DNA of 64,000 bases from Anaeramoeba ignava BMAN (Eukaryota > Protista > Anaeramoebae): positions 1-64,000 of the forward strand of contig JAPDFW010000027.1 of the NCBI GenBank assembly GCA_028826165.1. The letters run 5' to 3'. The position numbers and the translations under genes are program-made. This document shows, piece by piece, positions 1-64,000 of the stretch (positions within the stretch are counted from its first letter, which is position 1; the number at the start of each line of letters is the position of its first letter). Under the pieces are notes generated by a model. That model ran no database searches, was not told where the DNA came from, and saw nothing but the letters and a program-made list of their open reading frames with translations.

Positions 1-239
1 GATGAAAATGAGTGAAAGGTAAATTATTAAGGCCAATGAAGATAAATGAATAGTAGACAATTGTAAGCTGAAGGTGATAATGGTGAAGTAGTCGAAATGA
101 ATTGAAGCCAGGTAAATGGGTAAATGAAGGTGAATGAATCGATGTCTAGTATTGGGTGAAATGGTAATTGTGGTGGTGCGTGAAATGAATTAAATGGGTA
201 AATGAATCAAATAGTCAAATGGGTAAATGAAGAATCAAT

Positions 240-625
240 GTCTGGGTAATGAATCAAATGAATTAAATGAATTAAATGAATCAAATGAATAAATGAAAAT
301 GAATGAATTAAATGAAAAAAATGAATCAAATGAATCAAAAATTAAATGAATTAAAATGAATTAAATGAAGAATTAAATGGATTAAATGAATTAAATGAAT
401 TAAATGAATCAAAATGAATTAAATGAAATTAAATGAATCAAATGAATTAAATGAATGAAAATGAAGAATGAAAAGAAAGATAAATTCAAAAATATTCAAA
501 AATGAAAATAAAGAAGAATAAATTGTTAAAATTAAAAAGATCAAAATAAAGATTTAAATTGAGATTTGTCATTTTTAAAAATTAAGAATAACTTTTCTAT
601 AAAATAGAATAGAAAAAAAATTAAA
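240..625 (-). repeat. Left arm of an inverted duplication; probable 5' part of a divergently transcribed paralog of the SBBP gene, running off the window start
   Basis: The reverse complement of 541-620 (tttttttctattctatttt..gaaaagttattcttaatttttaaaaatga..tttaaatctttatttt) matches 1091-1182. The aaatgaatt array at 240-480 is the complement of the aattcattt array at 1380-1590. Confidence 0.7.
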
Positions 626-1087
626 TTAAAAAAGAAAAAGAAATAAAAAGAAAAAAAAATTTTTCTTTTAAAAGAAATATTTTATTATTTTTTTATTGAT
701 AATTTGATCGAAGAAAAAATATGTGGTTTCTTCTAATTATTTTTAAATTTATTTTTCTTCTATTTAAATTTATTTTTAAATTTTTTTTATTTTTGAATTT
801 TGGAACTTTTATTAAAAATCAAACTGGAAAAATCAATAATTCAAAAATAAAAGATAATTTGATTTTTATTTTGATTAAAAATTAAAAATTTAAAATAATG
901 AAATAAAAATCAAAATAAATTTTAAAAATTTTTGATCATTTTTAAAAATCCAGTTCAATTTCTAATAAAAAGTTTAATTCCAAATTTTAAAATTCAAAAA
1001 TAATAAAAGAAAATAATAATTTTTAAAATGAAATTTTTAAAAAGAAATTAAAAATAATCAAACAAAAATTTTTTATTTTAAAAACTA

Positions 1088-1590
1088 TTTTTTTTCTTCT
1101 ATTCTATTTTGAATCTAATATTAAAGGAAAAGTTATTCTCAATTTTTAAAAATGAAAAATTTTATTTTAAATCTTTATTTTTTATTTTTAAATTTTTAAT
1201 TTTTTGAATTTATTTTCTTTTGAATATTTTTGAAAATTTATTCTCAATTTTTTCTTTTCTTCATTAAATTCATTTAAATCTTCATTTAATTTTTTAATTT
1301 AACAATTTTTATTCTTCTTTTTCTTCATTTCATTTTGAATATTTTTAATTTATCTTTAATTCTTCATTTCTTCACCGTTCATTTGATTCATTTAATTCAT
1401 TTTTGATTCATTTAATTCTTTTTAATTTTAATTTAATTCATTTAATTCTTCATTTAATTCTTCATTTTAATTCATTTGATTCTTCATTTAATTCATTTAA
1501 TTCATTTTTAATTCTTCATTTAATTCATTTAATTATTTAATTCTTCATTTGATTCATTTAATTCATTTTAATTCATTTGATTCATTTAAT
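1088..1590 (+). repeat. Right arm of the inverted duplication, including an (AATTCATTT)n-type satellite
   Basis: Complementary to 240-625. Confidence 0.7.
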
Positions 1591-1899
1591 TTGTAAGAAT
1601 TTGTTCAAATTTGATTTTAATTTTAATTTTTCACTTTATTAATTTTTCATTTTTGATTAAATTAAAGAAAATTAAAAACAAATTCAATCATCAAATCATT
1701 CTCAAAAATTAGAAAATCAAAAATAAAAAGAATTATCAACAATAATAATTCAAAATGAAGGAAATTTACCAAAAAGAAATAAAAATATCAAGCAATTATG
1801 TTTGGAAGAGGAATGTTTTTACAAATCAAAAATTATATTTGATATGAATAATGGAATTATTGAAATGAATCTTCAAAATTCTTTTCTTTACAAAATTTA

Positions 1900-4764
1900 A
1901 AATCTTTTAATATTTCTTCAACAAAAGCAAACATTTTCAAAAGGAATAAATAACCAAAACTATCAAACTGGATTACAAACTTATTCAGAAATTATTTATT
2001 CAAATGTTTATCCAAATATTGATCTTCATTTCTTCATTTCAAATTCAAATAATTTAAAAAGTAAATTTGTTATCAAAAAATCCATTTGATTTTCAAAATA
2101 TCATTTGAATTATTCATTTTTTCTCAAAATCAAAATCAACATCATCAACATCAACATCAAAATCAACATCAACATCAAAATCAACATCAAAATTTCAACA
2201 TCAATATCAATATCAATCCAAAATCAAAATCAAAATCAAAATCAAAAATCAAAAATCAAAATCAAAAAATCAAAATCAAATTCAAATTCAAATTCAAAAA
2301 TCCAAAATCAAAATCAAAATCAAAAATCAAATCAAAATCAAAATCAAAATTCAAATTCAAAATCAAAATCAAAATCAAATTCCAAAATGAAAATCAAAAT
2401 CAAAATCAAAATCAAAAAAATCAAAAATCAAAATCAAAATCAAAATCAAAAATCAAATTCAAAATCAAAATGAAAAGATAAAAAGAAAAAGAATTTAAAA
2501 TTGAAGTTAAAAATGGAGAAATGTATCTTAAAAATGAAAGAAATGAAATAATTTTGATTGAATCTCAACCAATATTTTATCAAAAATATTTATTCATTTG
2601 CAAATTTTTGATATTCATAAATCAAAAATTCAAATCAATTTGAAATCAAATATCAAATTAATTTTGATGAAATAAATCCAAAAGAAATATTAATAATTGA
2701 TCCAGAATATTCAACTTATATTGGAAAAAATCATCAGATATTGGAATAAAAGCAATAAGTTATTTAAATGGAAAATCAATTATTACAGGATATACAAATA
2801 GTATTGATTTCCCAATAACTGATGGTTCTTATAATCAATCAACAAATATTCAAGGAAATTTTGATATTTTTGTTTTAAAAATGAATGAATTTGGAAATGA
2901 AACTGAATGGTCTATTGTATTTGGAACAAGTTTAAATGAATATCCATCTGATATTCAATTAGATTCACAAGGAAATCCAATAATTACTGGTTATACTGAA
3001 AAATCATTCAAAAATAATGCAAGTGATGAAGATATTTTCCCAACATCAATAAATGCATACAAAAAAGAATGTACAAGTCAACAAGAATCAGGATTCGTTA
3101 CTAAATTTAATTCAAGTGGAGAATCAATTATTTGGTCTACTTTATTATGTGGTGAAAGTGCTGTTCATTCAAATGGAATTGAACTTGATTCAAATGATAA
3201 TATATTTATTATTGGTCAAACAAATGGTTATTTTCCTGAAGAAAATCAAACAAAATGTGATTTCAAAGGCTTTTATGATGGATTTATTTGTGAATTAAAA
3301 AATAATGGAGAAGAATTAATTGAAACAAGATGTTTTGGAGGAATTTATGATGATATTCCAATGAGTCTTAAATATTATGAAGAAAAAGAATATATAGCAA
3401 TTACTGGATATACAAAATCACAAGATTTTCCAACAAATTCAACAGTAATTCAACCAATTTTTTCAGGAAGTACTTCGTATTCAAATTGTTTTATAATGAA
3501 AATTAATTCAAACAATTTAGAAATTGAATGGTCAACATTTCTTGGAGATATTTCAAATGATTATTGTTATTCAATTGATATTGATAAAACTAATAATACA
3601 ATTTGGGTTGGAGGTGAAACAAGTTCGTTTTATTTCCCAACTACACCTGATGCATATCAAAAAGAATTAAGTGGATTAATAAATGGAATATTTTTTAGAA
3701 TTAATGAATATGGAAATAGTTTACTTTACTCATCATTTTATGTAGCTCAAATTGGAAAATTTAGTCAAATAAATTCATTAAAAATTGATACATTAGAAAG
3801 AATTATAATTTCAGGAAGTGGAACATTACCTGATTTAGAAAATATAATTTATAATTTTGGAATAGGAGGATTTTTTGTAATTTTTGATAAATTTGGAAAA
3901 GAAAATTTGGGAAATGTAAGTATTGGAGGAATTATTAATCAAATATATGTTGATGAAGAAAACAATCCAATAATAACTGGATATTCAATAAATTCATTAA
4001 TTACAACAAATGGAAGTTATCAAGAAGAAAGTGGAGGAAATAAAGATTGTATTTTAATTAGAATAAAAAATTGTCAAGCAGGATATTCAGGAATAAGTTG
4101 GAGTGAATGTATCGAATGTTTAGCTGGTACATATTCAACAGGAGGAAGTAATGAATGTTTAGAATGTAATTATGGAGAATATTCAGAACAAAATGGTTCA
4201 AGTTCATGTTCTAAATGTTTATCAGGAACATTTAATAACAAAACAGGGCAAAATTCAAGTGAATCATGTATTCCATGTTTATCAGGATATTATTCAAATG
4301 AAGGATGGAAATATTGTTTAGAATGTTTTGAAGGAACTATTTCAAATGAAAATAAAAGTGAATGTATTTCATGTTATAATGGAAGTTATTCAAATGAAAA
4401 TCACACAGAATGTATAAATTGTTCAGCAGGATATTATTCAAATGAAAATCACACAGGATGTATTTCATGTTCATCAGGATATTATTCAAATGAAGGATCA
4501 GGAGAATGTATTGGATGTCCAGCAGGAACATATAATCCAAAAACAACACAAACAAGTGAAGAATGTTGTATTGAATGTGAAGATGGAAAATTTAATCCAT
4601 TTATTGGAAAAAGTTATTGTGAATATTGTGAACCAGGAACTCATCCAAATGAAGATAAAACACAATGTCTTGAAAATCCACCAATTTCTTCTTCTTTCAT
4701 TCTTCTTTCTTCTTTTCCATTCTTTTTCTTTTCTTTTTCCAAAAACAATTTAATTTCATTTTGA
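1900..4764 (+). CDS. SBBP beta-propeller repeat cell-surface protein with C-terminal Cys-rich (GCC2/GCC3, ephrin-receptor-like) repeats; 5' part frameshifted, start uncertain
   Basis: ORF 2881-4764 has SBBP-type repeats (IITGYT..FPT, WSTFLG, YSSFY) followed by CxxCxxGxYS repeats and a hydrophobic tail. Upstream frameshifted fragments IIYSNVYPNIDLHFF (about 1991-2035) and EILIIDPEYSTYIG (about 2683-2724) match the typical N-terminal domain of bacterial SBBP proteins. Confidence 0.75.
2125..2475 (+). repeat. (AAAATC/AACATC)n microsatellite inside the SBBP locus
   Basis: Direct hexamer repeats; source of the spurious ORFs at 2086 and 2105. Confidence 0.9.
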
Positions 4765-5092
4765 AGATTTTTCTTTTTCATTTTTTCTTTTGAACCAGGA
4801 AATCATCCAAATGATTTTTTTCTTCTTCTTTCATTCTTCTTTCTTCTTTTCCATTCTTTTTTCTTTTCTTTTTCTTTTAATCCAATTTAATTTCTTTTTC
4901 TTTTTCTTTTTCTTTTCTTTTTCACTCAATAAAAGAAAAAGTGGAACAAAAAAAAATTATTTTTTCTTTTTAAAAAAAAAATTTTAAATTGAAAAAAAAT
5001 TTAAAAAAATTAGTTTTCAAAAATTTCATTTTTTTTCTTTTTCTTTTTTTTTTTCTTTCTTTTTTTTTTAATTTCGAATTAATTAATTTAAA

Positions 5093-8000
5093 ATGAAAAA
5101 AGAAACACAAACATCAAGACTTCAACTTTTTTTTGTGAAAAACAGCGATGGTTTTATGAACATTGTTTTTGTATTATCATTAATATGGTTTACAGCAACA
5201 TTTTTTCAATGTGCAGTTTTTAGCGGAAGAGTATATTGCTCAGATTATACTTGTGATGTACCAGTTAAAGCTCCATTTTCACAATTAACACTCATAATAG
5301 TTGGTATGAATTTATCTTCTTTTTTTCTCACTTAATTTTTTCATTCAAATTTTTTAATTCGAAATTATTATTTTTTCAATTATTATTTTTTTAGGCGTTT
5401 GCTTTTATGTTGTTATTTTAATTATTTGTTTAATTGCTTTATTCTCTCCTGGTTATTGGCATCCAAATCCCAAACAGTAATTTTATTTTTCTTGTTTTGA
5501 TAATTGATATTTTTTTTTCAAAAAGACTTTTAAATAATTATTTTTTTTTTATTTTTTTTTCAATCATTTTATTGATGATTTTGTGATCTGAAAAATTTTT
5601 ATTGATAAAAAGAAAAATAATTATTTAAAAAATGTTATTGAAATTTTTCTTCTTTTCTCTTTTAAAAAGAGATTAATTACAAAAAAAAATAATTTTATTA
5701 TTTAAAAATTTATTTAAAAAAAATAAAAACAAAAAGATCAAAAGCATATGCAATGATTGTATTAACATTTCTACCTGTTTCTGGGATTCAATTAATAGTT
5801 CCTGAAGTTCATCGGTAAAAAAAATATTAAATATAGATTTAAAAGAAAAGGAAAAAAAAATTAAAAGGAATTGATTTGAAATTATTTTTTTTTTGAAATC
5901 ATGAATTAAATTATTCGAAAAAAAGAGGGTATGTTTTTACTTATTATACAGGAAATCGATATTCGATAGAAATTACACAATTATCAGGAAATTCAGCAAG
6001 AATGAATGTATCAAACTATTATTCTTCTTATGTTGATGGAATGGATGCAATGGTTGCTGTTTTTGAAGCTACTGGTGATGAAGAAGGCGTTTTCCAGCTT
6101 TCTACAGTAGCTAAAGAGATTTATAGAGATAAAGATAAAGGTCAGTATTTTAAAGTCGATTCTTCTATAGGTGATATTATTCGTGATATAAGTCATTTAG
6201 AAGATGGTAAATATTATATGTGGACTGTTCTTCCAGCAAAAATTGTAATTTTTATATAAAATTAAACAGAAAATTATTTATAAAATTATTTATAAAATTA
6301 AATATAAAATTATTTATAAAATTATTTATAAAATTATTAATAAAATTATTTATAAAATTATTTATAAAATTATATTATAAAATTATTTATAAAATTATTT
6401 ATTAAATTATTTATAAAATTAAATATTAAATTATTTATAAAATTATTTATAAAATTAAAATATTAAATTATATAAAATTATTTATAAAATTAAATATAAA
6501 ATTATTAATAAAATTATTTATAAAATTAAATATAAAATTATTTAAAAATTATTTATAAAATTATTTTAAAAAATTATTTATAAAATTATTTATAAAATTA
6601 TTTATAAAAATTATTTATAAAATTATTTATAAAATTATTTATAAAATTATTTATAAAATTATATAAAAAATATAAAAATTAATTTTAAATTTATAAAATT
6701 ATTTATAAAATTAATTATAAAATTAATTATAAAATTAAATATAAAATTATTTATAAAATTATTTATAAAATTATTTTATAAAATTATTTATAAAATTATT
6801 TATAAAATTATTTATAAAATTATTTATAAAATTATTTATAAAATTATTTATAAAATTATTATATAAAATTAATTATTAAATTAATTATAAAATTAAAATT
6901 AATAAAATTATTTATAAAATTATTTATAAAAATTAAATATAAAATTAAATATAAAATTAATTTATAAAATTAAATATAAAATTAAATATAAAATTATTTA
7001 TAAAATTAATTATAAAATTATTTATAAAATTATTTATAAAATTAAATATAAAATTATTTATAAAATTATTTATAAAATTATTTATAAAAATTATTTATAA
7101 AATTAAATTATAAAATTATTTATAAAATTATTTATAAAATTATTTATAAAATTATTTATTAAATTATTTATAAAATTAATTATAAAATTATTTATAAAAA
7201 AATAAAAATATAAAAATAAATATAATTAAATATAAAATTATTTATAAAGTTAATTAAAAATAAATAAAATTAATTATAAAATATAAATTTAAATAAAATT
7301 ATTAATAAAATTAAATATAAAATAAATATAAAATTATTTTATAAAATTATATATAAAATTATTTATAAAATTATTTATAAAAAATTATTTATAAAATTAT
7401 TTATTAAATTATTTATATTCAAAATTATTTATAAAATTAAATATAAAATTATTTATAAAATTATTTATAAAATTAAAATTATATAAAATTATTTATAAAA
7501 TTATTTATAAAATTAAAATAAAATTATTTAAAATTAAATATAAAATTAAATATAAAATTATTTATAAAATTAAATATAAAATTATATAAAATTATTTATA
7601 AAATTATTTATAAAATTATTTATAAAATTAATTATAAAATTAAATATAAAATTATTTATAAAATTATTTTTATAAAATTAAATATAAAAAAAAATATAAA
7701 ATTAATTATAAAATTATTTATAAAAATAAAATTATTTATAAAATTATTTATTAAATTATTTATAAAATTATTAATAAAATTAAATATAAAATTATTTATA
7801 AAATTAAATATAAAATTATTTATAAAATTATTTATAAAATTAATTATAAAATTAATTTATAAAAATTTATAAAAATTTATAAAATTAAGTATTTATAAAA
7901 TTAAATATAAAAATTATTTATAAAATTAAATTAAAAATTATTTATAAAATTATTTATAAAATTATTTATAAAATTAAATATAAAATTAAACATAAAATTA

Positions 8001-9818
8001 TTTATAAAATTATTTATAAAAATTATTTATAAAATTATTTATAAAATTATTTATAAAATTAATTATAAAATTATTTATAAAATTAAATATAAAATTATTT
8101 ATAAAATTAAATTAAATATAAAATTATTTATAAAATTATTTATAAAATTAAATATAAAATTATTTATTTAAATTATTTATAAAATTATTTATAAAATTAT
8201 TTATAAAATTATTTATAGAAATTATTTATAAAATTATTTATAAAATTATTTATAAAATTAAATTAAAATTAATTATAAAATTATTTATAAAATTAAATAT
8301 AAAATTATTTATAAAATTAAATATAAAAATTATAAAATTATTTTATAAAATTATATATAAAAATATATATATTTTATAAAATTAATTATAAAATTATTTA
8401 TAAAAAAATTAAAATATAAAATTAATTATAAAATTAATTATAAAATTATTTATAAAATTATTTATAAAATTATTTTATATAAAATTATTTATAAAATTAT
8501 TTATAGTACATAAAATTATTTATAAAATTATTTATAAAATTTTATAAAATTATTTTATAAAATTATTTATAAAATTATTTATAAAATTAATTATAAAATT
8601 AAATATAAAATTAAATATAAAATTATTTATTAAATTATTTATATAAAAATTATTATAAATTATTTATAAAATTATTTATAAAATTAATTATAAAATTATT
8701 TTATTAAATTATTTATAAAATTATTAATAAAATTATTTATAAAATTATTTATTAAATTATTTTATAAAATTATTTATAAAAATTAAATATAAAATTATTT
8801 ATAAAATTATTTATAAAATTATTTATAAAATTAAATATAAAATTATTTATAAAATCATTTATAAAATTAATTATAAAATTATTTATAAAATTAATTATAA
8901 AATTATTTATAAAATTATTTATAAAATTATTTATAAAATTAAATATAAAATTATTTATAAAATTATTTATAAAATTATTTATAAAATTATTTATAAAATT
9001 ATTTATAAAATTATTTATAAAATTATTTATAAAATTATTTATAAAATTAATTATAAAATTAATTATAAAATTAAATATAAAATTAATTATAAAATTATTT
9101 ATAAAATTATTTATAAAATTATTTTATAAAATTATATATAAAATTATTTATAAAATTATTTATAAAATTATTTATAAAATTATTTATAAAATTAATTATA
9201 AAATTAATTATAAAATTATTTATAAAATTATTTATAAAATTATTTATAAAATTAAATATAAAATTAAATATAAAATTATTTATAAAAATTAAATATAAAA
9301 ATTATTTATAAAATTAAATATAAAATTATTTATAAAATTAAATATAAAATTATTTATAAAATTAAATATAAAATTATTTATAAAATTAAATATAAAATTA
9401 TTTATAAAATTAAATATAAAATTAATTATAAAATTATTTATAAAATTATTTATAAAATTATTTATAAAATTAAATATAAAATTATATATAAAATTAAAAT
9501 ATAAAATTATATATAAAATTAATTATAAAATTAAATTATAAAATTAAATATAAAATTATTTATTAAATTATTTATAAAATTATTTATAAAATTAAATATA
9601 AAATATAAAATTAAATTATAAAATTAAATATAAAATTATATATAAATTTTTAGATTTCGGATAAATCTTATGTTGCTGATCTTCCTTGGTCTGGATCTAA
9701 ATATTCTTATACTTTCTCAAATCTAAAAAAAATTACAGGAGGATTTCTTGACAGAAGAGCATATCGTTTATGCAAATGGCATTCTAGTTATGGTTGTTCT
9801 GATTCAATTCATTCTTAA
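5093..9818 (+). CDS. Uncharacterised protein of about 284 aa with roughly 3 N-terminal hydrophobic segments and a soluble C-terminal domain; exons 5093-5303, 5395-5476, 5737-5814, 5926-6244, 9654-9818
   Basis: All four GT-AG junctions join in phase to give one ORF ending at TAA 9816-9818. No family recognised. Confidence 0.75.
6253..9645 (+). repeat. Intronic 12-mer satellite (ATAAAATTATTT)n of about 3.4 kb filling intron 6245-9653
   Basis: Near-pure A/T tandem array with variants ATAAAATTAAAT, ATAAAATTAATT and ATAAAATTATAT. Confidence 0.95.
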
Positions 9819-10139
9819 TTTGTTAGGGAAAATATTCCATTTTTTTTCTTTTTTCTTTTTCTTTCATTGAATTCATTTGTTTTCCCTTTTCTATTTGCTA
9901 AATGTTTTTTTTTCTTTTCTTTTTCTTTTTTTTTTAAATTTTTTTTTTTTAATCGAATGGATAATTTAAAATAGGATTATAAAATCAAAAAAAAAATTAA
10001 ATCAAAATCAAAATCAAATTTTTTATTTAATTTTATTTAAATTTATTATTTAATCTTATTTAAAATTTTTTCTTTTAAATTAAATTTGAATTGATCAAAA
10101 AAAAATATCAAAAATGGAAAATGAAAAAACTGTCAAAAA

Positions 10140-13034
10140 TTATTTTTGATTTTCTTTATCTTTATCTTTATCTTTTTGAAGTAAATTATTTTGTCCAGTC
10201 TCATTTGAATCACTTTGCATACTTGTAACAACATCTTCCCAATCTGAAGTAGTTGAAGGAGAAAGTTTTTCAGTACTATCATTTGAATAATTTTCAAAAT
10301 CTTGAGTTTGAATATCTGGAGATTGTGTATCATCAGTAAAAAGACGAACCAAATTTGGAATTCTTTTTTCTTTTTGATTATTATTATTATTGTTATTATT
10401 GTTATTGTTGTTATTGTTATTATTATTATTATTATCGCTTTTATCTTCATCTTGGTTATCAAGTGATAAACTGTTGTCATCTGAATGTAATTCTATTGAT
10501 CTTAAATTGAAAAGTTTTGCTTTTTCTTGATTTAATGAAAGATGATGTGAATTTTTATAACCAAGAGTCATTGCTCTTGTCATTGGAGAATAAGTTGAAT
10601 AAGTCGAACGAAGAGACTTGCTTTCTTGTTGAGGAACTTCAGATCTATATGGATGAGTTCCTTTGCTCCAACTTAGTTGATCGATTTTTTTGCGCATTTC
10701 TTGACTTGTTAATTGTTTTCTTAATGGTTTTAATTTTTCATCCATTGCTGATTTTCCATCAGTTGATGATTTTGGTTTTGGTTTTATTTTTGTTTTTGTT
10801 TTTGTTTGATTAATCATTTTAGCTCTTTTTTTTGCTCCAATAAGTGATATTCTGTTTAGGTTAACTCCAGGATGATTTAATAATTCTGTGTATTGATTTC
10901 TCATTTGAAGGAATTTCCGTTTTTCTTCTGGATTCATTTTCTCTTTTATTTTTTGTTCTTTTATTGTTTCAAAAAGTTGAATTAAACGATATTCATTTAG
11001 TGAAAGATCTCGAACGAAATGTTTGATTATCCATTGATCAATATCACTTGATTTAATTTGATTTAATTTAATTTTAATTTAAATTTTAATTTTAATTTTG
11101 ATTTAATTTGATTTAATTTAAATTTAAATTTAATTTAATTTGATTTGATTTAATTTAAATTTAAATTTAATTTGATTTGATTTAATTTGATTTGATTTAA
11201 TTTAAATTTAATTTGATTTAATTTTATACTGCCATAAATGAGACCAACCAGATAAACCACTTGTACCAGAAACAATTAAACAAAAAGCTTCTTGAATAAA
11301 AGGATAAATTTTCCTAAAAATTGAGATTGAAATTTTATCAATCTTTGTAGCTCTTTTAATATGAAACCAACGCAAAATATGACGAATCAAACCACCCAGA
11401 ATAAAAATAGTAACGAAAATAAGAACCAAAGTTGCACTAATCAAAGTATTTTTAGCCTCAATAGAATCCGACAATGTAAAAACAAGAGCAAAAGCAATAG
11501 CACCTCTCAAACCACTAAAAGCCATTACGAATTGGTTTTGGTAAGATATTTTAGAAGAGCGCTTTATATTGTCAAGCCAAGTGAGACCGAAAATGATCAC
11601 AAAGCGATAAATAAGACAGAAAATAATAGTTAAAGCAGTAAAAGAGCCTGAAAATTTATGTTGAAATTTTGAACCGCTATTGAAGAAAAATTGGAACGCA
11701 AAATAAATCCCCAAGTAAACAAAAACAATGGCCTCAGTTGTTGAAGCCAAGGCCTTAATACTTCTTTCCAAAACAAGTGAGACAGTATGTTCGAGATTGA
11801 TTTGAGAATATCTGGAGATGATAATCCCGCAGAAAAGAACCGATACAATTCCACTCAAGCTGAATAATTCTGCCAAAATAAACGATAAAAACCCAAACGA
11901 AATGACAATAATGGGTTCAAAGAGCTTGATTGGGCTTGTGTACTTTGTGACCCAAGTGCACATCAACGCAACAACAACTCCCACTAATGTTCCGCCTATT
12001 GCGACAATGAAAAAACGTGCAATCGCAAGAAATGGGACACCGGCAGTTACTTTTACATTTGTAAGTGATTCAAACAGTTGAAACAGTACAATTGATACTG
12101 CATCGTTAAGTACGGATTCTCCAAACAAAAGCATGTTTAATGTTTCGTTTACGTGTATTGATTCAAATATTGCTAATACTGCTACTGGATCTACTGCTGA
12201 GATTAAAGACCCAAATACTAATAGTTCTATAAATGAAATTTCAAATGAAAATATCTTTCTAAGTCCATAAAGTGATCCTGCAACTAAAAATGTATTGAGT
12301 ACGGTTCCAAGTACTGCATATAAAAGAATTGTTCTAATATTATTAAAAAAATAGTTTTTATCCAGAAAATATCCAGCCTAAATGAAATATTAAATGAAAT
12401 TTTAAATGAAATTTTAATTTTAATTGAAATATTAATTTTAATTTTAATTTTAATTTTAATTTTAATTTTAATTTTAATTTTAATTTTAATTTTTGATCTT
12501 TGATTAAATTAAGTTAATTGTTGTCAAATTTAAACTAAATTGCTTTCATCAAAAATTTATATTTTATTTTTTAAAAAAACTCAAAAAAAAAAAAAGTTTT
12601 TAAATGATGATTGGAAAAAAAAAATTATAATAAAAATCAACTTAAATTCTTTGAAAATGAATTAAAAAATTCTTAAAAAAATTATTAATTAAAAATTTGT
12701 AGAAAGAAAAAAAATTTTTTTTTGAAGATTAATTAAAGAATAATTTAATTTCTTTTCTTACTTCAAAAATTATTGGAGGAATAAGAATTAAAAAAAATAA
12801 ATTTGTGCTAAATCCAAATATTAAATGCTCAGAAAGTCCAAATCCTAATCCAGTAACTCCAAGAATAACTCCTAATAAAACTATAATTGCACTTTCTGGT
12901 AAAATTTTAATTGAATATTTAACAACTAACATTCTAATAAGAATAAGAATAAAAAGTGCAAAAAATCCTAATATCAAAAATTCGATTGTTGAATTAAAAT
13001 GAACAAAAATAACTCGGAATTTATCTTCTGACAT
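10140..13034 (-). CDS. NHE: Na+/H+ exchanger (CPA1/SLC9A NHE family); exons 13034-12762, 12377-11230, 11046-10140
   Basis: Motifs LIPPIIFEAGY, FGSLISAVDPVAVLAIFE, FGESVLNDAV and SGLRGAIAFAL; in-phase GT-AG junctions; low-complexity C-terminal tail with poly-N. Confidence 0.93.
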
Positions 13035-13316
13035 TTTAAAAAAAATATTTTTTTTGATTAAATTAATTGATTTAAAAATTTGGAAGAGAGAAAAAAAATG
13101 AAAAAAATGAAAATTAAAAAAAAAAAGAAAAAGAAAAAGAAAAGAAAAAGAAAAGTTAATTTTTAAAAGAAAACTGCATCTCTTGATTGATTTTTTTTTT
13201 CGATTACTAAAAAAACGAAACTAAGAAAATTAATTTTGATTTTGGTTCTTTTTGATTAATTGATATATTTTTTTGGATATATAAATGAAAGGAGTAAAAG
13301 AATTGAAAAAATCAAA

Positions 13317-15960
13317 TTAAACATTTTGATGTTCATCATTTTTAATTAAAGATTCTCTTTCAGAATTTGTTTCTGAATTTTTTTCATCAATTTTGATCAA
13401 GAAATCTTTTTCAGAATTTGTTTCATCTTCTTCTTTTGTAACATTTTCTTTTAAAAGGAAATGAGAAGATTTTTCCAATTCAGGAGATTTAATAAAAAGC
13501 ATTAAAAGAAAACCAATAAAATAAATGAAACCAAGAGTAATAAAAACAAGAGCAGGGAAATTAATATATTCTGCGAATGAAAAATAAGAACCAGCAAGAA
13601 AAGGGCCAAGTGAACGAAACAAAGAACCGATTGATCCAGCAGATCCTTGAATCATTCCTTGATTTCCAGGTCCAGAGGCATTGCTAATCATTGTAAGAGC
13701 GTTTGAGAGCAAAGACATCATTCCAAAGCAATAAGGAAGAATAAAGATTGAGAAAACAACCCATTTCCATATTGCATGTGATTCCAAATGACCGATTATT
13801 AATCGTGAAATTGGGAAACATTGATGCGCAAACAGCAGTTACTAATGACCCTAAAAGAAATAATTTTCTCACTCCAATTTTTTTCACTAATTTGTTATAC
13901 CATAGAAGTTCATAAATAGTTGTTCCTATTCCAAAAACAATAAAAATAACTCCTGTTTCATTTGGTGAAAATCCTAATCCTCCTTCGCTATAATCAAGTG
14001 TAGCATATAAAATCATGAGAACGAAAACCGATCCATTTGAGAAATCACATAAAGAAAAGACGATTACAAGTTTTCGAAGTAATCGATTTGCCCAAACATA
14101 TTTAAATCCTTCTTTTAAATTTTTAAATTTATGGACAAAGGGTTCAACTTCTAAAAATATTTTGATAAAATAAATAATATTTAAATTGATTTAATTTGAT
14201 TTAATTTAATTTAAATTGATTTAATTTAAATTGATTTAATTTAATTTGATTTAATTTAATTTAATTTGATTTAATTTGATTTAATTTAATTTAATTTAAT
14301 TTGATTTAATTTGATTTAATTTGATTTAATTTAATTTAATTTAATTTAATTTAATTTAATTTAATTTAATTTGATTTAATTTAATTTGATTTAATTTAAT
14401 TTTTGATTTGATTTAATTTAATTTGATTTAATTTAATTTGATTTAATTTAATTTAATTTGATTTAATTTGATTTAATTTAAATTTGATTTAATTTAAATT
14501 TGATTTAATTTAATTTAATTTGATTTAATTTGAATTTGATTTAATTTAATATGATTTGATTTAATATGATTTGATTTAATTTGATTTAATTTGATTTGAT
14601 TTGATTTGATTTAATTTAATTTAATTTAATTTGATTTAATTTAATTTAATTTGATTTGATTTGATTTGATTTGATTTGATTTAATTTGATTTAATTTGAT
14701 TTGATTTGATTTAATTTGATTTAATTTGATTTAATTTGGAATTTGATTTGATTTAATTTGATTTAATTTGATTTGATTTGATTTAATTTAATTTGATTTA
14801 ATTTAATTTGATTTGAATTTGATTTAATTTAATTTGATTTAATTTAATTTAATTTGATTTAATTTAATTTAATTTGATTTGATTTAATTTGATTTGATTT
14901 GATTTAATATTTGATTTAATTTGATTTGATTTGATTTGATTTAATTTGATTTGATTTGATTTGATTTGATTTGATTTAATTTGATTTGATTTGATTTGAT
15001 TTGATTTGAATTTGATTTAATTTAATTTAATTTAATTTGATTTAATTTGATTTAATTTGATTTAATTTGATTTAATTTGATTTGATTTAATTTGATTTAA
15101 TTTAATTTAATTTAATTTGATTTAATTTTAGATTTAATTTGATTTAATTTGATTTAATTTGATTTAATTTAATTTGATTTGATTTGATTTGATTTAATTT
15201 GATTTAAATTGATTTAATTTGATTTAATTTAATTTTAATTTTCACCTTTAGGCATTAATCCTTTATCAGAAAAAAATATATATGTAATTATTGCAACAAT
15301 AAATACAATAATAGCTCCAATAATACATGGAAATAAATATGGATTTTTTTTAAAACTTTCAACACCAAAATCATGTCCAAAAAAAATTGAAACAGTAGCA
15401 GAACTTAATCCTCTAAAAAAAGCATAACAAGCGCTCATTGCAGCAAAAAGAAAAGATCTATAGTTATTAAGAACACCTGATGTTAAATCACTAAAAACAG
15501 CTTTTGTTACAACTTCTGAACCATCAGTTAATCCAGCAATAACTTGAAGTATAATTAGTAGAGGAACAGACCAAGCAAATCCAAATAATAATAATGTAAT
15601 TGAAACCATAAAAAGACTGAATATGATAATTGGTTTTCGACCAAATTTATCAGAAAAATATCCCAAATAAAAACATGAAAAAAAAGAACTTGCTTTAAAA
15701 GAACCTTCAATTACACCTGAAAGAACTCCTACATTTTTTTTGGAAATGTGAAATCTTTTTTTAAGCATTTTAGGAACAAAAGGATAAACAAGAGTTCCTC
15801 CATATTCATCAAAACCAATTGCTGTAAGAAGAATTGCTGCTACTTTTTGTGCTTTTTTAATTGCTATTTTTGCGTTGCTTTTGGTTTCTTCTTCTTCTGA
15901 TTTTTCTTCTAATTCTTCTTGTTTTTCTTTTTCTGATGTGTTTATATTTATTAAAGACAT
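13317..15960 (-). pseudogene. MFS transporter paralog A (ZIFL/MFSD10/TetA-like); exons 15960-15246, 14150-13317; 1-nt frameshift near 13815 (pseudogene or sequencing error)
   Basis: MFS motif A GYFSDKFGRKP. Alignment to paralog B shows ttgggaaaca (10 nt) versus gtggaagta (9 nt), which splits ORFs 13684-14016 and 13317-13787. Confidence 0.8.
14185..15235 (+). repeat. Pentamer satellite (ATTTG/ATTTA)n filling MFS-A intron 14151-15245
   Basis: Direct repeats; the sense strand (AAATC/AAATT) has essentially no G. Confidence 0.95.
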
Positions 15961-16369
15961 TTATTATTTATTATTTATTTCAATCTGTGAATATTTTTTT
16001 ATCTTGTGAATTTTGTTTTATTGTCTTTAATTTGGTTAAAATAAAGTTAAAAAAAAATAAATTTTTCGATTTGGAAGAAGAAAAAAATTTTTTTTTGAAG
16101 TTTTTGCTGACTCACTTTGATCGTAAAAATTTTTTTTTTTTTCAAAGGGATAAGTTTATTTAATTAGATTTTCAAAAGGAAATTTCTTTTTTGCTTTTTT
16201 TAAAATTTTTTGCTTTTTAATTTGTTTTATTCTCAATCAAAAAAAAAAAAAAAAAAAAGAAGAAAAGAAGAAAGAAGAAAGGTGGGATTAGTTTAATTAA
16301 AGTTTTAATTTAGAAAAAAAATTTTTTTTTTAAAGATTAATTAAAGAATAATTTAATTTCTTTTCTTAC

Positions 16370-16642
16370 TTCAAAAATTATTGGAGGAATAAGAATTAAA
16401 AAAAATAAATTTGTGCTAAATCCAAATATTAAATGCTCAGAAAGTCCAAATCCTAATCCAGTAACTCCAAGAATAACTCCTAATAAAACTATAATTGCAC
16501 TTTCTGGTAAAATTTTAATTGAATATTTAACAACTAACATTCTAATAAGAATAAGAATAAAAAGTGCAAAAAATCCTAATATCAAAAATTCGATTGTTAA
16601 ATTAAAATGAACAAAAATAACTCGGAATTTATCTTCTGACAT
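16370..16642 (-). pseudogene. Duplicated orphan NHE exon 1 with intact ATG, ORF and splice donor
   Basis: Near-identical to 12762-13034 (one aa difference, S15L); GTAAGA donor at 16369; no duplicated exons 2-3. Confidence 0.85.
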
Positions 16643-16953
16643 TTAAAAAAAATATTTTTTTTTGATTAAATTAAAAAAATTTGGAAAAAAGAAAAATTAA
16701 GTTTGAAAAGAAAACTTCCACTTTTCATTCATTTTTTGATCTATATTCTAAAAAAAAAAAAAGAACAAAGAAAAAGGAAATAAACAACAAAGAAAAAGAC
16801 ATCAAAAATTAATTTTCTTTTGTTTCTTTTGTTTCTTTTTTTTTTCCTCTTTGTTCAATTGATTAATTGATTAATTGATTAATTGATTAATTGATTAATT
16901 GATATATTTTTGGATATATAAATGAAAGGAGTAAAAGAATTGAAAAAATCAAA

Positions 16954-19593
16954 TTAAACATTTTGATGTTCATCATTTTTAATTAAAGATTCTCTTTCAG
17001 AATTTGTTTCTGAATTTTTTTCATCAATTTTGATCAAGAAATCTTTTTCTAAATTTGTTTCATCTTCTTCTTTTGTACCATTTTCTTTTAAAAGGAAATG
17101 AGAAGATTTTTCCAATTCAGGAGATTTAATAAAAAGCATTAAAAGAAAACCAATAAAATAAATGAAACCAAGAGTAATAAAAACAAGAGCAGGGAAATTA
17201 ATATATTCTGCGAATGAAAAATAAGAACCAGCAAGAAAAGGGCCAAGTGAACGAAACAAAGAACCGATTGATCCAACAGATCCTTGAATCATTCCTTGAT
17301 TTCCAGGTCCAGAAACGTTGCTAATCATTGTAAGAGCGTTTGAGAGCAAAGACATCAATCCAAAGCAATAAGGAAGAATGAATGGTGTGAAAACAACCCA
17401 TTTCCATATTTTATGTGATTCCAAATCTCCGATTACTAATCGAGAAAGTGGAAGTATTGATGTGCAAGTAGCCATTACAAATGACCCTAAAAGAAATAAT
17501 TTTCTCACTCCAATTTTTTTCACTAATTTGTTATACCATAAAAATTGGAAAAGAACTGAGCCAACACCATATATTGCAAAAAAAACTCCTGTTTCATTTG
17601 GTGAAAATCCTAATCCTCCTTCGCTATAATCAAGTGTAGTATATAAAATTATGAGAACGAAAACCGATCCATTTGAGAAATCACATAAAGAAAAGACGAT
17701 TACAAGTTTTCGAAGTAATCGATTTGCCCAAGCAAATTTGAATCCTTCTTTTAAATTTTTAAATTTATGGACAAAGGGTTCAACTTCTAAAAAGATTTTG
17801 ATAAAATAAATATTATTTGAAATAAATATTTAAATAAATAATATTTGAAATAAATAATTAAATAATTTTTGAAATAAATAATATTTGGAATAAATAATTA
17901 AATAATATTTTGGAATAAATAATATTTTGAATAAATAATTAAATAATATTTGGAATAAATAATTAAATAATATTTGAAATAAATAATATTTGAAATAAAT
18001 AATATTTGGAATAAATAATTAAATAATTAAATAATATTTGAAATAAATAATTAAATAATTAAATAATATTTGAAATAAATAATATTTGAAATAAATAATA
18101 TTTGGAATAAATAATTAAATAATTAAATAATATTTTGAAATAAATAAGATTTTGAATTAAATAATATTTTGAAATAAATAATATTTGAAATAAATAATAT
18201 TTGGAATAAATAATTAAATAATTAAATAATATTTGAAATAAATAATATTTGGAATAAATAATATTTTGGAATAAATAATATTTGAAATAAATAATATTTG
18301 GAATAAATAATATTTGAAATAAATAATATTTTGGAATAAATAATATTTGGAAATAAATATTATTTTTGAAATGAATAATATTTGGAATAAATAATATTTG
18401 AAATAAATAATTAAATAATTTTTGGAATAAATAATTAAATATATTTGAAATAAATAATATTTGAAATAAATAATATTTGGAATAAATAATATTTGAAATA
18501 AATAATATTTGGAATAAATAATTAAATAATTTAAATTTAATATTTGAAATAAATAATATTTTGGAATAAATAATATTTTGAAATAAATAATATTTGGAAT
18601 AAATAATTAAATAATTAAATAATATTTGAAATAAATAATATTTGGAATAAATAATATTTTGGAATAAATAATTAAATAATTAAATAATATTTGAAATAAA
18701 TAATTAAATAATATTTGAAATAAATAATTAAATATATTTGAAATAAATAATTAAATAATATTTGAAATAAATAATATTTGAAATAAATAATATTTGAAAT
18801 AAATTTGATTTAATTTGATTTGATTTAATTTGATTTGAATTTGATTTAATTTGAATTGAATTTGATTTAATTTAATTTAATTTTCACCTTTAGGCATTAA
18901 TCCTTTATCAGAAAAAAATATATATGTAATTATTGCAACAATAAATACAATAATAGCTCCAATAATACATGGAAATAAATATGGATTTTTTTTAAAAATT
19001 TCAACACCAAAATCATGTCCAAAAAAAATTGAAACAGTAGCAGAACTTAATCCTCTAAAAAAAGCATAACAAGCGCTCATTGAAGCAAAAAGAAAAGATC
19101 TATATTTATTAAGAACACCTGATGTTAAATCACTAAAAACAGCTTTTGTTACAACTTCTGTGCCATCAGTTAAACCAGCAATGATTTCAAGAAGAATAAG
19201 AGACGTAACAGACCAAGCAAATCCAAATAATAATAATGTAATTGAAACCATAAAAAGACTGAATATGATAATTGGTTTTCGACCAAATTTATCAGAAAAA
19301 TACCCCAAATAAAAACATGAAAAAAAAGAACTTGCTTTAAAAGAACCTTCAATTACACCTGAAAGAACTCCTACATTTTTATTGGAAATGTGAAATCTTT
19401 TTTTAAGCATTTGAGGAACAAAAGGATAAACAAGAGTTCCTCCATATTGATCAAAACCAATTGCTGCAAGAAGAATTGCTGTTACTTTTTGTGCTTTTTT
19501 AATTGCTATTTTTGTTTTGCTTTTGGTTTCTTCCTCTTTTGATTTTTCTTTTTGTTTTTCTTTTTCTGATGTGTTTATATTTATTAAAGACAT
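16954..19593 (-). CDS. MFS transporter paralog B (intact); exons 19593-18888, 17786-16954
   Basis: GYFSDKFGRKP motif; intron 17787-18887 joins in phase (G|AA) and exon 2 reads open to the stop. Confidence 0.9.
17805..18800 (+). repeat. About 17-mer satellite (GAAATAAATAATATTT-type) filling MFS-B intron 17787-18887
   Basis: Direct repeats unrelated to the pentamer in paralog A. Confidence 0.95.
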
Positions 19594-19814
19594 TTATTAT
19601 TTGTTATTTATTTCAATCTGTGAATATTTTTTTATCTTGTTATTATGTTTTTTTTTTTGTTTTCAAAAGAGAAAACTGAAAAAAAAAAATTATAAAAAAA
19701 ATAAATTTTTCGATTTGGAAAAAAAAAAATTTTTTTTATAAATAATTCCTTCTAATTCAAATTTTGATCGTGGTTTTTTTTTGAAAAAGAAATCATTTAT
19801 TCAATTTAAATTTC

Positions 19815-20968
19815 CAAAATCCAAAATTAAAATCAAAATTAAAATCAAAATTAAAATCAAAATCAAAATCAAAATCAAAATATAAATCAAAATCAAAATC
19901 AAAATTAAAATCAAAATCAAATTCAAAATTAAAATCAAAATCAAAATTAAAATTAAAATCAAAATTAAAATCAAAATATAAATCAAAATCAAAATTAAAA
20001 TTAAAATCAAAATTAAAATCAAAATCAAAATTAAAATCAAAATCAAAATCAAAATTAAAATCAAAATTAAAATCAAAATCAAAATCAAAATCAAAATCAA
20101 AATCAAAATATAAATTAAAATCAAAATCAAAACCAAAATTAAAATCAAAATCAAAATCAAAATCAAAATTAAAATCAAAATTAAAATATAAATCAAAATC
20201 AAAATCAAAATCAAAATCAAAATTAAAATCAAAATCAAATTCAAAATCAAAATCAAAATTAAAATCAAAATCAAAATCAAAATCAAAATCAAAATATAAA
20301 TTAAAATCAAAATCAAAATCAAAATCAAAATCAAAATCAAAATCAAAATAAAAATCAAAATTAAAAATCAAAATCAAAATTAAAATCAAAATCAAAATCA
20401 AAATTAAAATTAAAATCAAAATCAAAATCAAAATCAAAATCAAAATCAAAATTAAAATCAAAATCAAAATTAAAATTAAAATCAAAATTAAAATCAAAAT
20501 CAAAATTAAAATTAAAATCAAAATTAAAATTAAAATCAAAATCAAAATTAAAATCAAAATCAAAATCAAAATTAAAATCAAAATTAAAATCAAAATCAAA
20601 ATCAAAATTAAAATCAAAATTAAAATCAAAATTAAAATCAAAATCAAAATTAAAATCAAAATCCAAAATCAAAATTAAAATTAAAATTAAAATCAAAATT
20701 ATAAATAAAAATTAAAATTAAAATCAAAATCAAAATCAAAATCAAAATATAAATCAAAATCAAAATCCAAAATTAAAATCAAAATTAAAATCAAAATTAA
20801 AATCAAAATCAAAATCAAAATCAAAATCAAAATCAAAATCAAAATCAAAATTAAAATCAAAATTAAAATTAAAATCAAAATCCAAATTAAAATCAAAATT
20901 ATAAATAAAAATTAAAATCAAAATTAAAATTAAAATCAAAATATAAATCAAAATATAAATCAAAATTA
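19815..20968 (+). repeat. Intergenic (AAAATC/AAAATT)n hexamer satellite between the divergent MFS-B and MED13 genes
   Basis: Direct repeats; source of the ILIL/FDFD pseudo-ORFs. Confidence 0.95.
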
Positions 20969-21100
20969 AGAATGAAAATATTTTTTTTTTACAAAATTTT
21001 TTTTCATTTTTGGATAAAATCATTTTTCTTTTCTTTTTTTTTCCTTTTTAGTTTATTTCCCAAAATTTGAATTTTTGCTTTTCCTTTTCATTTTCTCATT

Positions 21101-24100
21101 ATGGAAATTGAAAATGAATCATTATTTGGTTTTAAAACAAATATTTTTAAAATTGTAAATAAAATTAAAAAAATAAATTTTTTTTTGAATTAATATTTTT
21201 TTTACAAAAAACAAAAACAAAAACAGAAAAAAATAGAAGAAATTAAATGGAGAATTTATACATTAAAAACAAATGAAGAAACAATTAATTTAGAATCAAT
21301 TTTAAAGAATTTTGGGTTTGAAAATAAAGATTGTATTTTTCCAACAACAAGTTTACCGTTTGTTATTGGGAGATTAATAATTCAAAAGACATCATGTTTA
21401 TGGAGTTGGTTTCATAATCCACAAAATTCAAAATTAAATCAATTGTGGATATTTGATGCTGATGGTTTAATTTCTGATTATACTTCTTTTCTTGAAAATG
21501 AAAATGAAAATGAAAATGAAAATGAAAATGAAAATGAAAATGAAAATGAAAATGAAAATGAAAATGAAAATGAAAATGAAAATGAAAATGAAAATGAAAA
21601 TCAAAATGAAAATGAAAATGAAAATGAAAATGAAAATGAAAATGAAAATGAAAATGAAAATGAAAATGAAAATGAAAATGAAAATGAAAATGAAAATGAA
21701 AATGAAAATGAAAATGAAAATGAAAATGAAAATCAAAAGAATCAAAATCAAGAATTTTTTAAAAATGTTAGAAAAATTTTGCGAGAATATTTTAGTTGTT
21801 CAAAAGGAAAATTTATAGTGAGTTCAAGAGAAGTTATTTCGGAAGAAAATCAAGAAAATCCTATTCATTTAAAATTAGTATCACTTATGCTGATTGAAGC
21901 TTTTAATAATCTTATTGAACTGTAAGATATAAATATAAAATTAAAATTAAAATTAAAATTAAAATTAAAATTAAAATTCATTTTAAAATTTAAAATTAAA
22001 ATTCATTTTAAAATTTAAAATTAAAATTAAAATTAAAATTAAAATTAAAATTAAAATTCATTTTAAAATTTAAAATTAAAATTCATTTTAAAATTAAAAT
22101 TAAAATTAAAATTCATTTTAAAATTAAAATTCATTTTGAAATTAAAATTCATTTTAAAATTAAAATTCATTTTGAAATTAAAATTCATTTTGAAATTGAA
22201 ATTCATTTTGAAATTAAAATTCATTTTGAAATTAATTTTTTTCCGATTTTCATTCAAACAGAAAATTAGAAAAACAAAATTGGTTAAGACTTGGAAGCTG
22301 GTTTGTAAACATCCGCCAACAAATATTTGGAAAATGGAACGCAGCACCATTGCCAATGGAGGCTTTTAGATTAAACTTTTTCTTTGAGAAAACAAAACTA
22401 TGCTTACAATTTGTGCACAACCACTTACTTCTTCGGAAGCTGACAGAAAGCGATGCCGACAACACAACTGTATTCATCTCACCATTTGAAACAAAAGCGC
22501 GAATAAACAAGAAAAGAAACCTGAAGCCAACATTTGTAGAAACAACACCAGAACTTGAATGGATGCTTTTCGGGTTAAGTCACAACTTATCGCGACAAAA
22601 CATTGGGACAGAGAACCAAGTAAACATCACACCCGAGGGGTCCAACATCACACTCACAGTCCCAAAGACTCGGGTGTTTGTGCCGATGACACAGAAGAAG
22701 GCTGTATTGCCGTTGACGACAAGGAACAAGGAAATTTACGAAAATTTCACGCGGTTCACGCTCAACGATTCATTGCTCACAGAACTGCTGTGCTCAAACG
22801 GAGACGGCGAAAGTATCGGGCTTGATAAGCAGTCGATGCTTCTTGATTGCGGATTGAATGATCTTGCAACATGGCCGAATGCGCTGCTTGACATTAGCTT
22901 CCATAGTGAGGCATTTCCTAAATCACTAGGTTTGACAGGAGCAGAAAAAACAACCCAAAAAGAAACACTTTCGGGCGTGGAATGGTTCAATGAGAACCGC
23001 AAGAAGCGCAAAAGCCATCTGGAGCAGGAGGAAAAAGAGCGAGTGAACTTCAAACGAAGAATGAGAATGCTCCAAATAGCAAAAAGCAAACAAATTAAAA
23101 ATCGATCGGAGATCCAGTCAGAAATGACAGCTATTCGGGACACAAATCAAGAATCTGGCAAAAACGAACAGCAATTAACCCACAATGGAGATCAAGTCCA
23201 GACAAGAGTGTCGGAAAGACAGAAAGAAACGGCAGGTGGCACAAAGTTACGTTCGTTATGGGATCCGTTCACAAAACTTCTTGAGGAGAAACCGCGACTT
23301 CTGAAGTTCGAGCCCAGAGAAGGTGCTGTGTTAGACGGAGCAAGACAAACCACAGCAGTTTGGCAAACAGGAAGATGGAAGGACAGCGGAGACAAGACGG
23401 CGCATAAAAAGACTTTCGAGACAAGAAGACATGCGGTTTATTCTCCACAGATGTCAACCAATTCGGCTGTGATTGTGAACAAAACAGAGGGAATGGTGCG
23501 CAGTCCTAGCGGAAGAGGTGGATGGGCAAATCCACGCAAGACACTTGGCGGCGCAATGGGGAAGAGTAGTGCAAAACATTCTGTGCAGACAGAGATGGGT
23601 GGCGATCTTTCTTTGAAACAAACAAGTCCGTTGGAAAATGCAAGAGTGCGCATCGGCGGCCAAGAATATGTCAGTAGTGTGCTTATGCTTCTGCAGACGG
23701 TAGACAGCTCATTGGAGGATCCGTTGGATATTCTTGCAAAGGTCCCGAGCGCAGTGGGAGAAGATGGGGTTGTGGGAATGAGTGAGAATGCGAGACGCGT
23801 TGGTATGCAAAAATCTCATCAAACAATCCCATCGCCGTTATCCAAACAGAAGAAAATCGGGACAAGCCAACGGTCCAACTACGCAAAAACACTGCCTGTT
23901 CTGAAGGAGATCGTCAAACAGCTCCAGGTGGTGTATGATCAAAAGCAATGCCACGAAGGATGTGTTGATGCGGATCACAACGGAACTTGGACTTTGGTCG
24001 CAAACGATAAACAATCACAACAAGCTCGTGAAGTTCTGGAAGATATTTTTGGGGGACTCTCTCGAAAGGATCATTTAGGGACAAAAGGGGGAATCTGGCG

Positions 24101-26078
24101 ACGTTTGGAGATCCCGAACTTTCTATCTGGATACGACACAGAATGGGTGGAAATTCTACCGTCTTTCGCAATGTCTTATTGGCAAGCTGTTCTTCTTGAG
24201 CCGTATCAGGACCGTAGAGACGTCGAGTACTTCGTAGTCGCCCCGCAGGACACAACACTTAGGTTCTCTGCGGATATGTTCTTCCGCAATCTGGGGTCGA
24301 TTTACGAGTCCTGTTTTCTTGGGAAACACAGAGAATTCCGCAACTTCGATTACTCCACACCTGACATCGATGGCGAGCTCACAGACATAGCAAAAGAGAA
24401 GCCCTCTCCATCACTGCTCTCTCGGTCATTCGGACCTGCAGACTTCTTGGAAGACAAAACACCGCGCTCGTCATTGGGCGATATTAGCTCAATAACGCTC
24501 TCCGAAGATCTAGTCGTTTCCAAAAACTCAGAAATCACTGATATCACAGCACCTCCAACAAACTCGCTGCACTTCCAGAAGAAGGAAGTCCTTGCACACT
24601 ACGCAAACACATCGCGCAGGATCGTCAACTGTCTGAAACGTCGCAGCAAATATAATAAATACCAGTCAAAAAACGCCAGAACAGTTATTTATGTTGTGGA
24701 TCCTAATATGCCCCAAAGCGATGTGACAGGATTCGATCAAAAAGACTCGCGAAACAAGATCAGTCTTCTCGATATCTACCAAGCGCTCTTCCCGCTGCTC
24801 GAACTCGAGAAGAAAAAGGTTGCGTTTCTCAGCGGAAGACGGGCACTAGAAGACGGAAAAAAGCAAGACAGCAACCAGTCCGAAAAGAGCATTTCCAAAA
24901 AAACATCGAATCAACTTCAATCAACCCCATCAAAAAACAGCACAAAGGGGATCGAAAGCAAGGACGAGAAATATATCACTCGCGAGGGGATTGTAGGCGG
25001 TGAGAAGCACCAGACAACGCCGAGCAAAAACCAGACAGGGAACGTTGTAGTTCAAGTGGTTGATCTTTCGGAGATTCTTCACCAACAAACAAATTTCGAG
25101 CGAGAACTCAAATCAATGTGCTTCTCAGTGTATTCCAAAGCAAGCAAATACAAACACCACTCGCGTCCTCCATGCGTTCTTTCCTTCCGTCCCAACAAGA
25201 CCCTCTCTGCCCAATCCCCGCACGCAGAACAGCTTCCCGAAGACGAACTGTTTCTCCTGCGCAACATCGATCCAACTCCCCAAATTTCCCAAATGACTCT
25301 TCATTGCTGTTATTCATCCACAAACTCTATTATTGTCTATACTTGGATCGACTCCTTTGGCGAGCTCATTTCTTCCTCACTCGAACCCCCCAAATCCCTT
25401 TTTCATGTCTTCAAAAAAATCCTTCGTGACGGTCTTTCTCTTCTTCATGTCTCAGACCCCCATTTGACCCCACTTTCCGAGAACAGACCTGACCCCCAAA
25501 AAATCTGTCAAATTCGGTTCGCCATTTCAAAAGACGGATCTCTTCCAGAACGTGAACTGCAAGAATGGAGTCATGCCTTCCGCGATCTCTTTGGCTCCCC
25601 CCAAAACCCTAATCCTTCCTGTTCGCGCCTTGGTCTATATCAGCTTCATTCATGGTCTGTTATGGCCATCAACGACGTCCAATTTGGATTGCAGTTATTT
25701 TTCGATAACAAAGACTCTCATTTCGGTCAGTCATCTGTTCCTGAGACTCATCTCATTATCCCAAAGAATCCTCCTTACTTCCTTTCCCAAATTGAAACTC
25801 CAAATGCTCTTAAACCTCTTCAAGTATCTTATCTTGTTGATATTGACAATTCGTTTTTAAAATGTCTTTCAATCGAGCTTTTCCATTTTTCTCTTTTCCA
25901 AGTTGATGAGAAATCTGATCCGCCAAGTGATTCTGATCTCAAGAAAGTTTTGGAAGAGTTGAGTTCGGAATTATTTGCTTTGTCTTGGCTTACTGCTTCT
26001 CCTGTTGCTCCAATGAGAGCTTCTACTCTTCCTGTTCATCTTTATATTATAAGAAGAATTCTTTCCTTTTTAAATTGA
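21101..26078 (+). CDS. MED13: Mediator kinase-module subunit 13; exons 21101-21154, 21227-21921, 22262-26078
   Basis: N-terminal TNIFKI..IKWRIY, FNNLIE..WLRLGSWFV; central ILPSFAMSYWQAVLLEPY..RDVEYFVVAP; C-terminal LSWLT...RASTLPVH. All correspond to MED13 conserved blocks and the junctions are in phase. Confidence 0.88.
21494..21733 (+). repeat. (GAAAAT)n of about 40 copies within MED13 exon 2, in-frame poly-EN
   Basis: Nearly perfect hexamer array. Confidence 0.95.
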
Positions 26079-26319
26079 CATTTTTTTTTCTATTCATTTT
26101 AGATTTTCTTTTTGGAATGAATAAACCAAAAAGAAGAAAATTTTTGTTTTTGTTTTTTTTGAGAATTTTTATTTGGAATCAAACCAAATCAAATCAAAAA
26201 ATCAAATCAAATCAAATTAAAATTGAATCAAAATCAAATTGAATCAAACCAAATCAAATCAAAAAATCAAATCAAAAAATCAAATTAAAATTGAATCAAA
26301 ATCAAATCAAATCAAAAAA

Positions 26320-27602
26320 TCAATTTGAATCAAAATGGCAATCTTTGCAATACCAAGCATCTGTTGCAATTCCACAATTATTGTTTTTATCTCTTGACAT
26401 CCAAATATAACCTTGCATTCCCCAAGATGAACCCCAAGAATTTTGAACAATCCAATACTTATCATCACCTGAATTACAATATCCAACAACAAGAACAGCA
26501 TGATCCAAATTAGTAGAACTGCAATCCTTTTCATAATAAATTCCACTGACATACGTTTGGAAACTAAAATGACTTGCATCAATAGCAGCAGAAAGTGGAC
26601 CATATTGAGCACAAATTTGAGCCATTTCTGTTTCATTACCAGTTAGAACTTGGAAACATTCGATTGAAAATTTTATTGGTTTACATGAATTTGATTTGCA
26701 GCGCTCAGTCATTCCAGTATATGGATAATCTTCTGCACTGCATGATCCTCCTTGTTCTTGTTCCCATTTTAAAGCCTGTTTGGGCCAACCTCCATTACAT
26801 CCATATGATCCATCATCACAATCAATAATTTCTTGAATTGAAAGCTTTACTAAACTTCCGTTATCAATTGCTAAACATGATTCAATAACTTCCATTGCTG
26901 ATATTGCCCAACATGAACCACATTGTCCTTGATCTATAACATTTGGTACAACTCCTTTGTCTTTCCAATCAACACAATCATCTGTTGGTAAATTTGGATC
27001 GTATTCATATTCTTTCCCTATTTGTTTTCTTTTAGGTAATTCGTTCATTAAATATAATTCTTGATATTCTTTGTTTGTTAAATCTGTAAATTGATTTATT
27101 CCAACTATTTTATTTAAAATTAAAATTAAAATTAAAATTAAAATTAATTTATAAAATTAAAATTAAAATTAAAATTAAAATTAAAATTAAAATTAAAATT
27201 AAAATTAAAATTAAAATTAAAATTAAAATTAAAATTAAAATCAAAATTAAAATTAAAATTCATTTATAAAATCAAAATTAAAAATAAAATTAAAATTAAA
27301 ATTAAAATTAAAATTAAAATTAAAATTAAAATTAAAATTAAAATTAAAATTAAAATTAAAATTAAAATTGAAATTAATTTTTATTAATTACGCTGAAATT
27401 TATTGTTTGGATTTTGGTTGTGTTGATGAATTTTGTTTAAATTATCTTTAAAAACTGAAAATCGATAAATTTTTTCATTTGGTGAATAAACTTTATTAAA
27501 TTTCTTTTGGAAAGCTTTAAACATCAATTCTTCTTTACTTTTGACACATCCAACAAATGAAACGAATAATAAAATGAAAAGAGCTAAAATAAAAACTTTC
27601 AT
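26320..27602 (-). CDS. Cathepsin L-like papain (C1A) cysteine protease A with signal peptide and I29 propeptide; exons 27602-27392, 27104-26320
   Basis: Catalytic motifs QGQCGSCWA, LDHAV and QNSWG; propeptide LGINQFTDLT spans the junction; the 287-nt intron is filled with (AAAATT)n. Confidence 0.93.
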
Positions 27603-27719
27603 TCTTTTGTTTTCTTTTAAAAATGAAGTAAAAAAATGAAAACTTTTTTTTTTGTTGTTTTTTTTTTTTTTTGGATCATTTTATTTTAAACAAAAATTCA
27701 TTAACAAAAAATCCAAAAT

Positions 27720-28292
27720 TGAATCAAATCAAAATTCAAAATTGAATTAAATCAAAAAATTAAATCAAAATCAAATTAAATCAAATCAAATCAAATCAAA
27801 TCAAATCAAAATCAAAATCAAAATTGAATCAAATCAAATCAAATTGAATCAAAAATCAAAATTGAATTAAATCAAAATTGAATCAAATCAAAAAATCAAA
27901 ATTGAATCAAATCAAAAAATCAAATCAAAATCAAATCAAAATTGAATTAAATCAAAATTGAATCAAATCAAAATTGAATTAAAAATCAAAATTAAAATTG
28001 AATTAAATCAAATTGAATCAAATCAAATCAAAATTGAATTGAATCAAAATCAAATCAAATCAAAATTGAATCAAATCAAAAAATCAAATCAAAATCAAAT
28101 CAAAATTGAATTAAATCAAAAATCAAAATTGAATTAAATCAAATCAAAATTGAATCAAAAATCAAAATTGAATTAAATCAAAATTGAATCAAATCAAAAA
28201 ATCAAAATTGAATCAAATCAAAAAATCAAATCAAATTGAATCAAAAATCAAAAAATCAAATCAAAAAATCAAATTGAATCAAAAATCAAAAA
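27720..28292 (+). repeat. AAATC/AAAATTGAATC satellite between the cathepsin paralogs, at the duplication junction
   Basis: Direct repeats; same motif as 26175-26325. Confidence 0.9.
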
Positions 28293-28301
28293 TTCAATTC
28301 C

Positions 28302-29411
28302 TTAATCAAAATGGCAATCTTTGCAATACCAAGCATCTGTTGCAATTCCACAATTATTGTTTTTATCTCTTGACATCCAAATATAACCTTGCATTCCCCA
28401 AGATGAACCCCAAGAATTTTGAACAATCCAATACTTATCATCACCTGAATTACAATATCCAACAACAAGAACAGTATGATCCAAATTAGTAGAACTGCAA
28501 GCAGGTTCATAATAAATTCCACTCACATACATTTCGAAACTAGCATGACTTGCATCAATAGCAGAAGAAAGTGGACCATATTGAGCACAAATTTGAGCCA
28601 TTGCTGTTTCATTACCAGTTGGAACTTGGAAACATTCGATTGAAAAATTTATTGGTTTACATGAACTTGATTTGCATGCTTCTGTCATTCCAGTATATGG
28701 ATAATCTGCTGCACTGCATGATCCTCCTTGTTCTTTTTCCCATTCGAAAACTTGATCAGGCCAACCTCCATTACATCCATATGACTTATCATCACAATCA
28801 ATAATTTCTTGAATTGATAAATAGTCTAATTTTCCATTATCAATTGCTAAACATGCTTCAATAACTTCCAATGCCGTTATTGCCCAACATGAACCACATT
28901 GTCCTTCATTGACAACATCTGGTACAACTCCTTTGTCTCTCCAATCAACACAATCATCTGTTGGTAAATTTGGATCGTATTCATATTCTTTCGTTATTTG
29001 TTTTCTTTTAGGTAATTCGTTCATTAAATATAATTCTTGATATTCTTTGTTTGTTAAATCTGTAAATTGATTTATTCCAACTATTTTATTTTAATCCAAA
29101 AAAAAAGAGAAAAAAGAATTTTTGAATAGGTGAATTTAATTAAAGAAATGAATAAGAAAATTTTTTGCTTTTTTCTTTTAATTTTTATTAATTACGCTGA
29201 AATTTAAAATTAAAATTTTGAAATTAAAATTAAAATAAAATTTTGTTTAAATTATCTTTAAAAACTGAAAATCGATAAATTTTTCATTTGGTGAATAAGC
29301 TTTATTAAATTTCTTTTGGAAAGCTTTAAACATCAATTCTTCTTTACTTTTGGCACATCCAACAAATGAAATGAATAATAAAATGAAAAGAGCTAAAATA
29401 AAAACTTTCAT
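28302..29411 (-). pseudogene. Cathepsin L-like paralog B; exon 2 (29080-28302) intact, exon 1 (29411-29196) disrupted
   Basis: Intact catalytic domain (EGQCGSCWA, LDHTV, QNSWG). Exon 1 has a 1-nt homopolymer deletion near 29281, and 29206-29240 is replaced by AAAATT-like repeats. Confidence 0.75.
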
Positions 29412-29488
29412 TCTTTTGTTTTCTTTTAAAAATGAAGTAAAAAAATGAAAACTTTTTTTTTTGTTGTTTTGTTTTTTTTTGGATCATT

Positions 29489-32400
29489 TTATTTTAAACA
29501 AAAATTCATTAACAAAAAATCCAAAATACTATTCTCATTTAATTGAAAATAATCTTGAATATCTTCAAATTCTTCAAAATTTTCTTTTGTTATTTCTGAC
29601 ATTTGAAACTCATCATGATAAAAAAAATAAATGGTTTGATTTAAAACTTCAAATGGTTTTCCTGAATAATCGTGAACTTGATTTGATTTATCTTCAACAT
29701 TCAATTCAAACATTGCTTTGAATAAATCACTTCTTATGGCCAAAATCAACTTGTGGACTTCAATTTCCTTTTCAATTTCTTTTTCTTCGCAAATTATTTT
29801 AAAATCTTTTGTTTTTGATTGATATAATTCTCTAAAATCTCTTAACAACCCATTTATTCCTTGTTTTTCCTGAATCCATTTTAAATCATACCCAACTTTT
29901 GTAAATACATCACAAATTTGCTCATTTCTTTCTTGTTCGTTTTGTTTGGAAATATTGTTGACAGATAATGCTTTAAAAGCATCAGAAAGTAAATAATTAT
30001 ACTTCAAATTTTTATTTTTTGTTTCGAAGAATCCATTAAATTTTTGCTTAAAATATTTAAAATCAAGAAACCCAGTGTAAATAAAATTGACAACTAATTG
30101 AACAATGTGATGTGGTTTTTGTTTGCAAGCATTGATAAATTTTTGCAAATTCGCTTCATTATTATCCAGTCTTAATAACAAAAATTCTTTGCAAACGCGG
30201 ATTTGGAACGAATCACTACATTTTATATCCAAATCCGCGAATCCATCTGTTTGTAAGAATTTGTCCATATCCTCTATAAAAGAGTAGATTTTTGGAAATA
30301 ATTCCTGAATTTCACTTGTCATTTCTTCCTTTTGGAAATCAAAAGGATTAAAAGCCCTCAATATAAGAACTTTGATTTCTATTGGGAAACATTTTTCCAA
30401 AGCAATTATTAATGGTGTTTTGTTTTTTTTGCTTTTTGCATTTGTATTTGCACCTTTTTCAATCAATAATCGGATAATCTGCAGTGATAATTGGTTTTCC
30501 AAAGCATAATGAAGTGGGGTTTCTTTCTCCGTAGTATTTGCATTGATATCAGCTCCCTTTTCAATCAAAAATTCAACAACATCAATGGAAAACTTGTTTT
30601 TCAAGGCAAGATGCAATGAATTCTCATTTTGGTTGTTGCATAGATTCACATCAGAACCTTTTGCAACAAGCAATTCAATAATTTCCTTTGATGCTTTGTT
30701 TTGTAATGCATAGTGCAAGGCAGATTCCTTCAAATACCTACTTTGCACAGTTATATCACTTCCCTTTTCAATCAGTGTTTTGATAATATCACTCGACGAT
30801 TTGCTTTTCAAAGCGTAATGAAGTGGTATTTCGTTCCAATTATTTTTTGCATTGATGTCAGCCCCTTTTTCGATCAAAAACATAATCATATCATCTGGGA
30901 ACGTGTTTCCCAATACATAGTGCAATGGTGTTTCGTTAATGTTGAATGTGGAATTTATATCTGCTCCTTTTTCAATCAAAAATTTGATAACTTCAGTTTC
31001 TGAATTTGCTTTAAGAGCAACATGCAGTGATGACTCGTTACTGTTGTTTTTGATATTGATAGCAATTTCTTTTGCAACGAGAAATTCGATCACCTCCAAC
31101 TTGGAATTGTGCTTTAAAGCGAGATGTAATACCGTATCTTTTAAAATTTTGGTTCTCGAATTGATATCAGCTCCTTTTTCAACCAACATTTTTATAACTT
31201 CAAGTGAGTAATTACTTTTCAAGGCATAATGGAATGGGGTTTCATCATTGTTGTTCTTTGCATTAATATCGACTTCTTTCCCAATCAACATTTTTAGAAT
31301 TTCCAGTGAACACTGATTTTTCAATGCAATATGAATCGGTGTTTCGTTTAATTTATTTTTTGCATTGATATTAGTTCCCTTCTCAAGCAACGTCTCGATA
31401 GCCTCAAGTGTGCAATTACTCTTCAAAGCAACCTGAAATGGAGTCTCATTATCTTTATTAACTGAGTCAATAAGAGAGCCTTTCTCAATGAGAAGGTTTA
31501 TAACATTGATTGATAGGTTGCTTTTCAAGGCATAATGGAGTGGAGTTTCTCCGTTTTTATTTTTAGAATTGAGACGAGCTCCATTTTCAATCAGCAACCC
31601 AATAATTTCAATCTCACACTTGTTTTTCAAGGCAATATGCAAAGATATTTCATGTAAATAATTTGTTTTTATATTAATAGGAGACTTTTCCTCAACCAAT
31701 AACCGAATAATTTCAAATGAGCATTTGCTTTTTAAAGCGATATACAGCGGTATTTCGTTGTTATGGTCTTGTGAAATGATATTGTTCCCTTTTCCAATCA
31801 TTGCCTGAATCACTTCAATCGGATAATTCCTTTTCAAAGCAATATGCAAAGGAGTTTCGTTGTTATTGTTTTTGTAATTGATATCTGATCCTTTTTCAAT
31901 GAGCAAATTAATAATTTCACTTGGTTTCTTGTTTTCTAAGGCAATATATAAAGGTGTTATATTCAAATCATCAATTTTCGAATTAATATCAGCTCCTTTA
32001 TCAATTAATAGCTGAATAATCTCATATGACAAGTCATTTTGCAAAGCAATATGCAATGCTGATTCGTTCATCTTGTTTTTTGAATTGATATCAACTCCCC
32101 TTTCAATCAATGACCGGATGATTTCAATCGAATACTTGCTTTTCAACGCAATATGCAAAGAATTTTCTTTATTGCGATGATCTCTGAAATGGATATCAGC
32201 TCCTTTATCAATTATTAGCTGAATAATCTCATCTGATTTTTTGGTTTTCAAAGCAAAATGCAACGCTGATTCATTCAAAATATCAATTTTTGAATTAATA
32301 TCGACTCCCTTTTCAATTAATAATCGGATTATCTCAATCGAGTAATTGTTTTCTAAAGCAATACTTAAAGGCGTTTCATTATTGTTGTTTTTTAGATTAA

Positions 32401-33607
32401 CATCAACTTCTTTTCCAGTTAATAGCTGAATAACCCTATCTGAGTAATTGCTTTTTAGAGCCATATGCAAAGCTATCTCATTGTTTTTATTTTTCAAGTT
32501 GGAATCAGCCCCTTTTTCGATTAATAATTTTATAACTTCTTCTTGCAAATTATTTTTCAAAGCAAAATGTAGCGGTGTTTCGTCATTCATATCTTTTGAT
32601 TTAAGATCCGCTTTTTTTTCAATTAATAATCGCACAATCTCAATCAATGATTTATTCTCCAAGGCACAATGCAAAGGAGTTTCCTTGTTTTGGTTCTGTG
32701 AATTAATATCAGCTCCTTTTCCGATTAATAACTTGATAATTCCAAATGATAAATTATTTTGTAGTGCAACATGCAAAGATGTTTCTTCCCAATAATTTTT
32801 TGAATTGACATCAGATCCATTTTCTATCAATAATTCAATAATTTCAAACGATAATTTGTTTTGTAAAGCAATATGTAAAGGTGATTGATTTTTCTTGTTT
32901 TTTGAATTAATATCAGCTCCTTTTTCAATTAGTAATTTAATAACCTCCAATGATAAATTATTTTGTAATGCAATATCTAAAGGTGATTGATTTTTCTTGT
33001 TTTTTGAATTAATATCAGCTCCTTTTTCAATTAGTAATTTAATAACCTCCAATGATAAATTATTTTGTAAAGCAATATCTAAAGGTGATTGATTTTTCTT
33101 GTTTTTTGAATTAATATAAGCTCCTTTTTCAATTAGTAATTTAATAATTTCTAAAGAACGATTTTTTTTCAAGGCAACATGCAAAGAAATTTCATCATTT
33201 TGGTTTTGTAAATTAACATTAGCTGCCTTTTCAATTAATAGTTTAATAATTTCAAAAGATAAATTATTGAGTAAAGAAATGTGCAAAGGAGCTTGTTTTT
33301 TCCTGTTTTTTGAATTGAGATGAGCTCCGCTTTCAATTAGTAATTGGATGATTTCAAATGAGGAGTTGTTTAAAATGGCGGAATGTAAAGAAGTGTTTCC
33401 AAATTTATCGATATGATTTGGATTTGCATTTTTTTCAATTAGTAGATGAATAACTTCGAAAGAAGCTTTTTTTTCGATTGCAAAATTAAGGAAAGGTTGA
33501 ATTGGATTTTGGAATTGATTTGAATTCAAAGGAGGAATTGAGTCCAAAAAATGAACCAAATTATTTCTTATTGCATTATAAACAGAATCAGTGCTCTGAA
33601 AAAACAT
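29489..33607 (-). CDS. Ankyrin-repeat protein (about 30 repeats of 34-35 aa) with C-terminal BTB/POZ-like domains
   Basis: Repeated TPLHxAL..LLIEKGADIN; C-terminal DFKIIC..VHKLILAIRSDLFKAMF; intronless 1372-aa ORF. Confidence 0.92.
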   Translation of the reverse strand: MFFQSTDSVYNAIRNNLVHFLDSIPPLNSNQFQNPIQPFLNFAIEKKASFEVIHLLIEKNANPNHIDKFGNTSLHSAILNNSSFEIIQLLIESGAHLNSKNRKKQAPLHISLLNNLSFEIIKLLIEKAANVNLQNQNDEISLHVALKKNRSLEIIKLLIEKGAYINSKNKKNQSPLDIALQNNLSLEVIKLLIEKGADINSKNKKNQSPLDIALQNNLSLEVIKLLIEKGADINSKNKKNQSPLHIALQNKLSFEIIELLIENGSDVNSKNYWEETSLHVALQNNLSFGIIKLLIGKGADINSQNQNKETPLHCALENKSLIEIVRLLIEKKADLKSKDMNDETPLHFALKNNLQEEVIKLLIEKGADSNLKNKNNEIALHMALKSNYSDRVIQLLTGKEVDVNLKNNNNETPLSIALENNYSIEIIRLLIEKGVDINSKIDILNESALHFALKTKKSDEIIQLIIDKGADIHFRDHRNKENSLHIALKSKYSIEIIRSLIERGVDINSKNKMNESALHIALQNDLSYEIIQLLIDKGADINSKIDDLNITPLYIALENKKPSEIINLLIEKGSDINYKNNNNETPLHIALKRNYPIEVIQAMIGKGNNIISQDHNNEIPLYIALKSKCSFEIIRLLVEEKSPINIKTNYLHEISLHIALKNKCEIEIIGLLIENGARLNSKNKNGETPLHYALKSNLSINVINLLIEKGSLIDSVNKDNETPFQVALKSNCTLEAIETLLEKGTNINAKNKLNETPIHIALKNQCSLEILKMLIGKEVDINAKNNNDETPFHYALKSNYSLEVIKMLVEKGADINSRTKILKDTVLHLALKHNSKLEVIEFLVAKEIAINIKNNSNESSLHVALKANSETEVIKFLIEKGADINSTFNINETPLHYVLGNTFPDDMIMFLIEKGADINAKNNWNEIPLHYALKSKSSSDIIKTLIEKGSDITVQSRYLKESALHYALQNKASKEIIELLVAKGSDVNLCNNQNENSLHLALKNKFSIDVVEFLIEKGADINANTTEKETPLHYALENQLSLQIIRLLIEKGANTNAKSKKNKTPLIIALEKCFPIEIKVLILRAFNPFDFQKEEMTSEIQELFPKIYSFIEDMDKFLQTDGFADLDIKCSDSFQIRVCKEFLLLRLDNNEANLQKFINACKQKPHHIVQLVVNFIYTGFLDFKYFKQKFNGFFETKNKNLKYNYLLSDAFKALSVNNISKQNEQERNEQICDVFTKVGYDLKWIQEKQGINGLLRDFRELYQSKTKDFKIICEEKEIEKEIEVHKLILAIRSDLFKAMFELNVEDKSNQVHDYSGKPFEVLNQTIYFFYHDEFQMSEITKENFEEFEDIQDYFQLNENSILDFLLMNFCLK

Positions 33608-33760
33608 TTATGGAAGAAGAAGAAGAAAAAAGAAAAATGAAAAAGAAATTATTTTTTTTCTTCTTTCATTTTTTTTTTCTCCTTTTTTTTGGGGTTTTAA
33701 ATTTAATAAGAAATTTTTCTTTACAGATAATCATTTTCCACTTCTCAAAATTTGGAAAAA

Positions 33761-36700
33761 ATGTCATCTAAACTACGAATTTACACAGCTTCTTTTTTTC
33801 GGTTTATTTTTCCGATTCTTTTAATAATAGGACTTTATATTTTATTTCTTTTAAGATATGATTTGAGGAGAAGTTTGATATTTTTGATTGGAATTGGATT
33901 TGGATATACATTAAAAAGAGCAAGATTTGGATATACATCTCATTTCAGGAAATTATTACATGGAAGAGGCCAAGGAATGAGAGCTCAAATCATTATGTTT
34001 CTTGTTACTTCTTTAATTGCTTTACCCATTTATTATCATTCTAAGCCTATTTTTAAACAAAATAAGGATTTCTCAACAAATCTTTATCCTGTTTCTGTAA
34101 TTCTTCACAAAATCCTTATCAAAAAATCGTGAAAAAAAAAATTTTTTTTTATTTTTGATTTTTTGTTTTTTTTGATTTTTTTGTTTTTGAATTAAGACTT
34201 CTGTTCTTTTGGGTGCTTTTATTTTTGGTATTGGCCAGCAACTTGGTGATTGTTGTGCTTCAGGTGTTTTGTATGATGTTGGTTCTGGGAATATTCGTGC
34301 TGTTTGGGTTTTAATTTTCTTTATTAGTGGTACAGTTATTGGTAAGTCTTTTTTTTTTCTTTAAGATTAGAATCTAAATCTAAATCTAAATCTAAATATA
34401 AATATAAATATAAATCTAAATATAAATATAAATCTAAATCTAAATCTAAATATAAATATAAATATAAATATAAATATAAATATAAATCTAAATCTAAATA
34501 TAAATATAAATATAAATATAAATATAAATATAAATCTAAATATAAATATAAATCTAAATATAAATATAAATATAAATATAAATATAAATATAAATATAAA
34601 TATAAATATAAATATAAATATAAATATAAATATAAAAATATAAAAATAAATATAAAATAAATATAAATATAAAATAAATATAAATATAAATATAAATATA
34701 AACTAAAAAAATATAAATCTAAATATAAATAATAAATCTAAATATAAATATAAATATAAATATAAATATAAATATAAATATAAATATAAATATAAATATA
34801 AATATATAAATCTAAAATATAAATATAAATAAAATATAAATATAAATCTAAATATATAAATATAAAAATAAAAATATAGAAATATAAATCTAAATATAAA
34901 TATAAAATATAAATCTAAATATAAATATAAATATAAATCTAAATATAAATCTAAATCTAAATATAATTTAAATATAAAAATAATTAAAAATAGGTGCTTC
35001 ATTGGTGTATGGGAAATGTTCAAAAATTTTTAGAATTTTAATTTTATTAATTTTGATATTAATTTTAATTTTAATTTAAAATTATTAGGGTAGTTTTAGT
35101 TTAAATATTAATTTTCAAAAATAAAAAAAATTAAATTAGGAATCTTCCATAAAAAGAATATATCTTCCAAATCCATAACCATGGGGTAAATTACAAAATT
35201 CAAATTATAAAATTCAATTTATAAAATATAAATATAAAATTAAATAAAATTCAAATTAAAAAATCCAAAAAAATATAAATTCAATTTAAATTATAAAAAA
35301 TTTATAAAATTAAATATAAATCTAAATATATTATATATGTTTCTAAAATATAAATATACAAAATTGAGATTAAAATATAAATATAAATATAAATATAAAT
35401 CCACAAAAAATATAAATAGAAATTGAAATAAATATAATTATAAATGAATAAAGAAGAAATAAATATAAACTTTTTCAAAATAATAAATTTAAATATATTC
35501 TTATAAATATAAAATATAAAATGTATAAATATAAATATAAAGGAAATATAAATTCTCAAAAATATAAAAGTATTAAATATAAGGTTTAAATTTAAATTAT
35601 AAATATTAAATATAAATTTTAAATATAAATTTTTAGAAAAAAATCAATTTTATAAATATCTTTTTTTAAATATAAAATCAAAAATTTAAATAGAATATAA
35701 ATATAAATATAAATATAAATCTAGAAATCTCAAAAATTTAAAATATTCAAAAATTCAAAATAAAAATAAAATATAATTATAAATCCAAAAATAATAAAAT
35801 AAAATAAATATAATTTTGATTTTAAAATAATTAAAAATAGGTGCTCGACATATCATTGGTGTATGGGAAAAATGTTCAAAAATTTTTAGAATTTAAATTT
35901 TATTAAAAATTTTGATATTAATTTTAATTTTAATTTTAATTATTAGGGTGTAAGTTTTAGTTTAGAAATTATTTTCAAAAAAATTTAAAAAAAAAAGAAA
36001 TCAATTAAATTAGGGAATCTTATAATACATAAAAAGAGATATATCTTCCAGATCCATTAACACCATATTCAAAATAAAAATTATAAAATTCAATTTATTA
36101 TTCAAAATTCAAAAATTTAAAATTACAAAAAATTAAAAAAATTCAAAATTTAAAAAAATTCAATTACAAAAATTCAATTTAAAATTCAATTTACAAAATT
36201 CAATTTACAAAATTCAATTTACAAAATTCAATTTACAAAATTCAATTTACAAAATTCAATTTATAAAATTCAATTTATAAAATTCAATTTATAAAATTCA
36301 AATTATAAAATTCAATTTACAAAATTCAATTTATAAAATCTTAATTAAAAAATTCAATTTAAGATTCAATTATTGCTGTTTTATGTTTTTGGATTTGCTC
36401 TGGCTTATTTTGTTACAATTCTTATTGAGATTAAAGTTCATGGTGGAGTTGAAGAAAGTTGGTTGCAAAAAATTATATCAAAATTCCACAAAAAAGAATC
36501 ACAAGATCAAGAAATTGATGAAATTAAACAATTACTTGTTCCAATTAATGAACCACAAGAAGAAAAAAGTTTATTCTTTAAACTTTTTCAAAGTAATTGG
36601 TCTTATTTAACTGGTGCTTTTATTCTTTCGGGAATTCAAATTCTTTTTCTATTTGTTGGTGGTGAATTGTTGGTGGTGAATTATGGGGAGTTATGGGTAT

Positions 36701-38240
36701 TTTTACAGGAATTGGAAGTAATATTCTCAAAAAAATGGGAGTTGATGTTGAAAGTTGGGAATATTGGGTTTGCTTTTATTAAATTATTTTTATTTCTTTT
36801 GTGATTTATTTTTATAATTATTTTTTTAGAAAGTAAATCAATTTTCTTTAATAGTTCTTTTTATTTTATAAAAAATTAAAATTTTTTATTTGATTTTAAT
36901 AGGAATATTCGAAATTACCAAAAGATCTTTTAGCAAATGAGTTTGTAGAACAAATTTTATTCAAAATATTTAAAACATTCAAAATATTCAAAATATTTAA
37001 AATAAATATCCAAAATATTCAAAAAATAAATATCCAAAATATCCAAAATATTTAAAATATTCAAAAATAATATATAAAAATATTTATAAAAATATAAAAT
37101 AAATATTCAAAATATTTAAATAAAATATTCAAAAAAATATTCAAAATATCCAAAATATTCAAAATATTCAAAATATTCAAAATAAATATTCAAAATATTT
37201 AAAAATATCCAAAATAATCAAAATATCCAAAATATTCAAAAAATATCCAAAATATTCCAAAATATTTATAATCAAAATATTCAAAATATTTAAAATATTC
37301 AAAATAAATATCCAAAAATATTCAAAATATCCAAAATAAATATCTAAAATAAATATTTAAAATATTCAAAATATTTAAAAATATCTAAAAATATTTAAAA
37401 TAAATATTCAAAATATTTAAAAATATCCAAAATATTTATAATAAATATATTTAAAATATTCAAAAATATCCAAAATATCCAAAAATAATCAAAATAAATA
37501 TCCAAAATATTTAAAATATCCAAAATATTTATAATAAAATATTTAAAATATTTAAAATATTTAAAAATATCCAAAATATTCAAAATATTCAAAATAAATA
37601 TTTAAAATAAATATCCAAAATAATCAAAATAAATATTCAAAATATTTAAAATATTCAAAATATCCAAAATATTTAAAATATTCAAAAATATTTAAAATAT
37701 TCAAAATATTTAAAATATTTAAAATAAATATCCAAAATATTTAAAATAAATATCCAAAATATTTAAAATAAATATCCAAAATAATCAAAATATTCAAAAT
37801 ATCCAAAATAATCAAAATATCCAAAATATTCAAAATATTTAAAATATCCAAAATATTTCAAAATAAATATTCAAAATATTTAAAATAAATATTCAAAATA
37901 TTTAAAATAATATCCAAAATATTTCTTTAGTTATTTCATTCTGGATTTGGCTGTTATTATTGGATCTTTTCTAGCTGCTTCTTATATGAAATCTTTTGGA
38001 AAAAGTCAATCATTTAATCCAATATCTTGGGTTGGAGGAATTTTCGGAGGAATTTTCTTAGGATTTGGAAGTAGATTGGCTGGTGGATGTAATATTGGAG
38101 CTCTTACTTCTGGAATTGTATCTTGGAGTGTAACTGCGTTTACTTGGTATGTTTGTGCAATGTGTGGGAATTTAGTTGGAATGTATCTTCGTCCTATTTT
38201 TAAAATTCCAACAAGTCCTACTCCCAAAAAACGAAATTAA
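33761..38240 (+). CDS. yeeE: YeeE/YedE (Sulf_transp, thiosulfate transporter-like) membrane protein, multi-exon; clear exons 33761-34096, 34197-34341, 36364-36767, 36903-36940, 37931-38240; middle exons garbled
   Basis: Motifs GFGYTLKRARFGYTSHFR, FGIGQQLGDCCASG, WGVMG..GVDVESWEYW and GGIFLGFGSRLAGGCNIGA. A 14-bp tandem duplication at 36653-36680 causes an apparent frameshift. Confidence 0.85.
34372..34980 (+). repeat. (AAATAT/AAATCT)n satellite in the YeeE intron starting at 34342
   Basis: Direct hexamer repeats. Confidence 0.9.
36960..37922 (+). repeat. About 10-mer (CAAAATATT/CAAAATATC)n satellite in YeeE intron 36941-37930
   Basis: Direct repeats, G-free. Confidence 0.9.
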
Positions 38241-38436
38241 AAAAAATTGTTTTCCATTAGAAATGGTTAAGAACCATTCAAAAAACAAGAAAGATGTTGC
38301 AATGGATTAATAAATCCTTTGCTTTTTTTTTCTCTTCTTTTTTCTTTTTTTCTTTCAAATTAAGAAATCATAAAATCCAAAAAAAAAAATTTTATTTTTT
38401 CATTTTGATTTTTTCATTTTTTTCATTTTTTTCTAA

Positions 38437-40026
38437 ATGCAAATTTTTTCAGTTAAATTCCCAAATCAAAACCCTCTTCCAAGAAGTTGCGCAAAAACAG
38501 TATATGTTGAACCAAATAAAATGTTTCTATTTGGAGGGATTTGTTCAAATCAATCTTTCAATGATTTATATTCACTCGATCTTGATACATTTATTTGGGA
38601 AAAAATCAATTATCCATCAACAAGTCAGCCTCAAAAACGAAGCGGACATTCTTTAATTTTATATAAAAATCAATTGATTATATTTGGAGGAATTTCTGGA
38701 AGAAATTTTTGCAATGAAAATTTGATTATTCGTGATTTGCAGAATATCAGTTTTGAGCCATTAGGCAAAATATCTTCTTATGGGCTTATATTTTCAACAC
38801 TTGTGGAATTTGAGGGGAAATTATGGATCTTTGGTGGAGATGTTTCTCATAGATTTACAAATAATTTAATTGTTTATGATATAGATGCTGATAAGGTTCT
38901 TGATATCCAAATCAACGGAAAAATTCCAACTCCAAGATCTCGTCATTCAGCGAATATTTGGAAGCAAAAAATGTGGATTTTTGGAGGGCAACAAAATTAC
39001 TTATCCGGTCCTGAATTGAATGATATGCATTCTTTTGATTTCAAAACATTCACATGGGAAGAAATCATACAAAAAGGCGATATTCCAAGTGCTCGAAGGT
39101 CTCATTTCACTTATTGCAATGGGGATTATATGTTTTTGTTTGCAGGATGCGATAAATCAAGGAAAGATTTTAACGACTTTTATGAATTTAGTTTTGCTAC
39201 ACAAACTTGGTCGAAAATCCCTTTATTCCCAACTTCAATCCCATTCCTTTTCAAAGAATCACCTTTTGAAAAGCAACTAAAATTGGAAAAAGCCAAAAGG
39301 GTTTCGGAAAATGACTCAAATTTCCCTCATGGAAGAACTGCTTGTATCGGACAAATTTATCAAGATTATTTGTTTGTGGGTTATGGCGAATATTTCGATC
39401 AAGATTGGGTTGAGTTCGATGATTTTTTCGCAATACAAATCCAAAGCCAATTAAGCAAAAACATGCTTAATTTTTTCAATTACCAAGAATTTGTTGATGT
39501 TGAATTAGGTCCAAAAAATTCACCTTTCAAATTTGGTGCTCATAGTCTCATTCTCCAATCAAGATTAGGCGAAAAAGCATCGGAATTCATAAATTTATGC
39601 AGTCAAATCAAAAACTATACAATCAACGAGGATGATGTCTACAGATTTTTACTCACTTTATATTCCGGTTTGCATGAATATGATTGCAAAAATGTTTGCG
39701 ATATTTTGCACATTCTCAAATTCAATCCTCTTGAAAAAGATTTCGAAAATCTTCTATCCGATCGTAAATCATCCGATTTCCAAATTTTAACTGAGAAAAA
39801 AACCTTTTATGTTCATAAAACCATTATGTCAGCTCGTAGTCTTTTGTATCGAGGAATGTTTCTTTCTGTTAATGATACAAGCAATTCAGTCCATGATTTG
39901 TCAGGAAAAAGTGATTCTGCTATTGAAGCAGTTTTGAGATATATTTATACTGGAAATTTTGGGAAAATATCAAAAAAATTACAAGAGGAACTTTATGATT
40001 GTTTTGAATATTATGGATTAGATTGA
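38437..40026 (+). CDS. Kelch-repeat plus C-terminal BTB protein (LZTR1-like architecture)
   Basis: Kelch repeats (FLFGG, RSGHS..IIFGG, RSRHSA..WIFGG) followed by FGAHSLILQSR and FYVHKTIMSARSLLYRGMF. Confidence 0.9.
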   Translation: MQIFSVKFPNQNPLPRSCAKTVYVEPNKMFLFGGICSNQSFNDLYSLDLDTFIWEKINYPSTSQPQKRSGHSLILYKNQLIIFGGISGRNFCNENLIIRDLQNISFEPLGKISSYGLIFSTLVEFEGKLWIFGGDVSHRFTNNLIVYDIDADKVLDIQINGKIPTPRSRHSANIWKQKMWIFGGQQNYLSGPELNDMHSFDFKTFTWEEIIQKGDIPSARRSHFTYCNGDYMFLFAGCDKSRKDFNDFYEFSFATQTWSKIPLFPTSIPFLFKESPFEKQLKLEKAKRVSENDSNFPHGRTACIGQIYQDYLFVGYGEYFDQDWVEFDDFFAIQIQSQLSKNMLNFFNYQEFVDVELGPKNSPFKFGAHSLILQSRLGEKASEFINLCSQIKNYTINEDDVYRFLLTLYSGLHEYDCKNVCDILHILKFNPLEKDFENLLSDRKSSDFQILTEKKTFYVHKTIMSARSLLYRGMFLSVNDTSNSVHDLSGKSDSAIEAVLRYIYTGNFGKISKKLQEELYDCFEYYGLD

Positions 40027-40135
40027 TTTGATTTTTTTGGAATAAAAAAAAATTTTATTTTTTCATTTTAATTTTTTCATTTTTTTCATTTTAATTTTTT
40101 CATTTTTTTCAATTTAATTTTTTCATTTTTTTTCA

Positions 40136-40679
40136 ATGATTGAAAATAATTCACAAAAACCTTCAGATTCTGTTAATATAAAAACAAAAATTTTTGAAGC
40201 AATCCTTCTTTGGATTCTAACAATATTAGTTTTCACAAAAGGAGAACTTTGGCTTACATTAACAAGCGAAGAAGAAAATGTTTCTTCTTTTTGGTTTTAT
40301 ATGTCTTTGCTTTGCTTTATTTTCTTTTTCGGAAGCTTTTTTTATCTTGTTTTTTATATTCCTTTGTTTAAGAAGAAAAAAGTTGATTGGTCTTATGAAA
40401 TTATATCAACAAAACATGGAAAAATTTTAAAAATTTCAACCGCATCAACTGTTTTATTTATTCCTTTGTAAAAACAAATCCAAAGCAAAAAAAAATTGAT
40501 TTAAATTATCAATTTTCTTATTAAACTTTTTTTTCCTAATTTTATTGTTTTATTTTTTAATTTTATTTTTTAGTTTTATTTTTGCCATTTGGCCTGTTTA
40601 TCGATTGTCATCAATTCCAATTACAATTCTTTTATGGAGCACTTTTCTTTTTACAGTTTCATTTATTCCGGTTCATTAA
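40136..40679 (+). CDS. TMEM128-like small membrane protein; exons 40136-40467, 40574-40679
   Basis: Four hydrophobic segments with the YLVFYIP..DW and AIWPVY pattern typical of TMEM128; in-phase splice. Confidence 0.65.
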
Positions 40680-40879
40680 ATTTTTTCTTTTTTTTTTGTG
40701 TTCTTTCTTTTTGAGATTAAAATCTCTTCTAAATTTTGGACAGAATTATTTTCTTTCTTTCTTTAATTTTTTTTTTCAAACAAACAAACAGAAACAAAAC
40801 ATTTTTCGAATTTCATTTATTTTATTCCAAAAAATATTTTAAATAAAATTATCAGAAAAATTAATAATAATGATAATAA

Positions 40880-41841
40880 TCAAAATTTTTTCTTTTGAGG
40901 GAAATGATAAACTGTTATGACTATATCAGTATCTTTAAAAATATCTTTAATAATTGAGCTAACTGTATTCCAATTTAAACGATCTAATCCACTTGCTAAA
41001 AATTAAAATTAAAATTAAAATTAAAATTTAAAATTAAAATTAAAAATTAAAATTAAAATTAAATTACCAATTTTTGGAATAGATAATCTTGTAACAGAAT
41101 TTTTGATTAAAAAGTCTTTCATTTTTTCAAGTGAAGAAGAAAGAGTTTCATAAGTTGGTTTATGAAAATATCTTTGTTTTGTTACTAAAGCTCTATAAAA
41201 TAAAAATAAAAATAAAAATAAAAAGAAAAAGAAAAAGAAAAAGAAAAAGAAAAAGAAAAAGAAAAAGAAGAATTAGGGAAAAATTTTTTTTTAAAAATAA
41301 AAGAAAAATTACATGATAAATCGATCATCTTGTTTTAAATGACAAAAATCTCCAACTTGTGGATTTTGTAATCTCATTTCTTCAATTCCTCCAAATTTCT
41401 TTTTAAAAATGGTAGCAATTCCTTTTGATAGTGCTTTAATATTTAAATAAAATAATTGATTATTTTCTTGTCAATAAGTTTGGAAATGATATAAAAAATT
41501 ATAAAACAAACAAAGATCTGCAGAAACACAATGAGCAAGAGATTCAGTTGATGTAAATAAATCTCCAGTAATTTCTATAAATTCAAATTTTGTTTTAGGA
41601 GAATCTTTGTTTTCATTTGATTTCTGTCTTTTTTCATCTTTTTCTTCTCTTTCTTTTTCTTTTCTTTTTATTTCTTGTTTTTTTTGTTTTTTTAATTTTT
41701 GATTGTTTTTTTTTTCTTGTTTTTTCTTTAATCTTTTTTCTTGTTTTTCTTCTTGAATTGCTTCTCTTTTTCTTTAAAAAGTTAAATATAATTTATAATT
41801 TGAAATTTATTATTTAAAATTCATTACTTTTTTTCACTCAT
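40880..41841 (-). CDS. OARD1: TARG1/OARD1-type macrodomain ADP-ribose glycohydrolase with a Lys/Glu-rich N-terminal extension; exons 41841-41828, 41771-41512, 41433-41313, 41192-41068, 40995-40880
   Basis: Spliced translation gives [50 protein letters not shown] and [14 protein letters not shown]; all junctions are GT-AG and in phase. Confidence 0.9.
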
Positions 41842-42008
41842 TTCTTTTTTGTTTTTATTTTTTTTAAAATGGAAAAAAAAAATGAAAAATTAAAAAAATT
41901 TTTTTCATTTTTTTTTTCATTTATTTTTGCTTTTTTTTTACTTTTTTGGTTAATTGATTTAAATATAAAAAAATAATAACAACAATAATAATAATAATAA
42001 TAATATAA

Positions 42009-44426
42009 ATGGATGAATTTGAAGAAGTTGTTGGTGTTTGGTTAACACCAGAAAAAAAACGGGATCAAACTTATCTTAGATATCATCATGGGTCAAAGGA
42101 ATTACATGGATGTGCAGCAGTTTTTGATCAAAATTCAATACCCACAGAAATTGAATTCTTTTATCATAATTGGAGAATTGGTAATAAATGAAAAAAATTA
42201 AATTAAATTAAATTAAATTAAAAAAAATAAATTGGAAAAATTAAATTGGAAAAATTAAATAAAATTAAATTGAAAAAATTTAAATTAAATTAAATTTTTT
42301 CTCATTAGCAAGTTTTGGATCTTTTCAAGGCCATTTAATCCCAAAAGAGGTAATTTGAATTTCAAAAATATAAATATAAAAAAAATTTTTTTGCTTTTTT
42401 TGAAATTTAAATTTTGCTTTTCATCTTTAAAAGGATCCAAAACAAAGATTAATTCGATTACAAGGATTTCTTAAAAAAGAAGGTGGAAGACATAAATCAG
42501 TTAAAAAAAGATGGTTTGAATTAGATGATTTTAAATTAACTTATTCAAAAAACCAAAATTCACCATCAATTGATGAAATTAAATTACGTTCTGTAATTAT
42601 TTTTAAAAGAAAAAGAAAAAGAAAAAGAAAAATGAAAAGAAATGTTTGATTGTTTATAATTTCTATTCAAAATTTTCCAGGTTTTTTCTTTATCAAAACA
42701 ACACGACAAAAATCAAATTAATCTTCACACTACAAATCGAATATATGTAATTCAACCTGAAAGCCATTCTGGATTTCAAACATGGTATAATGCAATTCAC
42801 AAAATTAATGAATTGAGAAAATTAGTAGATCAAAATTTACCGATCGCAAAAGTAATTTTTTTGTTTTGATTTTGATTTTAATTTTAATTTTGATTTTAAT
42901 TTTATTTTGATTTTAATTTTAATTTTGATTTTAATTTTAATTTTGATTTTAATTTTAATTTTAATTTTAATTTTAATTTTAATTTTGATTTTAATTTTAA
43001 TTTTGATTTTAATTTTAATTTTAATTTTAATTTTGATTTTAATTTTAATTTTAATTTTGATTTTAATTTTAATTTTAATTTTAATTTTGATTTTAATTTT
43101 AATTTTAATTTTGATTATAATTTTAATTTTGTAAAAAATTTCCAAAAATAAAAGTGTTTTTTAGATCAAACAATTCAACCTGTTGACCAATTAATGATTG
43201 ACAAAATTCAAAAAGGAAATCTGAATAAAAAGAATGTCCATCATTTCAAGAATATCAATGGAGAAGGATTATTTCTTCATTTCTTAAAACTAAACTCCCA
43301 AGATTTGCTTCTTGAGTTGTTGAAATTAGACTATAATTTCAAAGTAACAAATGAACTTTCAAAGATTAATGAAGAGCAACATAAACAATATTTCAAAGAA
43401 TGGGACAATAAGGAATTAATTTTGCATTTTTTGGATGTTTTGAATTCATTGAATTTTTCGATTAGTTTTGAGATCTTAGAATATTGGTATTCGTCTCTTG
43501 TGATAAAAAACCAAAACACAGAAAATCAAGAACATGACAAAATTGAAACCAGTGATAATTTTTCTCAAGAATTCATTTCAAAGGATATTCGAATTTCTAA
43601 ATTTGATGAAGCTTCAAGATTATTAAAAGAAAAAATCAAATTAACAGAAATTTTCCACAAACGAGAAAAGCAACTGGATTTGAATGAAACGGTTTATTTA
43701 TCCGAATTGACGAATATCATGAACCATTTGAGCAAGCATCAGATGATATTGGCTTCGCTCCAAAAAACATTTGATCAAAATAGGGAAACAATTGAATCTC
43801 TTGAAAAAGAAATCAATGGAGATGATGAATCTGAACAAGTTGATGAACCACAAGATTCTCAGAATGAAAAAATTGAAGAACTTGAGAATTATAAAAAAAT
43901 CATTTCCAATTTGAAGGATGATTTGAACTCAAAAACTAAAATGATTCAAGATTACCAAAAACAAGGAGATTCTCCAAAATTTCCAAGATCCAATATTTCA
44001 AAAGCTCCACAAAATCAACTTCAAGAAATAGAGAATGAAATCAATGAGAATAAGAAGTCATTTAATAAATTGAAAGAAGAAAACAAAAACGAAACCAATC
44101 AAAAAAGTCAAGAAATGGATAAATTGAAGCAAGAACTTGAATCTAAAGAAATGTTAATTGAAAGTGAAAGGAAAAAAATTGTTAAATTAAAGGAATTAAA
44201 GGACAGAGCAATTGCAGATATTGCAAGAGAAAAATCTAAAATAAAAGCAATTACTGTTTCAAATCAAAAAATTCTTGAAAAGAATCAAAAGAAAAAAGAA
44301 GATTTAGCTGCAAGATTACAGAAATTAAAACTTGAAATGCAAACTGAAAAAAATAGGAATAAAAGAATTAATGAACAAATTGAAAAAACAAAAAAACAAA
44401 TTGAGGAATCATCAAAAAAGGTTTGA
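42009..44426 (+). CDS. PH-domain protein with long C-terminal coiled coil; exons 42009-42180, 42309-42349, 42434-42592, 42681-42851, 43155-44426
   Basis: PH signature LQGFLKKEGGRHKSVKKRWFEL..LTY..RIYVI..WYNAI; heptad-rich E/K tail. Confidence 0.8.
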
Positions 44427-44591
44427 AAAAACAACAAAAAGAAAACAACAAGAAAAACAACAAGAAGAAAAAAACAAGAAAACAAGAAAAAGAAAAAAAC
44501 AACAAGAAAACAAGAAAACAAGAAAATGATTTTTTATGCAAATCTTGTCGTTTTTTGTGTTTATTTTTTTTATAATTTTTGAAGAAAAATA

Positions 44592-45190
44592 ATTCAAAAT
44601 TCAAAAATCAAAATTTAAAATCAAAATTCAAAATTCAAAATTTAAAATCAAAATTCAAAATGAAAATCAAAATTCAAAATTTAAAATTTAAAATTTAAAA
44701 TTTAAAATTCAAAATCAAAATTCAAAATTTAAAATTCAAAATTCAAAATTTAAAATTCAAAATTAAAATTCAAAATTTAAAATTTAAAATTTAAAATCAA
44801 AATTTAAAATGAAAATCAAAATTCAAAATTTGAAATTTAAAATTCAAAATTTAAAATTCAAAATTTAAAATTGAAATTTAAAATTCAAAATTTAAAATTC
44901 AAAATTCAAAATTGAAATTTAAAATTCAAAATTTAAAATTCAAACTGAAAATTTATAACTTAAAATCAAAATTTAAAATTCAAACTGAAAATCAAAATTC
45001 AAAATTCAAAATTCAAAATTTAAAATTCAAAATTCAAATTAAAAATTCAAAATTGAAAATCAAAATTTAAAATTTAAAAAATCAAAATTCAAAATTCAAA
45101 ATTCCAAATTTAAAATTCAAATTAAAAATTCAAAATTCAAAATTTAAAATTTAAAATTTAAAAAACAAAATTCAAAATTTAAAATTTAAA
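44592..45190 (+). repeat. Intergenic heptamer satellite (AAAATTC/AAAATTT)n
   Basis: Direct repeats. Confidence 0.9.
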
Positions 45191-45245
45191 AAATAAAAAT
45201 AAAATTTTTTTCATTTTCATTTTTTTTCTTTTTCATTTTTTCTTC

Positions 45246-48200
45246 ATGATGTGGAATTATTTCTTAATTATTGTTTGGTTAATAATTCTTCATTCATTAG
45301 GTTTACATCTTTTTATTGGAGGTTTTTTATTATCTAGATCTGAAATTCCAAATAAAAGTGAATGTGGAAATTTACCAAAACATTTAATTGATAAAAAAGA
45401 AATAAAAACTTTAATAAATGATAAAAAATATGGACTTCAAAAAGGATGTTGGTTTCCTCAAAAATTTGATAAAGCTATATTTTTTATAATTGATGCTCTT
45501 CGATTTGATATGATTTTCTCTCCAAAAACAAATTCAGATGATTTTGAAATTAAATCACCTTTTCAATATGAACCTCTTCAAGTTGTTTCTCAACTTAGAG
45601 AAGAAAAACCTTTGAATTCTTTACTATTTAAATTTATTGCAGATCCACCAACAACAACAATGCAAAGACTAATGGTGAAATTTAAAATTAAAATTAAAAT
45701 TAAAATTAAAATTAAAATTAAAATTAATTAAAATTAAAATTAAAATTCATTTATAATATTAAAATTAAAATTAAAATTAATATTAAAATTAAAATTAAAA
45801 TTAAAATTAAAATTAAAATTAAAATTAAAATTAAAATTAAAATTAAAATTAATATTAAAATTAAAATTAAAATTAAAATTAAAATTAAAATTAAAATTCA
45901 TTTATAATATTAAAATCAAAATTAAAATTAAAATTAAAATCAAAATTAAAATTAAAATTAATATTAAAATTAAAATTAATATTAAAATTATTATTAAAAT
46001 TAATATCAAAATTAATATTAAAATTAAAATTAAAATTAAAAATTAAAATTAAAATTAAAATTAAAATTAAAATTAAAATTAAAAATTAAAATTAAAATTA
46101 AAATCTAAAATTAAAATTAAAATTAAAATTAAAATTAAAATTAAAATTAAAATTAAAATTAATATTAAAATTAATATTAAAATTAATATTAAAATTAAAA
46201 TTAATATTAAAATTAAAATTAAAATTAATATCAAAATTAATATTAAAATTAAAATTAAAATTAAAATTAAAATTAAAATTCATTTATAATATTAAAATCA
46301 AAATTAAAATTAAAATTAAAATCAAAATTAATATTAAAATTAAAATTAATATTAAAATTAATATTAAAATTTAAATTAAAATTAAAATCAAAATTCATTT
46401 ATAAAATTATATCTATAAATATAGGGATTAACTGCTGGAGGAATTCCAACATTTTTTGATATGAGAGAAAATTTTCAATCAGATGAAATTTCAGATGATA
46501 ATATCATTTCACAACTTCAAAAAAACAACAAAAGAATTACATTTATGGGAGATGATACATGGGCAAGATTATTTCCAAATTCATTTACAAAATCATTTCC
46601 TTTTGATTCGTTTAATTCGAAGGATCTATACACAGTAGATAATGGGATAAAAAGTCATTTATTTGAAGAAATAAAAATGGGTGATTTCACACTTTTAATT
46701 GCACATTTTCTTGGAGTTGATCATGCAGCACATACATTCACATGCCATTCACAAAGTATGATCAAAAAACTCGAAGAATTTAATCAAGCAATCAAGGATG
46801 TAATTAAAATCATGGATGATTCAACATTGTTGTTTATTTTTGGAGATCATGGAATTACAATCCATGGTGATCATGGCGGTGGTTCTTCAGAGGAAGTTGA
46901 ATCAGGCTTATTTATTTATTCAAAAAAACAATTACTTTTGGAAAAGCAAGTTTTCAATGATGGAATGCAACCAAAAGCAATTCCTCAAATTGATTTTGTT
47001 CCGACATTTTCATTGTTAATGGGATTACCTATTCCATATGGGAATTTGGGGAAATTAATACCAGAATTATTCCAAATTTTCTCTGTTTCCGATTCAGAAG
47101 AATCTAACAAATTATTTACAAATATATTTCTTGAAAATGGATTGCAAATAAATGCAGAACAAGTATTGGAATATATTTTGGATTATGTGGATTTTACAAA
47201 GGCTCAAAGCTTCCCTTCTTATAAAATTCAGGAATTAATGAATCATTATAACGATATTTTTGAATTGCATCATAAAGGCAGGTTGAAACTAAATCAAAAT
47301 GGAGATATTTTATCAAAGCAACCATCAGATTACACAGATGAAGATAAAGAAATTATTGAAGAAATGAGTAATTTATTCCAAGATATAAATCAAAAATGGT
47401 TGAGTTTACTGGAAAAAACATTTGAAATGTGCCGTATTTTGTGGACAGTTTTTGACGTAAATAAAATGATATCAGGGATTTCAATCATGTTTTTAAGCGC
47501 ATTTGTCATGCTTTTTCAATGGATATTTTCTTTGGAAATTTCCGTCAAGAAAATTTATTCAATAATCGCATTTTCACTTTTGATTTCAGGATTAATTTAT
47601 ATATCACCAACACAAAATTTGTCAGCAGATAAATCAACATTATTATATCCAATCTTTAATTTGGTGGATAAAATGTCGTTTATGTACATGATAATTGCTT
47701 TGCCGTCTGTGATATACTATTTTAAACAAGTTTATCATCATTTAAAACAAAATCAAAATCAAAATCAAAATCAAAATCAAAAGAAAAAGAAAAAATCTTC
47801 GAAATTTAAATTCTTTGTGTATTTCACTCCTTTTTTGATTTCAATATTCTTCTCTTCTTCGTTAATATCGAACAGCTTTATTCTCAAAGAAGGAAATGTT
47901 ATAATCTATTTGATATCTTCTTTATTGGTATTTGTTTTGATGATCATATTTCATGATAACCCAGAAAATTTGACTATGAACAAAATTCTCAAGACAATTC
48001 TCATCATTGCATGTTTGAAATACACATCAATTTTCACAGAAGAACGAGAATTTTACGATAAAAAAAGTGATATCCAAGAAAAAATTCGGAAATTTATGAT
48101 GGATATTCCGTTAGTGATAATTTTAGCGATTTTTCTCTTAGTTTTTTTTCTTGTGATAAGGATACTAAAGAAACTGAAAACATGGAAAAAGGAAACGAAA

Positions 48201-49274
48201 AAATATCTCTCTTTGTTTGGTTCAGCTCCATTAGTTCTTATTTGTATTTATTGGTTTGTTGCAGGAACTCCTATTGAAGAAATTTTGGGAAGCTCTTTGA
48301 TTAATATTTTTCCAAAAAGTATTTACATTTTAACACTAATTGGAATAATTGGTTTTGTTGCATTTCCAATAGTCCACAATTCAGAAGAAAAAGAAAACAA
48401 AAAATTTATGGATCTTTTAGAATCTCTTGAAAAAGAAAAAAATAATGAAAATAATGAAAATAATCAAAATAATCAAAATCCAGATTCAAAAAAATCAACT
48501 TTAAAATATGACGAAATCATTTCTAAAATTCATCCAGTCTCCTTAATGACTTCCATTTCTTCAACCTTTTTGTTGATGTTTTTGAGCTTTTCAATTATTA
48601 TAACGTTGATTGTTGGGAAATATTTTGTTGCTCATATTTTATGCATTTTTTTGATCACAATATCGCTTGTTGACATTACTAGATCGAAAATGAAATCATT
48701 AATTAACTTTGAAGCCAATCCACTTGCGAAGGGTGTTGAAAATTTCATTGTTCTCATTGTGTACTTGCTAATCAGACACTTCTTTTTTTCTTCAAGCCAC
48801 AATATGACAGTCACTTCAATTAAATTTCAAGTTGCCTTTATTGGATTCGATGATTTTAATTTTTATGTATCGGGTTTGCTTGTTGTTTTGGACACATTTT
48901 GCTCAGCATTTTTGTTTGTTCCACTTTTCCCTGTTTTGTTTGCAATCCCACAACAAATTCAAATCAGGATTTCGAATATGAAAAATGATTTTGTCAAAGA
49001 ATTGATTCAAATTGGCAAAAAATTCGATTTTATTTGTTCTAAATTAAAACGTCCTTTTATGTTCTTGATGCTTTTGTTTACTTTGAATATTGCGTTATAT
49101 TCAATGTTTCTTGCTATTCATAGACGTCATTTAATGCTCTGGGCAATTTTCGCACCAAGATTTCTTTTTGATTCATTACTAGTCTTTATCATAGATTCTT
49201 TGGTTTTGGTGGTTTTAATTATTTTGATTCGAATTAGAAAACGAACAATTAACTTCCAATTAACTTCTAATTAA
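45246..49274 (+). CDS. PIGO: GPI ethanolamine phosphate transferase 3 (PIG-O/Gpi13); exons 45246-45674, 46425-49274
   Basis: IDALRFD, ADPPTTTMQRLM|GLTAG, MGDDTW, HFLGVDH, GDHG and HRRHLMLWAIFAPRF; the 750-nt intron is filled with (AAAATT)n. Confidence 0.93.
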
Positions 49275-49756
49275 CAAATTAGTTTACTTTTTAAACCAAA
49301 ATTTTAATAGAAAAGTGGAATTAAAAAGAAAATCTTCTTTTTCTTTTTCTTTTTCTTTTTCTTTTTCTTTGCTTTTTTTTTTTTTTTGATCAATAAAAAT
49401 AAAAAGAAAATTTTTTTAAAAAGAAAATTCCATTTTTTTAAATTAAAGAAAAGCTTATTTAAATTGAAATTTGTTTTAAAAATTAAAATTAAAATAAAAA
49501 AATAAATATAAATAAGTTTTGAATAGTTTAATTTTGAAAGCAAAAAAAGAAAAAATAATTTAATAAAAAAAACATTTTTTAATTATTTTTTGCTTTTTAT
49601 TTTAATAATAAAAAAAAAATATTTAAATTTTGGAACACAGAAACAAAAAGAAATAAATATTTCCTTTTCATTTTTTTCTTTTCTTTCTTTCTTTCTTTCT
49701 TTTTTTATTTTTTTATTTTTTTTTTTTATTTTTTTTCAAACACAATAACATAAAAA

Positions 49757-52700
49757 ATGAGTCAAGACTTTATTAAAAACCAACAAAATTCCATTTGGAA
49801 ACAACAAGAAAACGGAAACGGAAATGGAAATGGAAATGGAAAAGAAAATGAAATAAAACAACAAGAAAAAAATGTTTCGTTAAAAACAACCCCAAAAAAA
49901 CAATTGAATTCAATTAAATTAGAATCAATAGAAAATGATTCTAATCCCATTAATAAAAGAACCAATAACGAATCAAAAGCAAATTCAAATTTAAAAACAA
50001 AAGCAAATCCACCTCCTTTACAATTTCAATTTTCTGCAAGAAATGATAATGTGGATATTTCTTATACCCAAAAAAACAACAACAATAAAATTATATATAA
50101 AATTATATATAAAATTATTTATAAAATTATATATAAAACAACAACAATAAAATTATATATAAAATTATATATAAAATTATTTATAAAATTATATATAAAA
50201 TTATTTATTAAATTATTTATAAAATTATTTATAAAATTATTTATTAAATTATTTATTAAATTATTTATAAAATTATTTATAAAATTATTTATAAAATTAT
50301 TTATAAAATTATATATAAAATTATATATAAAATTATTTATTAAATTATTTATAAAATTATTTATAAAATTATTTATAAAATTAAATATAAAATTAAATAT
50401 AAAATTATTTATAAAATTGTTTATAAAATTATATATTAAATTATTTATAAAATTATTTATTAAATTATTTATAAAATATATTAAATTAAATATAAAAATT
50501 TATAAAATTATTTATAAAATTATTTATAAAATTATTTATAAAATTATATTTATAAAATTATTTATAAAATTATTTATTAAATTATTTATAAAATTATTTA
50601 TAAAATTAATTATAAAATTATTTATTAAATTATTTATAAAATTAATTATAAAATTATTTATAAAATTATTTATAAAATTATTTATAAAATTAAATATTAA
50701 ATTATTTATTAAATTATTTATTAAATTATTTATAAAATTATTTATAAAATTAATTATAAAATTAATTATAAAATTATTTATTAAATTAAATATAAAAATT
50801 ATTTATAAAATTATATATAAAATTAAATATAAAATTATTTATTAAATTTATTTATTAAATTATTTATTAAATTATTTATTAAATTATTTAAATTATTTAT
50901 TAATTTTTATATAAAATTATATATAAAATTATTTTATTAAAAAATTATATAAAATTATTTATAAAATTATTTATAAAATTATTTATAAAATTATTTATTA
51001 AATTATTTATTAAATTATATATAAAAATTATATATTAAATTATTTATAAAATTATATATAAAATTATTTATTAAATTATATATAAAATTATTTATTAAAA
51101 TTATATATAAAAATTAAATATTAAATTATTTATAAAATTATATATAAAATTATTTATAAAATTATTTATAAAATTAATTATTAAATTATATATTAAATTA
51201 TTTATAAAATTATTTTATAAAATTATATATAAAATTATATATAAAATTATATATAAAAAATTATATATAAAATTATTTATTTAAATTATTTATAAAAAAA
51301 TTATAAAATTAATTTATAAAATTAAATATAAAATTATTTATTTATAAAATTATATATAAAAATTATTTATAAAATTATTATTAAATTATATATAAAATTA
51401 TATATAAAATTAATTATTAAATTATTTATAAAATTAATTATAAAATTATTTATAAAATTAAATATAAAAATTATTTATAAAATTATTATTTATAAAATTA
51501 AATATAAAATTAAATTATAAAATTATTTATAAAATTATATATAAAATTAAATATAAAATTATTTATAAAATTATTTATTAAATTATATATAAATTATTTA
51601 TATAAAATTATATAAAATTATTTATAAAATTAAATATAAAATTATTTTATAAAATTATTTATAAAATTATTATATAAAAATTATATATAAAATTTATATA
51701 AAATTAATATAAAATTATTTATATAAAATTATTTATAAAATTATATATTAAATTATATATATAAATTATTTATAAAATTATATATTAAATTATTTATAAA
51801 ATTATATATATAAAAATTATATATAAAAATTATTTATAAAATTATTTATTAATTTTTATAAAATTATATATTAAATTATATATAAAATTATATATAAAAT
51901 TATATATAAAATTATATATAAAATTATATATATTAAATTATTTATATAAAATTATTTATAAAATTAAATATAAAATTAATTATTAAATTATTTATAAAAT
52001 TATTTATAAAATTATTTATAAAATTATTTATAAAAATTATTTATTAATTATTTATAAAATTAAATATAAAATTAAATATAAAATTAAATATAAAATTATA
52101 TATAAAAATTAAATATAAAAATTAAATATAAAATTTCATATATAAAATTATTTATAAAATTATATATTAAATTATTTATAAAATTATATATATTAAATTA
52201 TATATAAAATTATTTTATAAAATTATTTATAAAATTATTTATAAAATTATTTATTAAATTATTTATTAAATTATTTATTAAATTAAATATAAAATTATTT
52301 ATAAAATTATTTATAAAATTATATTTATAAAATTATTTATAAAATTATTTATTAAATTATTTATTAAATTATTTATTAAATTATTTATTAAATTATTTAT
52401 AAAAATTATTTATTAAATTATTTATTAAATTATTTATAAAATTATTTATAAAATTATATATAAAATTATTTATAAAATTATTTATAAAATTATTTATAAA
52501 ATTATTTATAAAATTATATATAAAATTATATATAAAATTATATATAAAATTATATATAAAATTATATATAAAATTATATATAAAATTATTTATAAAATTA
52601 TTTATTAAATTATTTATAAAATTATATATAAAATTATATATTAAATTATTTATAAAATTATTTATAAAATTATTTATAAATTTATTTATAAAATTATTTA

Positions 52701-54490
52701 TATAATTAAATATAAAATTATTTATAATATTCTTTTTTTTTTTTTGAATTATAAAAATAGGATATTTTATTTATTCATGACTCTTTTGAATTTGGAGATG
52801 GTGTTGATTCACCTCGGCATACTATTTTTGTTCCTCCAACTCCAAAAGTGGATGATTTAGTAGAAAAAGAAAAGATGAAATTTGTTGGAGTAACAACACA
52901 AACAAGTAAAAAAACAGAAGAAATGACAAAACAACTTGGAAATCTAAGTCTTGAAGAAACAAAAGAACAAGAAAAAGCACAAGAGAATCAAGTTCAAAAC
53001 GAGCAAATTAATCATGATCATTCATATCAAACAGAACCAAATATGAACCATAATGTAAATCATAATTTGCCACAACCAATATATGCAACTTTCCCAACAA
53101 ATGTCCCTAAATCTGATGAACAACTTAGTTCTCATTATCCATTTTTTCCAAATCAAGAAAATCAATATCCACAAATGTCTTCTAATCCTTATGATTCAAT
53201 GACTTTTTCTATGGTTTCTCAAAATTCTATTCCTTTTCCTCATCAGAATAATAATACTAATACCAATACTAGTACTTTTCATGTCCCAGTTTCGGAAAAA
53301 GGACCTGTTCTTACATTCCCTTTGGTTTCAGTTGATCTTTTCTCTGAAAATTTAACTCCCATTTTTATTCCCGAATTTATTGAAGTTTGGAATTTTAAAA
53401 TCTAATATGAAAAAAAAAATAATGTAAAATCTAATTGTTTTTTTTTCCTTTCGTTTAGCTTTGTAAAAGCCAATTTAGTTGCCGATTCCTTCAAAACAAA
53501 ATTGAAACAAACTCGCAAGAATTTATAAATGGATTAATTTTTTTAATACAAAATAATTTTATTGAATTGATGGTGAATCAATTTGGAAATTATCTTTGCC
53601 AAAAAATTTTTGAATTTTGCACACAAGAACAAAGAACATTTATTATCAGCAAAATAGCAGTCTCTATTCCGAAAGTGTCGTTGAATATTTATGGAACAAG
53701 AGCAGTCCAAAAATTGATTGATTCCGTGACAACTGAAGATCAAAAAAAAGCTGTTTTGGCTCAAATTGAAAGAAATACAATAGAGCTAATAAACAATTCG
53801 AACGGAAATCATGTTATTCAAAGATGCTTGCAAAAATTTTCATCCGCAGAAAATGATGTATATAAAGAGAATAATCCATTAATTCATTTATTTACTTACA
53901 TGAAAGGAAATTTAATATTTCATTTTCTTTGTTTTTTTGTGAATATTTAGAAAATCTTTTCCTCCATTATTAATAATTGTGTCCAAATCGCAACTGACAA
54001 ATATGGCTGTTGTGTTCTTCAACGCTGCTTTGATTTTGCATCAAATGAACAAAGAGACGGGCTTTATGAGAAAGTTCGGGAAAATGCCATTTTATTGGTA
54101 GAAGATCAATACGCAAATTACGTTGTTCAGCATATTTTAGAATCTCCTAATTTTGCAGATTCCTTTATCCCAAAAATCATTCCTCATTTTGTGGATCTTT
54201 CTGTGCAAAAATTCTCTTCAAATGTTGTGGAAAAATGCTTAAAAGTTGCCAATAACACAATCAAACAGAAACTAATTGAACAACTTGTATCAAAACAAGA
54301 AAACGTTTTAAAACTTCTACATGACCCTTATGCAAACTATGTGATCCAAACAACAATAAATGTTGCAAATCAAGAACAACAAATTTATATTGCTGAAAGA
54401 ATTAAACCCAATTTATCATCAATCCAAAATCCTTCTTTTCGTAATCGTTTAACAAAAAGAGTGCTTCAAATTCTTGGTAATTCTGATTGA
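49757..54490 (+). CDS. Pumilio/PUF RNA-binding protein, Puf4-class; exons 49757-50050 (donor uncertain), 52761-53384, 53459-53857, 53951-54490
   Basis: Eight PUF repeats with recognition motifs CRFLQ, NYLCQ, TRAVQ, NHVIQ, CCVLQ, NYVVQ, SNVVE and NYVIQ. Confidence 0.9.
50085..52728 (+). repeat. Intronic 12-mer satellite (ATAAAATTATTT)n of about 2.6 kb in Pumilio intron 1
   Basis: Same unit and orientation as 6253-9645. Confidence 0.95.
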
Positions 54491-54717
54491 TTGATTAATT
54501 GATTAATTAATTGAATGAATTCGTTTCAAAGATATATCTTTATCAAATTGTGGTTTATTTTATTTTTTTTTTGTGTGTGGTTGTTTTGTTTTTTTTCTTT
54601 GATAGAAAAACACAGTAAAATATTATTTTCCACTTTATGATTTCTAAAAAAAAAGAAGAAGAAAAAGAAAATCAAATTTAAAAAGCAAAATTGGAAAATG
54701 GAAAAAATTTGGATTTT

Positions 54718-54757
<40 letters not shown>

Positions 54758-54864
54758 TTTTGAACATTGGATGATTTGAAATCATTATCAATTTAATTTG
54801 ATAAAAAGTAAATAAGTTCTTTTTTGTTATTTTTTTCTTTTTTTAAAAAAAATTTTTTGGAAAA

Positions 54865-56946
54865 TTATTTTTCATATCCTTTGTTTCTTTTAATTTTAAA
54901 AAGTCTTGAAGATCTAAAATGTGAAAAAAGATCTTGAGGAGTATCTTTATTTCTTAATTCATTTAGGAATTCCACAATTCCATAAGAATTATGCCAATAA
55001 GATCTGGGATTATAATAAATTGGATTATAAATTTTATTGTCAGGAGTTAAATCACAAAATTCCAAAGAAGTTAATTTTGAAAATTGTGGATCATAATTAA
55101 TTTCATTTCCTATAAGATAAAGTTTTTTGAGATGAGAAAATTCGAAAAAGTTTTTTGGAAGTTCTTTGATAAAACTAAATAAAATAAAATAAAATAAAAG
55201 AAAAGAAAAGAATAAGAAATGAAATTTTTGTTTGTGAATTTGATTTTGTAGTTTGTTACTTGTATGAGAGTGAGAGAATCTGTAAGTAACGAAGTTGTGT
55301 AATTTTTGGATTTACTTGTTGAATTTTGTTATGATCAAGAATTAATGATTCCAGATTGGGAAGTTGACAGATCTCATCAGAAATATTTGGGATGAGATTA
55401 AAGCTGAGATCAACAATGCGAAGATTACGAAGACTTCCAATATGAGCTGGCATAAGATTCAATTTATGTCCTCTTACATAAATTTGTTCCAAATTCGATA
55501 AATGCTTGATTCCTTGGGGAATAAGTCTAAAGTGACAAAAATCACTTTTGAGAATGGAAATTTGTTTGCAATCGAAGATGTGTCTTTCAAAACTTGAAGA
55601 AATATTGTTAAGTCCAAATTCAAAATGGGTTAAATTGGGAAATTGGTTGATACAAGAAATATTGGAAATGGGATTGGCAAAAATTTTGAGTGTTCGAAGA
55701 TTTGGAAAGTGCTGAGGAAGTTTGGGAAATTGTTTGCTGTCGAGTAGATTAAAACTGAGTTTCAAATGCAAAAGAGAAGGGAAAACTTGTTTTTCAACTG
55801 ATGTAAAAATCTCGTAAATAGAATTGCGACAAAGTGAAAGATATTCTAGTTTTGGGATATGAGAAAAAAAGTCAAGATCAAATACTTCAATCGCTTGTCT
55901 TTTAAGAACTAAGTGACGGAGAGAATGATCTAGTCCAAAATAATGTTCGGATGATCGAGGAAGACGAGGAATAGAATTATCGGTCAATTGGATCATCTCT
56001 AAATTTGGCATTTTGGAGATGTATCTGAACAAATTGGGTTGAGGAGAACACTCAAAGTTTTCAAGTCTTAATTTTTGGAGATTAGAAAGATAATGGAAAT
56101 TAGGCGGCAAAGTTAAAACTTGATTTGCGGAATTATAATAGCTTTTGGTATGCTTCAAACAAAGCGACTTAAGATTAACAGCATTAGAACAGAAAGAATC
56201 AGGAATATAATTGACACTAGAATTGCTAATTTTGAGTTTGATTAATTTTTCAAGTGGTTCAAAACTGTTTCTTTTAAGATCAGAAGGGAAAAAAAACCAA
56301 GGAGTTGAGATCCGATCAGAAACCTTGATTTTTTGTAATCCAAAAGTAAACAATTCCTCTGATTGATTAGGCTCAAAAAAACATCCTTTTAGATGCAATT
56401 TTTTTATAGGGACTTCTTCACTGAAAAAATTTTGATAAGAAGATAAATTTTGTTTTCGAGTTGATTGATGTGTGATTCGAATTGTTTTCAGATTGCGTAA
56501 TGAATTCTTAATGTGACTCAAAATAGATGAGAAAATAATTTTGGAGTTTCTAAATCCCACAAAATCTCTCAAAGTTATGTCTCGTGAAAACGAAAACCTC
56601 TTAAAAAGAGTGTTCATTTTTTTTTCGAATTTTGGATCTTTTTCATCGAGATGAATTGAGAACTTTTTCCAGATTTGTGGATCAAATGCCAACCAAAAAA
56701 ACCTATTTTAAAAAGTTATCATTTTTGATCTTTTGTTAAATTTTGATTGATTTTTTTTTTTCTTTTTTTTTGGAAATGAAACAAAATAAAATGAAAGGAG
56801 AAAAGAAATTACTGTTTATTTGCAAGTGATAATAAATATTTTTCTTTAGCATTTAAATAGGAAAAAATTTCAAGTAGTAATTCATTTGGAAGTTCTTCAA
56901 GCATCCAAGGAAGATCTGAGTCTCTTTTCTTAATAACAATTTCCAT
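54865..56946 (-). CDS. F-box plus leucine-rich repeat protein; exons 56946-56813, 56702-55260, 55174-54865
   Basis: F-box LEELPNELLLEIFSYLNAKE..LSLANKQFFWLAFDPQIW spans junction 1, followed by LxxLxLxxN LRRs. Confidence 0.9.
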
Positions 56947-57084
56947 TAAAAAAAAAAGCAAAAATGAAAAGGAGAAAAATGAAAAAATGAAAAAGAAGAA
57001 AAAATAATTTTTTTTACACTTTTTTTTTCCTTTTTTTTTTTTCATTTTTTCATTTTTCTTTTTCATTTACTTTTTTAAAGAAAA

Positions 57085-60000
57085 ATGCAAGAAATTAATT
57101 CAAATTTAAAAATAATTATGATTTGGTTATCAATACCAAAAAATCTTATTAAAAATTATCAAAAAACAAAAGTTTCAATAATTTTTTCAAATCCAAAAAA
57201 TAAAAAATTTGAAAAATTAATTCAACAAAGTGAAAAAACAAAAGAAATTTGGTTTTTACAATTCCCAATAAATTTTCAAGAATTAGAAAAAGAAAAAGAA
57301 AAAGAATATACCAAAAAAATCATTTTCTATTTCAAAATTAAAAATCAAAAAAATAGAAAAGAAAAAAAAATAAAATCATTTCAATATCAAATAATAATTG
57401 GAAATGATCAAAAAAATATTATTTTTGAATTCTTCCGATTTAAAGAAAAACCTCAAAAAAATGATTCAAATAAAATAATAAGCAAGCATATTAGAGATTC
57501 AGTTATTATAAATTTTATGGAATCAATAATTTTCCCAAAAAATCCAATTCAAAAAAAAGATATTTTATTTACTTGGCAAATAATTTTATCTTTATTTCAA
57601 AAAAAATATCCAAAAAATGATGAATTAAAAAAATGGTTAGAATCAAATTCTCAACTTGAAAATACACCTGAACAGAGAGTTTTGTTATTAAGTTTGTTAC
57701 ATTACACATTCAATCCTGAAATTGCTCAATCACTTTTGTTTCCTCAAGAAAATAATTTAGAAATAATTAAGGAAATAACAATTATTATATTTGATTTATT
57801 CAATACAAAATCTCAAGAAAATCAAAATTTTCAAGAAAGCTTTAAAAATTCAATTAATCAAATTTCAACTTCTAAAATGAATGAAAAAGAAAATATCAAA
57901 TTAATTCCTTATTTATTGATTTTTAAAAAACTTAATTTAATAATTCAACAAGAATTTACTTTCAAATCTTCTGAAGAATTATTTCATCAAATTATTATTT
58001 TATTAAATATTGCTTTATCTGACCAAAATTTACACAAATTTATCAATCAAAATTTATTCATTTCCATTTTTGGTCAAAATTATGAATTTAATCAAATTTG
58101 GGAGGAATTCATTATTAAATTAGTTTCTGGTATTGATTCTTACAAAGAAACAATGAACAATTTTTTCAAATCTTTATTTCCTGATCATATTTTCAAAATT
58201 TTTGCAAAAACTCAATTTTCAAACATTTCAAATTTTATTAAATTCTGGTTCTCATTTAATAAAAATTTTACACAAATTAATAAACAAAACAAATCTAATG
58301 AAAATTTACCAAATTTGGATAATGTATTTCTCAACAACTTTTCAATTCAAAGATTTATCCAATCAAACGAAGATTTCTCAAATTTAAGTAACTTTTCAAA
58401 TCAAGAAACAGTTTCACAATATAATGATTTATCGAAAGAATGCAAAGCCAAAATTACTTCATTTCTGAAAAAAACATATCAAAAAATTGATAAAAAATTG
58501 ATTATAGAATCCAAAAATATTCTTCAATTTATTCCATTTGATAATATCCAATTTCAAATTTGGAAAGAATTTTTCAAAATTAATGTTGAATCTCGAAAAA
58601 ATAAAGAATTTGAGTTTATTAAATTACTTCCAGATTTTATAAAAGAAAGTGAAGATCAACTCCAAAAAATATCTCTTACATTTAAATGGTATACAAATTT
58701 CAAAGAAGTAAATAAGAATTTTGAACCAAAAACCAATAAACTAACAAAATTATTGGAAGAATATATCAAACAATTAAATGAATTCAAAGAAAAAATTACT
58801 TCTGATAATTGTTCATATAAAGAATTTAAATTATTTACAAAATATAAAAATGAATATTTACAACTTTTTTATTCATTATCAAAAAAAGAAATTAAATTAA
58901 CTCAAAATGAAGAAAATTACACAAAAATTACTTGGAAACTTAAATTATTAGAAAATTTAATAGATTTTTATTTAGATAGATTTAAAGAACTTCCTCAAAT
59001 CAATTATAATAATATTCTTGATAAAATTAAACAAATTAAAGAATCAAATGAATCAATGGAAGATATTATTCAAATCTTTGATAATTTATCAATTGATTTC
59101 AATTTATTGGAATGGATTTATAATCTTCAATTATCAGAAACTTTTCAAAACATTTGGAATTCAAAAATTCAAAAACTCACAATAACAATTAATTTTGAAG
59201 ATATCAAAAACTATATTTCTGAATGTTCAAAGGAATGGAAAAAATTATACAAACAAATTAAAAAACTTGAAATTAAATTTTCAGAAATTGATTTTATTTT
59301 ACCAATACAACAAGACAAAAATTATCTTCTTAACGAAATTAAATTCTTTAACTCAAATTACCAACTTCAAAAAAATGAAGAAAATGAAGAAAATGAAGAA
59401 AATTTGAAAAAATATATTGAACTTAGAGAACAAATTTTCCATTTTTTCAGTTTTTGGAAATTTTGTGAAAATTTAAATTTTACAAATTATCAAAATATTT
59501 TCACAAATATTATTCAAGATTGGGGAAATTTAAAACTTTCTAAAATAAATCAAATAAGAAATAATTTAGAAGAAAAGATAATGATTAATTTCAATTTTCC
59601 TCTTCATTTATTTAGTCAATTAATTCCCATTAAATTTACTGAAAACAAATCTCAAAATTATATTTATCAAAATCAAAAATTTAAAGAAAAATTATTTAAT
59701 TTCTTAAAGAAACAAAAAAATGATGATATTTTTTATTCAAATATTCATCAAGATATTTCAGAAGATGAAAGACAAAAAGTTGCAATTATATATTTATTCA
59801 ATTTAAGGGAAAGAATAAAAAGTTATTTATATGAACCTGATTCTTCATCTTTTAAATCATTTATCAAACAAATTCAAAAAGAAGAAAAAAATTTTCAAAA
59901 AAATCCAAAAGAAATTTCATTTGAATTAATCCACAATCTTCTTCCAGAAATCAAAGAATTGATAAAAAATAGAAAAGAAACAACTCAATTAAATGCTAAA

Positions 60001-63000
60001 AAAAGTGTTAATGAGATATTTTGTAAAAAATCAGAATTCAAATTTCAAATATCTAAAAATCAAAAACAATTTTTTATTTGCCAAATTAAAATTAAAAATC
60101 AAAATCAAAATCAAAATCAAAATCAAAATCAAAATCAAAATCAAAATCAAAATCAAAATCAAAATCAAAATCAAAATCAAAATCAAATTGAAAATGAAAT
60201 TGAAAATCAAATTGAAAATCAAAATCAAAATCAAAATCAAAATCAAAATCAAATTCAAAATCAAATTCAAAATCAAATTCAAAATCAAAATCAAAATGAA
60301 AATCAAAATCAAAATCAAAATCAAAATCAAAATCAAAATCAAAATCAAAATCAAAATCAAATTGAAAATCAAATTGAAAATCAAATTGAAAATCAAAATC
60401 AAAATCAAAATCAAAAAGAAAATCAAAATCAAAATCAAAATCAAAAAGAAAATCAAAAAGAAAATCAAAATCAAAAAGAAAATCAAAAAGAAAATCAAAA
60501 AGAAAATCAAAAAGAAAATCAAAATCAAATCCAAAATTCAAAAAAAGAATTTTCATTTAATAATTTTCAAGAATTTTTTATAATCCTAAAAGATATTGAA
60601 TTGCAAAATAATTTATTTCAAATTGAAAAAGAAGAAGAAGAAAATACTATTGAAGCTATTCAATCCTTTTTAAATTCTTTTGAAATTATTCAAAAATGCA
60701 AAGAATTATTATTCAAACTTTCTTCAAAACTTCATTTTAATTATAAAGAAAATTATGAAAACAAAATAATTTTTGGAAAAAATGAAAATTATCAAAATAA
60801 ATTGGAAAAATATCGAAAAAAACTTGAAAAAGATTTAAAGAAGTGGAAGTTAGATTTAAAGGAAATATTTAAGAAATATTTTTATTTATCCTTTTTTTCA
60901 ACAAATCAAATTTTGGTTTTATTTCAATTTTTCAAATCAATATTTAAAGAAAAAGAAAAAGAAAAAGAAAAAGAAATTTCAGAAATATTAAAACTTTATT
61001 CAAAAAATTTATCAATTAATATTATCAAAAACAAATTAAAAACAATTCAAGATTTTAAAATTCAAACTTTAGCAGATAATTTAAATCAAATTTTAAAGGA
61101 AAATTTTGATAATCAAAGAATATTCATTTTGCCAAAAGAAGAATTGAATTATGTAACTTATAAATTAATAGAAAATAAGTTAATTAAACGTTTCAATCAA
61201 AAAAGTGGGAAAATTTCAAATCCAAAAATCTTTATTCATTCTTCAAAAACTGAATATGATGTTTATGATATTGTTTCTACAATTTATTTCATTTTTTCTC
61301 ATCAATTACCATTAAGAGAACAAATTCTAATTTGTGATAAACAAACAAAAAAAGATGATATTTCTAATTTTTTGAAAATTTATGAACTTTATAATTCAAA
61401 TGAATTTTCTCAAGAAAAAATAATTAATAATAATAATAATCCTTTTCTATTTTCATTGGTTCATGGAAATAGATTACCTAAAAAGAAACAAAGTTTCCTC
61501 ATCTCAAAAATTCAATCAATTAATTTTGAAACCAAATATCCATTAATTATTTTCTTTTCAGGAGAAGGGTTTCTATCTAAAAATTTGATTTATTCATTTC
61601 GTTCTGGATTAATTGAAAAGGGATATATTGAAGCATTAAATAATTATGATATATATCGCAAGTTTATTGAAATTAATTCATTTTCTAAACAACTTATTGT
61701 TTTTACTTCAAAATTTGCAGGAAATGGAAAAACATTTCAAATAAGGAAATGGTGTTATGAACAAAATCAAAATCCAAAAACAGATTTTAAATATCATAAT
61801 ATCACAATTACATCAGAAAAAAAATCAGAAATTATCAAAAAACTTAATGATTTTTCAAATATTATTTTAAATGAAAATTTAAAAGAAAAAATTTATATTC
61901 ATATTGAATTACCTTATTCTTCAAAAATTGAAATTTCAGATTATCTTTGGACTTTAATAATGTGGGGTTCAATCGAAAACAAAAAATATTTACCAAATAA
62001 TAATTTTGCATGGAACATTTCAAATAATGTAATTTTGATTTTTGAAATTCCAAGTTATAGAGTAGATGAACCAAAAAAAGATTTTATATTATTCCCTACA
62101 CTTAAATATTTGGAAGAAAAAAAATGCAAAGTTAAGAAAAAATTCTTTTCTTTTGATTATTATATTCCAACAAAAAATGGAGAAATATCAAAATATGAAG
62201 ATCAAGATTTAATTCATGTTTCTAATTTATTTGAATTTTATGAACAAAAATTTAAACTATTAGAAGGAAAAAAAAAAGAAAAAAGAATTGAAATGTTTAA
62301 TGATAAATCTTTACTTTATCAAAAGAAAATATTTGAATCAAGCTCAAAATTAATTTCAAAACATTTTAATACAGGAGAATTAACATTTAGATTATTATCA
62401 AATTTTTGGATGGTTTTGAAATATCATATTAATTTATTAATGGGTTATGAATATCTTGATCCAAAAATGGCAAAATATTTATTCCAAACTGAAGAAAAAG
62501 GTGAATTATTTCAAAAACAATTCATAGATTCTTATTTCCTTTCAGTTATTAAATTAATATATCGTTCATTTGATTGGACTAAATTATTGGATAATAATCT
62601 AATAGAATTAAAGGAATCATGTGAAATTTTTAAAGAAATACTTCCTTGGGAAAAAAGAGATTTATTTATTCTTATTCTTAAAATTTCAACCAAAAAAAAA
62701 GGAAATCAAGAAAAAGTTGAAAATTTAAAATATTTAAGTGGATTTAATCTTCTTGGAATAGATGAAAAAGAAATAAGGAGTTATTTTGATCCAGAGCTAC
62801 AACCAATATTAAAGGCAAATGGACTTAAATTTAATGAACCTCTTCCAAAATATTCCAAACTTAAAGATTATGAATTAGTATTTTCTTCATTCAAATCTTT
62901 ATCTTTATCTCCATCTCAAATTGAAATCGAAAATCTTATATCTTCTCATAAAGAAAACAATTCAAAATATGTATTAACGAATGATAATTTTTTGAAAATG

Positions 63001-64000
63001 ATATTTATTCAATATAAATTACTTTCAAATCTTCCTATTATTTTGATTGGAGAAACTGGATGTGGAAAAACATCATTAGTTGAATATTTATGTGAAACAA
63101 TTATGAAACAAAAATTAATTCTTTTCCTAGTTAATGGGAAAACCAAAAGAAAAGAAATTTATTCAATTATTGAAAATTCAGAAAAAGAAATTCAAAAAGA
63201 AGAAAAATTTATTATTATCTTCTTTGATGAATTCAACACAGCACCCAAAAAATGTTTAATTTTAATGAAATCTCTTTTTTTTGATAGAACTTTAAATGGA
63301 AAAATTATTTCTCCTCAAATTAAATTTATTGCAGCTGGAAATCCTTATAGATTAAGGAATAAAACAAAAATTGATGAAGATTTCTTAACTGATGAAGGAT
63401 TAATATTTGATTATGGAGAAAAACAAGGTGAAATGAAATTATTAAGACAAGAAGTTTATAGAGTTCATCAAATTTCTGATTCATTTTTTGATGATATTTT
63501 TGATTTTGGGAATTTAACACAACAAAAAGAACAAAAAGAACAAAAAACAGAAAAAACAGAAAAAACAGAAAAAACAGAAAAAACAGAAAAAACAGAAAAA
63601 CCTTATATAGAAAAAATAATCCAAAATTCTATTAATGAAATTAATTCAAAAAAATCATCAATTTTTATTGATTCAACAAAATTTACAAAATTATTTACAG
63701 AATTATTAGCTAAATCATTTAATTTTGTTCGATATCATTCAAATGATAAATTAAGTGCAGTTTCTTTAAGAGATTGTCCTAAAACACTCAAAATTTTTAA
63801 TTGGTTATTAACAGAAACAAATGTAGATTTCTTACTTCCATCAAAAACTACAATCAAAATCAAAAAATTATGGATTCATTTATTATATCATTATTCATTT
63901 CTTTTGGTTGTCAATTCAATTCAGATTTAAGATTAGCATATTTCAAAATTCTTTATGAAAAATTTTCCAAATTTTATAAGAAAAATGAAAATGAAAATAA
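57085..64000 (+). CDS. RNF213/mysterin-like giant AAA+ ATPase, partial; probable frameshift near 63850, likely continues beyond the window
   Basis: SKFAGNGKT, YVLTNDNFLKM, LIGETGCGKT, FFDEFNT, FIAAGNPYR, YRVHQ, FDFGNL and VSLRD occur in RNF213 order; an alternative frame stays open from about 63853 to the window end. Confidence 0.85.
60097..60535 (+). repeat. (AAAATC)n-type satellite translated in frame as NQ/IENQ/KENQ repeats inside the RNF213-like ORF
   Basis: Direct repeats; the ORF stays open through them. Confidence 0.93.

Follow-up and report, generated by a model that had tools for sequence, protein, structure and literature searches.

Same-site introns of two tandem MFS transporter genes in Anaeramoeba ignava are filled with unrelated satellites, with a length match that is most likely coincidental

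Tandemly duplicated genes are well known to evolve in concert through gene conversion, and the locus described here, a tandem pair of MFS transporter genes (MFS-A and MFS-B) in Anaeramoeba ignava, resembles such cases in the patchiness of synonymous divergence: dS between the copies ranges from 0 to 0.27, and patches with a dS of zero adjoin patches of 0.15–0.27. It differs in that the interiors of the introns have not been homogenized by conversion; being filled with unrelated satellites, they would escape because such sequences presumably cannot pair. The pentanucleotide repeat in an intron of human RFC1 is similar to the MFS pair in that one intronic locus carries different motifs in different copies, and also in that arrays expand from short local tracts and the host gene is still spliced (PMC6612533). 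The RFC1 copies are alleles, one of them a rare disease allele, whereas the A. ignava copies are paralogs, one of the motifs is a 16-mer, and such arrays are normal throughout the genome (PMC6612533). The gigantic introns of Drosophila Y-linked genes likewise consist almost entirely of simple satellite and are transcribed and removed, but they span megabases, are heterochromatic and belong to a few testis genes (PMC6508621), whereas the A. ignava introns measure ~1 kb and lie in ordinary genes. Finally, work on intron-length conservation and "intron delay" describes genes for which length rather than sequence is conserved, on the evidence of many orthologs in many species (PMC3283306, PMC5026260); the A. 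ignava case comprises a single pair of paralogs, set against a single counter-example, and nothing links an MFS transporter to timing.

The window analyzed here is a stretch of 64,000 nt (contig JAPDFW010000027.1 of assembly GCA_028826165.1), and all features given below lie on its minus strand. Self-BLAST of the window revealed a 3.6-kb unit present twice in tandem, with one MFS transporter gene per copy: copy A (12685..16177) holds exon 1 of a Na+/H+ exchanger-like gene together with MFS-A, and copy B (16293..19819) an orphan duplicate of that exon together with MFS-B. Positions 12685-14185 pair with 16293-17821, and 15162-16177 with 18803-19819, the offset from copy A to copy B being 3636-3642 nt. 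The exchanger exon in copy A (12762..13034), defined by its open reading frame and a GTAAGA donor, is expressed: RNA contigs of ~2.09 kb match its variants and show splicing where the exon ends. The orphan duplicate (16370..16639) is 96% identical to the expressed copy and was found in a DNA contig only, the RNA contigs showing the variants of the other copy. Comparison of the two units supports the view that the 3.6-kb duplication is fairly recent.

MFS-B forms an intact model of 512 aa with a frame open throughout; exon 1 (18888..19593, 706 nt) starts with an ATG at 19593, and exon 2 (16954..17786) ends with the stop codon at 16954-16956. The MFS_1 domain (PF07690) is detected in both halves of the protein (exon 1, E=3.8e-16; exon 2, E=1.4e-18), the exons having been searched separately and not as the joined spliced protein. 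In MFS-A, translation places exon 1 at 15246..15960, with an ATG at 15960, and exon 2 was delimited at 13317..14150 from reading frames and the alignment of the two copies. The exons of A and B share 93-95% DNA identity, in agreement with the high similarity reported in the preliminary description of this locus; in a search of the own genome, which returned only two close copies of the gene, exon 1 of MFS-A matched that of MFS-B at 92% identity. NCBI names the product "zinc induced facilitator-like 1" and annotates MFS-A as a truncated product of 393 aa; this entry was the sole return of a protein search for orthologs, and a protein atlas gave no taxonomic or functional gain. The sister species is on average only ~37% identical (PMC11550330), so that its introns would be uninformative here.

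Each MFS gene is interrupted by a single GT-AG intron, located at 14151..15245 in MFS-A (1095 nt) and at 17787..18887 in MFS-B (1101 nt). These bounds, and the common ends (GTGAAA...TTTTTAG) noted in the preliminary description, were confirmed in the assembly. Both introns sit after codon 235 plus 1 nt, in phase 1 of the same codon, and their ends align over 35 nt on the side of the 3' splice site and over ~85 nt on the side of the 5' splice site; the bordering exon sequence is identical between A and B over 110 nt and 46 nt, the first exon differences falling at A 15356 / B 18998 and at A 14104 / B 17740. The two introns are homologous, with position, phase and both ends in common. Both genes are expressed and spliced at the predicted junctions, as evidenced by the transcript contigs that bear out the RNA check proposed earlier: a 1004-nt contig (run X3, record 17) joins exon 1 of MFS-A to an exon 2 bearing exactly the 25 A-versus-B differences, and a contig of run X5 (record 24) joins exon 1 to exon 2 of MFS-B with 0 mismatches, where exon 2 of MFS-A would give 3. 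A transcript contig also spans positions 15253-15942 of MFS-A exon 1. On the sense strand, each intron contains 3 G in total, with one GT, one AG and no internal G. The MFS introns are best explained as ordinary U2-type GT-AG introns. A mobile intron-generating element (introner or transposon) was considered and rejected: the own-genome matches represent the satellite interior, mostly positions 29-1091 of the intron A query, and the whole intron with its ends and exon flanks did not recur at other loci in this search.

The interiors of the two introns share no homology. Intron A is occupied by a 5-mer satellite (14179..15241; TRF period 5, 210 copies), the sense units of which are AAATT (106 copies) and AAATC (96 copies). 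Intron B is occupied from about 17804 to 18804 by a 16-mer satellite family (sense CAAATATTATTTATTT; TRF period 16, 63.5 copies), in which the unit census also shows variants with 8-nt inserts. The earlier distinction between a 5-mer filling and a filling of longer unit thus holds, as does the observation that each motif occurs briefly in the opposite copy. A single 16-mer unit, placed by alignment to B, lies in intron A at 14168..14183. The core of the motif has one occurrence in intron A (sense position 1064), at a distance of 32 nt from the 3' splice site, against 19 occurrences in intron B. Conversely, a TRF-detected remnant of the 5-mer array of 81 nt (about 18803..18883) adjoins the 5' splice site of intron B and aligns to the end of the intron A array. 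An origin of the 16-mer in place from the 5-mer was rejected, as the two arrays, read on one strand, are biased in opposite directions between A and T and have no common register.

The preliminary description had proposed that the interior was rewritten after a recent duplication through expansion of a different local seed. The replacement and the homologous ends stand, but the restriction to local seeds does not: the fillers are common satellite families of the whole genome. The 5-mer satellite is found at 39 other genomic loci with 85-90% identity, in arrays of 244-2129 bp, and arrays resembling the 16-mer at dozens of loci. Gene-conversion tracts spilling over into the intron ends could account equally well for the short "seeds" there. 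AT-rich tandem repeats have enlarged many introns and spacers in the 43-Mb genome of A. ignava, which has an A+T content of 81%. It is a solid conclusion that an array of 1 kb was exchanged in its entirety over a synonymous divergence of only 0–0.27; compared with substitution, the satellites therefore turn over fast.

Taken jointly, these observations are best accounted for, with a probability of about 0.75, by ordinary introns, independent turnover of their arrays after the duplication, tolerance of G-free motifs and a coincidental match in length. After duplication, turnover of the repeat arrays would have proceeded separately in the two copies, presumably through slippage during replication or through unequal exchange, leaving one copy dominated by the 5-mer and the other by the 16-mer family, both of them common satellites elsewhere. 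Tolerance would extend only to motifs that lack G on the transcribed strand; because the motifs are G-free, each 1.1-kb intron keeps its single GT and single AG and with them correct splicing. The similarity of the exons would have been upheld by purifying selection together with patchy gene conversion, and the brief occurrence of each motif in the opposite copy would either date from the ancestor or mark where a conversion tract ended. The close agreement in length would have been picked out from very many introns and arrays, in a Nanopore assembly in which repeat lengths are inexact.

This last point deserves closer consideration, as the preliminary description had held that length was maintained while the sequence changed. 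In the assembly, the two introns differ by 6 nt, or 0.5%. Pairs agreeing within 6 nt make up 8/741 (1.1%) of the pairs formed by the 39 other genomic 5-mer arrays, and 2/231 of those formed by the 22 non-coding arrays in the window. A match at the ~1% level is unremarkable, given that the genome was scanned window by window and that its introns number 32,108 (modal length 76 nt, average 300 nt, longest 4168 nt; PMC11550330). The near-equal length of the MFS introns is most likely a coincidence at about the 1-in-100 level, and the single pair does not bear out the claim that length was held. It should be noted that one comparison speaks against coincidence: the short non-repetitive spacers of the same duplication unit changed in length by 4-11% between A and B (282 vs 313 nt; 217 vs 226 nt), compared with 0.5% for the introns, in which a hypermutable 1-kb array was fully replaced, a contrast that is, taken alone, unexpected at the ~1% level. 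A length ceiling at ~1.1 kb, or a quantised length, was rejected on the sizes of satellite arrays and introns, which run continuously from ~100 nt up to 3.4 kb within the window, and up to 4.2 kb across the genome.

The undescribed system of length-constrained spacer introns put forward in the preliminary description would require that a sequence-indifferent intron be kept at ~1.1 kb, whether through selection (acting, for instance, on spacing or on the time taken by transcription) or through coupled gain and loss of repeats. Lengths of 1095 and 1101 nt despite unrelated interiors, the larger relative drift of the non-repetitive spacers and the expression and splicing of both genes speak for such homeostasis, but its basis is one intron pair, and the only other paralogous pair in the window, that of two cathepsin genes, measures 287 vs 115 nt, a 2.5-fold difference already named as a counter-example and confirmed here. 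Moreover, the 5-mer satellite shows no favoured size across its range elsewhere, introns of 2.7 and 3.4 kb occur in the same window as the MFS pair, the fillers are common satellites, and the 6-nt figure lies inside the likely error of the assembly. We know of no mechanism that couples the gain of one motif to the loss of another. We regard this proposal as unsupported and very unlikely, and the more general one, that some long A. ignava introns are held at gene-specific lengths by selection or by coupled expansion and contraction while their satellite filling is swapped, as scarcely probable. Nor is it probable, to a similarly small degree, that the length was in part inherited from an ancestral intron already ~1.1 kb long when the duplication or the last gene conversion took place, one copy of which switched motif in a few large and nearly cancelling steps. 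The identical exon flanks beside the intron suggest that the intron ends were the same until very recently, and both introns are far longer than most in the genome, which a long ancestor would explain more easily; however, the swap of ~980 nt amounts to ~200 units lost and ~60 gained, with nothing to force the sums to cancel, and the interiors retain no common homology.

An effect of the assembly, in which early-Nanopore consensus distorted the array lengths or the tandem layout (e.g. divergent alleles placed in tandem, or mis-sized arrays), we consider unlikely; under it, the agreement of the two figures would tell little about the actual DNA. The assembly was built with ABruijn (v1.0), Racon, Nanopolish and Pilon on R9.4/R9.5 Nanopore reads (PMC11550330); Pilon with 150-nt reads is unable to correct the interior of 1-kb satellites, and the host contig is small (69,184 nt). 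Single-base errors are also evident: MFS-A exon 2 has one surplus base near 13812, in a G run, which breaks the frame in the assembly and is absent from the A-type contig of the independent run X5, which has no gap at this position, and exon 1 of cathepsin copy 2 shows a similar 1-nt problem. As these are polished early Nanopore reads with single-base indels in MFS-A, the 6-nt length difference is not to be read as a measurement. Against a more serious distortion, both exon versions and both junctions were found in k-mer contigs of other runs, which break off where the arrays begin, and both MFS copies therefore exist; in addition, arrays of 2.7 and 3.4 kb are resolved on the same contig, and consensus noise would be expected to widen rather than narrow the gap between unrelated arrays.

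If it were true that length was held during the sequence swap, the locus would offer a clean natural case of an intron spacer function. More modestly, the evidence supports that kilobase intronic satellites in this very AT-rich protist turn over completely within a dS of 0–0.27 and are confined to motifs that, lacking G on the transcribed strand, are unable to create splice sites, leaving accurate splicing unharmed. The text and supplements of the genome paper, which give intron numbers, lengths and base composition, make no mention of tandem repeats in introns (PMC11550330), and the intronic satellites therefore merit a systematic description; the match of 1095 and 1101 nt itself does not.

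Own-genome DNA searches with parts of the window retrieved no recent intron-bearing paralogs, the output consisting mostly of satellite and ankyrin-repeat matches. A third MFS paralog (C64, 39% identity) has no clear intron at the corresponding site, where the gap in its alignment looks like a low-complexity coding loop. Other MFS paralogs (C113) and most cathepsin paralogs are apparently intronless.

A unit of 3.6 kb is duplicated head to tail, 12685-14185 pairing with 16293-17821 and 15162-16177 with 18803-19819, at a copy-to-copy offset of 3636-3642 nt. Each unit contains two minus-strand features, namely the first exon of a Na+/H+ exchanger-like gene and one whole MFS transporter gene, both halves of which match Pfam MFS_1 when the exons are searched separately. 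MFS-B, read from its translation, comprises exon 1 (18888-19593) and exon 2 (16954-17786), which encode an intact protein of 512 aa and are separated by an intron seen in the sequence at 17787-18887, all on the minus strand; MFS-A has the same structure on that strand (exon 1, 15246-15960; intron, 14151-15245; exon 2, 13317-14150). An orphan duplicate of the exchanger exon 1 lies between MFS-B and MFS-A (16370-16639). The RNA contigs of this exon show variants of the copy at 12762-13034 only, which is spliced to approximately 1.8 kb of downstream exons.

Both MFS introns are in phase 1 after codon 235 and have the ends GTGAAA...TTTTTAG. The assembly sequence bears out the preliminary description of same-ended introns of 1095 nt (A) and 1101 nt (B) with different fillers, each present as a short stretch in the other copy. 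Intron A is filled with an AT-rich 5-mer (sense AAATT 106 times, AAATC 96 times), and intron B with a satellite family (CAAATATTATTTATTT on the sense strand, with variants) and, adjoining the 5' splice site, 81 nt of the 5-mer. The latter family is indeed a distinct satellite, with a period of 16 rather than the approximately 17 originally given; its core occurs 19 times in intron B and once in intron A, near the 3' splice site. Homology between the introns extends 35 nt inward from one end and approximately 85 nt from the other, and the interiors (976 nt in A, 981 nt in B) are unrelated.

Splicing at both junctions, for which an RNA check had been proposed, was confirmed with contigs of four sequencing runs aligned to the repeat-free stretch between the two intron arrays. 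One contig, of 1004 nt and from run X3, connects 15253-15942 with an exon 2 showing 25 differences from B over 309 positions. This equals the A-versus-B difference count exactly and identifies the contig as spliced MFS-A. A second contig, of 151 nt and from run X5, carries the 69 nt at the end of exon 1, identical in the two genes, joined to the MFS-B exon 2 with 0 mismatches, where A would give 3; this contig is thus spliced MFS-B. The nucleotides linking the exon segments agree with the predicted junction in both contigs, and splicing of introns A and B is real.

Synonymous divergence (dS) between the copies is 0 over the 46 codons that end exon 1 and 0.03 over the 46 that open exon 2; within exon 2 it rises to 0.15-0.27 midway and falls to 0-0.02 at the 3' end, adjacent 46-codon blocks thus ranging from 0 to 0.27 (13317-14150 against 16954-17786). 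Next to the intron, the exon sequences of the copies are identical over 110 nt on one side and 46 nt on the other. Gene conversion between tandem copies typically leaves such a patchy mosaic, and the exon sequences indicate it here. The short stretches of each filler in the other copy may mark where conversion tracts ended slightly inside the intron, or may be ancestral seeds.

How closely the intron lengths agree depends on the assembly (42.8 Mb, 147 contigs; this contig, 69,184 nt), which was built with ABruijn v1.0 from R9.4/R9.5 MinION reads and corrected by Racon, Nanopolish, and Pilon with 150-nt reads (PMC11550330). The inside of a 1-kb satellite is beyond correction by short reads. In MFS-A exon 2, a G run near 13812 (13800-13830) is assembled with one extra base, which breaks the frame, and the NCBI annotation follows it to a truncated product of 393 aa. 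An A-type X5 contig lacks this base (322 positions, 24 mismatches, no gap), where the assembled MFS-A gives 25 mismatches and one gap in the A/B alignment; the extra base probably reflects an indel of the assembly or a difference between strains rather than a pseudogene. In copy 2 of the cathepsin pair, an A run of exon 1 (29195-29400) is one base shorter than in copy 1, shifting the frame, and satellite-like AATTTT sequence takes the place of approximately 29 coding nt immediately preceding the 5' splice site; possible readings are decay of this copy and an assembly error at 29195-29400. Given uncorrectable satellite interiors and the one-base problems in MFS-A and cathepsin copy 2, the 6-nt difference is no measurement, and the supportable statement is that both introns are about 1.1 kb. 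That the similar lengths are themselves an assembly effect appears unlikely.

The preliminary description had proposed that length was held while the interior was rewritten. Neither filler is private to the MFS introns, both being satellites common across the genome: the 5-mer recurs at dozens of loci with 85-90% identity, and arrays like the 16-mer at dozens more with 72-82%. After merging of genomic matches, 39 other 5-mer arrays span 244-2129 bp without a preferred size, and 8/741 pairs among them (1.1%) agree within 6 nt, as do 2/231 pairs among the 22 noncoding arrays of the window, making the intron match an event of about 1 in 100 per pair. With 32,108 introns in the A. ignava genome, the longest annotated at 4168 nt (PMC11550330), one such coincidence somewhere is expected. 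The cathepsin introns, the only other paralogous intron pair in the window and already put forward as a partial counterexample, do measure 287 nt (with an AATTTT array) versus 115 nt (with no array). Neither the window arrays nor the annotated intron lengths gave any sign of a ceiling or length quantum near 1.1 kb, and arrays of 2.7 and 3.4 kb are present in the same window. A single point favors the proposal: the nonrepetitive spacers of the 3.6-kb unit differ by 4-11% between copies (282 vs. 313 nt, 217 vs. 226 nt), against which an intron difference of 0.5% looks odd. The evidence does not show a match beyond chance, a length-keeping system is not supported, and true homeostasis of intron length seems rather improbable. 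Marginally less probable still is that the length was partly inherited from an ancestral intron that was already long.

Each intron contains exactly three sense-strand G, two in the initial GTG and one in the final AG, so that GT and AG each occur once in its roughly 1,100 nt; it is likely that only motifs incapable of creating splice sites can expand inside these introns. We favor, at a probability of roughly 0.75, a reading in which slippage or unequal exchange would have driven independent expansion and turnover of the arrays in the two copies, subject to a filter against sense-strand G, with exon likeness kept by gene conversion and the equal length a coincidence. The pair falls within known phenomena, since intronic arrays with changing motifs (PMC6612533), introns consisting of satellite DNA (PMC6508621), and conserved intron lengths (PMC3283306, PMC5026260) have all been described. 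For A. ignava introns, the genome paper (PMC11550330) covers counts, lengths, and GC content, but tandem repeats are mentioned neither in its text nor in the supplements consulted.

Besides 14179-15241 and 18803-18883, the 5-mer (ATTTA/ATTTG) also occupies 11051-11224 in an intron of the neighboring exchanger gene; with arrays at at least 39 other loci, it constitutes a dispersed satellite family. A 9-mer satellite, TATTCAAAA, at 36958-37924 has a higher-order period of approximately 130-139 nt and matches many loci on many contigs with 77-81% identity. The two largest arrays of the window, 6247-9647 and 50085-52735, lie 40 kb apart and share the 12-nt unit ATAAAATTATTT, with dissimilar lengths (3.4 vs. 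2.65 kb). A large, imperfect, satellite-like palindrome (199-1586 pairing with 1588-248, 71% identity) occupies the initial 1.6 kb of the contig, and 199-1588 may represent either a genuine hairpin-like terminus or an artifact of long-read assembly. A single open frame of 1242 aa at 22350-26078, with 40-45% G+C versus approximately 19% for the genome, matches the Pfam MID domain of medPIWI and, weakly, the Med13 C-terminal domain, and by these matches looks like Mediator subunit 13.
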